A DNA stretch of 58,428 nucleotides from Patescibacteria group bacterium (GTDB taxonomy: Bacteria > Patescibacteriota > Minisyncoccia > Phycocordibacterales > UBA9973): positions 1 to 58,428 of the forward strand of contig JAHJBA010000055.1 in NCBI GenBank assembly GCA_018813625.1. The letters run 5' to 3'. Shown one piece after another: positions 1-58,428 of the stretch; position 1 is the stretch's first letter; each line of letters begins with the position of its first letter. The notes beneath the pieces are model-generated. The model ran no database searches. It was given only the letters and a program-made list of their open reading frames with translations, and had not been told where the DNA came from. The position numbers and the translations under genes are program-made.

Positions 1-101
1 CATCCATTACTGGACGTCTTTAAGTCTGGCTTTTACCATAATAAAGTAAGGTAAGTATAATTTTTTTATTTTCCAAAGTCAATTTGTCTCTTAAGTTCAC
101 A

Positions 102-1397
102 TCACTCCTTCTCTATCCATTCTGGATCTTGTCGAACTAAGAGTTTATTTTTGTTTTCTTGATCTTTTAGTATTGATTCAACGGCACGTTCCATCCGCAT
201 GCTTTGTGAACCTTTAATAAGGATAAGATCATTATCCTTAATGAAAGTTCTTAAAAATTCCCCTACCTCACGCGAGTTATTAAATTCAAGAATATTTTTT
301 TGTTTCATCCCAGCATCCAGCGCCCCATCCTTAATTGCTTTTGCACGAAGACCAACAACAACAAGAATTTCAGAATTTTCCTTAGCGATTTTCCCAATAT
401 TTTTATGGGCCTCTTCCGTATGTTTTCCGAGCTCTAACATATCACCAAGCACTGCTATTTTTCTTCCCTTGTTTTGTATGCTTCCTAAAGTTTTAAGCGC
501 TGATTCACAGGCAAAAGGAGAAGAATTATAGGTATCATCTATAATAATAGAATTATTTATTCCTTCAAGGAGACACATGCGCCCAGGAGGAACTTCATAT
601 TTTTTAACAGAGTTTACTGCATTAATCATGTTGAATTTCAGGCCGAAGGAAACAGCCAAAGCAGCCAATGAAGCATACATGTGGTTTCTTCCAAATACCC
701 CGCTTATTATTACAGGCAAACTGCTACCTCCTTGATCAACTCTGAAAATTATTCCTCTAGGTACTCCCTCATTCGAATAAAAAATAGTGTCTTCTGATCC
801 CCTTATGTCAGCATCTTCTTTAAAGCCATAGGTAATAACTCTATTTTTTGTTGTTATCTTCATCTCCATAACGGCCTCGTCATCCGCGTTAAGAATCAAG
901 ATTCCATCCTTTTTCAAAGTTTTAATGAGCCCGCTTTTTTCTTTTATTAAATGATTTCGTGAATTAAAAAATTCAATATGCACTGGAGTTTCCCCTATTG
1001 CAGTTATAATAACCACATCACTCTTAAGCCAAGAAGCTGTTTGCCTCATGTCACCGGGTTTTCCAACCCCCACTTCTAAAATAAGCCACTTGGGATATTT
1101 ATGTGGCCAAATAATTAACCACAATCCCTTTAAAATATTCTTAATCCAGATATACGGATTATTCCATCCATTCGGGCAACCTAAAACAGTAAGAGGTAAT
1201 CCTATTTCACTATTGTAACTTTTCTCACTTTTGCGAACATATGAAACGGAAGACACAACCGCGTAGACCGCATCTTTTGTAGAAGTCTTACCTACTGAGC
1301 CGGTAATTGCGACAACCTTTGGTTTGTACTTCCAAAGAACAATCTGAGATTCTTTTTTTAAAATGTAGGATATTAATTTTTTAAAAGTTGTTTTCAT
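102..1397 (-). CDS. murF: UDP-N-acetylmuramoyl-tripeptide--D-alanyl-D-alanine ligase (MurF)
   Basis: 431-aa ORF with Mur-ligase P-loop ITGSVGKTSTKD near the N-terminus. Lies directly downstream of ftsI in the mraZ-led array. Confidence 0.85.
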   Translation of the reverse strand: MKTTFKKLISYILKKESQIVLWKYKPKVVAITGSVGKTSTKDAVYAVVSSVSYVRKSEKSYNSEIGLPLTVLGCPNGWNNPYIWIKNILKGLWLIIWPHKYPKWLILEVGVGKPGDMRQTASWLKSDVVIITAIGETPVHIEFFNSRNHLIKEKSGLIKTLKKDGILILNADDEAVMEMKITTKNRVITYGFKEDADIRGSEDTIFYSNEGVPRGIIFRVDQGGSSLPVIISGVFGRNHMYASLAALAVSFGLKFNMINAVNSVKKYEVPPGRMCLLEGINNSIIIDDTYNSSPFACESALKTLGSIQNKGRKIAVLGDMLELGKHTEEAHKNIGKIAKENSEILVVVGLRAKAIKDGALDAGMKQKNILEFNNSREVGEFLRTFIKDNDLILIKGSQSMRMERAVESILKDQENKNKLLVRQDPEWIEKE

Positions 1398-1444
1398 GGT
1401 TCGATTTTATTCACCATAACCCTGAGTCTTTATTAAAGGGTCAT

Positions 1445-3154
1445 TTATCTGTCTGGTGGAATTTCATAATAATTAAGTAAAAATTTTGCAATATCCAAAA
1501 ATGGATCTGCCCAAGTTTGCGAAGCATAAAGAATTCCTTTGGGATTTACTGCATAAAGAAAAATAATAAATTTTGGCTCATAGGCGGGTAAATAACCAAA
1601 AAAAGAATGCGTATGCCTGTCTTCATAATATCCTCGTCCATCTTCTTTGGCAACTTGCGCCGTTCCAGTTTTCACAGCAATAGAATAATGATCCATCTTT
1701 GCAAGCCCGCCCTTAAGTGATTTATCCATGACTGTTACTAGCATCCTAGTTATTTCTTCCGAAGTTTTTTCGGAAATTTTAGTCTGGGTACTTTCATATG
1801 TAATATTTTTTTTAGTGCCATCTTCATATTTTATTGTTTTTATAAGATGTGGAACAACTAATTTCCCCCCATTAGACAACGAAGCAAGCGCACGTATTGT
1901 CTCTACTGGAGTCATTGCTATTCCCTGCCCGAAGGAAGCATTTGCATATTCAATATCTCTAGGACTTTGCAAGTTTGACACCAATCCACTGGTTTCGTTT
2001 GGCAGATCAATCCCTGTTTTTTTTCCTATGCCATATGAAAGCAAATAGTCGCGCAAGTTATCGTGCCCTAACTTATGCGATACAAAAACCATCCCGGTAT
2101 TAAGAGATTGATTTAAAACCTCCTGCATATCCACAACACCTCTAGCTTTTTTGTCAAAATTATTTATTTGCTTTTCCTCAACAATCACTGATCCTCTGTC
2201 TTCATATTTAGTTCCAGCAGTAACTACTCCTGTATCTAAACCAGCGGCCATAACGAGTGGTTTTACAACAGATCCAAATTCAAAAACATTTTCTACTAAT
2301 GGGCTTGAAAAAATTGAAGCATTTTTTACATTAGAAAAATTATTTAAATCAAAATCAGGTTTTACCCCCATCGCATAAATTGATCCATCTTCCGGGTTCA
2401 TAATTATTCCACCAATGGAATCAACTTGATATTTTTCTTTCACCTGTGTAAGTTTTTTTTCTAAAAAACCCTGAACTGCCGGTTCTATGGTCGTAATTAT
2501 ATCTCCCTTTTTTATTTCATTACTCAAAAAAGTCTTATTTATATTCGAAAAGACTTCTGCAAAAAAATTCACATAGGGATTATCTTCGTCCCTAGAAAGA
2601 GTAGTATTATATTGTCTCTCAAGTCCGTAACGTCCGCTAAAATCATTTCCTTTGTATCCCAAAAATCCAAGAGTATGGGAAGCAAGATTACCTCCAGGAT
2701 AAAAACGCCATTTTTCTTTGTAAACATATACTCCGGGGATTTTTTTACTTGAAATATAATCAGCTTCTTCTTTAGTAAGACGATTCGCAATCTCCTCATA
2801 AGGGTCGCTCTTTTTGCTTGCTTTTAAAATAAATCCGTCGTGATCAAGAGTTATTTTTTCTGACAATTTAACATAAACTTCCTCATCGTCACTTATTTGA
2901 CTTGGATTTATGGCAACTTTAAAGCCAGTAGTTTGAGTGGCGGCGGAAACTAGTTGCCCATCTTTACGCTCAAAAAAAATACTTCCACGCTCAAATATAT
3001 CAGATGAAGATGTAACATATTGGTGATCTGCTCGCTCCATATAAGAATTTTTATGCACTACCTGCACCAAAAAAAGCTTTGATATTAATATCAAAGCAAA
3101 AATCAAAATAAAAAAAGACGTCACCTTAATTCTAGAAAAAAAACTAGAGCTCAT
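1445..3154 (-). CDS. ftsI: Penicillin-binding protein 2/3-type transpeptidase (FtsI-like)
   Basis: 569 aa with an N-terminal TM segment. Transpeptidase motifs SVVK (SxxK), SLN (SxN) and KTGT are all present. Position after ftsL-like gene. Confidence 0.85.
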   Translation of the reverse strand: MSSSFFSRIKVTSFFILIFALILISKLFLVQVVHKNSYMERADHQYVTSSSDIFERGSIFFERKDGQLVSAATQTTGFKVAINPSQISDDEEVYVKLSEKITLDHDGFILKASKKSDPYEEIANRLTKEEADYISSKKIPGVYVYKEKWRFYPGGNLASHTLGFLGYKGNDFSGRYGLERQYNTTLSRDEDNPYVNFFAEVFSNINKTFLSNEIKKGDIITTIEPAVQGFLEKKLTQVKEKYQVDSIGGIIMNPEDGSIYAMGVKPDFDLNNFSNVKNASIFSSPLVENVFEFGSVVKPLVMAAGLDTGVVTAGTKYEDRGSVIVEEKQINNFDKKARGVVDMQEVLNQSLNTGMVFVSHKLGHDNLRDYLLSYGIGKKTGIDLPNETSGLVSNLQSPRDIEYANASFGQGIAMTPVETIRALASLSNGGKLVVPHLIKTIKYEDGTKKNITYESTQTKISEKTSEEITRMLVTVMDKSLKGGLAKMDHYSIAVKTGTAQVAKEDGRGYYEDRHTHSFFGYLPAYEPKFIIFLYAVNPKGILYASQTWADPFLDIAKFLLNYYEIPPDR

Positions 3155-3497
3155 TTTTTGAAAATTCTATGCTTCCAAGAGCCTTTCTGGTTGCAAATTT
3201 TGCTTTAGTTTCCTTAAATCCAAGAGATTCTGCTAAAGCAAGATCAATCTTGTTGGAGGCAGTAAGATATTGGAGTTCCAGTTCTCCTATTTCATTTGAA
3301 ATGGAATGTGCATTGACCTCAAGCGCCTTCCTCTCTACGATATTGAAAACCATACTCCCTACAAGAGAGACATAGCAAAAAGCTAATGCAATAAGAAACC
3401 AAAGCATAATCCTAAAAATCCGCCTATTCAAGGTCCTGTTGTCAGTAATGCTTGCACTCCTAGCATAACTATTTAGTTTTAAGCTTGCTTGTCTCAT
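3144..3497 (-). CDS. FtsL-like small bitopic division protein
   Basis: 117 aa with one TM (IMLWFLIALAFCYVSLVGSMVF) followed by a coiled-coil-like segment. Sits in the canonical slot between rsmH and ftsI. Called by position and topology only. Confidence 0.55.
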   Translation of the reverse strand: MRQASLKLNSYARSASITDNRTLNRRIFRIMLWFLIALAFCYVSLVGSMVFNIVERKALEVNAHSISNEIGELELQYLTASNKIDLALAESLGFKETKAKFATRKALGSIEFSKNEL

Positions 3498-3502
3498 TTT
3501 TT

Positions 3503-4402
3503 TTAAATTATTTTTTCCAAAATCCTTAATTTTGCACTTCTCGCTCTTGGATTATTTTTAAATTCTTCTCTACTAGCCGTAATTACTTTTTTGTTTATTA
3601 ATTTCGCCGATCCCTCTTTGTCCTTCTCTCTAAAAAACTTTTTTGCTATTCTGTCCTCTAGGCTATGAAAAGATATCACCGACATTCTTCCATTCTTTTT
3701 TAAAACTTCGAACCCTTTTTCTAATCCGCTTTGAAGTGTTCTTAATTCATCATTTACTGCTATCCTCATCGCCTGAAATGTTTTTGTAGCAAAATGCAAT
3801 CGTCCTCTTCTGTATCCTGCCGGCACTGATCTTTCAATAATCCTTACTAAATCAAAGCTTGTCATTACCTTTTGTTTTTTTCTTGACCGAACTATCTCTT
3901 TTGCAATTTTTCTCGCAAACCTTTCTTCACCATAACCGTAAATAACATCTGCTAGACTTTTTTCACTCCAAGTATTTATAATATCTCTGGCAGTCAAGTC
4001 TTCTGGGAGAGGATTTTCTTTCATTGTCATTAAAAGCGGTTCATCTTTCATGAAAGAAAATCCTCTCCCAGAATTTTCTAACTGATCTGAACTAAGACCT
4101 AAATCTAGAATTACTCCATCCACCTTTTCTATCCCTTCCGACATTAAAACTTTATCCAAATTTCTGAAATTCTGATTCCAAAAAGAAATTTTACAGTCAA
4201 TGTCTTTGAATTTATCTCTTGCTTTTTCCCAAGCATTTTGATCCTGATCAATCGCGATTATTTCTGACCCAGGATATTTTCTACAAATTTCTACACTATG
4301 CCCTCCACCACCAAAAGTACAATCAAGCACGACAGACCTCCTTGATAAATTCAAACCATTTATTGTTTCATTTAAAAGAACTGTCCTATGAACACTCTCC
4401 AT
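3503..4402 (-). CDS. rsmH: 16S rRNA (cytosine1402-N4)-methyltransferase RsmH/MraW
   Basis: 299 aa with SAM-binding DCTFGGGGHS and downstream DLGLSS motif. Immediately follows mraZ. Confidence 0.9.
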   Translation of the reverse strand: MESVHRTVLLNETINGLNLSRRSVVLDCTFGGGGHSVEICRKYPGSEIIAIDQDQNAWEKARDKFKDIDCKISFWNQNFRNLDKVLMSEGIEKVDGVILDLGLSSDQLENSGRGFSFMKDEPLLMTMKENPLPEDLTARDIINTWSEKSLADVIYGYGEERFARKIAKEIVRSRKKQKVMTSFDLVRIIERSVPAGYRRGRLHFATKTFQAMRIAVNDELRTLQSGLEKGFEVLKKNGRMSVISFHSLEDRIAKKFFREKDKEGSAKLINKKVITASREEFKNNPRARSAKLRILEKII

Positions 4403-4839
4403 TATTTTCCGGCTGTACCGAGCTTCTCCGCTATCTCATCAGATCTTTTCTCAGCCTCATTTTTATATTCCGACCAGATTTTTTCGTTCCATAATTCCAC
4501 CCTATTATCTACTCCTACCAAAACTGCTTTGGAAGCTCCCGCTAGATTTGCTTCTGATTTCAAAAATTCCGGTATAAGCATCCTGCCCACGGTATCCACT
4601 TCTATTTCCGTCGCCCCTCCAAATATGCGACGATTGAAGGCTCTGGCATCCGCCTTAAGCCAAGGCAGTGCAGAAAGATCAGCTGAAATTTTATTCCATT
4701 CTTTGATTGTAAAAATGAACAAACATTTATCTAACCCCCGAGTCATCACAACTTTTTTACCCATCTCCTGCCTAAATTTTACCGGCAATGAAATTCGGTT
4801 TTTCTCGTCTATTGTGTGTATGTATTCGCCGATTAACAT
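4402..4839 (-). CDS. mraZ: Transcriptional regulator MraZ
   Basis: 145 aa with duplicated DxxxR motifs (DEKNRISLP and DTVGRMLIP). First gene of the dcw-type array. Confidence 0.9.
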   Translation of the reverse strand: MLIGEYIHTIDEKNRISLPVKFRQEMGKKVVMTRGLDKCLFIFTIKEWNKISADLSALPWLKADARAFNRRIFGGATEIEVDTVGRMLIPEFLKSEANLAGASKAVLVGVDNRVELWNEKIWSEYKNEAEKRSDEIAEKLGTAGK

Positions 4840-4868
4840 AAATTTTGCAAAAATTACTTATTAACATA

Positions 4869-4886
4869 TTTCCCACACTTTCCCAC
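4869..4886 (-). promoter_or_regulatory. Putative MraZ boxes (two GTGGGAAA direct repeats, 10-nt period)
   Basis: Plus-strand tttcccac at 4869-4876 and 4879-4886 reads GTGGGAAA twice on the mraZ strand, 30-47 nt upstream of the mraZ ATG. MraZ is known to bind phased GTGG-type direct repeats in its own promoter. Confidence 0.45.
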
Positions 4887-5027
4887 TTCATATACATTAT
4901 AAACCACTAGTTTTTATATATCCAAATATGAACTGTGGATAACTTTCTTACCCTATTTGCAATTTGAAATTTTTATTGTATATTAAGACAAATTCAAATT
5001 GTACAAACCAACAAAAAATATAAGCCT

Positions 5028-5297
5028 ATGGCAGAAACAAAGACTATAAAAGACATCATTCCTACTCTAAAGAGAAGAAATAAGGTGAGTCCAGAATTAC
5101 AAAAAGTAATTCGTGGTTTAAAAAAATATCAAAAACGCCCTATTTTAAAAAAACAAATCAATAGTTTAAATGGAGTTAGGGTGAGTGATGAATTAAAAAA
5201 GGTCATTCAGGGTCTAAAAAAATACCAAAAACCGATTAACTATCAGGATTTTATAGACGACCCTTTTGACTGGAACTTTTACTTAAGCGTAATATAA
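5028..5297 (+). CDS. Hypothetical small basic protein with an internal 17-aa repeat
   Basis: 89-aa ORF. VSPELQKVIRGLKKYQK (aa 20-36) recurs as VSDELKKVIQGLKKYQK (aa 52-68). Followed by a strong hairpin terminator. Confidence 0.5.
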   Translation: MAETKTIKDIIPTLKRRNKVSPELQKVIRGLKKYQKRPILKKQINSLNGVRVSDELKKVIQGLKKYQKPINYQDFIDDPFDWNFYLSVI

Positions 5298-5305
5298 AGA
5301 AAAAA

Positions 5306-5333
5306 CCTTGCGATCTATTCGCAAGGTTTTTTT
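5306..5333. terminator. Bidirectional intrinsic terminator
   Basis: ccttgcga-tctat-tcgcaagg hairpin with an A-run before and a T-run after. Lies between the convergent 5028-5297 ORF and lysS. Confidence 0.7.
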
Positions 5334-5342
5334 AATTTTTAT

Positions 5343-6827
5343 CTATTCATTTTTAGGCTTCATGATCGGGAAAAAAATCACATCTCGAAGATTTTTCTTT
5401 TCGGTCAGTATGGCAGTCAAACGATCAATGCCCATTCCAAAACCAGTCATTGGGGGCATGCCATGTTCCATGGCAGTCAAAAACGATTCATCAACTTCCA
5501 TTGCTTCTTCGTCTCCCTTTTCCTTAACCTTGGACTGTGCCAGGAGAAGCTCGCGTTGGATTTGAGGATCAACAAGCTCGGCATATTGATTAGTTATTTC
5601 TGCTCCGGCTATCACAAGCTGGGCAACTTCGGCAGTACCGTCAGGGTTTTGCTGAGCAAGCGGTTTTAATTCTCCTGGAAATTTTATAACAAAAGTTGGA
5701 TTTATAATTTTTCCGCGAGAAGATTTCTTGTAAATATGATCTAGTAAATTTCCTCTCCCAGTTTTTTTTACCTCATCTGCCGACATACCCCACTTAATTG
5801 CCTCTTTCTTTATCTCCTCAATTGAAATATTATCTATATCAATGCCTGTATTTTTTTTGAGCAATTCTCCAAAGGAAATCCTCGGCCACTCCCCATCAAA
5901 ATTAATTTCTTGTTCTTTACCTTCTTTGTCAAGAAATTTAAAAGATTTTTTACCCACAAGATTGAAAGCAATATGCTTAATCATTTCCTCGGTCCATTCT
6001 ATGTTTGTTTCAAGAGTTTTATAGGCAGCATACCATTCCAACATGGTGAATTCTTGAATGTGGGTTGGATCAGAACCTTCATTTCGGAAACATTTACCAA
6101 TTTCGTAAACACCCTCATAGCCACCAGCCATAATTTTTTTGTGATCAAGCTCAAGAGCAATACGGAGCACCATATCCATTTGATAGTCATTGTGATAAGT
6201 TTTAAAAACTTTTGCCATAGCACCACCAGCCTGATTTTGAAGTATGGGAGTTTCTACTTCTAATAAGTTTTTTTCATCAAGATATTCGCGTATTGCTTTT
6301 ATGATTTTTGAACGAGTTATAAAAAGATCGTGAGCATCCTCTTCCATAATAAGGTCAAGGTAACGCGCGCGGTAAATTTCTTCGATATCAACCAACCCAT
6401 GCCATTTTTCTGGTAGAGGTAAAAGAGATTTAGTAAGCATATTCCAGTCTTTTGCTTCTATCGTTTTCTCCCCCCTTTTTGTTGTAAAAAAGGTACCATA
6501 AACTTCTATGAAGTCCCCAATGTCCACAGCATCGTTAAATAAACCAAATTTTTTTTGATCTAAAACATCTTTTTTAAAAAGTGCCTGAAATTTTGCAGTG
6601 CCATCATATAGAGTTATAAAAACTAAAGCACCCTGACCCCTAATGGATATGACGCGCCCAGCAAGCCATTTTGGGTTACCCGACTTTTCTAGGTCATCAA
6701 AAATCTCAACCGCCTTAACTAGCGAAAGTTCCCTTTTTGATTCTGCGGGATAAGGGTTCATCCCCTTTTCCTTTAAAAGTTCAAGTTTTTTTATTCTTGC
6801 CTCTTTTATTTCGTCTATCGAAGACAT
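5343..6827 (-). CDS. lysS: Lysyl-tRNA synthetase, class II
   Basis: 494 aa with an OB-fold N-terminus, class II motif 2 CFRNEGSD and motif 3 GMGIDRL. Confidence 0.9.
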   Translation of the reverse strand: MSSIDEIKEARIKKLELLKEKGMNPYPAESKRELSLVKAVEIFDDLEKSGNPKWLAGRVISIRGQGALVFITLYDGTAKFQALFKKDVLDQKKFGLFNDAVDIGDFIEVYGTFFTTKRGEKTIEAKDWNMLTKSLLPLPEKWHGLVDIEEIYRARYLDLIMEEDAHDLFITRSKIIKAIREYLDEKNLLEVETPILQNQAGGAMAKVFKTYHNDYQMDMVLRIALELDHKKIMAGGYEGVYEIGKCFRNEGSDPTHIQEFTMLEWYAAYKTLETNIEWTEEMIKHIAFNLVGKKSFKFLDKEGKEQEINFDGEWPRISFGELLKKNTGIDIDNISIEEIKKEAIKWGMSADEVKKTGRGNLLDHIYKKSSRGKIINPTFVIKFPGELKPLAQQNPDGTAEVAQLVIAGAEITNQYAELVDPQIQRELLLAQSKVKEKGDEEAMEVDESFLTAMEHGMPPMTGFGMGIDRLTAILTEKKNLRDVIFFPIMKPKNE

Positions 6828-6839
6828 TTCTAAAAAAAA

Positions 6840-7307
6840 TTAAGATACGTCTATAATTTTATAATTAATTGCGCCACGCGGAGTATCAAAAGAAACCTTG
6901 TCTCCTTTTTTCTTACCAAAAAGAGCCTCCCCGATAGGTGATTTGTTAGAAATCTTATCCTGCGACATGTCGGCCTCCTCGGAACCAACTATTCGAAAAA
7001 TTTTCTCTTCCTTTTCCCCTTCTTTCCTAACAATAACTTTTGAGCCAATCTCCACGATATCTCCACCTCTTGGGGATACCACTTCCGAAGAACTTAGTAT
7101 CGATTCTATCTTCTGTATGCGAGCTTCGAGTTTTCCTTGATCTTCTCGAGCCTGGTGATATTCCGCGTTCTCTGAAAGATCGCCAAGCGATTTTGCATAC
7201 GCTAATGTTTCTAAAATCTCTTTACGTTTTGGGCCCTTCAGATCTTCTAGTTCAATTTCTAAAGCCTTTTTCTTTTCTTTTGTTATATAATCAGTTTTGC
7301 TCATCAA
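6840..7307 (-). CDS. greA: Transcription elongation factor GreA
   Basis: 155 aa with the conserved GDLSENAEY acidic tip of the coiled coil and a C-terminal FKBP-like domain. Confidence 0.9.
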   Translation of the reverse strand: MMSKTDYITKEKKKALEIELEDLKGPKRKEILETLAYAKSLGDLSENAEYHQAREDQGKLEARIQKIESILSSSEVVSPRGGDIVEIGSKVIVRKEGEKEEKIFRIVGSEEADMSQDKISNKSPIGEALFGKKKGDKVSFDTPRGAINYKIIDVS

Positions 7308-7392
7308 GTAAATACTAGCTTTTTTTGATGAAAAAGTAAACCTGGTTCTAAAAACTTGCTATATATATTTTTTATGATAATCTATAAGTCAT

Positions 7393-7620
7393 ATGGCAAA
7401 AGCAGTAGTTGAGGTTAAAAAAAATCCAAATGAAAATAATGCGAGCGTGTTGCGCCGTTTTTCGCGCAAGATTCAAGAATCAAGCATAATACAAAAAGTT
7501 AAAGGATCTAGGTACAACGAAAGAAAAGAATCAAAATTGAAGATAAAAAAGAGTGCGTTGAAACGGATAGGAAAAAGAAAGGAGGTAGAAAAACTGCGCA
7601 AGCTCGGAAAAATAAGATAG
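7393..7620 (+). CDS. rpsU: 30S ribosomal protein bS21
   Basis: 75-aa highly basic ORF (..LRRFSRK.., KRKE..KLRK). Size and composition are typical of S21. Located upstream of ybeY. Confidence 0.7.
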   Translation: MAKAVVEVKKNPNENNASVLRRFSRKIQESSIIQKVKGSRYNERKESKLKIKKSALKRIGKRKEVEKLRKLGKIR

Positions 7621-7621
7621 T

Positions 7622-8074
7622 ATGTTAGGAGATTTCTCAAAGATAAACACAACAAAAGGCAAGCTTCCAAGCTTGCCTTTTGTTAGAATAAAAAATGATA
7701 TCCTCAAAAAGGGATATTCCCTCTCTTTGGTTTTTGTTGGTAAGAAAAAATCACAGGAGCTAAATCGTACATATCGAAAAAAAGACAAACCAACTAATAT
7801 ACTTTCTTTCCCCTACTCAAAAACTGAGGGAGAAATTATTATATGCCCAGCAATAGTAAAACGCGAGGCAAAAAAATTCGACAAAAGTTTCCACGATTTT
7901 ATGGGATTCCTAGTTATCCACGGAATGCTACATTTGAAAGGAATGAAACATAGTAGTAAAATGGAAAGAGAAGAAAAAAAATATGATCAAAAATATTTCC
8001 ATCGGAATAGACATAGGGTCATCAACTACAAGAGTTGTGGTCGGAGAATTTCTAAAGGGAGAAAAAAATCCTAA
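7622..8074 (+). CDS. ybeY: rRNA maturation endoribonuclease YbeY
   Basis: 150 aa with zinc motif HGMLHLKGMKH (HGxLHLxGxxH). Confidence 0.85.
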   Translation: MLGDFSKINTTKGKLPSLPFVRIKNDILKKGYSLSLVFVGKKKSQELNRTYRKKDKPTNILSFPYSKTEGEIIICPAIVKREAKKFDKSFHDFMGFLVIHGMLHLKGMKHSSKMEREEKKYDQKYFHRNRHRVINYKSCGRRISKGRKKS

Positions 8075-9149
8075 GATTATTGGTATAGGAGAAAGTGAAA
8101 CTAGAGGGATACGGCACGGATATGTCGTAAATTTTGTCGACGCAGTAAACTCAATCAAGAATGCCGTATCTATGGCTGAAAAGATTTCGGGTGTAAAAAT
8201 AAAACGAGCATATGTTTCCATAAACAGCATAACCTTACGAGGAGACACAAGCTCTGGGCTGGCAATCATTTCTAGGACAAACAACGAAATCACCAACTTG
8301 GACGTAAACAAAGCCCTCGAGGATAGTGAAAACAATTTGAGTCTAAGTAATAATAGAAAAATTATTCAAATGTTTCCAATATCTTACAGACTTGACGGCA
8401 AAGAAGTGTTAGGAAAACCAGAGGGAATGTGCGGAACAAAACTCGAAGTAAAGAGTCTCTTTGTAACCTGTTCAAGCCAACATTTAGAAGATCTTGTTTC
8501 TGTTATGGCAGAAGCTGGAATAGAAACCATAGACATAATCGCTTCGTCTGTCGCTGGAAGTAATATCGCCCTCACTAGAAAACAAAAAATGGTAGGATCA
8601 GCTTTAGTTAATATAGGATCCGAAACAGTATCTTTGGCAGTTTTTGAAAATGGGTCACTAATATCGCTTCACTCATTTCCTATTGGTTCTACAGATATTA
8701 CAAACGATATTGCTCTAGGTTTTAAAATCCCACTAGAAAAAGCTGAGAGTTTTAAGCTTGGGCATATTACAGAAGATTATTCAAAGAAAAAATTAAATGA
8801 AATTATAGAAGCACGCTTGTCTGACATCTTCGACCTGGTTGAAAATCATTTAAAAAAGATAAAAAGAAATGAACTCCTACCAGCCGGAATTGTTTTCATT
8901 GGTGGGGGGGCAAATATCCCCTCTCTTGAAGAGTTGTCAAAATCTATACTTAAGCTTCCTTCAAAAATAGGAACAAGCGATCTTTTTACCAATACAAAAA
9001 CTAAACTTAGGGACCCTTCTTGGTTCACTGCTCTTGGTCTAATAACTTCAAGCAAAAACAACGAAGGTCATTCTATAAATTCTCTAACAAGTATCACGAG
9101 AGATCTAAAGAATGCGCTAAAATCAATAATGAAACAACTTTTACCATAA
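7983..9149 (+). CDS. ftsA: Cell division protein FtsA
   Basis: 388 aa with actin-fold phosphate-1 GIDIGSSTTRVVVG and FIGGGANIP. Directly upstream of ftsZ. The 5' end overlaps ybeY by 92 nt. Confidence 0.85.
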   Translation: MIKNISIGIDIGSSTTRVVVGEFLKGEKNPKIIGIGESETRGIRHGYVVNFVDAVNSIKNAVSMAEKISGVKIKRAYVSINSITLRGDTSSGLAIISRTNNEITNLDVNKALEDSENNLSLSNNRKIIQMFPISYRLDGKEVLGKPEGMCGTKLEVKSLFVTCSSQHLEDLVSVMAEAGIETIDIIASSVAGSNIALTRKQKMVGSALVNIGSETVSLAVFENGSLISLHSFPIGSTDITNDIALGFKIPLEKAESFKLGHITEDYSKKKLNEIIEARLSDIFDLVENHLKKIKRNELLPAGIVFIGGGANIPSLEELSKSILKLPSKIGTSDLFTNTKTKLRDPSWFTALGLITSSKNNEGHSINSLTSITRDLKNALKSIMKQLLP

Positions 9150-9178
9150 TACGAAATATTTAATTTAAGATTAAAATA

Positions 9179-9201
9179 AAGGCTTGCACGGCCTTTTTTT
9201 T
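9179..9201 (+). terminator. Weak intrinsic terminator/attenuator between ftsA and ftsZ
   Basis: aaggc-ttgcacg-gcctt 5-bp stem followed by a run of T. Confidence 0.4.
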
Positions 9202-9265
9202 CTGGTATGATAGAGCTTATAACAAATCAAGCAAATTTTATTAGCTAGGAAATTAATACAAAAAT

Positions 9266-10471
9266 ATGCCCAAAGTAAATTCAGAAATAGAGAGTTTTGC
9301 CCGCATCAAGGTCATCGGAGTCGGTGGATCCGGTAAGAATGCGCTTAACCATATGATAAGTTCCAAAGTTAAAGGAGTCGAATTTATTTGTATGAATACG
9401 GATACTCAAGATTTGCATAGCTCTCTTGCTGAAAAAAAGATTCATATAGGAAAAACCTTAACAAAAGGCCTAGGTGCTGGGATGGACCCAGAAGTCGGAA
9501 AAAAGGCGGCTGAAGAAACAAAATCAGAAATCCAAGATGCAATCAAGGGAAGCGATATGGTTTTTATTACCTGCGGAATGGGAGGAGGAACAGGCACAGG
9601 AGCAGCTCCAACAGTTGCGAGATCGGCCAAAGAACAAGGTATACTTACTGTTGCCGTGGTGACAAAACCATTCTTCTTCGAAGGAAATCAAAGAATGAAA
9701 ATTGCTGAAAAAGGAATAGAAGATTTGGCAAAAGAAGTTGATGCAATTATAGTAATCCCTAATGACAAACTCCTGCAAATTGCAGACAAAAACACTAATT
9801 TCAAGAATGCTTTTGCAACCTGTGATGATGTTTTACGACAAGCAGTTGAGGGAATTTCAGATCTTATTACAATTCCTGGAATCATAAATGTAGACTTTGC
9901 AGACATAAGGGCAATAATGTCTGACGCGGGATCTGCCCTTATGGGAATAGGTTCAGCTTCGGGAGAAAGGCGTGCAGAGAAGGCTGCTCTTCAAGCAATT
10001 AATTCTCCCCTGCTTGAAGTTTCAATAAATGGTGCAAAAGGAGTTCTTTTCGCTATTTCTGGAGGAGATGATATTACAATTCATGAAATACAAGAAGCGG
10101 CAAAAATAATTACAGAATCAATCGATAAAGACGCAAAGGTTATTTTTGGCACAATCCATAACGATAAATTAAAGAAAGGAGAATTAAAGGTCACGGTCAT
10201 TGCTACAAATTTTCCAACTGATTTGCCGAGAAAGACTCTCTTTAATAACACCTTCAACTCTTCATCAAGCCATGCAACTTCGAAAGAAGAAGCCTTGCCA
10301 TCCGCAAAGAAAGAAATTCACAATAATCTCCAAGGATTAAGCGCAAGTAATAGCGAATTTAGCAAAAAAATTGAAAAAAAACCCGAAATAATAGAAGATA
10401 TAATTATTGATGATGATATAGATAATTGGAGCGCTGTGCCAGCTTTTTTGAGAAGAGATAAAAAGAAATAA
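9266..10471 (+). CDS. ftsZ: Cell division GTPase FtsZ
   Basis: 401 aa with tubulin signature [10 protein letters not shown] and a C-terminal peptide [17 protein letters not shown]. Confidence 0.95.
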
Positions 10472-10475
10472 AAAT

Positions 10476-11402
10476 ATGCTATACGATCTGATTATCGTCG
10501 GAGGAGGCCCTGCGGGCTCAGCCGCCGCCATATATGCTTCAAGAAAACGCCTTAATACGCTTTTGATAGCTTCAGAGTTTGGAGGACAATCTGTCGTTTC
10601 AGAAAAAATTTATAATTGGATAGGAACAATAGCCATAGCGGGACAAGAACTAGCAAATAATCTTAAAAATCACGTCATGGCAAACGCAGGCGATGTCTTG
10701 CATACAAAAGAAGGCACAAGAGTTGATTCTGTTTTAAAAAAAGGAGACTCTTTTAGAGTAAAAACCAGCTCCGGTGAGGAATTTGAGGGAAAAACAATTT
10801 TAATAGCAACGGGAAGTAAGCGCAGAAAACTAGAAGCGGAAAATGCTGAACGTCTCGAGCACAAAGGACTTACTTATTGCGCCACTTGTGACGGACCCTT
10901 GTTTGCCGGATCAGACGTCGTGGTTATAGGTGGAGGAAATGCTGCGTTTGAAAGCGCTTCCCAACTCTCCGCTTATTGCAATTCTGTGACAATTTTAAAT
11001 AGAAGTAATGAGTTCAGGGCAGATGAAATAACTGTCGAAAAAGTTTTGAAGAATCCCAGAATAAAGGTGATAAAAAATGCAGTAGTCTCGAAGGTAAAAG
11101 GAGAAAAATTTGTAGAAGGACTTACCTATAAAGAGGTAAATACGGGAGAAGAAAAAGATCTACAGATTACTGGAATTTTTATAGAGATTGGGCAAATTCC
11201 AAATACTGATTTTGTAAAAGATATTGTTCCACTAGATAATGTCGGCAGAATCAAGATAGACCCATGGACTGGAAAAACAGAAACTCCGGGCGTCTGGGCC
11301 GCCGGCGATTGCACTAATGTCCTGTATCACCAAAACAACATCGCCGCTGGCGATGCTGTTAAAGCCCTTGAAGATATTTACCTAAATCTTCACACAAAAT
11401 AA
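10476..11402 (+). CDS. trxB: Thioredoxin reductase
   Basis: 308 aa with FAD motif GGGPAGSAAA, redox CATCDG and NADPH motif GGGNAA. Confidence 0.85.
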   Translation: MLYDLIIVGGGPAGSAAAIYASRKRLNTLLIASEFGGQSVVSEKIYNWIGTIAIAGQELANNLKNHVMANAGDVLHTKEGTRVDSVLKKGDSFRVKTSSGEEFEGKTILIATGSKRRKLEAENAERLEHKGLTYCATCDGPLFAGSDVVVIGGGNAAFESASQLSAYCNSVTILNRSNEFRADEITVEKVLKNPRIKVIKNAVVSKVKGEKFVEGLTYKEVNTGEEKDLQITGIFIEIGQIPNTDFVKDIVPLDNVGRIKIDPWTGKTETPGVWAAGDCTNVLYHQNNIAAGDAVKALEDIYLNLHTK

Positions 11403-11409
11403 ATAATTG

Positions 11410-11640
11410 CGGAGGCGGTGACCTGCCTGCCGGCAGGCAGGGATTCAAACTTACGATTGGGTTTCCCCAATGCCGGTTTTTGAATTCTGAAAAAAAGCGG
11501 AGGGTACAGGACTTGAACCTGTAAGGGCTTTCGCCCGCTGGTTTTCGAAACCAGTGCATTACCATTCTGCCAACCCTCCGCTTTTTTTCAGAACATTCAA
11601 CTTCATCCCGCCACGGCGGGGCAAGCTCAGCCACGCCTCC
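11410..11640 (-). other. GC-rich tRNA-like shell enclosing tRNA-Ser (possible disrupted class-II tRNA or unknown structured RNA)
   Basis: On the minus strand it starts GGAGGCG-TG-GCTGAGC and ends CGCCTCC-G-CA, a 7-nt perfect acceptor-like complement. It contains AAAACCGG-C-ATTGGG-GAAA-CCCAAT (Ser-like variable arm) and AAGTTTGAATCCCTG (T-loop-like). It does not fold as a complete tRNA. Confidence 0.3.
11498..11579 (-). tRNA. tRNA-Ser (anticodon CGA)
   Basis: 82 nt folded by hand: acceptor GGAGGGT/ACCCTCC, anticodon arm CTGGT-TTCGAAA-ACCAG, long variable arm CGGGCGAAAGCCCTT, T arm ACAGG-TTCAAGT-CCTGT, discriminator G. CCA is not encoded. Confidence 0.9.
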
Positions 11641-11703
11641 TCGCACTTTTTAATCTATCATTTTTTGCGATTTTTTCAAAAATAATATAATATATACCTC
11701 ATT

Positions 11704-11756
11704 GGCCCTATCGTCTAACCAACTGGACTATAGCGGACATCGACTTTTCGAAAGTC
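11704..11756 (+). pseudogene. 5' fragment of tRNA-Glu (no T arm, no 3' acceptor strand)
   Basis: GGCCCTATCGTCTAAC (16/16) and GGACATCG match the 5' half of the intact tRNA-Glu 95 nt downstream. They are separated by a 15-nt insertion in the D-loop. The fragment ends in a GACTTT-TCG-AAAGTC hairpin. Confidence 0.6.
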
Positions 11757-11798
11757 AAAGTTATTAAAAAATTTTGTTTTAATTTTGAAATCATATAT

Positions 11799-11870
11799 GG
11801 CCCTATCGTCTAACGGTTAGGACATCGGCTTTTCAAGCCGGTAATCCGGGTTCGATTCCCGGTAGGGTCA
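11799..11870 (+). tRNA. tRNA-Glu (anticodon TTC)
   Basis: 72 nt: acceptor GGCCCTA/TAGGGTC (one G-U pair), anticodon loop TTTTCAA, T arm CCGGG-TTCGATT-CCCGG, discriminator A. Confidence 0.9.
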
Positions 11871-11894
11871 CCTAAAGAGAGATTTGCTCAAAAT

Positions 11895-11921
11895 TAAAAA
11901 ACCCCAGAAGGGGCTTTTTTT
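11895..11921. terminator. Short GC hairpin terminator flanked by A- and T-runs
   Basis: aaaaaa-cccc-agaa-gggg-c-ttttttt, between tRNA-Glu (+) and the 68-aa minus-strand ORF. Confidence 0.5.
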
Positions 11922-11926
11922 AATTT

Positions 11927-12133
11927 TTATTTCCTTATTTTTTCTGCAAGATTAAACAGACACATGGTCTGTATCAACAGGATAGCACCCACTATTGCTA
12001 GCGGAACAGCTATCCATGTACAAACAGAAGAAACAAGCGGAGCGGGAATGAGAAGGAAAGAACCTAAAAGACCGCGACAAACAGCCCTCTTTTCCAACCT
12101 CTCCACCATTGGAGAAAACTTACTTTCTGTCAT
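11927..12133 (-). CDS. Hypothetical small membrane protein (2 predicted TM)
   Basis: 68-aa ORF with two hydrophobic stretches. A terminator lies just downstream. No recognisable family. Confidence 0.4.
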   Translation of the reverse strand: MTESKFSPMVERLEKRAVCRGLLGSFLLIPAPLVSSVCTWIAVPLAIVGAILLIQTMCLFNLAEKIRK

Positions 12134-12219
12134 AATATAGTTTTTTAAAAATTTTCAATAGAACAAACTTAAAATCAAAATACCATAAAATGGATATAAA
12201 GTAAAGAGGGATCTTTTTA

Positions 12220-12248
12220 TTGAAAACATCTCCCCTGTTCTGTATAAT
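12220..12248 (+). promoter_or_regulatory. Near-consensus sigma70-type promoter (TTGAAA-N17-TATAAT)
   Basis: ttgaaa at 12220-12225 and tataat at 12243-12248 with a 17-nt spacer. The -10 box ends only 8 nt before the ATG at 12257, implying a leaderless or near-leaderless mRNA. Confidence 0.6.
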
Positions 12249-12256
12249 CTCAAAAT

Positions 12257-13003
12257 ATGAGTAAAAATAGAAAAATAAAAATTGTGATTTTAGCCGCCGG
12301 CAAGGGAACAAGAATGGAAAGCGACCTACCAAAAGTTTTGGCGCCCCTTAAGGGAAAAAATATGATCAGACATGTGATTGAATCAGTGCAGAAAGCTTCT
12401 AATGAGAAACCTATAGCTATAATCGGACACAAAGCAGAGCTCGTACAATCTGACCTAGGAGATTTGTGCTTCTATGTATTGCAAAAAGAACAGCTTGGGA
12501 CAGGACACGCCGTTTCCTGCGCAAAGGGAGATTGTGAAGGAGCAGAAGACATCGTGGTATTATCCGGTGACCAGCCTTTTATAAAAGCTGAAACAATAAA
12601 AAATCTAATAGAAAAACATTTAGAAACTGGGGCAAAGATAACTTTAGCTACGACAATACCATTAGATTTTTCAGACTGGAAAAAAGCTTTTTTGGTTTAC
12701 GGCAGAATTTTAAGAGAAAACGGAAAAATTATAGGTATTCGCGAATTCAAAAATGCCACAGACAAAGAAAAAGAAATCAAAGAAGTTAATACTGGTTGTT
12801 ATATGTTTAATGCGGACTGGCTTTGGAAAAATTTAGATAAAATAGAAAACAAAAATGCGCAAGGAGAATATTATTTAACGGATCTTTTTCATATTGCATT
12901 TGAAAATGGCGACAAGATAGAGAGTATAGAAATAGAACCTCATGAAGCATTAGGAGCAAATACAAAAGAAGACCTTGAAGTTCTTGAGAACTTTGCTGTA
13001 TAA
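12257..13003 (+). CDS. Sugar-1-phosphate nucleotidyltransferase, GlmU N-terminal (uridyltransferase) domain only
   Basis: 248 aa with ILAAGKGTRMESDLPKVLAPL matching the GlmU pyrophosphorylase signature. There is no C-terminal hexapeptide-repeat acetyltransferase domain. Confidence 0.75.
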   Translation: MSKNRKIKIVILAAGKGTRMESDLPKVLAPLKGKNMIRHVIESVQKASNEKPIAIIGHKAELVQSDLGDLCFYVLQKEQLGTGHAVSCAKGDCEGAEDIVVLSGDQPFIKAETIKNLIEKHLETGAKITLATTIPLDFSDWKKAFLVYGRILRENGKIIGIREFKNATDKEKEIKEVNTGCYMFNADWLWKNLDKIENKNAQGEYYLTDLFHIAFENGDKIESIEIEPHEALGANTKEDLEVLENFAV

Positions 13004-13033
13004 TTAACACTTAATAATTAAATTTTTCTAAAA

Positions 13034-14251
13034 ATGCAAAACCCATTTCAAAATGCGATGTCGCAGTTAGACAAGGTCGCAAATATTAAAAATTTCGGTG
13101 AAGAGTTTATCGCTCGCCTTCGCCACCCAGATAGAGATATAAGAATCTCAATCCCCGTAAAAATGGACAACGGGCAATTAAAAATTTTTGAGGGATACAG
13201 AGTCGAATATAATAATGTTCTGGGACCATACAAGGGTGGAATAAGGTATCACCAAGATACCGAAATAAATGAGGTGAAAGCACTAGCTTTTTGGATGGCA
13301 TTAAAATGCGCCGTTGCAGGAATTCCTATGGGCGGAGGCAAGGGTGGAATCACGGTCAATCCAAGGGAATTATCAAAAGGAGAGCTCGAAAGACTTTCGC
13401 GCGGATGGATCCAAAAGCTTTCAGATATTTTAGGACCAATGAAAGATGTGCCTGCCCCTGACGTGAACACAACTCCTGAAATAATGGATTGGATGGCTGA
13501 TGAGTTTGAAAAAATAACCGGTGATAAAACAAGAGCAGTTATAACCGGAAAACCACTAGGAAAAGGAGGATCAGAGGGACGAGGCACAGCAACAGCCCAA
13601 GGAGGATTTTTTGTTTTTGAGTCTCTAAAAAAAGATATAAATCTTCCAGAAAAATGCAAAGTCGCAGTTCAGGGCTTCGGAAATGCAGGATCTTATGCTG
13701 CTCTCATTTGGAAAAAAGCAGGCCACAATGTAGTTACCGTTTCTGACTCTAAGGGAGGAATTTACAATCCCGATGGGCTTGATATAGAAAAATTAATGGA
13801 ATATAAAAAAACTACCGGTTCCCTTTCAGGATTTCCAGAATCTAAAGAGATAACAAACGAAGAGGTACTACAAACAGAATGTGATCTTTTAATACCAGCT
13901 GCATTTGAAAACCAGATAACAGCCGAGAATGCCGATAAAATCAAAGCTAAGGCGATATTAGAGCTTGCTAATGGTCCCATAACGCCGGAAGCAGATGAAA
14001 TTTTATTCAAAAAAGGAGTTTCGGTTATCCCAGATATTTTAGCAAACTCCGGTGGAGTTACCGTTTCCTATTTCGAATGGGATCAAAATTTAAAAAATGA
14101 GCATTGGAGTGAAAAAGAAGTTTTTGATAAGCTACAGCCAATACTTGATGATTCTGCTAAAAAAATCTTAGTAAAATCAAAAGAATCAAATACAGATCTA
14201 CGTCGTGGCGCATTTATTTTAGCTCTTGAGAGAATTCAAGAAAAAATGTAA
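13034..14251 (+). CDS. gdhA: Glutamate dehydrogenase
   Basis: 405 aa with catalytic KGGIRYH, GGGKGG and Rossmann GFGNAGS motifs. Confidence 0.9.
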   Translation: MQNPFQNAMSQLDKVANIKNFGEEFIARLRHPDRDIRISIPVKMDNGQLKIFEGYRVEYNNVLGPYKGGIRYHQDTEINEVKALAFWMALKCAVAGIPMGGGKGGITVNPRELSKGELERLSRGWIQKLSDILGPMKDVPAPDVNTTPEIMDWMADEFEKITGDKTRAVITGKPLGKGGSEGRGTATAQGGFFVFESLKKDINLPEKCKVAVQGFGNAGSYAALIWKKAGHNVVTVSDSKGGIYNPDGLDIEKLMEYKKTTGSLSGFPESKEITNEEVLQTECDLLIPAAFENQITAENADKIKAKAILELANGPITPEADEILFKKGVSVIPDILANSGGVTVSYFEWDQNLKNEHWSEKEVFDKLQPILDDSAKKILVKSKESNTDLRRGAFILALERIQEKM

Positions 14252-14280
14252 TATCAAAAAATAGATTGATTTTATCTTTT

Positions 14281-14353
14281 GCGCGGTTAGCTCAGTTGGT
14301 AGAGCGACCCCTTGACGTGGGGTAGGTCACAGGTTCGAATCCTGTATCGCGCA
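14281..14353 (+). tRNA. tRNA-Val (anticodon GAC)
   Basis: 73 nt: acceptor GCGCGGT/ATCGCGC, D arm GCTC-AGTTGGTA-GAGC, anticodon arm ACCCC-TTGACGT-GGGGT, T arm ACAGG-TTCGAAT-CCTGT. Confidence 0.92.
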
Positions 14354-14354
14354 C

Positions 14355-15446
14355 ATGAAAATTTTAAGTATAGAAACATCCTGCGACGAAACAGGAGTAA
14401 GTATGTTGGAGGCAAAAGGCGGAACAAAGAACCCGTCTTTTAAGATTTTGGCAGAAAGTTTGAATTCTCAAGTTAAAATTCATGCTCCTTTTGGAGGAGT
14501 TTACCCTTCCCTTGCAAAACGAGAACATATAAAAAACTTGCCCATACTTCTCGAAAGAACGCTCAAAAAATCAAACCTCTCTAAGAAAGAAAAACCTGTA
14601 GATCTAATTGCTGTCACCTATGGTCCAGGACTTGAACCAGCGCTTTGGACGGGTATCGTTTTCGCAAAAGAACTTGCAAAAAAGTGGGATGTTCCACTTA
14701 TGCCCGTAAATCATATGGAGGGACACATCTTTTCTGTCTTTGGAAAACAAAAAGGGAAATTTGTAATCCCTAAAATAAAATTTCCTATTATTTCCCTTCT
14801 TGTTTCTGGTGGACATACAGAACTCGTATTGGTGGAAGATTGGGGAAAATATAAAATAATCGGTGAAACTCTAGATGACGCAGCTGGAGAAGCATTTGAT
14901 AAGGTTGCGCGAATGCTTGAACTTCCCTATCCCGGCGGACCGGAAATATCTCGCTTGGCAAGCCAAGCTCGAAAATTACGAATTAAAAATTATGAATTAA
15001 AAATTAAATTACCCCGCCCAATGATGTACAGTAAAAATTTTGATTTTTCTTTTTCTGGATTAAAAACAGCAGTACTCTATCTTATTCGTGATTTGAAAAA
15101 AGAAAATCCTAATATTTTAAAAAATGAAAAAATAAAGCAAGCAATCGCGCTAGAATTTGAAAATGCGGTCGTAGAAACTCTAGTATATAAAACTAAAAAA
15201 GCTATCGAAAAGTACAATATCAAAACCGTAATCCTAGCAGGAGGAGTATCCGCAAACAAATATTTGATAAAACAGTTAAAGAAAATCACAAAAGGCAGCC
15301 AGTCTTTTCTTTTTCCATATAAAAAACTTGCTACCGATAATTCTATAATGATAGGAATGGCTGGCTATTTAAAATATTTAAATAATAAAAAAGGCGTCGC
15401 AATAAAACTTAGCAAAATAAAAGCTGAAGGTGGATTAAGACTATAA
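14355..15446 (+). CDS. tsaD: tRNA N6-adenosine threonylcarbamoyltransferase TsaD (Kae1/Gcp)
   Basis: 363 aa starting MKILSIETSCDETG, with NHMEGH metal motif. The ATG begins 2 nt after the tRNA-Val discriminator base. Confidence 0.9.
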   Translation: MKILSIETSCDETGVSMLEAKGGTKNPSFKILAESLNSQVKIHAPFGGVYPSLAKREHIKNLPILLERTLKKSNLSKKEKPVDLIAVTYGPGLEPALWTGIVFAKELAKKWDVPLMPVNHMEGHIFSVFGKQKGKFVIPKIKFPIISLLVSGGHTELVLVEDWGKYKIIGETLDDAAGEAFDKVARMLELPYPGGPEISRLASQARKLRIKNYELKIKLPRPMMYSKNFDFSFSGLKTAVLYLIRDLKKENPNILKNEKIKQAIALEFENAVVETLVYKTKKAIEKYNIKTVILAGGVSANKYLIKQLKKITKGSQSFLFPYKKLATDNSIMIGMAGYLKYLNNKKGVAIKLSKIKAEGGLRL

Positions 15447-15465
15447 AAAATGCTATTATTTTGTT

Positions 15466-17634
15466 ATGAATGAGAGGCTTCTAAAACCATACGACCCAAA
15501 AGAAACAGAAAAAAAAATCTATAAGCTCTGGGAAGAGAGCGGTTTTTTTAATCCAGATAATCTGCCTAATACTAAACAAATATTTTCGATCGTTATGCCG
15601 CCACCTAATGTAACAGGAGTTCTTCATATGGGCCACGCACTTATGATAACTATTGAAGATATCATGATCCGATACAAAAGAATGTGCGGTTTTAAGACCC
15701 TATGGCTTCCAGGCACAGACCATGCAGCAATAGCAACACAATCAAGGGTTGAAGGTGAAATAAAAAAGAAGGAAGGTAAATCTCGCTATGATTTAGGAAG
15801 AGATGAAATGTTAAAACGCATAAATGAATTTGCAAAAAATAGCCACGACACTATTGTTTCGCAAATAAAGGTTATGGGTGCTTCTTGTGATTGGTCTCGT
15901 GAAGCATTCACTCTAGACGAAAAAAGAAATATCGCAGTAAATACTATTTTTAAAAAAATGTACGATGATGAATTGATCTATCGAGGAAATCGAATAGTTA
16001 ATTGGGACCCTAAAGGACAAACTGTTATTTCCGACGATGAAATTGTTTATAAGGAACAAAAAGCGAAATTATATACCTTCAAATATAACAAGGACTTCCC
16101 TATTTCAATTTCTACCACTCGCCCAGAGACAAAAGTAGGCGATACTGCCGTGGCGGTACATCCAGAAGATGAAAGATATCAAAAATACATTGGAAAAACT
16201 TATACCGTAGAAGATTTTTGCGGAGTAAAACTTGAAATAAAAATCATTGCTGACAAATCAGTAGAAAAAGATTTTGGAACAGGTGCCCTTGGAGTAACTC
16301 CGGCACACAGCCAAATCGATGCGGATATGGCAATTAGCCACAATCTTCCAACAGTACAAGTCATCAACGAATTTGCCAAAATGACCGTCGGAGATGAAAG
16401 AATTTTAAATAAAAAAACAACTGAAGCAAGAGAAATTATTATAGAGTGGCTCAAAACTAATAATTTACTAGAAAAAGAAGAAGAAATAGCACAGAATATC
16501 TCTACCGCTGAACGCACTGGAGGAATAATAGAACCTCTTCCAAAATTGCAATGGTTTATAGATGTCAACAAGCCAATAAAAGAACGCAACAATAAAACTC
16601 TTAAAGACCTAATGCGTGAACCTTTCGAGAAAAAAGAAATCCAAATAATACCGGATTACTTTTCTAAAACCTATTTTCATTGGATAGAAAATTTACGGGA
16701 CTGGTGCATCTCTCGCCAAATATGGTATGGGCACAGAATACCTGTTTGGTATAAAAAAGAAAATTCTGAAGAAATATTTGTCGACATAAATCCACCCAAG
16801 GATGCTGAAAACTGGGAACAGGATCCAGACACGCTCGATACGTGGTTTTCATCAGGTCTTTGGACCTTTTCTACTCTTGGTTGGCCAGAAAAAACAAAAG
16901 ACTTGAAAACCTATCATCCAACAGATGTTTTAGAAACAGGATATGAAATACTCTTTTTTTGGATCGCAAGAATGGTTTTAATGACAGAATATGCGCTTGG
17001 AGAAATCCCATTTAAGAAAGTTTTTTTGCACGGAACGGTGCGAGATGGCCAAGGACGCAAAATGTCAAAATCCCTGGGCAATGGCATAGATCCGCTTGAT
17101 ATAGCAAATAAATTTGGTGCAGACGCGGGACGCATGGCTCTCATAGTTGGTACTGCTCCAGGAACAGACAGCAGAATTGATGAAAATAAAATAAGAGGTT
17201 ATAAAAATTTTGACAATAAAATTTGGAATATAACCAGGTTTGTTTTAGAAAATACAAATGAAGATAATTTCAATAAAAATGTTGAAGCAGACATAACTAA
17301 AGAATTTAAAAAAATATTGGAAGATATCACTTCAGATATGGAAAATTATCGCTTTCATTTAGCGTCAGAAAAAATTTATCAATATGTTTGGCACAGATTC
17401 GCGGACGAAATAATAGAAGAAACGAAGGAAATTATAAAAAATGGAGGAGAAAAATTGGAAGAAAGAAAGAATGCACTGGCTTCGACTTGGACTGATTGTC
17501 TAAAAATATTACATCCATTTATTCCTTTTGTAACCGAAGAAATTTGGTCAATGATGCCTGTAAAAGGTAAAAAATTATTAATGGTAGAAAAATGGCCCTC
17601 CTTCGCCGATGCTGCGGACGAGCAAACTAAATGA
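15466..17634 (+). CDS. valS: Valyl-tRNA synthetase (short form, no C-terminal coiled coil)
   Basis: 722 aa with LHMGHAL (HIGH), the editing-domain motif TTRPETK and KMSKSLGN. Confidence 0.9.
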   Translation: MNERLLKPYDPKETEKKIYKLWEESGFFNPDNLPNTKQIFSIVMPPPNVTGVLHMGHALMITIEDIMIRYKRMCGFKTLWLPGTDHAAIATQSRVEGEIKKKEGKSRYDLGRDEMLKRINEFAKNSHDTIVSQIKVMGASCDWSREAFTLDEKRNIAVNTIFKKMYDDELIYRGNRIVNWDPKGQTVISDDEIVYKEQKAKLYTFKYNKDFPISISTTRPETKVGDTAVAVHPEDERYQKYIGKTYTVEDFCGVKLEIKIIADKSVEKDFGTGALGVTPAHSQIDADMAISHNLPTVQVINEFAKMTVGDERILNKKTTEAREIIIEWLKTNNLLEKEEEIAQNISTAERTGGIIEPLPKLQWFIDVNKPIKERNNKTLKDLMREPFEKKEIQIIPDYFSKTYFHWIENLRDWCISRQIWYGHRIPVWYKKENSEEIFVDINPPKDAENWEQDPDTLDTWFSSGLWTFSTLGWPEKTKDLKTYHPTDVLETGYEILFFWIARMVLMTEYALGEIPFKKVFLHGTVRDGQGRKMSKSLGNGIDPLDIANKFGADAGRMALIVGTAPGTDSRIDENKIRGYKNFDNKIWNITRFVLENTNEDNFNKNVEADITKEFKKILEDITSDMENYRFHLASEKIYQYVWHRFADEIIEETKEIIKNGGEKLEERKNALASTWTDCLKILHPFIPFVTEEIWSMMPVKGKKLLMVEKWPSFADAADEQTK

Positions 17635-18335
17635 TTAACGATCCAAAAATTATAATAATAGCGCTTATTGGTGGAATTATTCCAGCTTTATTCTGGCTCT
17701 GGTTTTGGCTTAAAGAAGCCCAGGAAAACCAAGAACCGAAAGGATTGCTAGCCGTATGTTTTATACTAGGTATGATTTCAGTAATCTTTGTTCTGCCTAT
17801 TCAAAAATTTATTCAAGCAAATATCGACTTGCATCAATTAAAAGTAATTAGCTGGGCAAGCGTGGAAGAAATAATAAAATACCTCGTTGTCCTAGCAATC
17901 ATCTATAAAACGAGGTATTCTCATAGACCGATAGATTGGCCAATTTTTATGATTACCGCCGCCTTAGGCTTTGCAGCGCTTGAAAATACGCTCTTTTTGA
18001 TAAAACCACTCTCTTTAAACCAGGCTACTGTAAGCCTCCTTACGGGGCAACTTAGATTTCTAGGATCCACCCTTTTACATGCTGTTTCAAGTGGGATTGT
18101 AGGAATTGCATTAGGACTTTCACTTAATATGGAGTTATTAGGTAGGAGAATCTTTCTTTTTTTTGGACTTATTCTCGCAATCGCCTTGCATAGTATCTTC
18201 AATTTTTTTATAATAGAGAATAACGGAAGCAATTTCTTGAGAGTGTTTGCTTTCTTGTGGGTCGTCACAATTATTATCATGCTACTCTTTGAGAAATTAA
18301 GGAGAATGAACAAAAAATTTAATATCGCTTATTAA
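17631..18335 (+). CDS. PrsW-family intramembrane protease
   Basis: 234-aa polytopic protein with SVEEIIKY (EExxK) and HSIFN (HxxxN) motifs typical of PrsW. ATGA overlap with valS. Confidence 0.6.
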   Translation: MINDPKIIIIALIGGIIPALFWLWFWLKEAQENQEPKGLLAVCFILGMISVIFVLPIQKFIQANIDLHQLKVISWASVEEIIKYLVVLAIIYKTRYSHRPIDWPIFMITAALGFAALENTLFLIKPLSLNQATVSLLTGQLRFLGSTLLHAVSSGIVGIALGLSLNMELLGRRIFLFFGLILAIALHSIFNFFIIENNGSNFLRVFAFLWVVTIIIMLLFEKLRRMNKKFNIAY

Positions 18336-18349
18336 TAAAAATAAAAATT

Positions 18350-18814
18350 ATGCAAAATAAAAAAAGAAGCTTTTTTGAAAAATTAACAGGAAGCATTCGT
18401 GCTGAAGAAGAAAATGATGAGTTAAAAAAAAATCCCGTAAAACAGGAAAAGGGAGAAAACAATTGGATGGAGGAGGAAAACGAAGAAGCCGAACTAGCAG
18501 TGGATGTGTATCAAACTCCAACTGAAATAGTAGTGCAGACAATGGTTGCCGGCGTAAAACCAGAGGATTTAGAACTCACAATCGGGCGAGATATGATTAC
18601 TGTCCGTGGAAAGCGCGAAGAGAGCAGAAAAATTGAAGAAGAAAACTATTTTAGTAAAGAATTGTATTGGGGAATGTTCTCACGTACCATACTCCTCCCG
18701 CAGGAGATCGAACCAGAAGAATCAGAAGCTACTGAAAAACACGGACTCCTAACAATAAAGCTTCAAAAGATAGATAAAGAAAAGAAAACTAGCGTAAAAA
18801 TAAAATCTCTTTAA
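18350..18814 (+). CDS. Small heat-shock protein (Hsp20/alpha-crystallin)
   Basis: 154 aa with an alpha-crystallin core (AVDVYQT..., ITVRGKREE, GLLTIKLQK). Confidence 0.8.
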   Translation: MQNKKRSFFEKLTGSIRAEEENDELKKNPVKQEKGENNWMEEENEEAELAVDVYQTPTEIVVQTMVAGVKPEDLELTIGRDMITVRGKREESRKIEEENYFSKELYWGMFSRTILLPQEIEPEESEATEKHGLLTIKLQKIDKEKKTSVKIKSL

Positions 18815-18819
18815 AAAAT

Positions 18820-18849
18820 AAATACCCCATAATGGGGTATTTATTTTTT
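18820..18849 (+). terminator. Intrinsic terminator after hsp20
   Basis: aaatacccc-ataat-ggggtattt hairpin followed by a T-run. Confidence 0.7.
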
Positions 18850-18853
18850 ATTT

Positions 18854-18929
18854 TGGTGCCGAGGCGCAGGATCGAACTGCGGACCTATCCCTCTTCAGGG
18901 GAGCGCTCTACCAACTGAGCTACCTCGGC
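18854..18929 (-). tRNA. tRNA-Phe (anticodon GAA), CCA encoded
   Basis: 76 nt: acceptor GCCGAGG/CCTCGGC, anticodon loop CTGAAGA, T arm CGCAG-TTCGATC-CTGCG, 3' ACCA encoded. Confidence 0.9.
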
Positions 18930-19184
18930 CTATTTTGGCAAAACACCTTTTATGCTATCAAAAGTGCTACCTGTTTCCTTAAAAAAATTTGTGATATTGT
19001 CTACATATGGTTGAAGAAAATAGAAGGCCCCAATGGCTATGCCTATAATGAATATCCAATAAAGAAAGCGCACAAAAGATGCCATCTTTTGTGAACGTCT
19101 AATATGTCTAAGCATTTTATTATTTTCTTCGACAGTATTTAATGTAGACTGAAGTAATTGTCTTAATTCTGGATCCGTATCCAT
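18930..19184 (-). CDS. Hypothetical protein with one TM
   Basis: 84-aa ORF with a TM around FLYWIFIIGIAIGAFYFL. Its stop codon directly abuts the 5' end of tRNA-Phe. Confidence 0.45.
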   Translation of the reverse strand: MDTDPELRQLLQSTLNTVEENNKMLRHIRRSQKMASFVRFLYWIFIIGIAIGAFYFLQPYVDNITNFFKETGSTFDSIKGVLPK

Positions 19185-19231
19185 AACGATATTTTAGCAT
19201 AAAAAATTTTTTTATGCTAGATTATTTGTAA

Positions 19232-19303
19232 GTCTTCGTAGTTAAATGGATATAACAACTCCGTCCTAAGGAGTAGTTGCAGGTTCGATTCCTGCCGAGG
19301 ACA
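19232..19303 (+). tRNA. tRNA-Arg (anticodon CCT)
   Basis: 72 nt: acceptor GTCTTCG/CGAGGAC, anticodon arm ACTCC-GTCCTAA-GGAGT, T arm GCAGG-TTCGATT-CCTGC. Confidence 0.85.
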
Positions 19304-19309
19304 CACTAA
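19287..19309 (+). repeat. Direct repeat copy 1 (3' end of tRNA-Arg plus 6 nt)
   Basis: gattcctgccgaggacacactaa. Matches copy 2 at 22/23 positions. Confidence 0.8.
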
Positions 19310-19408
19310 TGTGCCCGAGAGAAATAAACTGCTTTATTTCGTGCAGGAAGCGAAAGGCTTTTCTTTGCGAATTTATGAGCTAGAAAAGCACCTGCGATGG
19401 TAAATCGA

Positions 19409-19431
19409 GATTCCTGCCGAGGACGCACTAA
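19409..19431 (+). repeat. Direct repeat copy 2 (orphan tRNA-Arg 3' end)
   Basis: gattcctgccgaggacgcactaa, 99 nt downstream of copy 1. Overlaps the stop codon of the glutaredoxin-like gene. Confidence 0.8.
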
Positions 19432-19664
19432 ATCAAGCCGAGCATTTTCGCCAAATCTGTCTTATTAAAACCGATAGTAAACTCGTCACCTATCACTATT
19501 ACGGGCACACCCATCTGTCCACTTATATCCACCATTTCTTTTCTTTTTTCTATATCGGCCACCACGTCATATTCTGTGTAGGCTATATCGTTTGCCTTAA
19601 AAAAATCCTTTGCCAGGTGACAATAATGGCAAGTGGGCGTTGAATAAATTTTTACATCTTTCAT
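19428..19664 (-). CDS. Glutaredoxin/NrdH-like small redox protein
   Basis: 78 aa with a thioredoxin-fold start KIYSTPTCHYCHLAK (CxxC) and GVPVIVIGD. Confidence 0.75.
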   Translation of the reverse strand: MKDVKIYSTPTCHYCHLAKDFFKANDIAYTEYDVVADIEKRKEMVDISGQMGVPVIVIGDEFTIGFNKTDLAKMLGLI

Positions 19665-19745
19665 AAATTTTTAAATTAAAATTGCTAATACTTTATATTA
19701 ACACACTTGCTGAAAACACAAAACAGGGATATATTTTAGATACAT

Positions 19746-19816
19746 GCGGTCGTAGTTTAGTGGTAGAACTGGTGCTTCCCAAGCATCGAGCGCGAGTCCG
19801 ATTCTCGCCGGCCGCA
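19746..19816 (+). tRNA. tRNA-Gly (anticodon CCC)
   Basis: 71 nt: acceptor GCGGTCG/CGGCCGC, anticodon arm GGTGC-TTCCCAA-GCATC, T arm GCGAG-TCCGATT-CTCGC. The T-loop has C where the conserved U55 is expected. Confidence 0.8.
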
Positions 19817-19887
19817 CTTGATTAAGATCAAAAAATATTTTAATATTTAAAGAGATAAACTAAACTGTTCCACTAAAACATCATATT

Positions 19888-20415
19888 ATGGAGAAACTTA
19901 CTTTTAATGTAATCGTACTGAAAAACGAGAAATTCTTCCGATTACAGGGCGAACATATGATCTTACTAATCGATAAAATAATATCGGTATGGTTCGAGGG
20001 ATATTTCAATTCTACTAAGTGCAAGATCATTAGGAATGATCTTGTCTATGACTCTGGCTATGTTATGTATCATGGAACACATGCTGCATCTGAATATTTT
20101 TTTGGCTTTTCAAAAATAGAAATGAGGCTCTCCGGAAAAATGACAAACCTTCTTCAAGCAAAAAATTTGGAGTATGGAGATATTCTGGAAATCGAAAACT
20201 TAAAAAAAGAAAATTGCAGGTTCTATGAAAGCTCAGACTCATTTATTACCCAAGTCGCTTCTTTTCATGGTATTTCTCAAACGATCAATGATGCCTTTAA
20301 GGAAGGAGACGGTAGAATAAACAAAGAAGAACTGCTTACCGCAGCCCTAACTGGGTTTAAACTAGGAACGGAGGCGTTAAAAAAAAGCCCATTGCTTATT
20401 CGCCTAAAAGATTAA
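19888..20415 (+). CDS. Hypothetical protein
   Basis: 175-aa ORF downstream of tRNA-Gly, ending at a strong terminator. No motif recognised. Confidence 0.5.
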   Translation: MEKLTFNVIVLKNEKFFRLQGEHMILLIDKIISVWFEGYFNSTKCKIIRNDLVYDSGYVMYHGTHAASEYFFGFSKIEMRLSGKMTNLLQAKNLEYGDILEIENLKKENCRFYESSDSFITQVASFHGISQTINDAFKEGDGRINKEELLTAALTGFKLGTEALKKSPLLIRLKD

Positions 20416-20420
20416 GAAGG

Positions 20421-20450
20421 AAAAAAGCTCTTCAAAGAAGAGCTTTTTTA
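20421..20450. terminator. Bidirectional intrinsic terminator
   Basis: aagctcttc-aaa-gaagagctt perfect 9-bp hairpin flanked by A6 and T6, between convergent ORFs. Confidence 0.75.
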
Positions 20451-20768
20451 ATTTATTTTTAGGGTTGGAGCTGATTTTTGAAAATCAGTAGGTTTACCGT
20501 CATGAATGTTCTGCATGTTTTTTAAAAATGATTTCCAAAAATATTGGACAGTATCACTGTTTAAAACATTTGAAAACGGCTTTTTTAAATAATCATTCCA
20601 TAAACTCCTGCCAGTAGAACCTATATAACTAAAATTATCCTTCGCCTTTGGGCTTTCCACAATAGCCTTTATACTTACATTGAAGTAACTCAAGACTATA
20701 ATCAAAACAAGGCCTAGGAGCAAAGCACCTAAGATACTTATCCCCCCTTTTTTATAAATACTTTTCAT
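20448..20768 (-). CDS. Hypothetical membrane-anchored protein
   Basis: 106 aa with an N-terminal TM (GGISILGALLLGLVLIIVLSYF). Confidence 0.5.
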   Translation of the reverse strand: MKSIYKKGGISILGALLLGLVLIIVLSYFNVSIKAIVESPKAKDNFSYIGSTGRSLWNDYLKKPFSNVLNSDTVQYFWKSFLKNMQNIHDGKPTDFQKSAPTLKIN

Positions 20769-20773
20769 TCAAA

Positions 20774-20926
20774 TTAAAAAATATTATGAAGCATCGTTCC
20801 AAACCAATTAATAATTCCACTTATCGTAATGTGAAAATAATTCATCAAAAATATCACAATAATAATAAAAATTATTAATTTTAAAATACCGAAACCTCCA
20901 TTTTTGTTTTTTATATTGTTCGTCAT
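20774..20926 (-). CDS. Possible 50-aa single-TM micro-protein (absent from the ORF track)
   Basis: My own translation: MTNNIKNKNGGFGILKLIIFIIIVIFLMNYFHITISGIINWFGTMLHNIF. The stop lies 5 nt before the ATG of the next minus-strand ORF. No other support. Confidence 0.25.
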   Translation of the reverse strand: MTNNIKNKNGGFGILKLIIFIIIVIFLMNYFHITISGIINWFGTMLHNIF

Positions 20927-20989
20927 ATATTTATATTATCATACATTGTTTTACCCAACAATGTGAATTATTGTTCATATCTTTATTTT

Positions 20990-22267
20990 TTATTTATAGG
21001 GTGGTAAATAGTCTAATGGTTTAAGATAAGCATTTGTCGCTGCTATAGGCTGAGTTAATACGCGCCCTGGACATGATTTACTTGGCAGGGTCTTAACATC
21101 AACGGCATCCCTTGGATAAACTGAAATATGTAAATGAGGTCCTGTGGAAGAGCCAGTATTGCCACTATAACCAATAATTTGACCACGCTTAATGGTATCT
21201 CCTTTGCTAACTTTTATAAGAGATAAATGTGCATATGTGCCTGCTAAGCCGTTATTGTATTTAATAAGAACAAAACGACCATAAGAAACTCCTGGGCATT
21301 GCACGTCAGTGTCACCAGTACCAGCAACAACTCCATCAGCCATAGCTTTTACTGGAGTACCAACAGAAGCACGAAAATCTATTCCTTTATGAAAACTTGA
21401 AATTCCTTTCACGTTTCTTGGTCCGAAATGAGAAGTAATATAAACATAATCTAATGGCCAAGAAAGAACTCCTTTTCCAGGAAGCACAGAAGGGTCAAGA
21501 ATATATTTTAATTGGGCTTCATAGTCTTCAAGTTCCTTTTCAAAAACAGCAATTTTTGCTTGATTTTCTTTTAATAATTTTTGATAATTTGCTTCACTAT
21601 TTTTTGTCTGAGTTAGAAGCTTCTTTTTTTCTACCGTATTTTGATCTACTATTTTTTTCTGATCAGCTAATTTATTTTTTAAAGAAACTAATTCATTCCT
21701 AGCATTTGTTGTCTCCTGCCTTGTATCTTCTAAATCACTTTTTACTTGTTTCAAATCGACTATCTTCTCCCTAATTGTCTCGCGAACTGACGCCATATCC
21801 TCTATGTCATTCCATATTTCTGTAAAATTATTTTCAGACAATATGATTTGCATAAAATTGTTCAACTCTGACTCATTGGTTTGTCTAATCCCTAATTTTA
21901 TTGCTTCCTTGTCTGTGTCAATCAAATCTTCTTTGTTGTTTATATCCAGGCTTAGTTCCTGTATTTTTAAATTTGTCTTTTCAATTTTATTTTCAGTTAT
22001 GGAAATATCAGCAATTAACTTCTTTCTGGTCAGATCAAGCTGTTGAATGGAGCTATTTAGAGAACTCTTCTGTTTGCCCAGATCGTTAAGCTGTGTTTGG
22101 TACTTCTTTATTTCCTGTTCAAGTTTTACTATATCCTCGTTCTTCTGATTTATTTTTGCTTTTAATTCTTCGGCGGTTTGAGCACAAGAAAAAGCTATCG
22201 GCACTATGATTAAAAGTCCCAGAATAACAAGTCTAAATTGCTTTTTGTAGTCGTGATAAAGTTTCAT
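20990..22267 (-). CDS. M23 peptidase with N-terminal coiled coil (EnvC-like murein hydrolase/activator)
   Basis: 425 aa with a signal/TM, a long coiled coil, then M23 motifs HKGIDF and GPHLHISV. The 5' end overlaps gltX by 35 nt. Confidence 0.8.
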   Translation of the reverse strand: MKLYHDYKKQFRLVILGLLIIVPIAFSCAQTAEELKAKINQKNEDIVKLEQEIKKYQTQLNDLGKQKSSLNSSIQQLDLTRKKLIADISITENKIEKTNLKIQELSLDINNKEDLIDTDKEAIKLGIRQTNESELNNFMQIILSENNFTEIWNDIEDMASVRETIREKIVDLKQVKSDLEDTRQETTNARNELVSLKNKLADQKKIVDQNTVEKKKLLTQTKNSEANYQKLLKENQAKIAVFEKELEDYEAQLKYILDPSVLPGKGVLSWPLDYVYITSHFGPRNVKGISSFHKGIDFRASVGTPVKAMADGVVAGTGDTDVQCPGVSYGRFVLIKYNNGLAGTYAHLSLIKVSKGDTIKRGQIIGYSGNTGSSTGPHLHISVYPRDAVDVKTLPSKSCPGRVLTQPIAATNAYLKPLDYLPPYK

Positions 22268-23648
22268 TTTTACCTAAAATTTCAGCAATAATAAATGGGT
22301 CGGGGGATTTATCCAATCCCGACAAAGCAAAACGCACGGGATGTAATAATTCTCCCTTACTTTCTAACCCTTCTGCAATACCCATAAGCACTTTTTTAAC
22401 ATTTTCCGCGGTGAAAATAGAGCCGTCTAAATCCTTTAATTTTTTTATAGCCTGTTCCAGGTTCGATAAAATTTTTTCCGCTGGAGTATTTTTAAAAATT
22501 AATTTTTCCTTCGAATATTCTGGCTGCTTGAAAAAGAAATCCAACTCCCCTTTTTCAATCATGCCCTTTATATCTCCAAACCTAGTAATTCTTTCGAAGA
22601 TAATAGGAATAATTTTTGGATTTTGCATTTTTTCTGGTAACCATTTTAAAATTTCATCCTGAAGCTCGTCAGCTGAAAGCTTTTTCATATGTTCCTTGTT
22701 TATCCAGTTTAATTTATCATCATCCCATTGAGCTCCAGCTTTTTGGACCCTATTTACATCAAAACTTTTTATTAATTCATCAACGGTAAAGATCTCCTGG
22801 TCATCTTTAGGATGCCATCCTTGTAATGCTAAATAATTTAAAAGGGCTTCTGGTAAATATCCCTCAACTTTATATTCCAAAATATCTTTCGCGCCGTCTC
22901 TCTTGCTTAATTTATTTTTTCCATTTTTACCCATAATATGTGGCAAACATACAAAACTCGGCAAATCAGCCCCTAACGCTTCATAAATGGATAAAAATTT
23001 CGGGATAGAAGAAATATATTCTTGTCCTCGAATTACATGAGTAATTCCCATTTCTATATCGTCTACAATATGGCAAAAATTATAGGTTGGAAAACCATCG
23101 CTTTTTATTAAAATAAAATCATCTAAAGCTTCCGATCCTGCTGAAAGATCTCCATAAACCAGATCGTGCCAATGATAATTTTTTATTTCTGGTACTTTAA
23201 AACGAAGTGGTTTCGTTCCATCCCACTTTTCAAAATTTTCAGGCCTATGTTCTCTAAACAAGAACGGTCTTCCTTCCAACTCCGCCTTTTCGCGAAATCC
23301 ATCGACTTCCTCAGTGGTATATGGATCAGGATATGCTAATCCTTTGTCAATTAAAATTTCTGCGTATTTTTTATATAAATCCAATCTTTCTGATTGAACA
23401 TAAGGAGCATGTGAACCTCCAACATCAGGACCTTCGTCCCAATTTATTCCAACCCAGTTTAAAACTTTTAAAATGTGCTCCGTAGCTCCCTCCACCTCTC
23501 TTTCTTTGTCAGTATCTTCAATCCTTAATATAAAGATTCCTTTATATTTCCTAGCCAAAAGCCAGGCATAAAGAGCAGTCCGCAAATTGCCAACATGCAT
23601 AAACCCAGTCGGCGACGGCGCAAACCTTGTAACAACTTTCTGTTCCAT
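22233..23648 (-). CDS. gltX: Glutamyl-tRNA synthetase
   Basis: 471 aa with PSPTGFMHVGNLRTALY (HIGH) and KLSKRDG (KMSKS). Confidence 0.9.
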   Translation of the reverse strand: MEQKVVTRFAPSPTGFMHVGNLRTALYAWLLARKYKGIFILRIEDTDKEREVEGATEHILKVLNWVGINWDEGPDVGGSHAPYVQSERLDLYKKYAEILIDKGLAYPDPYTTEEVDGFREKAELEGRPFLFREHRPENFEKWDGTKPLRFKVPEIKNYHWHDLVYGDLSAGSEALDDFILIKSDGFPTYNFCHIVDDIEMGITHVIRGQEYISSIPKFLSIYEALGADLPSFVCLPHIMGKNGKNKLSKRDGAKDILEYKVEGYLPEALLNYLALQGWHPKDDQEIFTVDELIKSFDVNRVQKAGAQWDDDKLNWINKEHMKKLSADELQDEILKWLPEKMQNPKIIPIIFERITRFGDIKGMIEKGELDFFFKQPEYSKEKLIFKNTPAEKILSNLEQAIKKLKDLDGSIFTAENVKKVLMGIAEGLESKGELLHPVRFALSGLDKSPDPFIIAEILGKNETLSRLQKAI

Positions 23649-23691
23649 TATTTTATTTTAACATTTATTCTTCTCTCAGACAAAACACTTT

Positions 23692-24939
23692 TTATCCCCT
23701 ATTTTTTATATTTACAAGGGCAATCACTCTGTTCATCTCATTACTGACGATCATATATCCCTCATCAACACCCATACCTGGTTTTGCCATACACTGGTCT
23801 GCTCCGCAAGCCATAGCGATATTAGTACTTATTCTTGCGGATATGTCCGTTTCATTGCATGTACCTCCACAATACGCCCCTATTCCTTTTTCCTTACAAT
23901 AAAGAATAGCTTTTACAGTATTATTTACCCCTCCCAAATCTGGGGTCTTTATTTGAAGCATATGCCCTGCTTTATTGTCAGCAAAAAAAACAACATCCTC
24001 ATAGGTATTGCACCACTCATCTGCCACAAGTTCTACTTTTATATTTCTTTTTTTTAACTCCGCAGTCAAATCTCTCAAGGTTTCCATTTGTTTTTCTCTA
24101 TTTCCCATATCTACGGGTCCTTCTATTCTTAAAAGAAATGGTTTTGCTGTTTCTTCCAATTTCTTTAAATAATCAGATATAGCATCTATGTCATTATTAA
24201 AAATTTCCCCTATTGTTCCATAAACATCTACAAGAAATATCGGATTGTAATTTTCAGAATGTCGCAACTTTAACACCCTTTCTTTCAACCAATTAATATA
24301 CTCCAAAAGTTTTTCTCCTTTTTCTCCCAATTTTTCTTTTATATTGTTTATTAATGCATGCGGCATAACTTCCACACCTTTTATTATCATTTTGTCTGAA
24401 TTATCATATCTGTCATCTCCCGACTGGGTAAAAATAGGAATTCTTTTTATTTCTACTCCAATATTATATTCTTCACTAATTACCTCTGCCATAGTCACTT
24501 TTTTAATCTTAGCTATTGCGTCAAGTAATGCCTGAGTAATCCCATATCTTATGGCAGGATGTAATCTTTTACCATCTATCTCCATTTCATCAAGTTCTTC
24601 AGCTAAGACTTTAAAACTTCCTAATTCTTTTCCAATTAATCTTGGAGTTATCTCTTTCTCAAGAACAGGAATAAGATCCTCCGTAAAAAATAACGGGGCC
24701 CTCCCCCCTGTTCCAGAATATTGAACCGCAACACAATCTCCAAAGGCAATTTGACCATCCTCTAAAATAAACATTATAGATATTGACTCTCCTGGCTGTC
24801 TTATATCTTTAAAACCTTCTGTTACAGGTTTTCCGGTATATACAAAACCATCATGAATAGCGCCATTTTTTACAGCTTTCAAATCATCAAAATAAAATCC
24901 AGTCTTTCCAGATGAATAAACTACATCTATAATCTTCAT
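23692..24939 (-). CDS. 3-methylaspartate ammonia-lyase homolog (enolase superfamily)
   Basis: 415 aa, colinear with my recollection of Clostridium MAL: MKI.DV...G.TGFYFDD, FTQSGDDRYDN, PHALINN, VDVYGT, LRIEGP, VADEWCNT, QIKTPDLGG, KPGMGVDEG. Confidence 0.75.
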   Translation of the reverse strand: MKIIDVVYSSGKTGFYFDDLKAVKNGAIHDGFVYTGKPVTEGFKDIRQPGESISIMFILEDGQIAFGDCVAVQYSGTGGRAPLFFTEDLIPVLEKEITPRLIGKELGSFKVLAEELDEMEIDGKRLHPAIRYGITQALLDAIAKIKKVTMAEVISEEYNIGVEIKRIPIFTQSGDDRYDNSDKMIIKGVEVMPHALINNIKEKLGEKGEKLLEYINWLKERVLKLRHSENYNPIFLVDVYGTIGEIFNNDIDAISDYLKKLEETAKPFLLRIEGPVDMGNREKQMETLRDLTAELKKRNIKVELVADEWCNTYEDVVFFADNKAGHMLQIKTPDLGGVNNTVKAILYCKEKGIGAYCGGTCNETDISARISTNIAMACGADQCMAKPGMGVDEGYMIVSNEMNRVIALVNIKNRG

Positions 24940-24981
24940 AATATTAGCTTTCTTTTAATAATTAACTAGGTAAATGTTATA

Positions 24982-26112
24982 TCATTTTTCGTGAGATAAA
25001 GCGATATTGACTAATTCACGAGCAATTTTCATTGCGGCATCCGGCTTATAAAAGGCACGAGCACTTTGAGCCATGCGTTCATAAACTTCCCTATCTCCCG
25101 TTATCCTCTCTATCTCCGAACTCAAAATATTGGCAGTCATATTCATTTCCTCAATAACACTGCATGCCCCCGCACGGGCATAATTAAATGCATTCTTTTT
25201 TTGATGATCTTCATTCGTTTTTGTTATAGGAATCAAAATGGATGGAACTCCCCAAGATGCTATTTCAAATAATCCTGAGCCTGCTCTCGAAACCACAATA
25301 GTTGCTGCGCCAGCAGCCATTTTTATTTGAAGGTTATTTAAGAATGGCATTGAAATATATCTTGATCTATTTTTATTTTCCCGAAGTATTACATCAGCCC
25401 TTCCAGAAACAATATTAAAATTCTTAACGCCTGTTTGGTGAATAATTTGATAATTTTCTAGAAGCCTGGGCAAAGCATCAAGAATTGTATTGTTTATAAG
25501 CTCAGCCCCCTGAGAACCACCTAAGACAAGAATCACGGGGATATTTGATTCAAATTTAAAATAATTTAAAGATTCTTCTCTGCTGGAAGATTTTTCAATC
25601 TCAGACCTGACAGGTTGTCCAGTCCAGGCAATTTTTTTAGAAGGAAAATATTCAGCTGCTTCGGCAAAAGAAACAGCCACCTTTTTGGCAAAACGACCTG
25701 CCCACCTATTAACTCGCCCCGGTGCAGAATCTGACTCGTGTATCAGAATAGGAATTCCTAATATTCGAGCAGCCAAAATAGTAGGAAAACTTGCATATCC
25801 TCCTTTTCCAAAAACAACATCTGGATAAATAGAAAATAATTTTAAAATTGCTCCAAGGATACCAAAAAAAGTTTTAAATGCATCAAAAAAATTCTTAACA
25901 GAAAAATAGGTGCGCATTTTACCGGCATTCACCTCCTCGTAAAGAAGACCATTCTCGAAAAGCATTTTTTTATCATAGGGACTATCTGAAATATAATAGA
26001 GCTTAGCCCCTATTATTTTTTCATCGTCTATTATTTTGTTAACCTTCTGGGCAACAGCGACAATTGGATAAAAATGTCCACCTGTCCCCCCTCCTGTAAA
26101 AACTATTTTCAT
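24982..26112 (-). CDS. murG: Lipid II glycosyltransferase MurG
   Basis: 376 aa with N-terminal GGTGGHFYP and a GT28 layout. Follows ftsW. Confidence 0.85.
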   Translation of the reverse strand: MKIVFTGGGTGGHFYPIVAVAQKVNKIIDDEKIIGAKLYYISDSPYDKKMLFENGLLYEEVNAGKMRTYFSVKNFFDAFKTFFGILGAILKLFSIYPDVVFGKGGYASFPTILAARILGIPILIHESDSAPGRVNRWAGRFAKKVAVSFAEAAEYFPSKKIAWTGQPVRSEIEKSSSREESLNYFKFESNIPVILVLGGSQGAELINNTILDALPRLLENYQIIHQTGVKNFNIVSGRADVILRENKNRSRYISMPFLNNLQIKMAAGAATIVVSRAGSGLFEIASWGVPSILIPITKTNEDHQKKNAFNYARAGACSVIEEMNMTANILSSEIERITGDREVYERMAQSARAFYKPDAAMKIARELVNIALSHEK

Positions 26113-26126
26113 GAATTTAAAATTTG

Positions 26127-27230
26127 CTATGCAGTTTTATTTTGAAATTTTGATATTTGTAACACAATACCTACCGCTATTAGATATATCATCAACGAAG
26201 TCCCTCCATGACTCATAAAAACTAATGGGACTCCCGTCAGAGGGGTAACCCCTGTAATAGAAGCTATATTCATAAACGACTGCGCTACAATTAGTATAAC
26301 AATTCCAGAAACCAAAAGTCTACTAAACATATCAGGAGAGTTGTTTGCTATTCGAAGCCCACGCAGGGCAAAAATGGAATAGAGTAATATGGTAATAAAT
26401 GTCCCCACAAAACCAAGCTCTTCTCCTAATACAGCAAAGATCGAATCCCCTTGTGGTTCAGGCAAATAGCTAAATTTTTGAATACTTTGCCCTAAACCAC
26501 GTCCAAATATTCCACCAGATCCAATAGCTATAAGAGATTGTTGAATTTGGTATGATGATCCTCTTGGATCCTGCGATGGGTCAATAAATGTTTTAACACG
26601 TTCCCGAAGGTAAGGAGTAAAAAAAACTAAAGAACTCACAACAATAGTGATCATAGCTCCAACTCCTAAAATATGTTTTAGGGGGGTTCCAGATATAAAA
26701 AGCATGGCAACCCCAGTGATGGTAATTAATATAAAACTTTTTGTGTCTGGTTGTTTTAGTAAAATAAAAGCAATGATGGCGAGCATGATGACAAGAGGAA
26801 GAATACTAAACTTGAAATTTTTTACTCTACCTTTAGCCCATGAAAGCCATGCTGCAAAATAAACAACAAAACCGAATTTTAATATCTCCACCGGCTGAAA
26901 TGAAAGCGGTCCTACTTTTATCCATCGCTGGGCTCCCCCATGACTCCAGCCCAAATGTGGTATAAAAACAGCCGCCGTTACAGCAATAGAACATAAAAAA
27001 ATAATCAAGGAATACTTGCGCCAAAATTTGTAATTTATTTTCATGGCTAAAAACATCCCAATAGTTCCTAAAACAAGACCCAAGACTAACTGGCTGAAAA
27101 GAACCGAAAAAAATTTTTCTTCACTCTTAACTAGAAGTCCTAGGGAAGCAGAGACAAATATGGCAACTCCAAGACAAGCTAGAAGAATAACCGTAGTAAA
27201 AAAGAATTTATCAATTTTTTTTTCTTTCAT
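26127..27230 (-). CDS. ftsW: SEDS-family peptidoglycan polymerase FtsW/RodA
   Basis: 367-aa polytopic protein with conserved LPEPQGDSIFA and the PLVFMSHGGTS tail. Lies between mraY and murG. Confidence 0.85.
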   Translation of the reverse strand: MKEKKIDKFFFTTVILLACLGVAIFVSASLGLLVKSEEKFFSVLFSQLVLGLVLGTIGMFLAMKINYKFWRKYSLIIFLCSIAVTAAVFIPHLGWSHGGAQRWIKVGPLSFQPVEILKFGFVVYFAAWLSWAKGRVKNFKFSILPLVIMLAIIAFILLKQPDTKSFILITITGVAMLFISGTPLKHILGVGAMITIVVSSLVFFTPYLRERVKTFIDPSQDPRGSSYQIQQSLIAIGSGGIFGRGLGQSIQKFSYLPEPQGDSIFAVLGEELGFVGTFITILLYSIFALRGLRIANNSPDMFSRLLVSGIVILIVAQSFMNIASITGVTPLTGVPLVFMSHGGTSLMIYLIAVGIVLQISKFQNKTA

Positions 27231-27242
27231 TTTATAATCTTA

Positions 27243-28295
27243 TCAGCCTATAACTGCTATAATTATTCCTAAAATTGCAAAAATAATCGACAAAATCCAG
27301 AAGCGCATGGTGACCTTGTATGACGGCCACCCCAAGGCTTCAAAATGATGATGAATGGGCGTTACTTTGAATAATCTTTTACCCCTTCTTAGCTTCTTAG
27401 AAGCCATTTGTAAAATAACTGAGAGAGAAGTCAAAACCAACGGAAACGCTACAATGGGCAGGACTAAAACCGAATCAGTCAAGAACGCCAATGTTGCCAG
27501 AACAATAGTAAGTCCCATAATGCCCGTTTCTCCCATATAAAACCTAGCCGGAGGAATATTGAACCATAAAAATGCTAAAATCGCCCCCGTAATTACGCCA
27601 GAAAAAACAGCCAAATCTATTTGCTGATTAGCAAAAGCGATTACGGAATATGCGCCAAAAATTGAAGCAAGCACTCCGCCGGAAAGCCCGTCTATTCCGT
27701 CTATCACTCCGCCGGAAAATGTCGCCAACGCCACAATAATAAAAAACGGAATTATTAAAATACCTAAAAATATTTCTCCGCCAAATGGGATATGAATGGA
27801 AGTCATGCCAAGCTTGTAAAAGAACCAAATTCCAATCAAAAGAGAAATGAAAGTAATAATAATAACCTTCCATTTTCTCCAAGAAATATCGTCATGAGCA
27901 ATTTTTCCTTTTCCATAAATTTGAATCAAATCATCCAAAAGCCCGAGAAGCGCGCCAAAAAGAAGAGTAAAAAGCGGTATCAAAGTTTGGTTTCTGCTCA
28001 AGAAATTCATCTTCTCAGTAATAGCCGAAGGAAATAGAATTGATGTCAGGTAAAAAAGAATAATCACCAACAATACCGAAACCCAAACTATTATTCCACC
28101 AACACGTGGAGTCCTAAGCTCTGCATTTTCATCACGAGCAATTTTTAATTCTGGGCTGGTTATGCTTTCACTTCGCGAATACCTCTTCCACATTTTGTAT
28201 TTATAGAAAAAATGCGTTGCAACCGGCGTAATAAAAAGCCCAATAAAAAAGGCCAATGTCGTCGGTATAAAAATTTTTAATAAATTTAAAAGCAT
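27243..28295 (-). CDS. mraY: Phospho-N-acetylmuramoyl-pentapeptide transferase MraY
   Basis: 350 aa with VIDGIDGLSGG and PIHHHFE motifs. Confidence 0.9.
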   Translation of the reverse strand: MLLNLLKIFIPTTLAFFIGLFITPVATHFFYKYKMWKRYSRSESITSPELKIARDENAELRTPRVGGIIVWVSVLLVIILFYLTSILFPSAITEKMNFLSRNQTLIPLFTLLFGALLGLLDDLIQIYGKGKIAHDDISWRKWKVIIITFISLLIGIWFFYKLGMTSIHIPFGGEIFLGILIIPFFIIVALATFSGGVIDGIDGLSGGVLASIFGAYSVIAFANQQIDLAVFSGVITGAILAFLWFNIPPARFYMGETGIMGLTIVLATLAFLTDSVLVLPIVAFPLVLTSLSVILQMASKKLRRGKRLFKVTPIHHHFEALGWPSYKVTMRFWILSIIFAILGIIIAVIG

Positions 28296-28304
28296 TAAAT
28301 TGAA

Positions 28305-29180
28305 TTATAATACATTTATAAGTTTTTCCATATCAGAAAAACGGCCTTCCATGGTTGAGCCAAGCACAGTTATGGCTATTCTATGCCCATCTCTGTTTTT
28401 TAATATTACAGTTAAATTACCTCCAGCAAGCTGGGTGAAGCCAGTTTTTGAAAACAATAAATCAGGTATTTTACCTAAAATAATATTGGTATTTTTGATA
28501 TTATGACTAAAACCGGATTCTGATTTGAAATTCATTTCCGGTAAAACAGTTATGCCAAAAACTTCGGGATAAGCCTCTAGAGCGTAGAGAGCCATAATAT
28601 TAGCATCCCTCGCAGAGGCATATGCACTAACTCTTTCTCCGTCCATATCAAGTCCAGTGGAACTTGAAAACAAACTATCCTCCATGCCTATCCTGCGTGC
28701 CTTACTGTTCATTTTTTCCAGAAAATCGCTGATGTTTTCCGATAGAGCGTAGGCGCCGTCATTAACTGAACCTATTAAGGTAAGTTTCGCAAGATCTCCC
28801 CTCTTCCATTTTTCATTTATAAAAAGTCCATAGTCACCCATTTGATCTATGGCTTTTTTTGAGATTACAACTTCAGAACTCAAATCACTATCATCAAGTG
28901 AAACGAGAATTGTCATGGTTTTTACCAAGGACGCAAGGGGCAACATTTCATTTTGGTTTTGGCCATAAATTTCTCTACCTAAATCAGCATCAATAACGGA
29001 AACAGCTTTCGCTTTTACTTGCACTTCAGAAAGAACTTTTCCTATTATTTGAATTCTTTCTTCTTCCTTCCTAAACCCTTCATTTGATTTATAGTTTCCA
29101 ATATAAAACAAAATTGCCTCTGCAATGAAGACAATTAAAACAAAAATCAGAAGAAAATTTTTATTGTTCGTTTTGCTCAT
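28305..29180 (-). CDS. D-alanyl-D-alanine carboxypeptidase (S11, PBP5-like)
   Basis: 291 aa with an N-terminal TM and motifs SLVK (SxxK), SVN (SxN) and KTGFT (KTG). Confidence 0.8.
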   Translation of the reverse strand: MSKTNNKNFLLIFVLIVFIAEAILFYIGNYKSNEGFRKEEERIQIIGKVLSEVQVKAKAVSVIDADLGREIYGQNQNEMLPLASLVKTMTILVSLDDSDLSSEVVISKKAIDQMGDYGLFINEKWKRGDLAKLTLIGSVNDGAYALSENISDFLEKMNSKARRIGMEDSLFSSSTGLDMDGERVSAYASARDANIMALYALEAYPEVFGITVLPEMNFKSESGFSHNIKNTNIILGKIPDLLFSKTGFTQLAGGNLTVILKNRDGHRIAITVLGSTMEGRFSDMEKLINVL

Positions 29181-29721
29181 TTTCTATCTCTTCCTTTAAC
29201 TCTTCCGCAATTATTTCAACAGAACCATTGACCTCGTCATAATCTGGTAATTCTTCTGGGGATTTTATTCCCATAAATGACAGAGTTTCAAAGGTTGGCT
29301 TGTAGATATATCTGCGACTATCTTTTTTGTCCACAATTTTTTCTACGAGCCCGCGCATAGACAAAGCACGCAAGGTAAAACTTGAATTAACTCCTCTTAT
29401 GTAATCAATTTCCGACCTGGTAGCTCCGTTCTTGTAAAGAACAATTGAAAGCGTTTCCAGGCTCGCCTTGGAAAGATTTTTGTTGAATTCTTCCTTCTGT
29501 AAATTTTCGATAAGATCTGAAATTCCTGGGTTAGTGCCAAGAGTTATTTCCCCCTCCTTCGCCAATAACACAATTCCTCTGTCTGCGAGCCTAACGGAAA
29601 GCTCCCCCACTGCGCTCGCAATTTCATCTTTTGAAACTTTAAAAATCTCAACCAGCTTTTCTACAGACATCGGTTCTCCTTTCCAAAACAAAACAGCCTC
29701 TATTTTTTGTTCTAAATTCAT
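29161..29721 (-). CDS. scpB: Segregation and condensation protein B
   Basis: 186 aa with tandem winged-helix layout (AVLFWKGEPMSV..., SLETLSIVLYKNGATRSEIDYIRGV). Follows scpA. Confidence 0.8.
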   Translation of the reverse strand: MNLEQKIEAVLFWKGEPMSVEKLVEIFKVSKDEIASAVGELSVRLADRGIVLLAKEGEITLGTNPGISDLIENLQKEEFNKNLSKASLETLSIVLYKNGATRSEIDYIRGVNSSFTLRALSMRGLVEKIVDKKDSRRYIYKPTFETLSFMGIKSPEELPDYDEVNGSVEIIAEELKEEIENEQNEQ

Positions 29722-29722
29722 C

Positions 29723-30481
29723 TTATATATTTTCTATTATTAACTCTTGTTTTTCAATTATAATATCCTCAAAATTACTTTCTTGAACTGCGCTAAGTAA
29801 GCCCTGTCTCACAAGTTCAAGCATGGCTAGAAATCCTACAATCATCGTTACTTTTTCTTCCCTAGTTATTGGCTGACCCGATCTGCCTACTGGCCGGCAA
29901 GTAAAATCTTTAAAATTCAACTTCAGAGAATTTTGGATCCTATCTGTCAATTTGTTTATCATCTCCTCTATACTAATCGCTTTCTTTACTTCCACTTCCG
30001 GCAAAAAAACTTTTTTGGGAATTTTACCTAAAACATCACGCGCAAAAATCATCATGCTTTCTTTGGTAATCTGATCATCTGGTAAAAAAACTAAAGTTTC
30101 CTTTTTCCTTTCTAATGGTTGAAAAATTATCTTTTTTCCAAACATCTCTTTCACATTAGCCCCAAGCCGGGAATAAAGCTCGAATAGTTTGAGCCTGTTC
30201 TCTAAGTTACGGATATCACCCTCTTCCTCGAGGGTTAAATTTAAATTCGGCAAAAGTGATTTCGATTTGATTAAAATCAATGTCGCCGCAACAACAATAA
30301 AGCTTGAAATTTCAGCCGGACTCAACCCGCCCAAATTATTCACATATTTTAAATAATCTTCCGTTACTTCAGCAAGCGATATTTCATTGATAAAAAGCTT
30401 CCTTTCTTCAACTAAATTTAAAAGTAGCCCGAACGGCCCTTCAAAATTCGCTGTTTTTATCTTATATACTTCCATTTCCAT
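29723..30481 (-). CDS. scpA: Segregation and condensation protein A (kleisin)
   Basis: 252 aa with FEGPFGLLLNLVEERKL at the N-terminus and a C-terminal winged helix (FLAMLELVRQG). Confidence 0.8.
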   Translation of the reverse strand: MEMEVYKIKTANFEGPFGLLLNLVEERKLFINEISLAEVTEDYLKYVNNLGGLSPAEISSFIVVAATLILIKSKSLLPNLNLTLEEEGDIRNLENRLKLFELYSRLGANVKEMFGKKIIFQPLERKKETLVFLPDDQITKESMMIFARDVLGKIPKKVFLPEVEVKKAISIEEMINKLTDRIQNSLKLNFKDFTCRPVGRSGQPITREEKVTMIVGFLAMLELVRQGLLSAVQESNFEDIIIEKQELIIENI

Positions 30482-30629
30482 GCTACTTAAAATAAACTAA
30501 CCCTATTATTATAGCACAATTTCCGGTTATTTTTATTTTTATTGTATAATTGAAAGGTCGAGTTTGTTTATTAATTAATGATTTAATACTTAGTGAAAAA
30601 ACTGTATTTTTTGTGATTCAAAAGAAAAC

Positions 30630-31040
30630 TTAATTAATAGTCAAACTGGTAACTTCTCTTTTTTCGTTCACAATATATGAAAAATTCTTTTTCTCCTGAA
30701 TATGTCCATCTTCATAGGTCACTACACCCGATTTGTTTTTTAAGTCCACTGTTGAGCTTAAAACATACCAAGTCCCACCCAATACAGCTTTAACTGGCGA
30801 AAGAGTATTAATATTATCTTTTAAGTAATTTTCTATATTTTTTTTCTCATCTAAATCCGAATAGGACACTACCCTATCATCTGCCCCATCTCCACATCCA
30901 GTTTCGGGAATAGGAGAACTTGGATTGCCATGTTTTACCCACTGCCCATCTTGGCATATCCAATTATCTTCCCTACTCAAAAACCTCATTCCCAAAATGA
31001 CTAAAATAATAACTATCGCGGTAACAAAAATTTTTTTCAT
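30630..31040 (-). CDS. Hypothetical membrane-anchored/secreted protein
   Basis: The start was moved to the internal MKKIFVTAIVIILVILG signal/TM. The track ORF start at 31112 would overlap the upstream gene by 68 nt. Confidence 0.5.
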   Translation of the reverse strand: MKKIFVTAIVIILVILGMRFLSREDNWICQDGQWVKHGNPSSPIPETGCGDGADDRVVSYSDLDEKKNIENYLKDNINTLSPVKAVLGGTWYVLSSTVDLKNKSGVVTYEDGHIQEKKNFSYIVNEKREVTSLTIN

Positions 31041-31044
31041 AAAT

Positions 31045-31905
31045 TTATTGTATCGGGCAGGTATTCTTCCCCATCGCTGCGTAAATTCCGCACCAGCTGA
31101 AAATTGCTTCAAAGAAAAGGAATCCGGACAAGAATAGGACTATTGGATTCCAGATTGTTGTGATGGCTAGGATTAGCAATATTGCACCCAATATGGCGCG
31201 GATTATGCGGTCGCGTTTGTTTATGTTTTTGCCCACTCTTTGACTAGATTTTTTGCCCCAGAATTTCATTGCCAAACGATACAAAAATCCAATAATAAAT
31301 GCGAGTATGTACATTATGATTATGTAACCTATACCAAATGGCGAGAGAATAAAACTGGCCGGCGATTCATTAAAAAAATCTTTCTTAATTTTATGAATTA
31401 AATTAACTGCATTGATAGTTTCCTTCAAGTCAAAAGCTTCTTTTTCTCCGATGGCCAAAGAATATTTGCTGTCATTATTTGCGCTCCATACATAGATATC
31501 ATATTTCCCCGCTTCCACGCGAGCTTTATATTCCGGACCCATTAAATAAGAATCAAAACCGAACGGTTCAAAAAACTTTTTCCATTCAAAATTTGGTCCA
31601 TCAAGAAAGACAAGCGGTTCGTTCATTTTATTATCTTTTATGACAAAGGCGTAAACATCTCTCTTTTGTCCCTTAATATCTGGAACCAAAAGATTTATAT
31701 ATAAATCGAAAGATCGATCCGAATCTATGCGATACATCTGCGAGTCGCCCTCCAGCTTCGAATAATATGCCTTGGAAATTTCAGGATCATAGACCATTGT
31801 TTCCTTCTGCTCTGTAATCCTGGGCTGATGCGCAAATGCAAAAACCGGTGCAAATAAAAAGAGTGCTATAAATATAATTAGTACATTTTTTAATATTGTT
31901 TTCAT
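31045..31905 (-). CDS. Secreted domain fused to a C-terminal DUF2892 (YgaP-tail-like) membrane module
   Basis: 286 aa. Signal peptide ending FAFAHQPR, a ~170-aa unknown domain, a TM, then RIIRAILGAILLILAI...FEAIFSWCGIYAAMGKNTCP, which resembles DUF2892. Confidence 0.55.
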   Translation of the reverse strand: MKTILKNVLIIFIALFLFAPVFAFAHQPRITEQKETMVYDPEISKAYYSKLEGDSQMYRIDSDRSFDLYINLLVPDIKGQKRDVYAFVIKDNKMNEPLVFLDGPNFEWKKFFEPFGFDSYLMGPEYKARVEAGKYDIYVWSANNDSKYSLAIGEKEAFDLKETINAVNLIHKIKKDFFNESPASFILSPFGIGYIIIMYILAFIIGFLYRLAMKFWGKKSSQRVGKNINKRDRIIRAILGAILLILAITTIWNPIVLFLSGFLFFEAIFSWCGIYAAMGKNTCPIQ

Positions 31906-31914
31906 ATAGACAAT

Positions 31915-31923
31915 ATTATATCA
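31915..31923 (-). promoter_or_regulatory. Extended -10 element (TGATATAAT) 9 nt upstream of the 31905 ATG
   Basis: Minus strand reads TGATATAAT-ATTGTCTAT-ATG, with no SD-like sequence in the interval. Confidence 0.45.
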
Positions 31924-31936
31924 CAAAATTTGGCCC

Positions 31937-31964
31937 TTGACTGTTTTTTGTTATTTGCTATTAT
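31937..31964 (+). promoter_or_regulatory. Orphan sigma70-type promoter (TTGACT-N16-TATTAT)
   Basis: ttgact at 31937-31942 and tattat at 31959-31964. No plus-strand ORF follows. Confidence 0.5.
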
Positions 31965-31970
31965 ATTTAT

Positions 31971-32147
31971 GGATTTTTAATTAGTAAATCCTTCTGGGTA
32001 AAACTAGAAGGTCACGTTCTTTTATTTCATCCTTTTGCGTTTTGTTTTGGCGAAAGCCAGAAATTTGCTCTGTAAAGAAAGAGCAGAAGCCTCTTGAAGG
32101 CAAAAGTGTCCTGGCCCCGATACCACCATGTGGTGTCGGGGTTTTTT
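31971..32147 (+). ncRNA. Candidate ~177-nt small RNA of unknown class
   Basis: Bounded by the promoter above and a strong terminator. Contains hairpins GGATTT/AAATCC, TGGC-GAAA-GCCA, TGCTCT/AGAGCA and GCCT/AGGC. No plausible ORF on the plus strand. Confidence 0.35.
32115..32147 (+). terminator. Plus-strand intrinsic terminator
   Basis: ccccgataccac-cat-gtggtgtcgggg (12-bp stem, one G-U pair) followed by tttttt. On the minus strand no U-run follows the hairpin. Confidence 0.7.
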
Positions 32148-32190
32148 ATTATTTAAATAAAAATGACGGAAAATAATGATTATTTGTCCG

Positions 32191-32592
32191 TCAATTTTGA
32201 CTATACTTCGGAAAGTACACACAACCTTCCGAAACATCAAAGAAATATACCAGCTTTTCCAATTCTGGATACTCCACAATGAGTAGGAGTATTTCTTTTC
32301 CTTCATAGAGAAGATACCCTTCATAAGCCCGTGCCCCTTGGCCTGAAGAACCTTTTAAAAAGTGATAGCAATTGCTTCCAAGATTGTAAAATCTCATATC
32401 AAAAGCTTTTTCTTCTATGGAGTCTACGGAAAAGGTATTGGTAATAAAGATATTTACCTCAACCTTTTCATTTTCAAATTCTATGGAACCAGCAGCATGA
32501 ACACCGCATCCTTTTTCGATGAAATGATTCCATTTTTTTCTACTACTTTTTAGATTTATCCATCCAGTAGTTGGTAAATTCTCGACTATCAT
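32191..32592 (-). CDS. Hypothetical protein
   Basis: 133-aa ORF with no recognisable motif. Its 3' end is convergent with the candidate sRNA. Confidence 0.45.
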   Translation of the reverse strand: MIVENLPTTGWINLKSSRKKWNHFIEKGCGVHAAGSIEFENEKVEVNIFITNTFSVDSIEEKAFDMRFYNLGSNCYHFLKGSSGQGARAYEGYLLYEGKEILLLIVEYPELEKLVYFFDVSEGCVYFPKYSQN

Positions 32593-32681
32593 AATATTTG
32601 ATTTTTAAATTTCAATTTGAATAAGCTTCTGTCTGCATAGTAGCACAGATAGATAAAAAAGTAAACCCCCCTGTTTATATC

Positions 32682-34070
32682 TTATTGAGTCCTTTCAATC
32701 AACTTATACAGAAGCCGAACTGGAGTGCCAAGAGCCCCTTTAGCCAAATTTTCCCCTGCCATCGAAGTCATGCGAGGCGCAATATCGAGATGAACCCATT
32801 TAAAACCTTTTATAAATTGATGAAGAAAAATCGCAGCGTAAATTGCTCCGCCATCGCGGGAGTCTTTGTTATGGACATTAGCCCAATCGCCAAGATTTCC
32901 CTTTATTTCATTTTCGTATTCTTCCCAAAGTGGCAAACGCCAGACATAGTCCCCTGTTTTTTCGCCAATTTCCTCAAAAACTTTTGATAGATTATCATCA
33001 TTAGTAAAAATAGCAGTCGCCCGTTCACCTAAAGCCACAACCGCCGCACCAGTAAGAGTTGCAACATCAATCACAACTTCAGGATCATATTTTTGAGCAT
33101 AGGTTAAGGCGTCCGCTAAAATAACCCTACCCTCAGCGTCGGTATTCAAAATTTCAATAGTCTTTCCAGACATAGAACGAACCACATCTCCTGGACGATA
33201 ACTTTTTCCCGATGTCATGTTTTCGACTGAAGGAATCAATCCTATGACATTCTTTTTTAATTTCATTTTTGCAACAAGAGCCATAACATGAATTACCGAA
33301 GCTCCGCCAGACATATCCATATTCATTCCAAAAAGAGAAGAAGATGGTTTTAAGTTTATTCCACCTGAATCAAAGGTGACACCCTTGCCCACAAGTACGA
33401 TAGGTTTTTCTTCTTTGGGTCCAGCCAAATATTCCATAATAATAAATTTTGATTCTTCATCAGATCCGCGTCCGACAGAAAGGATGGCTTGCATATTTTG
33501 TTTTTCCATTTCTTTTTCACCTAAAACTTTTACTTTTACTGTTGTGCCCCTCACTGCCTCTTTTGCTTTTTCTACTAGAATTTTTGGCGTCATATCTCCG
33601 CCTGGCGTGTTGGCCAAAGTTCTTGTTTTATTCACTTCATCTGCAATAACACCTCCTTTCAACATTGCATTTTCTATCTCCTTTGTTGCTCCAAGTACAA
33701 AAACCTCCTTAATAAAATTAAAACCTTCTTCTGGTGGAGTCTTATAGTCAGTGAATTCATAATTAGCAAAATCAAGCTGGGAACCGATCATCTCTCCAAG
33801 CTCCAAGTCAGAAAGGTTCGTATTCTTAAATCTAAAATCATTAAAATTAAAAGCGATTCTTTCCGCTTTTACACCTTTTGCTACTACAATCATTTTTCGA
33901 ACGAGCAAAAATAACTTCCTTAGATTCATTTTGTCTGATTCGTCGCACTTCAAAAACAGAGCTTTTACTCCATTTTCTCTTATAATTTCGTCCTTATTCT
34001 TAGAGCTAACCACGACGAAAAGAGTTTCGCCGTTTATTTCTTTTACATTGTTTTTGAATATTATTTTCAT
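32682..34070 (-). CDS. pepA: Leucyl aminopeptidase (M17)
   Basis: 462 aa with VGKGVTFDSGG, NTDAEGRV and the DIATLTGA-like VATLTGAA. Confidence 0.9.
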   Translation of the reverse strand: MKIIFKNNVKEINGETLFVVVSSKNKDEIIRENGVKALFLKCDESDKMNLRKLFLLVRKMIVVAKGVKAERIAFNFNDFRFKNTNLSDLELGEMIGSQLDFANYEFTDYKTPPEEGFNFIKEVFVLGATKEIENAMLKGGVIADEVNKTRTLANTPGGDMTPKILVEKAKEAVRGTTVKVKVLGEKEMEKQNMQAILSVGRGSDEESKFIIMEYLAGPKEEKPIVLVGKGVTFDSGGINLKPSSSLFGMNMDMSGGASVIHVMALVAKMKLKKNVIGLIPSVENMTSGKSYRPGDVVRSMSGKTIEILNTDAEGRVILADALTYAQKYDPEVVIDVATLTGAAVVALGERATAIFTNDDNLSKVFEEIGEKTGDYVWRLPLWEEYENEIKGNLGDWANVHNKDSRDGGAIYAAIFLHQFIKGFKWVHLDIAPRMTSMAGENLAKGALGTPVRLLYKLIERTQ

Positions 34071-34073
34071 AAT

Positions 34074-35489
34074 TTATTTTCCCAATTTAATTCCCAATTC
34101 TTTTAATTGCTTTACCCCTATCTCAGATGGAGATTTCATCGTCAAATCTTTTCCTTCACCATTTTTTGGAAAAGCAATGACTTCACGAATATTTGGTTCA
34201 TTTTCTAAAAGCATCATTAGCCGGTCAAAACCCCAAGCAATTCCCCCGTGCGGAGGAGTGCCAGAGCGAAAGGCTTCAAGCATGTAGAAAAGATTTTTTT
34301 CAACTTCTTCTTTTTTGACTCCCATTATTTCATAAACAGCGAGAAGCGCTTCCGGCTCATGGTTTCGGATGGATCCTCCACCTAGTTCAAAGCCATTCAA
34401 AATAATATCATACTGGTTCGTTAAAATATTCGGAATATTTTTTTTGTTCAATAAGTCATCGTGAAATTCAGACTTAGTGGCAGAAAAAGGATTGTGAGTA
34501 AAAGTCCATTCACCTTCTGCCTGCGGATTATTTTTATCGTCCGCTTTTTCAAAAAACGGAAAATCTATCACCCAACAAAAAGCCAGAAGATTTTTATTTT
34601 CTTTATCTTTTCGTAAATCTGGCCTATCACTACCATGTTTTTCCATCGCCTCTTTGTAAGAAATTCTTGGAAATGGAATTTCTTGTATTTCTTTGTCGGG
34701 ATATAATTTTTTAACAATTTCTATAAGCAAGGCTTCGTTCAGCGCCATGACATCTTCCCGATCAACAAAACTCATTTCCATATCTAACTGAGTAAATTCT
34801 GGCTGGCGATCTCCGCGTAAATCTTCGTCACGCATGCATTTTGCCATTTGGAAATATTTTTCCATGCCAGACGCCATTAGAAGCTGTTTATATTGCTGAG
34901 GCGCTTGAGGCAATGCGTAAAATTTCCCCTGATCAAGCCGTGAAGGAACAATAAAGTCTCTGGCTCCTTCCGCAGTTGATCTCGAAAGGATTGGCGTTTC
35001 AATTTCAGTGAAACCTTCCTTGTTCAAATAATCACGGATTAATTTTGCAACCTTATGCCTGTTGCGGATATTTTTCTGCATCCTTTCCCTACGCAGATCA
35101 AGATACCTTTTTTCTAATCTGTGCTCTTCTCCTATTTCATATCCGTTAGTAGATAAATCTATCGCCGGAGTTTCGGCTTTATTCAAAACTTCGATATTTG
35201 TGACCTCAAGCTCAACATCACCATTTAGTACATTTGGGTTAATATTTTTTTCCGGCCTTTTGTTTACCAAACCAATAATTTTCAAAACCCATTCAGGCCT
35301 TATTTCTTTGGCTTTTTCCGTAGCTTCAGCATGATTCGGCAATGAAACGCACTGAACTTTCCCGCTCATATCGCGCATATCAAAAAATACCATTTTGCCC
35401 TGATCGCGCCTTATGTCCACCCAGCCAGCAATGATTATTTCTTTGCCGACATAATCTTTCAAATCTTTTATATAAATTCTATTTTGCAT
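34074..35489 (-). CDS. aspS: Aspartyl-tRNA synthetase, bacterial type lacking the GAD insertion
   Basis: 471 aa with DRQPEFTQLDMEMSF, GGGSIRNH and PPHGGIAWGFDRL. SDRPDLRKDKENKNLLAFCWVIDFPFFE joins directly where the ~120-aa insertion normally sits. Confidence 0.85.
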   Translation of the reverse strand: MQNRIYIKDLKDYVGKEIIIAGWVDIRRDQGKMVFFDMRDMSGKVQCVSLPNHAEATEKAKEIRPEWVLKIIGLVNKRPEKNINPNVLNGDVELEVTNIEVLNKAETPAIDLSTNGYEIGEEHRLEKRYLDLRRERMQKNIRNRHKVAKLIRDYLNKEGFTEIETPILSRSTAEGARDFIVPSRLDQGKFYALPQAPQQYKQLLMASGMEKYFQMAKCMRDEDLRGDRQPEFTQLDMEMSFVDREDVMALNEALLIEIVKKLYPDKEIQEIPFPRISYKEAMEKHGSDRPDLRKDKENKNLLAFCWVIDFPFFEKADDKNNPQAEGEWTFTHNPFSATKSEFHDDLLNKKNIPNILTNQYDIILNGFELGGGSIRNHEPEALLAVYEIMGVKKEEVEKNLFYMLEAFRSGTPPHGGIAWGFDRLMMLLENEPNIREVIAFPKNGEGKDLTMKSPSEIGVKQLKELGIKLGK

Positions 35490-35509
35490 ATTAATGTTAA
35501 TTTAAAAAA

Positions 35510-36520
35510 TTAAAAATAATCAATTTTGATAGCCTTCCTAACTTCTTCCATTGTTTTCTTGGCTTCCTCTCTAGCCCTTTCTGTTCCATCTTCTAAAATT
35601 TTCATAATCTCACTTGGATTTTTTGCTAATTCTTCTCTTCTCTCCCTTATAGGTGCCAAGAATTTTTCCAAAACTTCTATTAGCCTTTTCTTTATTATTA
35701 CATCACCTAATCCTCCCTTCTTGTATTGTTCTTTTAATTTTTTAACTTCATTTTTGTCTTCGTCAAAAATATCTAAATAGATAAAAACTACATTACCTTC
35801 TACTTTGCCTGGATCTTCCACATGTATATGTCCAGGGTCCGTATACATGTCCATAACTTTTTTGGAAATTTCCTCATGACTATCTGAAAGATAAATCGCA
35901 TTGTTTAAAGATTTTCCCATTTTTGTACTTCCATCAATTCCAACTAATCTGGGCGTATCACCCACCTTGGGCTTAATGCGATCAAAAATCTTTCCATAAA
36001 AACGATTAAAATCATCCACTATTTCGTTTGCTTGTTCTATTACCGGCAACTGATCTTCTCCAACTGGAATAACATTTGCCTTGGCAAAAAGAATGTCGGC
36101 TGCCTGGGAAACTGGATAGCATAAAAAACCAGCTGGAACATCTTCTCCAAATCCTTTCTGTTTCATCTCATCCTTAACCGTCGGATTCCTCTTCAACCTA
36201 GCCAAAGTAACCAAATTCAAAAACAAAACCGTTAGTTCAGCAATTTCCGGAATTTCTGACTGTATAAACATAGTTGTTTTTTGGGGATCAAGCCCACAAG
36301 CAAGGTTGTCAAGTGCGACCTCAAGCACATTTTTTCTTATCTTCTCCGGATTGTCCGCATTATCGGTTAATGCTTGAATATCTGCGATCATATGAAAAGA
36401 CACGTCTGACTCTTCCTGTAGTTTTAATCTATTTTTTATCGAACCAACATAATGCCCCAAATGAAGCTTGCCAGTCGGCCTATCGCCAGTAAGCACTCTT
36501 ATTTTACTATCTTTTTCCAT
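35510..36520 (-). CDS. trpS: Tryptophanyl-tRNA synthetase
   Basis: 336 aa with TGDRPTGKLHLGHYVG and KMGKSLNN. Confidence 0.88.
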   Translation of the reverse strand: MEKDSKIRVLTGDRPTGKLHLGHYVGSIKNRLKLQEESDVSFHMIADIQALTDNADNPEKIRKNVLEVALDNLACGLDPQKTTMFIQSEIPEIAELTVLFLNLVTLARLKRNPTVKDEMKQKGFGEDVPAGFLCYPVSQAADILFAKANVIPVGEDQLPVIEQANEIVDDFNRFYGKIFDRIKPKVGDTPRLVGIDGSTKMGKSLNNAIYLSDSHEEISKKVMDMYTDPGHIHVEDPGKVEGNVVFIYLDIFDEDKNEVKKLKEQYKKGGLGDVIIKKRLIEVLEKFLAPIRERREELAKNPSEIMKILEDGTERAREEAKKTMEEVRKAIKIDYF

Positions 36521-36598
36521 ATTGTTTTATATTATCATAATTTTCCCCATTTTAATAACAGTTTTGCTAACTTTTTAATTTTGATTATTTTTTCACCA

Positions 36599-36607
36599 TG
36601 CTAGAAT
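36599..36607 (+). promoter_or_regulatory. Extended -10 element (TGCTAGAAT) 6 nt upstream of the dnaB ATG
   Basis: tgctagaat-aaccca-ATG. The spacing places the expected TSS at or next to the start codon. Confidence 0.45.
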
Positions 36608-36613
36608 AACCCA

Positions 36614-38005
36614 ATGGTAAAGGGTAGAAAAAATGAACTGCGTATTCCTCCACAAAGCATTGAATCTGAGAAGGCTGTTCTAGGATCCATAATGCTCCGC
36701 AAGGACGCAATGTATGAGGTCGAAGGTTTATTGAATTCGGATTCTTTTTACGTTGAAAAACATAGGATAATTTTCCAGGCAATGCTCGATTTGTCCCTCA
36801 AAAACCAGCCAATCGATATACTTTCGCTTTCAACGAAACTCGGTGAACAAAAATTGCTCGATAATGTGGGCGGAAACCAATATCTTGCAGAAATTATAAA
36901 TACCGTGCCCTCATCCACCAATGTCAAACACTACGCTGACATAGTTCAAAAAAAATATGTCCTAAGAAGATTAATTGAAGCTGCAGATTATGTTTCCGAA
37001 CTTGCCTTTGAAGAAGGCGACGATCATATTGACGATGTTTTAGATATGGCCGAGAAAAAGGTATTCAGTGTCGTATCATCCCCAGGGGGTCAAAAGTTTG
37101 TAAGCTTGAAAGATGAACTACCTGAAGCTTTTGAGCGCTTGGAGAAACTTCATGAACACAAGGGCGCCCTTCGAGGATTGCCGACCGGCTTCCGAGATTT
37201 AGATAACATTCTTTCCGGTTTGCAAAAATCAGATTTAATAATTTTAGCAGCAAGGCCCTCAATGGGTAAAACGACTCTCGCTCTCGATATAGCGCGCATG
37301 ACTGCCATCTTGCATGAAAAGTCGGTTGGAATTTTTTCTCTTGAAATGTCCTCTCAACAATTAGTAGACAGAATGCTCTCTGCGGAATCACGAGTAAATG
37401 CTTGGAATTTGCGCACGGGACGATTATCAGCCGACAGAGAATTTTCCCAACTTCGCGATTCACTTGATAAATTATCCAAGGCAAAAATTTATGTCGATGA
37501 CCAGCCAGGAAATTCGATAGTCAGGATGAAAGCGATTTCTAGGAGACTAAAAGCAGAAAAAGGACTTGACCTCATTATCGTAGACTACCTCCAGCTTATG
37601 ACCACTTCAAAAAATTACGACTCAATGGTAAATCAAGTCACAGAAATATCCCGCTCTCTAAAGAGCTTGGCAAAAGAACTTGATGTGCCGGTACTTGCGC
37701 TTTCCCAGCTCTCTCGTGCCGTTGAATCACGAGGTGGAAAACCAAGACTTTCCGACCTTAGAGATTCCGGCTCGATCGAACAAGACGCTGATGTTGTGAT
37801 GTTTATCCACCGAGAAGACAGGGGTAAGGATGAATCAGAGAAGACAAATATAGCAGAAATATTAATTGAAAAGCATAGAAACGGCCCTACCGGAAAGATA
37901 GAACTATATTTCGACGAGAAAACGACTACTTTCCTAAACCTTGAAAAGAGCAGTCTGAATGAATTCACCTCGGCTAAAATAGACGACAGTTTGAGCGAAT
38001 TTTAA
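36614..38005 (+). CDS. dnaB: Replicative DNA helicase DnaB
   Basis: 463 aa with an N-terminal IPPQSIESEKAVLGS, Walker A ARPSMGKTTLAL and Walker B IIVDYLQLM. No intein. Confidence 0.92.
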   Translation: MVKGRKNELRIPPQSIESEKAVLGSIMLRKDAMYEVEGLLNSDSFYVEKHRIIFQAMLDLSLKNQPIDILSLSTKLGEQKLLDNVGGNQYLAEIINTVPSSTNVKHYADIVQKKYVLRRLIEAADYVSELAFEEGDDHIDDVLDMAEKKVFSVVSSPGGQKFVSLKDELPEAFERLEKLHEHKGALRGLPTGFRDLDNILSGLQKSDLIILAARPSMGKTTLALDIARMTAILHEKSVGIFSLEMSSQQLVDRMLSAESRVNAWNLRTGRLSADREFSQLRDSLDKLSKAKIYVDDQPGNSIVRMKAISRRLKAEKGLDLIIVDYLQLMTTSKNYDSMVNQVTEISRSLKSLAKELDVPVLALSQLSRAVESRGGKPRLSDLRDSGSIEQDADVVMFIHREDRGKDESEKTNIAEILIEKHRNGPTGKIELYFDEKTTTFLNLEKSSLNEFTSAKIDDSLSEF

Positions 38006-38019
38006 CAGAAAAAATCAGC

Positions 38020-38631
38020 ATGGATATAATAGAAAAACTAACTGAAGTCTTTAAAGAATTTCCCGGTATCGGAGAAAGACAGGCACGGCGCTTTGTCTAT
38101 TTTTTAATGTCGCGAAATCCAAACTACACGGAAAATTTGTCTGACCTTATTCTAGATCTGAAAAAAGAAATAGCACAATGCAAAGAATGCTTTAGGCTTT
38201 TTATAAATAAAGATAATAGAAGCAAGATATGCGATATATGTGCTGATGCTAGTCTTGATTCTTCTGTTTTAATGATAGTAGAAAAAGATTCTGATTTGGA
38301 AAGCGTCCAAAAAAGCAGAATTTATCATGGAAAATATTTTATTTTGGGTGGGCTCGTACCCGTCGTTGAAAAAAATACAAAAAACAGAATTCGCATAAAT
38401 GAACTTATTGAAAAAATCAAGAGAGAAAAAAAAATAAAAGAAATAATACTCGCCTTCTCTTTAAGTCCACAAGGTGACCACACAGATTTTTACATAAAAA
38501 GCCAGATAAAAGACATTTGTGGACCGTTAAATATAAAAATTTCATCTTTAGGCAGGGGCCTTTCCACTGGAACGGAATTAGAATATTCCGACAATGAGAC
38601 AATAAAAAACGCCTTAAAAAATAGGCAATAA
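38020..38631 (+). CDS. recR: Recombination protein RecR
   Basis: 203 aa with HhH FPGIGERQARR, zinc finger CKEC...CDIC and Toprim LMIVEKDSD. Confidence 0.88.
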   Translation: MDIIEKLTEVFKEFPGIGERQARRFVYFLMSRNPNYTENLSDLILDLKKEIAQCKECFRLFINKDNRSKICDICADASLDSSVLMIVEKDSDLESVQKSRIYHGKYFILGGLVPVVEKNTKNRIRINELIEKIKREKKIKEIILAFSLSPQGDHTDFYIKSQIKDICGPLNIKISSLGRGLSTGTELEYSDNETIKNALKNRQ

Positions 38632-38663
38632 AAAAATCCGCGCAATTGCGGATTTTTCTTTTT
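38631..38663. terminator. Bidirectional intrinsic terminator
   Basis: aaaaaa-atccgc-gcaatt-gcggat-ttttt, between convergent recR and a membrane-protein gene. Confidence 0.7.
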
Positions 38664-38666
38664 GTA

Positions 38667-39209
38667 TCAGAGAATTTCTTTGTAATGTTTATCTACATGG
38701 ATTATGTCCATGTCCTTACCATAAAGAACTAAAATTTCTTCCCCGAAATTTCCATCAAGATACTCAATGGGTTCCAGGTGATAACCTCTTTTCCTTAATT
38801 TTTCCATCCTTTCCTTCTTGTAAAAAATAAAAGTTACCAAAAGTGGCATAACTGTCATACTCACCGAAATAATAATTGCTTCCATAAAAGAAAATTCAAA
38901 GTTGCTTATTTTAGAAACAAAAAAAGTTGTGAGAAGAAAAATAAATGAAACAATTCTTAACAACCACCTATCCCAAGTCATAACTAAAATCAAAGAAAAG
39001 GAAATTACTAGAATGCAAGAAATTGAAAAATAAATCATTAAAAATCCAATTTCTCCTCCTGATTCAAAATCACACATTCCTTTAGAAATGCATGCTATCC
39101 CAGCGATGCAAGCCAGGAAAATTCCTAAATTTTTTGGTTTTTTTATATTCATATTTTCAAAGTTTTTTAAAAAAATACCATGACTATACAAAAAAGGCAA
39201 TAGAAACAA
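38667..39209 (-). CDS. Hypothetical polytopic membrane protein
   Basis: 180-aa ORF with ~4 TM and a charged C-terminal tail. The true start may be the internal MNIKKPK at 39152. Confidence 0.45.
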   Translation of the reverse strand: MFLLPFLYSHGIFLKNFENMNIKKPKNLGIFLACIAGIACISKGMCDFESGGEIGFLMIYFSISCILVISFSLILVMTWDRWLLRIVSFIFLLTTFFVSKISNFEFSFMEAIIISVSMTVMPLLVTFIFYKKERMEKLRKRGYHLEPIEYLDGNFGEEILVLYGKDMDIIHVDKHYKEIL

Positions 39210-39335
39210 TGGCCATTCCTATTGAATAAGTAAGTTTCAATTTAGTCAAGATATCCCTTGACAATATATAACGTAAAGAGTATAATCGTACTGAAAAGAT
39301 TTGTGTTATTTGATAAACTTTTAAAACAACATATT

Positions 39336-40535
39336 ATGAAAAAGATCAGTTTTCTGCTTGCATTTTTTGCATCATTTTTTTTCTTTCAGGTAATGGGTCA
39401 AAATAACCCTAAAAAAGACATCAAAGAAATAAGCCAAAAAATCAATGATGGCCAAAAGACAGAAGCCATCAAGCTTCTTTCGAAGCTCCAGACACCGGAA
39501 TTAACAGACAAGGAAGCATGCTTTTTCGTATGCTATTCTTATCTGAAGTTTTACTTTCCAAAAGACTCTGGAATGACAGAAGAATATATCGAGTGCATAC
39601 TCGATACCATTTCTAACGGAAAGCTATTATTTCAGACAATGCCGGAAACAGGAATCCTTTTTTTTACTCCAAAAACGAAAGCGAAAATCGTAAGACTTTC
39701 AAAAAACTTGATCGATGTTGACGGGGAGTCTTTCCAAAAACTACAAAAGTTTTACAAAGATACCCTCCTGCATATCCAAGAATATTCAGAGCAGGATAAT
39801 ATCATTAAGGAGAAAAAAGATCCGATAAAAATTACGGAGATACAAAATTACGATTCCCTGCAAGTCGCCAGAGATACTCAGTTTAAAAAACTGAAAGACG
39901 AAATCTCAAATTATCGTCAGATGCTTGGTGACACTATTGAAAAATACACCACGCAAGGAGCATTGACCGACTTGAAAAAAAATGCCCCCGAAGCATTGAA
40001 CGATTCTGTTTACCTAAATATCGAGGTTTACAGTATAGATTCGATGAAACTGGAAGCATATTTAGTTCAACCAACAGAAGGACAAATTTCTGTTGAGCAT
40101 TCTGTCGCCCAGTATTGTAATGAAAAAGTTAACGCATACGTAAAAAACGGTGTATACGAAATTCTACAGCGATGGTGCCACCTTACAGAGGGTGATACTC
40201 TAGAAATCTATGTGGAAATAATCGGTGAAGCTGATGACGTTTGGTCGGACACAACACAACTGCAAACTTTTTCAGAAGATTGCTATGGGATCGGATCACA
40301 ATTAAAACTCAAAGCCGGTGATAAAATAACGAATTATCAAATCGCCAACTTGAGAACATTGAATGCTCAAAAATTTTTGGGAGAAGGCATCAAAAAAACT
40401 GAAGCCGAAACCAAAAAAGTCATAAAGATGATAAAACCGCCTGATCTCAGTTCTGTGGACTGGCGAAAAAATGACAAGGAAGAAAAAGGCCCACAGTTTC
40501 GTAAAGAAACGATAATGTTGGTAAGGCAACCATAA
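39336..40535 (+). CDS. Hypothetical secreted protein
   Basis: The start was moved to MKKISFLLAFFASFFFFQVMGQ (signal peptide); the track ORF begins at 39258. ~400 aa with a helical N-terminal half. The C-terminal segment IIGEADD...ANLRTLNAQKFL is only faintly OmpA-like. Confidence 0.5.
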   Translation: MKKISFLLAFFASFFFFQVMGQNNPKKDIKEISQKINDGQKTEAIKLLSKLQTPELTDKEACFFVCYSYLKFYFPKDSGMTEEYIECILDTISNGKLLFQTMPETGILFFTPKTKAKIVRLSKNLIDVDGESFQKLQKFYKDTLLHIQEYSEQDNIIKEKKDPIKITEIQNYDSLQVARDTQFKKLKDEISNYRQMLGDTIEKYTTQGALTDLKKNAPEALNDSVYLNIEVYSIDSMKLEAYLVQPTEGQISVEHSVAQYCNEKVNAYVKNGVYEILQRWCHLTEGDTLEIYVEIIGEADDVWSDTTQLQTFSEDCYGIGSQLKLKAGDKITNYQIANLRTLNAQKFLGEGIKKTEAETKKVIKMIKPPDLSSVDWRKNDKEEKGPQFRKETIMLVRQP

Positions 40536-40542
40536 AAATAAA

Positions 40543-40576
40543 AATCCCTAGTTTCCAAAATTAGGGATTTTTTTTA
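40543..40576. terminator. Bidirectional intrinsic terminator
   Basis: aatcccta-gtttccaaaat-tagggatt 8-bp hairpin plus T-run, between the convergent secreted-protein gene and rplU. Confidence 0.65.
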
Positions 40577-40891
40577 TTTAATTGAGAGTATTTTTACTTT
40601 AAAAAATGGCTGACGGTGGCCGTTTCTGCGCAGATAACGTGATTTCTGCTTGTATTTTACAACTAAAATTTTTCTACTTCGTCCAACCTGTTCTATCTCC
40701 GCATCAACTTTTGCACCTGTAATATAAGGAGTACCTATGGTGGTATCTTTTCCATCATCAACCATAAGAACCTTGTCAAAAGAGACCTTATCTCCTTTCT
40801 TAAATTCCCCTTTTATCTTCTCGATCGAAATTACATCCCCCTTTGAGACTTTATACTGTTTTCCACCTGTTTTTATTACTGCAAATTCCAT
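40574..40891 (-). CDS. rplU: 50S ribosomal protein bL21
   Basis: Start set at MEFAVIKTGGKQYKV, the typical L21 N-terminus. ~105 aa, ending HRQPFFKVKI. Confidence 0.88.
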   Translation of the reverse strand: MEFAVIKTGGKQYKVSKGDVISIEKIKGEFKKGDKVSFDKVLMVDDGKDTTIGTPYITGAKVDAEIEQVGRSRKILVVKYKQKSRYLRRNGHRQPFFKVKILSIK

Positions 40892-40947
40892 AAAACCAAT
40901 ACTAACAAAATTTTGAGAAAATGCAAGCATTTTGCTATAATATCCTT

Positions 40948-41976
40948 ATGCAAACTAAAACAATAGAAAGGTATTTTTTCTTTGGAATCTTATTAGCTAC
41001 TTTAATTTTTACGTTATTAATTTTTAAGCCTTTTTGGATGGTAATTATCCTGGGAATATCTTTTACAATAGTTCTCTATCCTATATATAAATGGATGGTA
41101 GATAAAAAAATTCCACCTTGGCTCTCAAGTCTTATTACCGTTATTGCACTGACTATAATCCTTTGTGGACCTATACTTTTAATTGGCACAATCATAGCTC
41201 AACAATCACAAGATGTTTATTATCAAATAGTCTATAACGGAGGAGCTACTTCTTTCCTAAAAGTAATAGAAAATCAAATAAATAACATACTACCAGGAGA
41301 TTTATATTTTAATGCGACAGAAAAAGCTTCAGACTTTATTTATTTTATTTCAAATAATATTACAAAGATATTTAGTTCCACACTTTCTGCTATTTTATCA
41401 TTTTTATTAATGATTCTATCTGTATTTTATTTCCTTAAAGACGGAAAAAGATGGAAAGAGGCATTAATAAGACTAAGTCCACTAAGGGACGCTGATGATC
41501 ATAAAATCATTGTCAAACTTTCCAAAACAGTAAATGGAGTAATAAAAGGATATATTTTTATAGCAATTATTCAAGGAACCCTAACAGGCATAGGGTTAAC
41601 TATTTTTGGTGTTCCAAACTCAGTTCTTTGGGGATCTATAGCAATAATAGCTTCGCTTATACCATGGGTTGGAACTGCAGTTATTTCTATACCAGCTATG
41701 ATATTTCTTTATACGACAGGAAACACAGCAGAAGCTATCGGTCTTTTGATTTGGTCAGTGGCACTAGTCGCAACAATTGATAATTTTTTGAACCCTATAC
41801 TTGTTGGAAAAAAAATAAAAATACCCCCACTTCTTATTTTATTTTCAGTATTAGGTGGAATCTCCGTTTTTGGACCTATTGGAATTCTAATTGGACCTCT
41901 TGCCGTAAGCTTGTTATATGCACTTATTTCAATTTATAGAAACGAATTTAGGCAAAGCTCTGATCTACAATCTTAA
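40948..41976 (+). CDS. AI-2E family (PerM/YdiK-like) transporter
   Basis: ~342-aa polytopic protein with the layout typical of this family (long loop after TM3, G-rich C-terminal TMs). The start at MQTKTIERYFF avoids overlapping rplU. Confidence 0.6.
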   Translation: MQTKTIERYFFFGILLATLIFTLLIFKPFWMVIILGISFTIVLYPIYKWMVDKKIPPWLSSLITVIALTIILCGPILLIGTIIAQQSQDVYYQIVYNGGATSFLKVIENQINNILPGDLYFNATEKASDFIYFISNNITKIFSSTLSAILSFLLMILSVFYFLKDGKRWKEALIRLSPLRDADDHKIIVKLSKTVNGVIKGYIFIAIIQGTLTGIGLTIFGVPNSVLWGSIAIIASLIPWVGTAVISIPAMIFLYTTGNTAEAIGLLIWSVALVATIDNFLNPILVGKKIKIPPLLILFSVLGGISVFGPIGILIGPLAVSLLYALISIYRNEFRQSSDLQS

Positions 41977-41981
41977 ATAAA

Positions 41982-43337
41982 ATGTCACTAAAATTTTACA
42001 ATACATTAACACGGGAAAAAGAAGAATTCTCCCCTATCAATAAAAATGAAGTAAGCATGTACACATGCGGTCCTACCGTATACAACTACCCACACATAGG
42101 AAATTACAGGGCTTATATATTCGCTGATGTTTTGAAAAGAGTTTTGTCCTACAGCGGATACAATGTAAAACATATAATGAATATTACGGATATTGATGAC
42201 AAAACCATCCGTGACTCTCAAAAAGAAAAAAAATCTCTAAAAGAATTCACGGAATTCTATACAGAAGAGTTTATGAAGGATATAAGATCTCTAAATATCC
42301 TATACCCTACCAAATTTACAAAGGCCACGGATTACATAAAAGAAATGGTAGAACTTATAAAAAGACTTCTAGAAAAAGGTTTTGCATATAAAAGCTCAGA
42401 CGGAAGCACATATTTTGATATAAAAAAATTCAAGGAATATGGAAAACTTTCCCGCCTTGTTTTAGAAGAACAAAAAGAAAATGCCTCGAACAGAATTAAA
42501 ACGGACGAATACGAAAAAGAAAACGCTCAGGACTTCGCTCTTTGGAAAGCATATGACGAAAAAGACGGAGATGTATTTTGGGATACGGAATTAGGCAAAG
42601 GAAGGCCAGGCTGGCATATAGAATGCTCAGCTATGTCTATGGCAAATCTAGGAGAACAATTGGACATCCACACTGGTGGAGTAGATAATATTTTTCCGCA
42701 TCACGAAAACGAGATAGCTCAATCCGAAGGAGCTACAGGAAAACAATTTGTTAGATTTTGGATGCACAACGAATGGGTTCTGGTTGATCAGAAAAAAATG
42801 GCAAAATCCCTGCAGAATTTTTATATATTAAAAGATTTAACACAAAAAGGAATAAACCCAATTTCTTACAGATTTTGGCTTTTAATGGCTAATTACAGAA
42901 CTAGGGTTAATTTCGTATGGGAAGCGTTAGAGGGTGCGGAAACGGCCTTAAAACGCCTTCGTAGGCTCTATTTAGAGCTTGGTGAGCAAACAGGAAAGGT
43001 AAATGAGGGATATCAGCAAAAATTTAAAGAGTATTTAGAAGATGATCTAGATACGCCGAGAGCATTATCCGTCCTCTGGGATGTAATAAAAGATGAAAAA
43101 GTTTCTCCGGCTGACAGAAAGGCAACAATTTTAGATTTTGATAAAGTATTAGGACTAGGTTTTGAAAATTTGAAGGAAGAAACTATTCCTGAAGAGATTC
43201 ATGAGATTGCAATGGAACGGCAAGAAGCACGCAAAAATAAAGATTTCAAAAAATCTGATGAGTTGAGAGACAAAATAAATTCTCTCGGTTATAAAATTAA
43301 AGACACCTCCTCTGGAGTAAAAATATCAAAAATCTAA
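41982..43337 (+). CDS. cysS: Cysteinyl-tRNA synthetase
   Basis: 451 aa with CGPTVYNYPHIGNYR (HIGH), GWHIECS and KMAKSLQN. Confidence 0.9.
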   Translation: MSLKFYNTLTREKEEFSPINKNEVSMYTCGPTVYNYPHIGNYRAYIFADVLKRVLSYSGYNVKHIMNITDIDDKTIRDSQKEKKSLKEFTEFYTEEFMKDIRSLNILYPTKFTKATDYIKEMVELIKRLLEKGFAYKSSDGSTYFDIKKFKEYGKLSRLVLEEQKENASNRIKTDEYEKENAQDFALWKAYDEKDGDVFWDTELGKGRPGWHIECSAMSMANLGEQLDIHTGGVDNIFPHHENEIAQSEGATGKQFVRFWMHNEWVLVDQKKMAKSLQNFYILKDLTQKGINPISYRFWLLMANYRTRVNFVWEALEGAETALKRLRRLYLELGEQTGKVNEGYQQKFKEYLEDDLDTPRALSVLWDVIKDEKVSPADRKATILDFDKVLGLGFENLKEETIPEEIHEIAMERQEARKNKDFKKSDELRDKINSLGYKIKDTSSGVKISKI

Positions 43338-44668
43338 ATAGCATCTAATTCCACAAAGAAAGTGGAACCTTTATTTTCACCTTCTGACTCAGCCCAAATT
43401 CTGCCCTTATGGACGTCTACTATCAGCTTTACCGTGAAAAGACCATATCCTGTACTATCAACATTTACTTTTACTGAGTTCCTCCCCCTTCCTCCTTCTT
43501 TAAATAAATTTCGTTTATCTTCATCCGTAATGCCAACACCTGTATCTTTTACATAAAAAAGGATCTTGCCATCCTCTTTTTTTAGTCCAACTTTTAACCC
43601 TCCTTTTAGTGTATATTTAACAGAATTATCAACCAAATTGTGCACAACTTCTTTAAGCCAGAATGCATCACCTAAAATATTATAATCACCATCTTTTATA
43701 TCAACCTCAAATTTTAATCCTTTCGACTCGGCTGGGTCTTTTTTGACTTTAATTATCTGATCCACAATCTTTCTAAAATCTACTGGCTTCATCTCATATT
43801 TAACTGTTCCGGTTTGTAAATTGGCAGCATTTAAAACAAGATCCACTGTTTCAATTCCCTGATTGTCAGACTCTAGCCCCTCATCAGCCATTTTTTTAAG
43901 CATTGGTGAAAGAACCCCAAATGTCCCCTCTAACATTTCCGCAAAAATATATTTTGTACGAGTAAATGACCCCTTAACCTTGTGAGTAACCAAGTGAACG
44001 AGGCTTTCTCTCTGTTTAATAAGGTTTCTCAGGCTTTCATTCGCATCCTGTAATTCTTTATACAAATAAGCTTTTTCTAGGGCAACAGCCACCACATCCC
44101 TCAAGCTATTAATAGAATCCTTTTCGTGAGCATTAAGGGTCTCATAATCTCTATTCATACCCATTAACAGAAGCCCGGTCATGCTGTTTTCACTAATAAG
44201 AGGGTTAAGTAATATATTTTTTAAATTGGAATCTTCTTTTATTTTAGAAAGTATTTTAGGATCTACCAATCCATCCCATGCTTTTTCGGCGGTAGTAATC
44301 AGATTAAAGGTTTTATTATAAACAGACTTTTTAAAGATAGGCCTGCTAGATATGCCTGTTATTTTTATATCGCTAAAAAGAAAACCTGCTTCTCTAAGCG
44401 ACTCGTCTAGTCTGTCGGATTTTGAAAAATTCAGAGGAACCAACGAGTCAGATTTTTTGTCTAAAATCAAAATTCCAACAAGATCAAAATTCAAATCTGT
44501 TCTAATTGCTTCTGAAATTTTTTGAGAGAGAGTAATAGGATCAAGAATAAGCAAGCTTACCTGGTAGAGCTTTCGTAAAAGCGACAGAGTTTTATTTTTT
44601 ACAGCAAGTTCAAGATTATGCTCATACAGAGCTTCTGTTATTTTTTTTGTTTCATCATTCAGAGGCAT
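43334..44668 (-). CDS. Cytoplasmic sensor histidine kinase with GAF-like N-terminal region
   Basis: 444 aa with no TM. Contains a candidate H-box LVTHKVKGSF, N-box NLVDNSVKYT, G1 DTGVGI and G2 GYGL. No response regulator is present in the window. Confidence 0.7.
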   Translation of the reverse strand: MPLNDETKKITEALYEHNLELAVKNKTLSLLRKLYQVSLLILDPITLSQKISEAIRTDLNFDLVGILILDKKSDSLVPLNFSKSDRLDESLREAGFLFSDIKITGISSRPIFKKSVYNKTFNLITTAEKAWDGLVDPKILSKIKEDSNLKNILLNPLISENSMTGLLLMGMNRDYETLNAHEKDSINSLRDVVAVALEKAYLYKELQDANESLRNLIKQRESLVHLVTHKVKGSFTRTKYIFAEMLEGTFGVLSPMLKKMADEGLESDNQGIETVDLVLNAANLQTGTVKYEMKPVDFRKIVDQIIKVKKDPAESKGLKFEVDIKDGDYNILGDAFWLKEVVHNLVDNSVKYTLKGGLKVGLKKEDGKILFYVKDTGVGITDEDKRNLFKEGGRGRNSVKVNVDSTGYGLFTVKLIVDVHKGRIWAESEGENKGSTFFVELDAI

Positions 44669-44669
44669 A

Positions 44670-44963
44670 TTACTTCAAGCTGGATGGAATTTCATCTGGG
44701 GACATCTCGGCAACTAAGTCCTGTACGGCATTACGGCAGGCAATATGTGAAGCTCGGCCAAAAATACGTTCATACTGGAAAACAAGTTTATCTATGGTGT
44801 TCTTTGGATCGTCATTCTGAAAACTGACCTCTTCCTTTTCTGAATTAATAATTTGCAACCCGGACACCTTTCGAGCCTCATTCCACGCCAAGGGACCAAT
44901 AATAAGCTCTTGTTCTCTAATTATTCTTAAGGCTATTTTGGGAAATTGTATTGAATAATTCAT
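44670..44963 (-). CDS. Hypothetical 97-aa protein
   Basis: ORF packed between the membrane-protein gene (6-nt gap) and the kinase gene (1-nt gap). Confidence 0.5.
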   Translation of the reverse strand: MNYSIQFPKIALRIIREQELIIGPLAWNEARKVSGLQIINSEKEEVSFQNDDPKNTIDKLVFQYERIFGRASHIACRNAVQDLVAEMSPDEIPSSLK

Positions 44964-44968
44964 AGTTT

Positions 44969-45790
44969 TTAACTATTCTTAATTTTATAAAATACAGATC
45001 CTAATTTAACAAGACTCAAGGCCATAAGGAAATAGGCAACCATGTATAAATAGTCGATTTCTAGCCCTCCGCTATAGGTACCCCTGCTCGATTGGTATAA
45101 AAATATATAATCAGCCATATATTGAACAAATAAAGCAAAAATGAAGTAGATGATTGGTTTTTTCATTAACCCCCCTAAGAAATTCCTTGATAGGAAATAC
45201 GCGACAATAGCCAGAGAGATATATATGGCTTGCCCAAAAGGATAACCAAAATCCAAAAAAATAATCAACGGGTTGCTCCAGTCAAATTGGTAATCTTTTA
45301 AGAACATAAAATAATATAGAGCTAATATGCCTGCTGGAATCAAAAACGCTTTTATTTTATTAAAAAGTAATTTAAAAGAAACATGGGCTCCCGATACTTT
45401 GGCCAGCAAAATAATACCATATATATAAAAAGGTATACTTCCAAAAAATCCAACATCCGCCAAGGAAGGATAAGGAACCTCAATGCCTTTGTAAAAAAAA
45501 TAGCTAAAAACACTTTGCCCAAATGATTGGGCAAGGAGGCCAATGGCAAAAGCCAAATTGGCACGGCCTACCAAACTTTTCCACCCACCCCATAATCTCG
45601 CAAAATAAAGTCCGTACAAAGCACCAAACCAAGCAATTATTTGGTAGGTTGCTGACCAAATTTGAGAACCTGAACTGTCCGGATCAAAATGCTTAAGTTT
45701 CAAAAACAAAAACCATACGGTCAACAATATAAAAATAAATATGGGTATAAATATTAATCTTTTAGCAAAATTTTCTCCGTTTTTCTTCAT
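44969..45790 (-). CDS. Hypothetical polytopic membrane protein (possible detached sensor module)
   Basis: 273 aa with ~8 TM, aromatic- and Gly-rich. Lies immediately upstream of the 97-aa ORF and the kinase. Confidence 0.5.
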   Translation of the reverse strand: MKKNGENFAKRLIFIPIFIFILLTVWFLFLKLKHFDPDSSGSQIWSATYQIIAWFGALYGLYFARLWGGWKSLVGRANLAFAIGLLAQSFGQSVFSYFFYKGIEVPYPSLADVGFFGSIPFYIYGIILLAKVSGAHVSFKLLFNKIKAFLIPAGILALYYFMFLKDYQFDWSNPLIIFLDFGYPFGQAIYISLAIVAYFLSRNFLGGLMKKPIIYFIFALFVQYMADYIFLYQSSRGTYSGGLEIDYLYMVAYFLMALSLVKLGSVFYKIKNS

Positions 45791-45797
45791 AGTTGTA

Positions 45798-46745
45798 TTA
45801 TATTACAGAATCATCTATTAATGCAATAGTGTATTTTTTAAGAAAATGGGCTAATTCATAAGAGTTTTTTGAAAATCTCAGTTTTTGCAAACCCAAATCT
45901 TGCTCGTCATTGTGATAAATAACTCCCAAATCCCAGAAAAACTTTGCATTTTGTTGCATCAAAAATTGTGAAATACCCTTATATTTTATGTCTGCTTTTC
46001 CGAAATGTGCCAAACAATAATCTTTAGATATTTTTTCACCAATGATAAAACCCGATAAATCACCATCAATAAAAAGCGAGAGACATATCAAAGATTTTAA
46101 AAAATAATCAGGCACAGACAAAAATCTTTTAAAAGCAACGGATTCATTCCTCAGATCCTCCAGCTCTGTGTAATCCTCTGCCAGGCCGACCTTGTCTTTT
46201 TTATTTTTTGTCCATAGCTCAATCAAATCAAGTAATAATCTTTGCTTTTTTGCATCTGTTAAATCTAAATTGTGAATTTCAAATTTATGCATTTTATTAA
46301 AATAACGTACCAGTTGTCGGTTTTTTTTATTTCTAGGACTTCCATAGGAAGAAATGCCTTCCGTGGAGTAAATATAATCGAAATGATCATTTTCTTCCTT
46401 TGTTGTAAATTTCTTCTTATCCAAATTTCTTATTGAATCTTCAGGCACCAATTTTAGTTCCGGCTTCAGTCCTTCCTTCTTCGAAAGATTAATCAAAGCT
46501 TCAGCAGTTTCGTTGATTTTATTATTTCCTAAAAAAGAATAAAATGGCTTGCCGGTTAGATAGTCGGTAAACCGCACAACGAGATTGTTGTTAAGTTGAG
46601 AAACCTGCATTTCATTTTTTATATCCCATGACCACATGCTGATAAAACTAAAATCAGAATATGGCGGAAATTTACATGTAAATTTCTCTATATCTTCTTT
46701 ATCAGATAATTCTAATTTTTTAAATTTTGGAAATTCTGGAATCAT
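45798..46745 (-). CDS. DUF2156 protein (MprF C-terminal, aminoacyl-PG-synthase-like GNAT fold)
   Basis: 315 aa. LSDKEDIEKF...YSDFSFISMWSW, DHFDYIY and EQDLGLQKLRFSKNSY match my recollection of stand-alone DUF2156 proteins. Confidence 0.55.
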   Translation of the reverse strand: MIPEFPKFKKLELSDKEDIEKFTCKFPPYSDFSFISMWSWDIKNEMQVSQLNNNLVVRFTDYLTGKPFYSFLGNNKINETAEALINLSKKEGLKPELKLVPEDSIRNLDKKKFTTKEENDHFDYIYSTEGISSYGSPRNKKNRQLVRYFNKMHKFEIHNLDLTDAKKQRLLLDLIELWTKNKKDKVGLAEDYTELEDLRNESVAFKRFLSVPDYFLKSLICLSLFIDGDLSGFIIGEKISKDYCLAHFGKADIKYKGISQFLMQQNAKFFWDLGVIYHNDEQDLGLQKLRFSKNSYELAHFLKKYTIALIDDSVI

Positions 46746-46774
46746 AAAATCTTTACCTTATCATATCACAAAAA

Positions 46775-47695
46775 TTACATAAATAATATAATGGTTCCGA
46801 TTATCATAATCCCAATGGCTGTAATTTTAGGAAACAAGCTGTACTTGTTCAAATTTTCTTTTGCAATATGCGGGAAAAAACTCGTACTTAAAAGTGTCAA
46901 AAATAAAACAAAAGCCGGTTGGAAACTTCCAATTAAATAAACCATCGCAACGGGAGCAAGTAATAGGGCAAAATTAGTCAAAAGATTTCCAGAAACTGTC
47001 ATTACTTCAGTAACTGCATTTACCACAAAAATCTTACGTCCGCCAGTTCTCATCATTCGTATAAACTGTCTACGATACTTGGAAGCAAAAAGAAATATTA
47101 ACAAACCAGTACCACCTAGCCCAATATATTCCCAGAAGGATGAAACCCAGAAATTCTCTTCTACTGTCACGTATTTAAAAATAATTCCAGAAGTTGCCAC
47201 TAAAAAACAAGCGATTATCATGTAAATTGCCGGTTTCCATTTAAATTTTCCTCCTTCCTCTGAAAAATCTGAGGCAATAATTAATAAGCCAAACAAAGTA
47301 ACAAGCGAACCCAATATCTGTTTAAATGAAAGAGTCTCGCCTAAAAATATGTATCCAAGCACAAAGCCAAAAATCGGTACTGTCAAAAACCATGGAACTA
47401 CCGTGGAAATTTCTTCCGTTTCAAGGGTAAATAAATACAATATAATCCAAACAACAGTTAGAGTTCCCGTAACCATCAATAAAATCTTGTCAAAAATAGG
47501 AATATTGGAAACATCGGGAATAAACAACCATATCAAAAATGCAATAAAAATAGCGATAAAGCTGGCAAAAAGAACCAGACCGCCAGAACTGCGTTCTTTT
47601 TCTTTTTGTGAAAACTTTGCAACTAAATATTTATCAGCAACATTTACTATTGCCCACAAAATTGGAGCACCTAATGCTAAAAAAAACCACATCAT
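46775..47695 (-). CDS. EamA/DMT-family transporter
   Basis: 306 aa with ~10 TM arranged as two 5-TM halves. Confidence 0.6.
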   Translation of the reverse strand: MMWFFLALGAPILWAIVNVADKYLVAKFSQKEKERSSGGLVLFASFIAIFIAFLIWLFIPDVSNIPIFDKILLMVTGTLTVVWIILYLFTLETEEISTVVPWFLTVPIFGFVLGYIFLGETLSFKQILGSLVTLFGLLIIASDFSEEGGKFKWKPAIYMIIACFLVATSGIIFKYVTVEENFWVSSFWEYIGLGGTGLLIFLFASKYRRQFIRMMRTGGRKIFVVNAVTEVMTVSGNLLTNFALLLAPVAMVYLIGSFQPAFVLFLTLLSTSFFPHIAKENLNKYSLFPKITAIGIMIIGTIILFM

Positions 47696-47721
47696 GATTT
47701 ATTTATTATACAACAAAATAT

Positions 47722-48666
47722 TTATTTTTCCCAAGGAAAACCAGATCTTCCAAAATGACCCCACCTTGAAGTTTCTTTAAATTTAACATTCTCCAAAGCC
47801 AGCATTTTTTTTATGCCCTTTGGCGTTAAATCATATCCTTCTATATTTTCTTCTTTTCCGTCCAAAAAAACTACGGCCATGACTGGTTCTGCTTTTCCTA
47901 TCGCATATGCAACCTTCACAAACACCTCTTTCGCTTTTCCAGACTTAATTATATCTACTGCAATCTTACGAGCCATATAAGCCCCCGAGCGATCCACCTT
48001 CGTACAATCCTTCCCTGAGAAAGATCCTCCGCCGATTGGAATCTCCGGCCCGTAATTATCAATGACTATCTTTCTACCTGAAAGCCCCGTGTCAGCGTCA
48101 AAACCTCCCTGCACCCACTCGCCTGCCGGATTTATTAAATATTCTTCAGCTTTAATAATGCTCTGCACTAAAGATAATAAATCCTCGTTTTTTGAATTTT
48201 GAAAACTTGCCACAACTGTTTTAACCTTATCTCCTTCCAATGTTACTTGCACTTTTCCGTCATACGGATATTTTTCATAAATTTTCATACAAAGACTGCG
48301 TGCAAGTTCATATTCCCTCGGCATCATTGATTCTGTTTCTGCAGTAGCATAACCTTTCATAACGCCCTGATCTCCAGCTCCTCCAGTATCTACTCCGCGC
48401 GAAATCTCAGAACTTTGTTTTGATAATTTTATAACCACATTGTAATCTTCACCAACTATTTTTTTAACCAAAGGCTCTAAATTAGGTGACGCATTACTGG
48501 TCACTTCGCCGTTAACTGTTATTAGTCCATGCCCTCCCATCACCTCTACTGCAACACGACTATCCTTGTCACCTTCTAAAAATGCATCTAAGATGGAGTC
48601 TGCGATAAAATCACAAATCTTGTCTGGATGACCGGGGCTAACGAATTCAGCTGTTTTAATGCTCAT
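47722..48666 (-). CDS. metK: S-adenosylmethionine synthetase (compact form)
   Basis: Start set at MSIKTAEFVSPGHPDKICD. Contains GAGDQGVMKGYA and GGGSFSGKDCTKVDRSGAYMAR and ends GHFGRSGFPWEK. About 314 aa, versus roughly 385 aa as I recall for bacterial MetK. Confidence 0.85.
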   Translation of the reverse strand: MSIKTAEFVSPGHPDKICDFIADSILDAFLEGDKDSRVAVEVMGGHGLITVNGEVTSNASPNLEPLVKKIVGEDYNVVIKLSKQSSEISRGVDTGGAGDQGVMKGYATAETESMMPREYELARSLCMKIYEKYPYDGKVQVTLEGDKVKTVVASFQNSKNEDLLSLVQSIIKAEEYLINPAGEWVQGGFDADTGLSGRKIVIDNYGPEIPIGGGSFSGKDCTKVDRSGAYMARKIAVDIIKSGKAKEVFVKVAYAIGKAEPVMAVVFLDGKEENIEGYDLTPKGIKKMLALENVKFKETSRWGHFGRSGFPWEK

Positions 48667-48735
48667 ATATAAACTTAAGACTATCAAATTTATGAATGCT
48701 TTGCAAAAAACAGTTAATTTAGTATCATTAGTTTT

Positions 48736-49632
48736 ATGATCGATACTGTAGTAAATACAAAAAACTTAAAGGAAGCTGATGTCGTGATATTGAGCGCCCC
48801 ATATGAAGGAGGTGTTTCTTTTATGGGCGGTACATCCAAAGCTCCTAAAAAGATATTAAACTGTTTAAATAAAAATTTAGAACTTTTTGATATAAATTTT
48901 CTCTGCGAGCCAGCAAAGATAATAAAAACGGCTCATAAGGAAATTACCGGTATAAAAAATCTTATTTCTGATAAAGTTGTAAGGAAAATAAGCGAAGAAT
49001 ATAAAAATTTATTTAATGATAAAAAATTTGTAATTATGCTAGGCGGGGAACACACTGTATCTATCGGGGCACTTGATGCGATTGCAAAAAAAGAGAATCC
49101 AAGAGATATAACGATCGTCCAAATAGACGCTCATCAGGATTTACGTGATGACAACAGCGACTATAGCTACCGTCCTACAAAATATGCACACTCTTGCGCG
49201 ATGCGTAGACCTCATGAGCTTGGCTTTAATTTAGTGCAAGTCGGCATACGTACTTTCTCAAAAAATGAATATGAATATTGGCAAAAAAATAAAGATACAA
49301 TTGAAGTATTTGAGTGGAGCGAAAAAAATAAGCATATTCCAGAGATAGTTAAAATAATCGAATCAATAAAAACTGAAAAGGTTTATTTAACTATCGATGT
49401 CGATGGATTTGACCCTTCATGCATGCCTGGTACCGGCACTCCAGCCCAAGGAGGAATTGAGTGGAAATATGGCCTCGATTTAATCGAGAAAATTATAGAA
49501 ACAAAAAATGTCATTGGTGCAGACATAGTAGAAGTATCACCGCAAAAAGACTCCGTTCTAACAGAATACGGAGCATCTTTGATTTGCTATAAAATAATGG
49601 CAAATAAATTCAGAAATAAACTAACTTCTTAA
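48736..49632 (+). CDS. speB: Agmatinase/ureohydrolase family protein
   Basis: 298 aa with arginase-fold Mn ligand motifs GGEHTVS, DAHQDLRD and DVDGFDP. Confidence 0.8.
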   Translation: MIDTVVNTKNLKEADVVILSAPYEGGVSFMGGTSKAPKKILNCLNKNLELFDINFLCEPAKIIKTAHKEITGIKNLISDKVVRKISEEYKNLFNDKKFVIMLGGEHTVSIGALDAIAKKENPRDITIVQIDAHQDLRDDNSDYSYRPTKYAHSCAMRRPHELGFNLVQVGIRTFSKNEYEYWQKNKDTIEVFEWSEKNKHIPEIVKIIESIKTEKVYLTIDVDGFDPSCMPGTGTPAQGGIEWKYGLDLIEKIIETKNVIGADIVEVSPQKDSVLTEYGASLICYKIMANKFRNKLTS

Positions 49633-50199
49633 AAATTTCTTTCGATAAATAAAATAAACTTCAACTAAGTTTGCCAACACTAAATATATTGGGAATGAAT
49701 ATATCGCGAAAATCCAATTTCTGACGATTAATAAAGATAATGTATTCCCTATAATTCCTCCAATATAAATTGAGCTATTCTCGGTTTCTGGGTACTTCCA
49801 AGTTTTAATAAAAGTTGGAATATAAGCCAAAAAGTCGCTCAAAATGGCAAAAAGTATGGAAATTCCCAAGTTATTTGTAATTATATAAAGAACAAGAGCC
49901 ATTATGGAAATAAAACCGCAAACCAAATCAAAAGACTGTATTTTCCAAAAAGCATTTTTCTTAAATATTGAAAAAACTATTACCAAAAACGGACCAACAC
50001 CTGCCATTAATACGCTTAGTGAAGAAAGTCCTGCTCCTGCTTTTAATTGCAAAAATACCCCGACAAACGGCGCAAGCATCCAAACAAACCAAGAAATTAA
50101 ATTAGGCCTAGTGCCATGCCGAAAAATCCCGCGAATATACCAAATCGTACAAATAAGATTTATCAAAACTCCTATAAAAATGATATTTTCAGGTAACAT
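49621..50199 (-). CDS. Hypothetical 6-TM membrane protein
   Basis: 192-aa hydrophobic ORF. Convergent 12-nt overlap with speB. Confidence 0.5.
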   Translation of the reverse strand: MLPENIIFIGVLINLICTIWYIRGIFRHGTRPNLISWFVWMLAPFVGVFLQLKAGAGLSSLSVLMAGVGPFLVIVFSIFKKNAFWKIQSFDLVCGFISIMALVLYIITNNLGISILFAILSDFLAYIPTFIKTWKYPETENSSIYIGGIIGNTLSLLIVRNWIFAIYSFPIYLVLANLVEVYFIYRKKFLRS

Positions 50200-50275
50200 C
50201 CCAGTACTAAAATTTTAAATTGTTAATAATGGTGATCATTTATTTCGTACAAAAATTTAGTACGGGACAAGTATT

Positions 50276-51973
50276 TTAATAAACCTCCTGCTGATAACAC
50301 TTTTCGCAATAAACTATTTCTGGCCTGTCTGGAGCATAAGCTGTTTTAATTTCTCTTTTACATTTAGCACATTCTCGATTATATGACTTAGGAGGTAAAA
50401 CTAAATCAAATCTATCTTTACGTCGACATTCAGGACATTTTCTTGGTATTCTCAAATTTAGTTTTTTAAGAATATTCAATTCTCCTTCTATTATTTTATA
50501 ACAACGGCCACATTCACATCTTATAATTTCATTTAAAACATTTTTAAAATCACTTAATTTATCAGGTAATTCTAAATATTCAATAGTATGCACATATTTA
50601 TTTGGTGTAGATTCAAACCATAGATAACCACTGTCTAATGCTTCCTCTTTGTTCTTTATAAAATATTGATTAGCGATAGTTTCATTATAACCAAATGATG
50701 AAAATTCAACTGGAAAAAATTCCCCATATCTATAAACCCTTCCTTTTTTGTCTATATAAGGATTTTCATTCATATTCTTAATGATTTTTTCTCTTAATTT
50801 TTCATAATCATCTTTTAAATATTCTTTATTTAAAATGCAATATTTTTTTCTTTTTAAGTTTGAACAACCAAAAATATACTTGCAGGAGGAAGAGTAATAA
50901 CTATACTCGTTATTATAAGAATCCGGATAAGATCCTATGCAAAATTTTATATCTGACGCTTCGTGCCCTGAAATCAAAGTTTCATAAGCCAAAGAACAAT
51001 TACCTCCCCAACAAGTATAATCATAACAATCCCTTGTGAAAGGAACTGACAGGAATTGCACAAAACGAGAATTCTCAGCACTTGTTCCCAAATAAACATC
51101 ATGAGAATTTTTTGATTCATAAACATAATTACCGGAAACATTTACATTTAAACTATTTCCGTAATATTCCCTATTTGGTTTGGTAATCCAAAAATCTTCT
51201 GACATTTTTTTATATTTAGAAAACTCAGAATAAGAAAATAAATCTATGTTTTTTATAAAATCAAAATATTCCTCTTTTGAACATTGTTTATTAAAAACAC
51301 AATATTGTTTATTCTTTAAATTCATAGAGCCAAAACAATTGTTGCAACCCGAACAATTTTTACAAAAAAATAAATCAAAAGAATTTTCACACTCAAGACA
51401 GGAAATACAATTAAAACATTTATAAATTCCAGTACATTCATAACAAAGCTCCGATTCTCGTGCCCTATGACAATCTGAAGAATCCTTTAAGGTATGCAAA
51501 AAATCTGAATAAAAAGAATTCTCACAAAAATCTGCATAAAATAAAGCGTAGCAATTTTTTAGATAAGAAGAATAATTAGTATAATTTGTGTTAATAAGGG
51601 AAGAATACAAAGTATCAACAGACATATGAGGAGTTTTATTTTTTAATTCCAAAAGTTGTTCTAAGAAATTACGATTTTGATCATAATCCATCCCATACTC
51701 AGTTCCATCCCAATCATCCGCCCACCAACACTTGGAACAAAAAACAATTTGTTTTTTGTCTTTATGAAACATAGAAATAATGTTTTCATTACACTTATTA
51801 CATTTACTTTTATACAAAGAATAAACATTCATAAACGCTAACCTCCTTTGAAATCTACAATCGGGACAAAAGGTAGGCGGAGGAACTTTTATTTTTTCGT
51901 AAAAATTAAAATCTTCAGATTCTATAGTGAAGTCTTTTTTACAATTCTGGCATTGTTTTGTTTCGTTTTGCAT
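50276..51973 (-). CDS. Cys-rich zinc-ribbon-bracketed protein, paralog A
   Basis: Start set at MQNETKQCQNC, 2 nt after the paralog B stop; the track ORF starts at 52000. 565 aa, and I count 39 Cys. Four CxxC pairs at the N-terminus and four Cys pairs (CxC/CxxC) at the C-terminus. Ends CEKCYQQEVY. Confidence 0.75.
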   Translation of the reverse strand: MQNETKQCQNCKKDFTIESEDFNFYEKIKVPPPTFCPDCRFQRRLAFMNVYSLYKSKCNKCNENIISMFHKDKKQIVFCSKCWWADDWDGTEYGMDYDQNRNFLEQLLELKNKTPHMSVDTLYSSLINTNYTNYSSYLKNCYALFYADFCENSFYSDFLHTLKDSSDCHRARESELCYECTGIYKCFNCISCLECENSFDLFFCKNCSGCNNCFGSMNLKNKQYCVFNKQCSKEEYFDFIKNIDLFSYSEFSKYKKMSEDFWITKPNREYYGNSLNVNVSGNYVYESKNSHDVYLGTSAENSRFVQFLSVPFTRDCYDYTCWGGNCSLAYETLISGHEASDIKFCIGSYPDSYNNEYSYYSSSCKYIFGCSNLKRKKYCILNKEYLKDDYEKLREKIIKNMNENPYIDKKGRVYRYGEFFPVEFSSFGYNETIANQYFIKNKEEALDSGYLWFESTPNKYVHTIEYLELPDKLSDFKNVLNEIIRCECGRCYKIIEGELNILKKLNLRIPRKCPECRRKDRFDLVLPPKSYNRECAKCKREIKTAYAPDRPEIVYCEKCYQQEVY

Positions 51974-51975
51974 AA

Positions 51976-53703
51976 TTAATATACTTCCTGTTGATAACAT
52001 TTCTCACAAAAAACTATTTCAGGTCTGTCCGGAGCATAAGAAGTCTCGAATTCTACTTCACAGTGTTTATCCCCATGGAAATGGCTGATTTTGTCACACA
52101 TGCATTGTCTATGCCAGAGTTTCATTGGATTTTTTAATTTCATTCTTTCTTTATTTCTTTCATCTGGATGAAATCTTGGAATTGGAATATTCATCCTTTT
52201 ATAAAATTCTAATTCAAATTTTGTTAATTTAAATGCCCTACCTGATTTTTCACATTCTATAACTTCATCTAATATAGAATCATCAATGTCTTTAATATTG
52301 TCAGAAATATCTTTCGCTTTTAATGTAATAACATATTTATTATCAACTTTTTCTTTATATGGATATCCCTTTTCTATTATTTCCTCTTTTGTTAACGGAA
52401 AATGATCATTTGTTACTGATTCATTGTAACCATGAGGACAAAATTCATACGGAAAAAATTCACCATATTTATATATCCTACCTCTTTTATCTGTATACGG
52501 CATTTCGTCCATATGTTTTTTAATTTTTTCTACCATCTCAAAATACTCTTCTTTTTCATATTGTTTATTTAAAATACAATACTTTCTATTTTTTAATGCA
52601 ATACAACCAAATAGATAACTGGAAGATCTACAAACATCTGTATATTCAACATTATTTAGAGCGGGTGCTCCGTTTACTACAAATTTAACATTTGACCCAT
52701 TTTCTGAACCACCAGAAGAATGCTCATAAGCTAATTCTGCCCATGAATGACAAACATCCATAGAATCTTTTGCATGAGTAATCCTATACCCATATTTAAT
52801 ATTATGGTTATCATGTCCCTTAAAAGAATAAGAAAGATTTTTAGAATCTAAAAGTTCATCCCCATTTGAATTAACACAATTTATTATTCGTCCATATTTT
52901 CTTGGAAATCCCAATGAAAAATTCCAAAATTTAGTAAAGGTTTTTTGGGTAAATTTATAACTTCCAATATTAAAATCTTTTATTTTCTTTAAATATTCTT
53001 CCCTGGAAAATTGTTTGTTCCAGATGCAATAATTTTTATTTCTAAGATTCACACAACCAAAACAATTCTGACAATTTATACAATCTAAAATAAAATTAGA
53101 ATCTATACAACTTGAGGACCAATAAGAATACTGACAATTATAATTTTTTGTACTGCCAATATTTTGGTACAGTAATTGACTATTTATTATATTATATGAA
53201 TCAACTATTTCTTTAGAATTATCAATATTACTTGAAAAGTATACGCTCTCCGAGCCTAGAAGAGTAGAATATGAAAGATACACATCTTTAACATCTTTAA
53301 CATAATTACAATATTCAGAATTTAAATTTTTACCTATTTTCCAAAGTGATTGACGTGGTATTGTGTTAAATAATTCTTGCCATTGTTTAAAAAAATTTTT
53401 AGAAAAATCATATTTTTGATTGTACTTACCTGGATCCCAAGCGTCACTCCACCAACACTCTGGACAATACACAGGAAAAGGAACTCCGTCATCGTACATA
53501 GAAATAATATTTTTCTTGCACATATCACAACTTCTCTTATATAAAGATCTTTCGTTTCTCCAAATCATTCGACGAACAAAACGACAATGTGGACAAAAAG
53601 TCGGCGGAGGAACTTTTATCTTTTCATAAAAGTTAAAATCTTCAGATTCTATAGTGAAGTCTTTTTTACAATTCTGGCAATTTTTAACTTCACTATTATG
53701 CAT
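51976..53703 (-). CDS. Cys-rich zinc-ribbon-bracketed protein, paralog B
   Basis: 575 aa. N-terminal residues CQNCKKDFTIESEDFNFYEKIKVPPPTFCP are identical to A. The third ribbon is degenerate (CEKSGRAF / FHPDER). Ends CEKCYQQEVY. Confidence 0.75.
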   Translation of the reverse strand: MHNSEVKNCQNCKKDFTIESEDFNFYEKIKVPPPTFCPHCRFVRRMIWRNERSLYKRSCDMCKKNIISMYDDGVPFPVYCPECWWSDAWDPGKYNQKYDFSKNFFKQWQELFNTIPRQSLWKIGKNLNSEYCNYVKDVKDVYLSYSTLLGSESVYFSSNIDNSKEIVDSYNIINSQLLYQNIGSTKNYNCQYSYWSSSCIDSNFILDCINCQNCFGCVNLRNKNYCIWNKQFSREEYLKKIKDFNIGSYKFTQKTFTKFWNFSLGFPRKYGRIINCVNSNGDELLDSKNLSYSFKGHDNHNIKYGYRITHAKDSMDVCHSWAELAYEHSSGGSENGSNVKFVVNGAPALNNVEYTDVCRSSSYLFGCIALKNRKYCILNKQYEKEEYFEMVEKIKKHMDEMPYTDKRGRIYKYGEFFPYEFCPHGYNESVTNDHFPLTKEEIIEKGYPYKEKVDNKYVITLKAKDISDNIKDIDDSILDEVIECEKSGRAFKLTKFELEFYKRMNIPIPRFHPDERNKERMKLKNPMKLWHRQCMCDKISHFHGDKHCEVEFETSYAPDRPEIVFCEKCYQQEVY

Positions 53704-53705
53704 AA

Positions 53706-54791
53706 TTAAATCCCCTCTTTTTTGAGCTGTTCGACAAGATCTTGTGCCTTTCGAGAAAGCTTATTAGGAAGCTTAATATTTAATTTAATTAGAAGATCAC
53801 CGCGCTTAGTTTTAGAAACAGGCACCCCTTTTCCCTTCACACGCAGAATTTCATTTATTTTTACGCCTTCAGGAATCTTAACTTTTATCTCGCCGTCTAG
53901 TGTTTCAATAGGATATTCAGCACCCAAAAGAGCGTCAGATAATTTTAAATTCAAATTCATTACTAGGTCATGACCTTCTCTTTTAAATGTCGGATGTGGT
54001 GTAACATTTATTTTTATATACAAATCTCCGGAAGTCCCTTTTGAAATTGCCTCCCCCATTCCGGACAGGCGAATCATCTCACCATCGCGAATACCTGCGG
54101 GAATATTAATAGAAATCTCTTCTTCACGTCGTAACACCCCAGCACCCTTACATTTATCGCATTTTTCAGTCGGAACCTGCCCAGAACCTAAGCATTCTTC
54201 ACAGATTCTTGTGCTTTGAATAGAACCAAGAAATGATCTTTTAATTTCACGTATTTTTCCTTGACCATTGCAATATTTACAAGTATTCATCTTTGTCCCC
54301 GCTTTCGCCCCAGATCCGTTACAAGTAGTACAATTCGAAGTTTTTGTAATTAAAATTTTTCTATTAACACCGAAAACAGCTTCAGAAAAAGAAATTTGTA
54401 TTTCGGTAGAAATATCTCTGCCACGACGAACCTTTGCTCTACCTCCTCCGCCTCCTGTAAAGAAATCAGAAAAAATATCATTTAAATTTCCAAAATCAAA
54501 TTCTGTTCCCCCATTTTGAAATCCAGAAAAATCGAAACCTCCAAAACCGCCTTGCTGATATCCACCAGCTCCACCCATATTTTCGAAACCAGGACCAAAT
54601 TGATCATATTTCGAACGCCTAGCGTCATCAGAAAGTATTTGATAAGCCTCGTTCACTTCCTTGAATTTCTTTTCATCTCCACCTTTCTTGTCTGGATGAT
54701 ATTTATGCGCCATCTTATAAAAAGCCTTCTTTATTTCGTCCTTCGACGCACTTTTATTTACACCTAATATTTCATAATAGTCTTTACTCAT
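53706..54791 (-). CDS. dnaJ: Chaperone DnaJ (type I)
   Basis: 361 aa with a J domain (YHPDKK), G/F-rich linker, four CxxCxGxG motifs ([32 protein letters not shown]) and a C-terminal domain. Confidence 0.92.
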
Positions 54792-54807
54792 AGTATTTAT
54801 TTTAGAA

Positions 54808-56364
54808 TTATATCATAGGTTCAACCTCTTGGGAAGTCTTTTTGCTTACTTGTTTTTTCCCGGCACCCTGACTATCGTCAGAGATCGGGAAACCAACCTC
54901 TTCAGACGTCGGGGCTTCATCGTCTTCTTTTACTTCCTGTTTGTTTTTTAATTTTCTTTTAGCTTTTCCTTCGATTATTGCTTTTTCTTCTGCGCTTCTT
55001 ATAATTGAGGCCTCCTCCTCGGCAATAAGATTTGCAGCGGCATCTTTAGCAATGGTATATTTTCTGTGAGATGCCTCGTAAATTTCTTTTTTATATGAAT
55101 GATGAGTCGGAGGCAAAACTCGCAAAGTTTCCGCTGAAAATGGATCATAAGATTCACCATCAATTGTCATTTTTACGTAAATTTCACCAACTGCAAGGTT
55201 AATCATATCTTTGACATCAAAAACTGGAGAAAACTCCGGCTTCATTTTAACGGCATCTTCTCCTCCAACACGGAAAGTAATAATACTACCGCAATTACCA
55301 AGCACCGCCTGGTGAACTCGAGTAATAACTTGACCGACATATTGGTGCGCAATAGTAAGGTTCAGGGCATATTTTCTAGCTTCCGATAAAATATTTTCAA
55401 AAGTTTGGGTGACAACATTTTGAAACTCATCTACGTATAAATAAAAATCCTTACGCTCACTTTCCGGTATGGCTGCGCGTTCCATTCCGGCTTGTTTTAT
55501 TTTTGTTAGAAAAATTGAACCAAGAAAACTGGAATTTTCTTCTCCCAAACGGCCCTTGGAAAGATTGATGAGAATAATTTTTCCTTCATTCATCAATTTA
55601 CTAATATCTATTTTATTTTCTTTCTGTCCAAAAATATTTCTAAGCAACGGATCTGAGAGAAATTGTCCCAATTTATTTACCAAAGGAATAATGGCATCCG
55701 TATCAAATTTTTCTGACCAGTCAGCAAATTCTATAGCGAAGAATCTTTTGACCATATCATCGGTAATGTATTCAACAACTTTTTGTCTGTAATTTCTGTC
55801 CGTAAGCATTGAAATCATCCCGCGCATCGTGGCATGCGGATAATCAAGCAGAGCCAGACAAGTAAAACGAAAAACGTGCTCCAGTCGAGGCGTCCAGTTT
55901 GCTCCAAATTGTTTTTGGAAAACTTCAATTAATCCTTGAGTAAGCTGAAATTTAAACATCGGATCAACATTTGCAAGTGGATTAAATGATGCTGGAAAAT
56001 CAACATCAGAAGGATCAATAATACAAACATCTTCTATTCGTTCTTTTGGTATATAATCAAGAATCGCATCCATTGTCTCTCCGTGCGGATCAATAAGACA
56101 TAAGCCATGGTTATATGTTACATCCTGCCTGATTAAAAGTTCTAATAGCTTAGACTTTCCGACGCCGGATTTTCCAAGAATATAAAGATGCCTTCTGCGA
56201 TCTACTCTTTTGATTCCAAAAATAAATTTTTTTTCTTCCAAGGCTGCAACATAGTTTGTTCGTCCAATAAAAGAAACCTCCGCTGGGTCGAATCTTCCAA
56301 AAACCGGTAATTCCGGTGGAGGTGGAGCATATTTTATCAGTTGAACTCGATTTGGCTTTGCCAT
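54808..56364 (-). CDS. Soluble TraD/VirD4 (T4CP)-like P-loop NTPase
   Basis: 518 aa with Walker [10 protein letters not shown], Walker [11 protein letters not shown] and [16 protein letters not shown], a coupling-protein-like motif. No TM segment. K/E-rich low-complexity tail. Confidence 0.55.
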
Positions 56365-56407
56365 ATACTTGCTTATTTTACTATGATTTTAGGTTATTTT
56401 CAAATCT

Positions 56408-58114
56408 TTAATATACTTCTTTTTTATAACAATCTTTGCAAAAAATTTTAGGTGCTTCATCTTCTGTATAATGAGTTTTAAAATAAATACCACATTTATC
56501 ACACACTCTATCTATTTCTTTCATCTGAGAAACCCACGTTTTTACTTTTTCTTCTATTCTACAAAATGGACATTGTCTAGAAAGTGGCACATTTAATTTT
56601 TTTACCAAATCTATTTCTTGACTTACTATTTTATATCCTCGTGGACAAGTACTACATTGGATAACTTCTTTTAATATTTCATTGGAAGTATCTTTTATGT
56701 TATCAGGTAAATCCGTGTAATTTATAGTTATCGGATATTTTTCAAAAAAATGATCATGCCATCTTAATTTATAATCTTCAACTTCATTTTTTGTTTTTGA
56801 AAATAAAAAATTGGCATAAGAATTATTATAAGCATGTGGAGAAAATTCCATTGGAAAAAATTCTCCATATCTATATACATTTCCTTTTTTATCTACATAT
56901 GGCATATCTTCCATGTGCTTTATTATTTTCTCACGTAATTTAAAATACTCTTCCTTGCTATATTGCTTATTTAAAATACAATACTTTTTATTTCTAATAG
57001 AGATACATCCAAAATAATCAGATCCTCCGACAACTGACTTACAATATTCTGCATCATTCAATCCCCAACCAGATTCATGACTAAATTTTACATTAAAAGG
57101 GCTTTCTCCAACAGTCACACATTCGTAAATCAATTCAGCATTCATGCCCCAATCAACATAATCATAACTATCCTTCGTTGAACCATCTCTAATAAGCATA
57201 AGATATTTTGAATCTTCACAAGATGTAACATCAAAACATTGTTTGCAATTTTTAGATCTAAAAACATAACTACCTGAAACATTATTACTTTGAGTTTCCC
57301 ATACTGGCTGAGGTAATGTATTTTTAAAATATTCCTGTGCTTTTTCTTTCCAATATATATATTCTTTATAGGAGCCTAAATCAATATTATTTATTTTCTT
57401 TTTGTATTCTTCCTCAGAAAATTTTTCACCCATAAATACATATGAACCATTTTTTATATTTGCTACTCCAAAGCAATGGTGTGCACCTTCACAATCTCTA
57501 ATAAAAGCACTATCATAACAAAATCTGTTATTACTTATTGATCCATATATATTGTATGATTTAAAAAGATTTGAACAATCAAAACATTTTTCTGAATCCA
57601 TAACAACAGAACATATATATAAATCCTTATTTCTAGTCAACCAAAAATCAGAAACACAATCTTCGTTGTAATCTGAAAAATAAACCATATAACAATTCCT
57701 TGAATGAGCTACATGATTTACATATGGTGAAGTTTTAATGGTTGCAGAATCTACGTGAAGAGCTAAAACAGGGGTTTTACATAAGAGTTCTTTCCATTGT
57801 TCTAAGAATGGTTTATTAAAATCAATCTCTATACCAAAACTTAATGGATCCCAATTGTCACTCCACCAACATTTTACACAGTAAACAGTAAAAGGAGCAT
57901 TAGGTTCATACATTGAAAGTCCTTCTTCCCCACACAAATCACATTTCCTTTTAAACAAAGTAAAACTTGGCATCCAAGCAAGCCTTCTTTGCAATCGACA
58001 ATTTGGACAAAAAGTCGGAAGAGGAACTTTGATTTTTTCGTAAAAGTTAAAATCCTCAGGTTCTATAACAAAATCATGTTTACAGTTCTGACATTGTTTT
58101 GTTTCATTTTCCAT
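56408..58114 (-). CDS. Cys-rich zinc-ribbon-bracketed protein, paralog C
   Basis: 568 aa. N-terminus CQNCKHDFVIEPEDFNFYEKIKVPLPTFCPNCR. C-terminal ribbons CSTC/CPFC and CDKC/CKDC. Ends CKDCYKKEVY. Confidence 0.75.
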   Translation of the reverse strand: MENETKQCQNCKHDFVIEPEDFNFYEKIKVPLPTFCPNCRLQRRLAWMPSFTLFKRKCDLCGEEGLSMYEPNAPFTVYCVKCWWSDNWDPLSFGIEIDFNKPFLEQWKELLCKTPVLALHVDSATIKTSPYVNHVAHSRNCYMVYFSDYNEDCVSDFWLTRNKDLYICSVVMDSEKCFDCSNLFKSYNIYGSISNNRFCYDSAFIRDCEGAHHCFGVANIKNGSYVFMGEKFSEEEYKKKINNIDLGSYKEYIYWKEKAQEYFKNTLPQPVWETQSNNVSGSYVFRSKNCKQCFDVTSCEDSKYLMLIRDGSTKDSYDYVDWGMNAELIYECVTVGESPFNVKFSHESGWGLNDAEYCKSVVGGSDYFGCISIRNKKYCILNKQYSKEEYFKLREKIIKHMEDMPYVDKKGNVYRYGEFFPMEFSPHAYNNSYANFLFSKTKNEVEDYKLRWHDHFFEKYPITINYTDLPDNIKDTSNEILKEVIQCSTCPRGYKIVSQEIDLVKKLNVPLSRQCPFCRIEEKVKTWVSQMKEIDRVCDKCGIYFKTHYTEDEAPKIFCKDCYKKEVY

Positions 58115-58137
58115 ATTATTTCTATTCTATAATTCTA
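58112..58137 (-). promoter_or_regulatory. Repeated upstream element, copy 1 (in front of paralog C, overlapping the arsR 3' end)
   Basis: Minus strand reads TAGAATTATAGAATAGAAATAAT-ATG, 24/26 identical to copy 2. TAGAAT lies 9 nt from the ATG. ATTCTA-N8-TAGAAT inverted repeat at 58132-58151. Confidence 0.45.
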
Positions 58138-58394
58138 ACGAATTGTAGAATACTTTTACCACGATTGGTAAGTTTATGTCGTACAATATTACCCTCACTT
58201 CTCTTCATGAGAAGTCCTGATATAGCCATTTTATTCATATGAGCAGATATATTTTTAAACTCTGATTTTAATTTGTCAGATACCTCCTGCACAGACAATT
58301 CTGGCTCTTTGCCTAATAATTCAAGTATTTGTAATCTTCTATGATTAGCAAAACCTTTGACTATCCTTTCCAATTCCCTGTTTGATTTTTTCAT
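58122..58394 (-). CDS. ArsR/SmtB-family winged-helix transcriptional regulator
   Basis: 90 aa with FANHRRLQILELL...LSVQEVSDKL...NISAHMNKMAISGLL, a typical ArsR HTH. No metal-binding Cys is apparent. Confidence 0.75.
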   Translation of the reverse strand: MKKSNRELERIVKGFANHRRLQILELLGKEPELSVQEVSDKLKSEFKNISAHMNKMAISGLLMKRSEGNIVRHKLTNRGKSILQFVRIIE

Positions 58395-58423
58395 AATTTT
58401 TCTATTCTATAATTCTATAGAAT
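58392..58423 (-). promoter_or_regulatory. Repeated upstream element, copy 2, plus a perfect 12-bp palindrome upstream of arsR
   Basis: Minus strand reads ATTCTATAGAAT-TATAGAATAGAAAAATT-ATG. The palindrome ATTCTATAGAAT is at 58412-58423 and TATAGAAT is tandemly duplicated. The window ends 5 nt further upstream. Confidence 0.45.
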
Positions 58424-58428
58424 ATTAG

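Follow-up and report, generated by a model that had tools for sequence, protein, structure and literature searches.

The 58,428-nt stretch of DNA analyzed here (referred to below as the window) ends in a block of six genes, all encoded on the minus strand and arranged head to tail, as seen in its list of open reading frames. They comprise an ArsR/SmtB-type winged-helix regulator (58122..58394, 90 aa), the Cys-rich paralog CysC (56408..58114, 568 aa), directly upstream of a P-loop NTPase called N1 (54808..56364, 518 aa), a type I DnaJ (53706..54791, 361 aa), and two further Cys-rich paralogs, CysB (51976..53703, 575 aa) and CysA (50276..51973, 565 aa from an internal ATG, a start that agrees with the N-terminus of the family and with the public gene call in L088). 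The order of the genes and the gaps of 7, 43, 16, 2 and 2 nt between them are as described in an earlier, sequence-only reading, and the dnaK, grpE and hrcA genes are indeed missing from the window. The window ends 34 nt upstream of ArsR, and so does the public contig that matches it; this is exactly the site where relatives carry dnaK, grpE and the gene of N2, a paralog of N1. We regard the block as the 3' portion of a module specific to Paceibacteria, with N2 expected just past the window end. The codon for Tyr549 of CysC is a premature stop in the public record and not in the window. Neither transmembrane (TM) helices (the highest 19-residue Kyte-Doolittle mean is 1.13) nor signal peptides were found in any of the module proteins.

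The three Cys-rich proteins exhibit 43-45% mutual identity in full-length alignment (40-45% for CysC against CysA and CysB) and all possess both the N-terminal motif and the C-terminal ..C..CY..EVY on which their earlier description as paralogs was based. The Cys content of about 7 percent ascribed to them holds for CysA (39 Cys, 6.9%), in which the Cys ladder described below is most complete, but not for CysB (28 Cys, 4.9%) or CysC (32 Cys, 5.6%); the family mean is 6.2%. They had not been recognized as any characterized family, and we found no match for them in Pfam, NCBIfam, PADLOC, PHROG or PDB, nor any significant one by Foldseek; CysC gave no match in Pfam and NCBIfam, and the sole matches of CysA, to treble-clef and CxxC-x17-CxxC domains in residues 531-563, were below the thresholds. 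The database contains at least 6,983 relatives of CysB, and all those that are named are 'hypothetical protein' from Paceibacteria-type CPR bacteria. The family comprises 3,820 clusters at 50% identity, is restricted to Paceibacteria and was not found in the phage collection. No description of the module was found in the literature searched.

The structure of CysB, the paralog chosen for modeling, was predicted with AF2 from an alignment of 149 sequences (pLDDT 93.1, pTM 0.92). The model comprises a double zinc-finger module, duplicated at both termini, around two duplicated β units, and the internal duplications were detected by HHalign. The β units bear a ladder of Cys residues with a period of 3 (autocorrelation 0.68 at lag 3), and β-bridges occur in the model at every third residue. 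The ladder may resemble the Tenebrio antifreeze type, a narrow 12-residue β-helix in which every third position is an inward Cys, Ser or Ala; in contrast to antifreeze β-helices, the Cys proteins are predicted to be cytoplasmic and show no sign of disulfides. The ladder and the bridges are also reminiscent of left-handed β-helix acyltransferases, and left-handed β-helix enzymes are the best Foldseek matches of the model, but these fall short of significance (E about 1e-2, TM below 0.1), with nothing at E<=1e-3 in PDB and BFVD, and the hexapeptide-repeat signature is missing. In 25-residue blocks, the mean column conservation is highest in the terminal modules (0.68-0.70) and drops to 0.31-0.45 over much of the body, some parts of which reach 0.62-0.68, and the last CxxC is placed exactly 10 residues before the C-terminal end in 139 of the 149 members. 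Finger 2 of the N-terminal module (C59, C62, C80, C83; C-x2-C-x17-C-x2-C) has exactly the spacing of the CxxC-x17-CxxC domain (TIGR04272 / PF23477), and small proteins of this type from Methanosarcina mazei were shown by ICP-MS to bind zinc (PMC12704099). However, the Cys proteins score under the curated HMM cut-offs (15.8 vs 36; 18.5 vs 27), and the domain makes up only about 7% of the protein. Judging from the model, we classify the Cys proteins as an unnamed zinc-finger/β-helix family, predicted to be compact and cytoplasmic.

N1, which carries the motifs [15 protein letters not shown] and AHQYVGQ, had been described as a soluble TraD/VirD4-like NTPase, and the analysis agrees with this description. 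It has no TM segment, matches DUF87, T4SS-DNA_transf, TrwB_AAD_bind and TraG-D_C weakly in Pfam, and retrieves TrwB in a profile search of PDB sequences (2.5e-6). Its AF2 model (pLDDT 75, with an all-α insert and disordered termini) exhibits the coupling-protein fold, with TrwB (E 5e-13, TM 0.60-0.65), Cagβ (2e-12), HerA and DotL (2.6e-9) as the best Foldseek matches, which also include 8sub, 8zir and 9c1m from HerA-based defense. As far as the model can tell, N1 is a soluble TrwB/VirD4-fold (type IV coupling protein-like) ATPase. The likeness to TrwB of R388, VirD4/Cagβ and DotL extends to the all-α insert, the counterpart of the substrate-/adaptor-binding domain of TrwB, Cagβ and DotL, but N1 lacks the N-terminal membrane anchor, and the module has a pair of paralogous ATPases where those systems have one. 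N2, 47% identical to N1 across the core, has a long C-terminal extension with a CxxC-x17-CxxC finger, which aligns with finger 2 of the terminal module of the Cys family (HHalign probability 91%, E 1e-6) and is also present among the precomputed PF23477 matches. Such an extension is reminiscent of the type IV coupling complexes of Legionella (DotL with DotM, DotN, IcmSW and LvgA), in which the tail of DotL docks adaptors, including the zinc-binding DotN; candidate clients encoded next to the ATPase genes are another common feature. On the other hand, VirB4, relaxase and other genes of the type IV secretion system (T4SS) are missing within about 10 kb in all loci inspected, the module of the window is embedded in an Hsp70 operon, and its candidate clients form one huge paralogous family with a fold absent from PDB and BFVD.

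The closest structures of N1, TrwB and HerA, are DNA translocases or conjugative coupling proteins according to their PDB titles, and it is conceivable, if rather improbable, that N1 and N2 are DNA translocases like TrwB, FtsK and HerA, and the paralogs are nucleic-acid-binding zinc-finger specificity factors, for instance in DNA uptake or processing, or in a HerA-type anti-phage system with diversified sensors. A ring ATPase of the HerA/FtsK superfamily beside partner genes is found in SIR2-HerA, DUF4297-HerA and MADS mad8, and PADLOC indeed reports mad8 (2.5e-11) and, weakly, HerA for N1. Clusters of conserved Arg residues follow the CPxC knuckles of both terminal modules (R41, R44, R45, R516, R520, R532), some copies are located near comEC and recJ, and in three loci (L060, L079, L154) the diverging paralogs stand in tandem, together with what appear to be pseudogene fragments, reminiscent of conflict systems. 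However, TrwB is a closer relative of N1 than HerA is, effector enzyme domains such as a nuclease are missing, the Cys proteins have no match in PADLOC or PHROGs and are missing from the phage collection, and pI values of 5.9-8.1 are atypical for DNA binders. In contrast to patchy defense islands, N1 is nearly universal and occupies a fixed, housekeeping chromosomal position. It is also highly conserved, with 74-92% identity across Paceibacteria and a median identity to the window of 84%, compared to 75% for DnaJ and 39-45% for the best Cys copy of the same locus, although the values for N1 are inflated by the choice of the 80 N1-centred loci by N1 similarity (74-88% in loci selected by Cys proteins).

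Conservation of the neighborhood was counted in the 29 N1-centred loci that have at least 5 kb on each side. DnaJ is present in 29/29, a Cys gene lies within 5 kb of N1 in 27/29 and N2 within 10 kb in 28/29, which sustains the earlier suggestion that the NTPase and dnaJ are no chance neighbors of the Cys genes; the part of it concerning ArsR (2/29) did not hold. The full order in relatives is GrpE-(Cys)n-PaaX-like-DnaK-N2-(Cys)n-N1-DnaJ-(Cys)n, with the copy numbers in DnaK-N2-(Cys)0-4-N1-DnaJ-(Cys)0-2; in many relatives a Cys gene immediately precedes N1, like CysC in the window. A second order, N1-(Cys)-N2, occurs in five loci (L011, L012, L044, L058, L074) in whose fetched sequence no gene is labelled as Hsp70. 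In this order the genes of two conserved membrane proteins come before N1, namely U464, which has two TM helices at its N-terminus, and U174. L085 has N1 and a Cys array but no N2. The linkage extends to more distant lineages: L008 (Jorgensenbacteria) has N1 and nine Cys genes, again without a labelled Hsp70 gene in what was fetched, and in two loci of Liptonbacteria (L068, L082) Cys arrays accompany a divergent N2. The NTPase-Cys linkage is the robust one, as it holds in two independent gene orders; since some lineages have NTPase-Cys arrays with no Hsp70 genes within ~10 kb, the link to Hsp70 is weaker.

Related genomes contribute much of the synteny, and the order of clearly unrelated neighbors (cysS, recR, dnaB) is conserved as well, and therefore part of the synteny signal reflects shared descent. 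One could go further and assume no functional coupling at all, the Cys proteins being an independent expanding family that collects at the 3' ends of expressed operons, with the Hsp70/NTPase region as one such site and the order kept by common descent only. About half of the Cys-centred loci do contain a solitary copy adjoining unrelated housekeeping genes (e.g. after pgk or rpoD), the closest relatives of CysB and CysA occupy different genomic slots, and the GC content of the Cys genes is 0.29-0.30, compared to 0.37 for N1 and DnaJ. We nonetheless find this improbable, as Cys arrays are found between or beside N1 and N2 in both gene orders and in distant lineages, N2 and the Cys family have a finger type in common, and the 27/29 loci exceed the roughly 20% predicted by a rough estimate that assumes about 15 randomly scattered copies in a genome of about 700 kb.

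The DnaJ protein had been taken for an orphan dedicated to the module, a view we abandon. It exceeds the cut-off of the bacterial DnaJ equivalog (TIGR02349, 398.7 bits vs 377.2), contains the Pfam domains DnaJ, DnaJ_CXXCXGXG and DnaJ_C, with a J domain bearing HPD, a G/F region, four CxxCxGxG motifs and a C-terminal domain, and occupies the dnaJ slot of the grpE...dnaK...dnaJ operon, directly 3' of N1 in practically all related loci, where dnaK and grpE lie farther upstream. The dnaJ of the window is the housekeeping one, and the Hsp70 operon is split by two NTPase genes and Cys arrays. This context makes one think of proteostasis, with N1 and N2 as an unfoldase or disaggregase partner of Hsp70, in the manner of ClpB with DnaK; this seems unlikely to us, and so does the accompanying role of the Cys paralogs as zinc- or redox-sensitive co-chaperones, holdases or client-specific adaptors akin to Ruc or Hsp33. 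The DnaK-N2-N1-DnaJ core is invariant in the lineage of the window, even where the two NTPases have no Cys gene between them (L094, L095, L112, L146, L155, L160), Cys paralogs often directly follow grpE (L005, L010, L065, L081, L084, L156, L160), and the conservation of N1 matches that of core housekeeping proteins. There is also a precedent in Ruc (M. tuberculosis Rv0991c), a redox-regulated holdase; Ruc and Hsp33 are both Cys4 zinc-binding proteins encoded near dnaK/dnaJ/grpE. Ruc has one zinc ribbon of ~50 aa and a short disordered tail of 7-61 residues, and comes from dnaK/dnaJ/grpE/clpB loci (PMC7448276). The Cys proteins, however, are about 570 aa long, multi-domain and multi-copy, their fold is predicted to be rigid, in contrast to disordered holdases, and no sequence relationship to Ruc or Hsp33 was detected; moreover, in L008, L011, L012, L044 and L074, from other lineages, the fetched sequence has NTPase-Cys arrays but nothing labelled as Hsp70.

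ArsR, regarded earlier as the head of the block, lost this position, as it was found within 5 kb only in the two N1-centred loci mentioned above; homologs directly precede a Cys paralog in L071, L114, L154 and L165. It scores below the NCBIfam HTH_metalloreg cut-off (47.4 vs 55 bits), with several sub-threshold winged-helix matches in Pfam. It contains three His and lacks Cys, and hence any thiolate site for metal sensing. ArsR is a sporadic accessory, an occasional local regulator and no conserved component. Downstream lies a conserved polytopic membrane protein (49621..50199, minus strand, 192 aa, ~6 hydrophobic segments) with no match in Pfam, NCBIfam or PDB, homologs of which are encoded at most 300 nt after DnaJ or the last Cys gene in 53 related loci, and between N1 and N2 in L058, where the arrangement differs. 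It may be a membrane partner of the module, although its membership is uncertain. Both the conservation of this protein and the N2 paralog lay outside what the sequence-only reading could see.

The explanation we favor, tentatively, is that paired coupling-type ATPases, co-expressed with Hsp70, have the paralogs as their clients, be it as cargo or as adaptors. N1 and N2, presumably soluble hexameric ATPases of the coupling-protein type, would act on the fast-evolving Cys multigene family, and the conserved terminal zinc-finger modules would be the handles by which the ATPases recognize the paralogs, with N2 offering the same finger type on a long and flexible C-terminal arm. [quoted passage not shown] In the lineage of the window the module is inserted into the housekeeping grpE-dnaK-dnaJ operon, and Hsp70/DnaJ would therefore be co-transcribed with it, plausibly holding the Zn-rich proteins in an assembly- or translocation-competent state. 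The membrane proteins U464 and U174 before N1 fit work at the membrane. The lack of signal peptides and TM segments, the lack of nearby T4SS genes and the many solitary paralogs are counterpoints to the client role, and compact proteins with four Zn sites would be poor candidates for translocation.

Orphan coupling proteins are on record: among 2,918 genomes of Patescibacteria, a survey identified 5,713 VirD4-like homologs, of which only 148 are near virB4, and left their function open (PMC12102498). The module described here is real, conserved and so far undescribed, and the combination of a conserved N1 with divergent Cys copies, which also switch slots between genomes, fits an essential motor with diversifying clients.

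A conserved module composed of two soluble coupling-type ATPases and a novel multi-paralog Zn-finger/β-helix family is located, in the lineage of the window, within the Hsp70 operon. In the window it is represented by six consecutive minus-strand genes (50276-58394), which encode an ArsR-like protein (90 aa), the Cys-rich protein CysC (568 aa), the P-loop NTPase N1 (518 aa), DnaJ (361 aa), and two further Cys-rich proteins, CysB (575 aa) and CysA. The list of open reading frames (ORFs) agrees with the intergenic gaps of 7, 43, 16, 2 and 2 nt reported earlier from the sequence alone; CysA begins at an internal ATG and comprises 565 aa, a start that fits both the N-terminus of the family and the public gene call. 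The three Cys-rich proteins are paralogs, as the sequence-only reading had proposed: they exhibit 43-45% identity over their full length and the N- and C-terminal motifs quoted there are common to all of them. The Cys content of about 7% that it had assigned to the trio applies to CysA (6.9%) alone, because CysB and CysC have 4.9% and 5.6%, respectively. No hydrophobic segment compatible with a transmembrane (TM) helix was found in any of the six proteins by a hydrophobicity scan, and a scan of the block for promoters and terminators returned the same counts as for shuffled sequence and says nothing on the operon structure.

The window differs from a near-identical public contig (JAHJIR010000036.1 of GCA_018823255.1, our related locus L088) at 3 positions in 13.6 kb. 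Tyr549 of CysC (56408-58114) is a stop codon in the public record, a nonsense SNP that eliminates the last zinc knuckle, and the gene is therefore called there at 548 aa; this difference may stem from polymorphism in the population or from an error of assembly. Both contigs end 34 nt upstream of the ArsR-like gene. The genes of the Cys paralogs (50001-54000 and 56001-58000) have a GC content of 0.29-0.30, compared with 0.37 in the N1/DnaJ segment (54001-56000) and about 0.35 in the entire window, which may reflect their Asn/Lys/Tyr/Cys-rich composition or faster evolution. Another ORF of about 570 aa (1445-3154, minus strand) was considered as a fourth paralog and rejected, as it encodes a PBP2-type transpeptidase. 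The remaining window is occupied by ordinary housekeeping genes (mur ligase, mraW, ftsA, ftsZ, several aminoacyl-tRNA synthetases, dnaB and recR), together with a full-length methylaspartate ammonia-lyase (23692-24939, minus strand; MAAL_N, E 1e-70; MAAL_C, E 4.5e-117), which adjoins cell-wall genes of the murG, ftsW and mraY type and is unexpected in a reduced CPR genome.

The Cys family is very large. At least 6,983 relatives of CysB are present in a collection of 5.8 billion proteins; those with names are all annotated as "hypothetical protein" of Nomurabacteria, Paceibacterota, Jorgensenbacteria and other Paceibacteria-type CPR bacteria, and no precomputed Pfam domain was found among them. 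An exhaustive search of representatives at 50% identity yielded 3,820 clusters at E≤1e-3 and 1,426 at E≤1e-30. Pfam and NCBIfam searches with single sequences and with all 51 members of the family alignment A2 returned just sub-threshold matches to treble-clef fingers, and the sole match of profiles built from 3 and from 149 sequences to the sequences in the PDB was an insignificant LIM-like finger. The AlphaFold2 model of CysB, calculated from the 149-sequence alignment, is a very confident single body (pLDDT 93.1, pTM 0.92), for which Foldseek found nothing at E≤1e-3 in the PDB or in BFVD; tiny, non-significant matches to zinc ribbons were discarded. The best matches, to left-handed β-helix enzymes of the LpxA/LpxD/GlmU type, were also rejected as non-significant (best Foldseek E 9.7e-3, probability 0.10, TM <0.12; no match to Hexapep in Pfam). 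The suspicion that these proteins belong to no characterized family is thus borne out by the profile searches and by Foldseek. PADLOC and PHROGs gave zero matches for CysA, CysB and CysC, and we consider it quite improbable that the module is a nucleic-acid or defence machine. A phage origin of the family was rejected, since a tblastn search with CysB against 50,697 phage records returned no match. Neither the family nor the module was found described in the literature searched. The ATPase and DnaJ are members of known families; it is the Cys family and the arrangement that are new.

HHalign revealed two internal duplications in the Cys family, one between residues 4-86 and 479-572 (probability 99.7%, E 9.5e-27) and the other between residues 125-244 and 275-394 (probability 99.9%, E 6e-36), hence the architecture can be written as A-B-B'-x-A'. 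Each A module contains two Cys4 sites, a CxxC...CPxCR motif followed by conserved arginines and a CxxC-x17-CxxC finger; the N-terminal copy of the latter (finger 2) has the exact C-x2-C-x17-C-x2-C spacing at C59, C62, C80 and C83. Fingers of this type bind zinc in small proteins of Methanosarcina, as determined by ICP-MS (PMC12704099). TIGR04272, PF23477 and PF13451 match the ends of the Cys proteins below their cut-offs, and even such weak matches are found in merely 4-6 of the 51 members of A2. The B units are characterized by a ladder of cysteines with a period of three residues (autocorrelation 0.68 at lag 3). At most positions of the ladder just 20-60% of members have Cys, and the second β unit is largely devoid of ladder cysteines, which makes an Fe-S cluster unlikely; the positions look like core-packing ones rather than obligatory cofactor ligands. 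The termini are fixed: 139 of 149 members end exactly 10 residues past the last CxxC, with the consensus ...VYCExCYQxEV[Y/V], and conservation peaks in the terminal modules and is lower across much of the β body. The predicted fold, in which a Cys-laddered β-helix would be clamped by duplicated double zinc fingers, is of structural interest; its zinc sites and helical geometry are deduced from the spacing of residues and from secondary-structure strings.

The NTPase N1 (54808-56364) exhibits the Walker A and B motifs GKSGVGKS and YVDEFQN in a P-loop domain of the FtsK/HerA superfamily. Pfam gave weak matches to DUF87/HerA, T4SS-DNA_transf, TrwB_AAD_bind and TraG-D_C, and a profile built on N1 and its paralog N2 matched TrwB in the PDB sequences with an E-value of 2.5e-6, followed by DotL and HerA. 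The AlphaFold2 model of N1, predicted with the use of database proteins (pLDDT 75, pTM 0.75), has disordered ends and an all-α insert in the nucleotide-binding domain (residues ~135-259); Foldseek ranked TrwB as its best match (E 5e-13, target-normalised TM 0.60-0.65), ahead of Cagβ, HerA and DotL. Because Pfam, the PDB profile and Foldseek all point to TrwB, we assign to N1 a coupling-protein fold with an all-α domain, in agreement with the earlier description of a soluble TraD/VirD4-like NTPase. The N-terminal TM anchor of type IV coupling proteins is missing: the highest 19-residue Kyte-Doolittle mean is 1.02 in N1 and 1.13 in N2, and the ATPase core begins within about 30-50 residues of the N-terminus. 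N2 is 47% identical to N1 across the ATPase core and carries a C-terminal extension, composed of a CxxC-x17-CxxC finger, a disordered linker and a conserved terminal helix; its finger aligns with finger 2 of the terminal module of the Cys family (HHalign probability 91%). Phages encode only distant relatives of N1 (22-28% identity, in phages of Bacillus, Lysinibacillus and Microcystis). N1 aligns to the C-terminal half of phrog_5156, an uncharacterized profile of 824 positions (E 6e-53), and it matches a protein of a Microcystis phage as well as, with 28% identity across 377 aa, gp156 of phage G, a jumbo phage of Bacillus; thus, some phages carry relatives of this soluble coupling-type ATPase fused to an uncharacterized N-terminal half.

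DnaJ is a bona fide type I protein, which scores 398.7 bits against TIGR02349 (cut-off 377.2), matches DnaJ, DnaJ_CXXCXGXG and DnaJ_C in Pfam, and comprises a J domain with the HPD motif, a G/F region, four CxxCxGxG motifs and the C-terminal domains. Its gene had been regarded as an orphan dnaJ, and the gene order in relatives contradicts this: the gene belongs to a grpE-dnaK-dnaJ operon into which N2, N1 and arrays of Cys genes have been inserted. In the relatives that possess the ArsR-like gene (loci L071, L154 and L165), Cys genes, N2 and dnaK are found at the place where the window stops. The "ArsR-type regulator" itself retains an ArsR-like fold, but its scores fall below the family cut-offs (NF033788, 47.4 bits versus 55; PF01022, 20.8 versus 22); with no cysteine and three histidines, it has no Cys/His metal-sensing site of the α3/α5 type.

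Conservation of the neighbourhood was analyzed in two independent samplings, one centred on a Cys paralog (79 loci, from genomes of GTDB species), the other centred on N1 (80 metagenome loci, picked by similarity to it). The former contains tandem arrays with up to 9 Cys genes in 20 kb (L008), as well as many solitary copies beside unrelated housekeeping genes (pgk, rpoD). In the latter the order is near-invariant, GrpE-(Cys)0-3-PaaX-like(-)-DnaK-N2-(Cys)0-4-N1-DnaJ-(Cys)0-2-192-aa membrane protein, and further on come cysS, a permease, recR and dnaB. Twenty-nine N1-centred loci extend for 5 kb or more on each side; all 29 have DnaJ within 5 kb, 27 have a Cys paralog within 5 kb and 28 have N2 within 10 kb. 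The association of the Cys paralogs, DnaJ and the NTPase thus stands as the sequence-only reading had proposed it, but the ArsR-like gene, which it had included, occurs within 5 kb in only two of these loci. The PaaX_M/winged-helix protein (180 aa), whose gene stands immediately upstream of dnaK in divergent orientation in 24 N1-centred loci (e.g. L095:2146-2685, minus strand), may be a heat-shock regulator replacing HrcA. The polytopic membrane protein of 192 aa (window 49621-50199, minus strand), which matches no family, has a homologue at most 300 nt after DnaJ or the last Cys gene in 53 related loci, and in L058 between N1 and N2; the 3' end of its gene overlaps a convergent arginase-family gene by 12 nt.

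As many loci are phylogenetically related, these counts do not represent independent events, and the association could be a matter of inherited synteny alone, with no functional coupling. There is, however, a second order, N1-(Cys)-N2, in loci with no labelled Hsp70 gene (L011, L012, L044, L058 and L074), and in more distant lineages N1 is accompanied by nine Cys genes (L008, Jorgensenbacteria) or Cys arrays occur with a divergent N2 (L068 and L082, Liptonbacteria); in L085, N1 and a Cys array are present without N2. The association of the NTPases with the Cys family therefore outlasts rearrangement and lineage divergence, and synteny as the sole explanation seems to us quite improbable. The Hsp70 association, on the other hand, is lineage-specific. 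Two conserved membrane proteins, U464 (~465 aa, with two TM helices at the N-terminus) and U174 (~174 aa, one TM helix), precede N1 in L008, L011, L044, L074 and L085 (e.g. L044:2953-5952), with a sigma70-r4/HARE-HTH protein ahead of them in L011, L044 and L085. U464 and U174 have no match in Pfam, NCBIfam or the PDB and are possible membrane partners of the soluble ATPase.

The components of the module differ in their conservation. Across 58 loci the median identity to the window is 84% for N1 and 75% for DnaJ, and just 39-45% for the best Cys paralog of the same locus; N1 retains 74-88% identity in the Cys-selected loci, and single comparisons with a representative locus protein gave 82% for DnaB, 75% for CysS and 69% for RecR. 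For CysB, the nearest relatives (69%) are single copies that follow rpoD or pgk, and for CysA they are located in the grpE array or adjoin dnaK. Since the closest relatives occupy different slots, the paralogs must shift between slots, and positional orthology was rejected. Copies split into two or three adjacent ORF fragments in L060, L079 and L154 (e.g. L154:6493-7860) suggest pseudogenisation and turnover in the arrays, or assembly errors. The picture is that of an essential, slow-evolving pair of motors amid a fluid, faster-evolving, client-like family.

We tentatively favour the interpretation that N1 and N2 have the Cys paralogs as their clients, be it as cargo or as exchangeable adaptors. 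The ATPases would recognize these clients through the invariant terminal modules, and Hsp70/DnaJ would be co-expressed and possibly assist. The nearest analogy is the type IV coupling complex, whose coupling-protein ATPase has a C-terminal tail that docks adaptors and effectors. Against models that involve export stand the lack of signal sequences, the compactness of the Zn-rich fold and the distance from secretion genes, as no VirB4/T4SS or relaxase gene was found within ~10 kb of the module in the Pfam-annotated loci. Alternatively, the module might be an Hsp70-partnered unfoldase with zinc/redox co-chaperones, by analogy with Ruc (PMC7448276), which we regard as unlikely. The module as a whole is centred on a coupling ATPase, and its central component is unlike anything characterized.

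That the function is important is argued by the expense: several genes of 1.7 kb, up to nine in one stretch of 20 kb, are given over to the Cys family in genomes that are tiny. The Paceibacteria count among the uncultivated bacteria of highest abundance, and to our knowledge the way in which they exploit their hosts is largely unknown. A cultured Saccharibacterium has been reported to require the T4SS of Patescibacteria in order to grow as an epibiont (PMC12857230, PMC12102498). Patescibacteria genomes encode about two VirD4-like homologues each, which have no assigned role and almost never lie near virB4 (PMC12102498, PMC12857230); only 148 of 5,713 T4CP homologues do (PMC12102498). Relaxase homologues are comparatively few (109, in 103 genomes), and the substrates of the T4SS are therefore unknown (PMC12102498, PMC12857230). 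The module connects such orphan ATPases both with Hsp70 and with a very large protein family of novel structure, and it supplies specific proteins to be pulled down, localised and sought in secretomes in the few co-cultures that are available. It is conceivable, if rather doubtful, that the Cys proteins are substrates or substrate-selecting adaptors of the Patescibacteria T4SS, or parts of a soluble protein-handling machine built of two coupling-derived ring ATPases and Hsp70; either way, this would amount to a new class of system for translocation or remodelling that is coupled to Hsp70 and built around a fold without relatives among solved structures or predicted viral ones, and with it episymbiotic ultra-small bacteria would deal with their hosts.

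Follow-up and report, generated by a model that had tools for sequence, protein, structure and literature searches.

What kind of protein is encoded by the three cysteine-rich paralogs between positions 50,276 and 58,114 of this Patescibacteria contig, and what might such proteins do? The window, the whole 58,428-nucleotide stretch of DNA analyzed here, carries the three genes as follows:

50276..52000, minus strand: paralog A, an open reading frame of 574 amino acids with 39 Cys residues and the richest Cys ladder
51976..53703, minus strand: paralog B, an open reading frame of 575 amino acids with 28 Cys residues and a degenerate third Cys4 site, Zn3 (C484, S487, H512, E515)
56408..58114, minus strand: paralog C, an open reading frame of 568 amino acids with 32 Cys residues

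The true start of paralog A is probably its tenth codon, Met10 at 51973, located 2 nt past the stop codon of B; in the alignment it coincides with the first residues of B and C.

Three cysteine-rich paralogs and their internal duplications

Pairwise identity among the three proteins was 43-44%, and Cys accounted for 4.9-6.8% of their residues; paralog C is used as the reference for residue numbering. An initial annotation had described them as a duplicated core held between zinc-ribbon pairs, and all of the strings it quoted (19/19) were present at consistent positions. These comprised the four N-terminal CxxC pairs of paralog A (residues 17, 45, 67 and 88), the CSTC, CPFC, CDKC and CKDC pairs of paralog C (487, 515, 538 and 559), and both of the 'signature' strings said to end the core halves, which were located in each of A, B and C. 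The CxxCxxCxxC runs were found in A (CFNCISCLEC at 195, CKNCSGCNNC at 213) and B (CINCQNCFGC at 208) and, as described, were largely absent from C, the core of which contains just two CxxC pairs (177 and 290). The MPY.DK.G..Y hairpin is indeed common to the three window paralogs, but it occurred in only 8/27 aligned family members; the [YW]GEFFP core that follows it was near-universal. The segments of paralog C are as follows:

57815..58114, minus strand: N-terminal module, residues 1-100, with two Cys4 sites, Zn1 and Zn2
57380..57730, minus strand: predicted solenoid 1, residues 129-245, with about eight 12-residue coils (129-225), a cap motif and then a helix
56915..57289, minus strand: predicted solenoid 2, residues 276-400, with 12-14-residue coils, a cap and a helix; homologous to solenoid 1
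56669..56914, minus strand: middle segment, residues 401-482, conserved and acidic, with the pattern MPY.DK.G..Y.YGEFFP ... YN.S/T ... W
56411..56668, minus strand: C-terminal module, residues 483-568, basic, with sites Zn3 and Zn4; homologous to the N-terminal module

Profile-profile comparison built on a 101-sequence family alignment confirmed homology between the four-CxxC modules of the two termini (hhalign probability 99.8%, E = 8.4e-30, 81 columns) and between the two halves of the core (99.9%, E = 1.6e-35, 131 columns). Smith-Waterman z-scores were 13-17 for the N-module versus the C-module and 8-11 for half 1 versus half 2, and the real score was matched by 0/500 composition-preserving shuffles in all six comparisons. 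Both duplications are far above chance level.

As judged from their sequences, A, B and C are members of a large and so far unnamed family of tiny Patescibacteria. Searches returned 3,324 representative family matches and 7,434 clusters, nearly all of the records found being labelled as Patescibacteria, and no Pfam or NCBIfam model describes the whole family. The distribution was patchy, with family members in 13/201 genomes of a phylum sample and 22/151 genomes of a class sample, and the copy number per positive genome ranged from 1 to 9 or more. The 549-kb source genome encodes six full-length copies. The family proteins are predicted to be soluble; a crude hydropathy threshold was reached by only 4/256 full-length members, and the hydropathy scan identified no signal-like hydrophobic segment among them.

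Predicted terminal zinc fingers and a repetitive core

The Cys4 sites of paralog C are Zn1 (C8, C11, C36, C39), Zn2 (C58, C61, C79, C82), Zn3 (C487, C490, C515, C518) and Zn4 (C538, C541, C559, C562). Across 258 family sequences the complete ligand quartet was present in 237 for Zn1 and 195 for Zn2, and the ligands of Zn2 were retained or lost together: all four were found in 195 sequences, at most one in 61, and two or three in only 2. Paralog B had been noted to lack its third-site ligands, and the degenerate strings were found in place (CEKSGRAF at 484, FHPDER at 511); the same loss of Zn3 was observed in 36/258 sequences. Zn2 and Zn3 are dispensable in 24% and 14% of the 258 sequences, respectively. 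Because ligands are lost all-or-none, the terminal CxxC quartets behave as real tetrahedral metal sites would, and we infer that the four sites bind structural zinc. DSSP assignments on the predicted models placed C8/C11, C58/C61, C487/C490 and C538/C541 in hairpin knuckles between paired strands, and C36/C39, C79/C82, C515/C518 and C559/C562 at helix N-termini. A knuckle pair combined with a helix-start pair at every site in both models argues for treble-clef fingers, and the proposal of zinc ribbons was abandoned. A classical zinc ribbon has both CxxC pairs on beta-hairpin knuckles and a three-stranded sheet; in the models the second pair starts a helix at 4/4 sites.

The core is predicted to form two beta-solenoids. 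In the AlphaFold2 model of paralog C (pLDDT 86.7, pTM 0.90) the coils appear as short strands six residues apart, with moderate pLDDT (64-79). Solenoid 1 consists of eight 12-residue rows with Cys or Ser at each third residue, in the register C-[YF]-x-[CS]-x-x-h-x-x-[SCN]-[KE]-[ND], and the period-3 Cys/Ser power was 0.83 in this region compared with 0.007 in a control region. The cap motif is CFG..N..N..Y....FS.EEY in solenoid 1 and FGC....K.YCILNKQYSKEEY in solenoid 2; it is also within solenoid 2 that conservation along the protein peaks (segment entropy 1.46 bits). Among the 50 structural matches listed, the neighbours were beta-helix or beta-roll proteins by title, all of them weak (Z 2.7-5.7, and Z < 6 is the range that the search tool calls common). 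The best was 3ult_B (Z 5.7, rmsd 2.5 Å over 97 residues on model residues 128-224), and others included 1m8n (Z 4.4) and LpxD/GlmU (about 4.5). The earlier suggestion of two beta-solenoid-like domains is supported by the modelled strands and the 12-residue repeat.

The Cys/Ser ladder had been attributed a structural role rather than Fe-S binding, and the family alignment agrees with this. Single ladder Cys positions were 5-80% conserved, with Ser, Val or Leu as replacements; no pair or quartet covariation was seen (maximum phi 0.52, mean phi at i+6 of -0.03). Such variation is what core packing, rather than Fe-S ligation, would give, and from the periodicity alone we infer that the ladder faces the solenoid interior. 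A redox or Fe-S protein, in which the CxxCxxCxxC runs bind clusters or form redox-active thiol/disulfide ladders, would account for the high Cys content and for the run that ends solenoid 1 (positions 208, 211, 214 and 217 of paralog C), which is 71-95% Cys in 101 sequences. However, two of these four positions are Ala and Val in paralog C, the remaining ladder positions (5-79% Cys) vary freely where the finger sites are all-or-none, and no Pfam or NCBIfam Fe-S family was matched at the E-value limits used. We consider this explanation very unlikely, and a ferredoxin-type protein was rejected on the same grounds.

The middle segment reached pLDDT ≥93 in the full-length model, except for one 10-residue block at 82 (451-460). 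When residues 384-568 were folded alone, blocks at about 414-463 dropped to pLDDT 47-70; in the models, the segment appears not to be an autonomous domain and to depend on the remaining chain for its folding. Charge was distributed unevenly along the chain, with a median net charge of -4 for each solenoid, -6 for the middle segment and +5 for the C-terminal module. The last CxxC begins 10 residues before the chain end in 239/256 full-length members.

A neighbouring VirD4-like ATPase and other gene neighbours

The genes next to paralog C are as follows:

54808..56364, minus strand: TraD/VirD4/HerA-like P-loop ATPase, 518 amino acids, predicted soluble; 43 nt downstream of C
58122..58394, minus strand: ArsR/SmtB-like winged-helix regulator, 90 amino acids; directly upstream of C

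The ATPase contains a P-loop NTPase domain of the TraD/TrwB/VirD4 type, having passed two Pfam cut-offs: DUF87 (PF01935) at 32.5 bits (cut-off 23.2) and T4SS-DNA_transf (PF02534) at 21.1 bits (cut-off 20.1). The P-loop GKSGVGKS is readable in the translation. Matches to TrwB_AAD_bind and TraG-D_C fell slightly under their cut-offs, and the protein scored far under those of the NCBIfam TraD, VirD4-like and CedD models. No TM-like segment was identified in the window ATPase, nor in two clade orthologues with N-terminal extensions of about 300 amino acids. PADLOC defence-system models matched none of A, B and C; for the ATPase, the matches to mad8 and HerA were weak, with E-values of 2.5e-11 at best.

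Homologues of the ATPase were detected in 199/201 sampled Patescibacteria, and those linked to the Cys-rich family form a distinct clade (SH-aLRT 99). In the phylum sample, each of the 13 family-positive genomes has one member of this clade, while none of the best 20 matches from family-negative genomes fell inside it. In the class sample, an orthologue (E <= 1e-185) was found in 18/21 family-positive versus 4/129 family-negative genomes, although the sampled genomes are related and such 2x2 co-occurrence counts overstate independence. No more than 3 kb separated the ATPase gene from a family member in 8/13 phylum-sample and 13/18 class-sample genomes, i.e. 21/31 genomes with both. The link is not obligate: a genome of the same genus (G339) encodes an 88%-identical ATPase without any family member, three family-positive genomes (G215, G236 and G291) have no ATPase orthologue at E <= 1e-135, and a distance of 221 kb lies between the ATPase and family genes in G024, a genome assembled as a single contig. 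At 79 independent loci picked as the closest relatives, most family copies were away from the ATPase; a TraD-like ATPase occurred within 3 kb at only 13/79, with the clade-type gene at 6 of these. The occurrence of the ATPase clade appears to follow that of the Cys-rich family rather than that of a secretion locus.

Association with a VirD4-like ATPase raises the alternative that the proteins are translocated type IV-like substrates, either effectors or cargo, with the basic C-terminal module as the signal read by the ATPase and the gene arrays as an effector repertoire for an epibiotic lifestyle. Known type IV substrates bear positively charged C-terminal signals. The co-occurrence and synteny with the ATPase clade, the multi-copy, arrayed and patchy occurrence of the family, and the basic C-terminal module with its fixed distance from last CxxC to chain end are consistent with this alternative. 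Against it, the TM-like segment of canonical coupling proteins is missing from the ATPase, and VirB4 was not found by PF03135 in the 93.9%-complete source genome, although this model may miss monoderm-type VirB4. Four zinc-stapled domains and two solenoids would also be hard to unfold for export, and many family copies sit within housekeeping operons. Furthermore, the t4cp homologue was reported not to be essential for epibiotic growth of one cultured species. Overall, we regard translocation as unlikely.

Tandem arrays of family genes were observed in other genomes, with at least two family ORFs at 38/79 loci; TrmB-type wHTH genes adjoin family arrays in two other genomes. Many copies lie amid housekeeping genes, including those for pseudouridine synthase, L19, Map and Mur ligase. 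One orthologue group was located downstream of an RluA-type pseudouridine synthase at 36/79 loci and upstream of ribosomal protein L19 at 29/79, with Sua5/YrdC nearby at 10; these loci were chosen as closest relatives, and the neighbours that they share may therefore simply have been inherited in that order without being functionally linked. On contig C34 of the source genome, a further copy is flanked by one gene of the amino-acid kinase family and one of the methionine aminopeptidase type (M24). Such surroundings, the basic C-terminal module and the automatic label 'Zn ribbon nucleic-acid-binding protein' given to two relatives by one source would suit factors that bind RNA or DNA through the four treble-clef fingers and serve RNA metabolism or translation, with proximity to the ATPase being secondary. 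This role seems improbable to us: two of the fingers are dispensable in part of the family, the solenoids and middle segment are acidic, and no solved nucleic-acid-binding domain was matched above noise.

The regulator upstream of C scored 47.4 bits against NCBIfam HTH_metalloreg (cut-off 55), with weak matches to Pfam HTH_5 and HTH_24, and contains no Cys; whether it is part of the module is uncertain. Its position, together with the many Cys residues and many copies, could point to a storage role, in which the proteins buffer zinc or thiols in a cell of minimal metabolism. A buffer has no need for a conserved 570-residue architecture with non-Cys motifs such as the caps and YGEFFP, the regulator is under its family cut-off and without Cys, and a family present in only 13 of the 201 phylum-sample genomes is not what this function would suggest; we judge it highly improbable.

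Taken together, these data make it reasonably probable, on balance, that the paralogs belong to a zinc-stapled twin-solenoid family acting with a dedicated ATPase clade. The chain would begin with two Cys4 treble-clef fingers and continue into a beta-solenoid whose coils, about eight in number and 12 residues long, are closed off by the conserved cap motif and a helix. A variable linker, a second, homologous solenoid with its own cap, and a small acidic segment would follow, and two more fingers homologous to the first pair would end the chain. Rather than forming a metal or Fe-S site, the Cys/Ser ladder would pack the interior of a narrow solenoid, as in insect antifreeze helices with 12-residue coils. 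The protein may be a rigid, zinc-stapled scaffold in which the ends and caps, being more conserved, form the constant part, whereas the coil surfaces and the linker vary more and diversify from paralog to paralog. The most likely role for such a protein is that of a putative zinc-stapled binding scaffold working with the TraD/VirD4-like ATPase. Phyletic co-occurrence and conserved gene neighbourhood suggest that the family acts together with this dedicated clade of soluble, hexameric-type ATPases, and the family protein could be the client, adaptor or regulator of the enzyme. A more speculative extension, to which we give little weight, is that the twin-solenoid proteins supply the client that has long been missing for the 'orphan' VirD4-like ATPases carried by almost every Patescibacterium. 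The ATPase would recognize the basic C-terminal finger module and deliver, unfold or load the protein, and the paralogs would be diversifying rod-shaped, mildly acidic effectors or DNA-like cargo or decoys. If true, this would represent a new ATPase-plus-client system specific to these ultra-small bacteria, with a repertoire for interactions with host cells or foreign DNA.

Comparison with known systems

The neighbouring ATPase shares the P-loop T4SS-DNA_transf/DUF87 domain with VirD4, TraD and TrwB; it differs from canonical VirD4/TraD coupling proteins in having no N-terminal membrane anchor.

The Tenebrio molitor antifreeze protein (TmAFP) is built of 12-residue coils with a small or Cys residue at every third position. 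The family core resembles this protein (PDB 1ezg) in both respects, but 1ezg matched the family profile with an E-value of only 1.8 (profile positions 155-219). Among other ice-binding solenoids, the likeness extends to the Lolium perenne ice-binding protein (3ult, Z 5.7) and the spruce budworm antifreeze protein (1m8n, Z 4.4). Since the antifreeze sequence similarity is non-significant, the resemblance concerns how the coils are built rather than family membership; in contrast to the antifreeze solenoids, the family domain is duplicated, motif-capped and flanked by zinc fingers, and has no signal peptide-like or membrane segment. A Tenebrio-type disulfide antifreeze beta-helix was rejected given the phi value at i+6, a spacing at which disulfide-paired Cys would covary, the absence of a Thr-x-Thr column and the absence of a signal-like segment. 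Hexapeptide left-handed beta-helix acyltransferases and gamma-carbonic anhydrases were likewise rejected: the core has period 3, the structural likeness reached only Z 4.0-4.7, and Pfam Hexapep matched neither the window proteins (E <= 1) nor 80 family members (E <= 0.01).

The last finger resembles the second finger of the avian CRP LIM domain (1ctl, E = 9e-4, profile 512-549) and a local superposition on the PHD finger of p300 covers 39 columns (rmsd 1.9 Å, E = 0.45). These matches are local and weak (best Z 2.4 in a wide search), and the family does not have an interleaved two-zinc arrangement. A similar layout is seen in the Pfam families zf_Tbcl (PF13451) and zf_Tbcl_2 (PF23477) and the NCBIfam CxxC-x17-CxxC model TIGR04272, which share with the family two CxxC pairs about 17-25 residues apart. 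At E <= 0.01, zf_Tbcl_2 matched 33/80 and zf_Tbcl 24/80 members, with best E-values of 1.7e-06 and 8.5e-08, respectively; within the window, a treble-clef finger match was obtained for paralog A at residues 540-572 (18.5 bits, curated cut-off 27) and none for B or C. A full-text literature search on the zf_Tbcl and zf_Tbcl_2 names and accessions found no paper. PF13451 and PF23477 are each described as a 'probable treble clef zinc finger' without a described function, whereas the family examined here has four fingers framing a 400-residue repeat core.

Gene arrangement and internal duplications

The three Cys-rich paralogs of the window, A, B and C, share 43-44% pairwise identity and are interspersed with a DnaJ gene and the gene of a soluble TraD/VirD4-like P-loop ATPase, which lies 43 nt downstream of C.

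50276-52000, minus strand: paralog A, open reading frame of 574 aa with 39 Cys
51976-53703, minus strand: paralog B, open reading frame of 575 aa with 28 Cys
53706-54791, minus strand: DnaJ gene, between the ATPase gene and B, with its own CxxCxGxG zinc-finger repeats
54808-56364, minus strand: P-loop ATPase of 518 aa, between B and C
56408-58114, minus strand: paralog C, open reading frame of 568 aa with 32 Cys
58122-58394, minus strand: ArsR/SmtB-like winged-helix gene of 90 aa, directly upstream of C

The open reading frame of A begins inside B, giving a 25-nt overlap with its end (51976-52000). The true start of A is probably its tenth codon (Met, 51973-51971), since in the alignment this codon matches the start codons of the other two paralogs and it falls 2 nt past the B stop; given this spacing, B and A probably form a closely spaced tandem in translation. 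The ArsR-like protein is without Cys and scored 47.4 bits against a cut-off of 55. The 2-kb windows covering the paralogs (50001-54000 and 56001-58000) had a GC content of 0.29-0.30, compared with 0.32-0.40 for the remainder of the window; this low GC could stem from amino-acid composition or from a different history.

All of the sequence strings quoted in the initial annotation were present at consistent positions. It had proposed that each protein carries the same Cys-pair logic at both ends and a duplicated core, and both proposals held. Self-BLAST on whole proteins returned the identity match alone, and the internal repeats emerged after the proteins were split into modules (numbering of C: N-module, 1-100; solenoid 1, 129-245; solenoid 2, 276-400; middle segment, 401-482; C-module, 483-568). 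The ~90-residue ends aligned within each paralog (BLASTP E 7e-11 to 3e-15; Smith-Waterman z 13-17), as did the two halves of the core (E 9e-08 to 2e-11; z 8-11), and for each of these module and half comparisons, 500 shuffles gave no score as high as the real one. Profile-profile comparison on a 101-sequence family alignment (A2, using 98 of 150 listed representatives picked for near-full length) scored 99.8% for the N- versus the C-module (E 8.4e-30, 81 columns) and 99.9% for core half 1 versus half 2 (E 1.6e-35, 131 columns). Alignment A4 excludes L070-L079, the near-duplicates L037 and L039, and four loci with internal stops (L051, L052, L054 and L063). Together, the within-paralog alignments and the family profiles show that both duplications are real and a family-wide property that extends beyond these three genes. 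The common signature said to end both halves was identified as a cap motif, followed in each half by a helix.

Family distribution and association with an ATPase clade

The three paralogs gave no Pfam or NCBIfam match above the cut-off of its model. A phmmer search against 1.84 billion representatives retrieved 3,324 proteins at E <= 0.001 (representatives at 50% clustering) and 1,198 at E <= 1e-30, mostly 540-600 aa in length, and a search of 90% clusters gave 7,434 matches out of 8,000 candidates. Among the 120 matches listed from the 90% clusters, the only names shown were 'hypothetical protein' and 'Zn ribbon nucleic-acid-binding protein'. Matching record titles included Candidatus Nomurabacteria, Paceibacterota, Staskawiczbacteria, Liptonbacteria, Parcubacteria and Minisyncoccia, together with records automatically labelled 'uncultured Candidatus Saccharibacteria' and one MAG labelled Flavobacteriales. 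Matches in the ESM Atlas were to the family's own unnamed clusters only, PADLOC gave no defence-model match for the family, and full-text literature searches turned up no paper dealing with the family or with the finger families of Pfam. A search for longer, fused forms gave two proteins (1,727 and 1,114 aa); judged by length and score, we take both for tandem copies fused together, and they therefore give no domain-fusion clue.

The window's genome (549 kb, 60 contigs) holds six full-length copies and two contig-end fragments. Phylum-wide sampling found the family in 13 of 201 genomes and class-wide sampling in 22 of 151, with the window's genome counted in both. Family-positive genomes carried from 1 to 9 or more copies, often in tandem (seven in 16 kb in genome G082), and 38 of 79 further loci held two or more. 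Within the window's genus, one genome had a single copy and another had none. Transfer from class to class, suggested when none of 9 sampled genomes of the same order or class had the family, was dropped because the larger class sample revealed the apparent absence from the window's own class to be a sampling effect. Several open frames of ~400 aa in G340, G336 and G251 matched profile positions 2-395 only (N-module and both solenoids) and look like natural truncations without the middle segment and C-module; other frames in the class sample matched from ~100 onward, without the N-module.

TraD/VirD4-like ATPases were found in 199 of the 201 genomes, mostly with one to four matches per genome, and the 11 best matches of the window ATPase, as well as rank 14, came from the 12 other family-positive genomes. 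In a 51-sequence tree (the window ATPase, the 12 best matches from other positive genomes, 18 paralogs from positive genomes and 20 sequences from negative genomes), the 13 ATPases of the 13 family-positive genomes formed one clade (SH-aLRT 99). This clade contained 0 of the 20 best matches from family-negative genomes, which were drawn from 13 top-ranked genomes and 7 of the same class, the lower-scoring best matches of the other 168 negative genomes and two same-order genomes being omitted. Four tree rows had one internal stop, read as X. The second ATPase copy of the window's genome (contig C27) grouped with a same-class family-negative genome (SH-aLRT 100). The class sample replicated the co-occurrence: an orthologue of the ATPase (E <= 1e-185) was present in 18 of the 21 genomes with the family and in 4 of the 129 without it, a further two genomes being ambiguous at 50-51% ATPase identity. 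Exceptions were G339, which has the ATPase and no family member, and G215, G236 and G291, which have family members and no ATPase orthologue at this threshold.

Of the genomes holding both, 8 of 13 (phylum) and 13 of 18 (class) had the ATPase no more than 3 kb from a family member, usually on the same strand and on either side; in G024 the two genes were 221 kb apart. Any TraD-like ATPase was found within 3 kb in only 13 of the 79 further loci (L080-L158, named MAG records). In this set, one orthologue group followed an RluA-type pseudouridine synthase in 36 loci and preceded ribosomal protein L19 in 29, and Sua5/YrdC was close by in 10, an arrangement that may reflect gene order inherited by close relatives. 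Other copies had housekeeping neighbours (Map, an M24 peptidase; an amino-acid-kinase-family gene; Mur ligase; YceG), and TrmB-type winged-helix genes adjoined family arrays in G082 (L020, 9046-9858) and G031 (L021, 2636-3382 and 8613-9371). The five-copy array of G031 also contained a Fic/DOC-family gene (L021, 14527-15174, minus strand). A 771-aa open reading frame between two family members in G020 (L029, 6792-9107, plus strand) had no NCBIfam match, and no ATPase was detected in it. A further copy in the window's genome lies on contig C34 (locus L022):

6496-8202: fourth paralog of the window's genome, flanked by amino-acid-kinase-family and methionine-aminopeptidase-type genes
9724-12531: TraD-like ATPase of 935 aa from a different clade, ~1.5 kb downstream of the fourth paralog

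A search of the clade proteins for a TM-like segment found none, and their matches to the TraD, VirD4-like and CedD models were far below cut-off. Clade orthologues in other classes have an extra soluble N-terminal region of ~300 aa (751 aa in G082, 730 aa in G199), which the 518-aa window ATPase and its similarly short same-class orthologues (~480-520 aa) are without. Complex prediction for ATPase residues 1-430 with C, both supplied as alignments, scored 0.00 with the tool verdict 'no answer', and weighs neither way. One published study describes VirD4-type homologues as abundant in Patescibacteria and rarely near virB4 (148 of 5,713 VirD4-like homologues), and one such homologue as not essential in one cultured species (PMC12102498).

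Cys4 sites and the middle segment

The family has four Cys4 sites, putative zinc sites numbered Zn1 and Zn2 in the N-module and Zn3 and Zn4 in the C-module. Among 258 near-full-length sequences, all ligands were Cys or His in 237 (Zn1), 195 (Zn2), 222 (Zn3) and 250 (Zn4), and all four sites were intact in 172; this set combines representatives at 50% identity with sequences nearer to C, and its proportions cannot be read as an unbiased census of the family. Sites were lost all-or-none: for Zn2, one ligand at most was left in 61 sequences and two or three in only 2. In the family alignment the Zn3 positions of B read C, S, H and E, in agreement with the degenerate third site reported for this paralog. 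The first CxxC started 3-10 residues from the chain start in most members, and the last began exactly 10 residues before the chain end in 239 of 256.

The initial annotation described the proteins correctly, and its solenoid idea has support as a prediction, but it erred in calling these sites zinc ribbons. At every site in both AlphaFold2 models, the turn that carries the first CxxC is flanked by two short strands and the second CxxC sits at a helix N-terminus, so that the predicted geometry is that of a treble clef at all four sites. Pfam zf_Tbcl_2 matched 33 of 80 members and zf_Tbcl 24, and four other families matched one or two members each. A profile search of PDB sequences returned LIM fingers at E 9e-4 and 1ezg at E 1.8, and nothing else. 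Some members (L004, L012-L015, L029 and B; alignment A5) have Cys/His-rich insertions within the knuckle of Zn3, ahead of that of Zn4, or at both places, the form in B before Zn4 being short (CMCD...HFHGD.HC); these insertions could form extra metal sites.

The median net charge was -4 for each solenoid, -6 for the acidic middle segment and +5 for the basic C-module. A crude hydropathy threshold was reached by 4 of 256 members, which argues that the family is soluble. The middle segment was confident in the full-length model and fell to pLDDT 47-70 when residues 384-568 were folded alone; in the complete protein it probably packs against solenoid 2. At E <= 0.001, Foldseek matched nothing in the PDB with either the full model or the 384-568 model, and a wide structural search with the latter found 6 chains at Z >= 2, led by HPV E6 (Z 2.4). 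By these searches the middle segment and C-module have no recognisable solved relative, although this does not prove that the fold is new.

The predicted solenoid core and its Cys ladder

Cys and Ser occupancy in solenoid 1 had a sharp period of 3 in the family alignment (power 0.83 versus 0.007 in the middle segment). Over C residues 129-225 its consensus fell into eight rows of 12 residues with the pattern C-[YF]-x-[CS]-x-x-h-x-x-[SCN]-[KE]-[ND], and solenoid 2 followed the same row logic with rows of 12-14 residues. Conservation peaked at cap 2 (entropy 1.46 bits), and variability was highest in the linker between the halves (2.95 bits) and in the coils (2.4-2.6 bits). The full-length AlphaFold2 model (pLDDT 86.7, pTM 0.90) was confident except in the coils (64-79), where DSSP assigned short strands six residues apart. 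The modelled coils and the 12-residue periodicity thus bear out, as a prediction, the repeat core proposed from the first reading of the sequence. In a search independent of Foldseek, the listed matches to the full model were all beta-helix or beta-roll proteins, judged by their titles: the Lolium ice-binding protein 3ult was highest (Z 5.7, rmsd 2.5 A over 97 residues), followed by entries such as Ag43, LpxD/GlmU-type helices, YadA/UspA1 heads and a budworm antifreeze protein (1m8n, Z 4.4). Because these Z values lie in the tool's common range, the fold assignment draws on the periodicity and the model, not on the matches.

In solenoid 1, the single ladder positions as far as residue 211 were Cys in 2-80% of the 258 sequences, and C214 in 96%. 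Ladder Cys residues were replaced by Ser, Val and Leu across the family, and their co-presence was weak (maximum phi 0.52, within one CxxC; mean -0.03 at separation 6). In contrast to the finger ligands, which are lost all-or-none, the ladder residues hardly predicted one another. Such free swapping and low covariation, unlike what a shared cluster or paired disulfides would leave, agree with the earlier proposal that the ladder is structural and does not bind Fe-S, and from these sequence patterns we read it as interior packing of a narrow solenoid.

Our best reading, from comparative genomics only, is that the family protein would be a twin-solenoid scaffold stapled by Zn, with a dedicated soluble VirD4-like ATPase as its working partner. 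Patescibacteria genomes are ~0.5-1 Mb, and this one devotes six genes of ~1.7 kb, ~2% of its 549 kb, to a family that Pfam and NCBIfam do not model and that, with 3,324 representatives, is among the larger unnamed families measurable here. The architecture is defined well enough for a family model and construct design, and the tie to one clade of near-universal VirD4-like ATPases offers a testable handle on the role of those ATPases. Should that tie merely reflect the inheritance of gene order, a clean account of a new solenoid architecture with Zn caps would still stand, with modest reach. In construction, the closest analogue of the ladder solenoid is the Tenebrio antifreeze helix with its 12-residue coils (1ezg, matched only at E 1.8).
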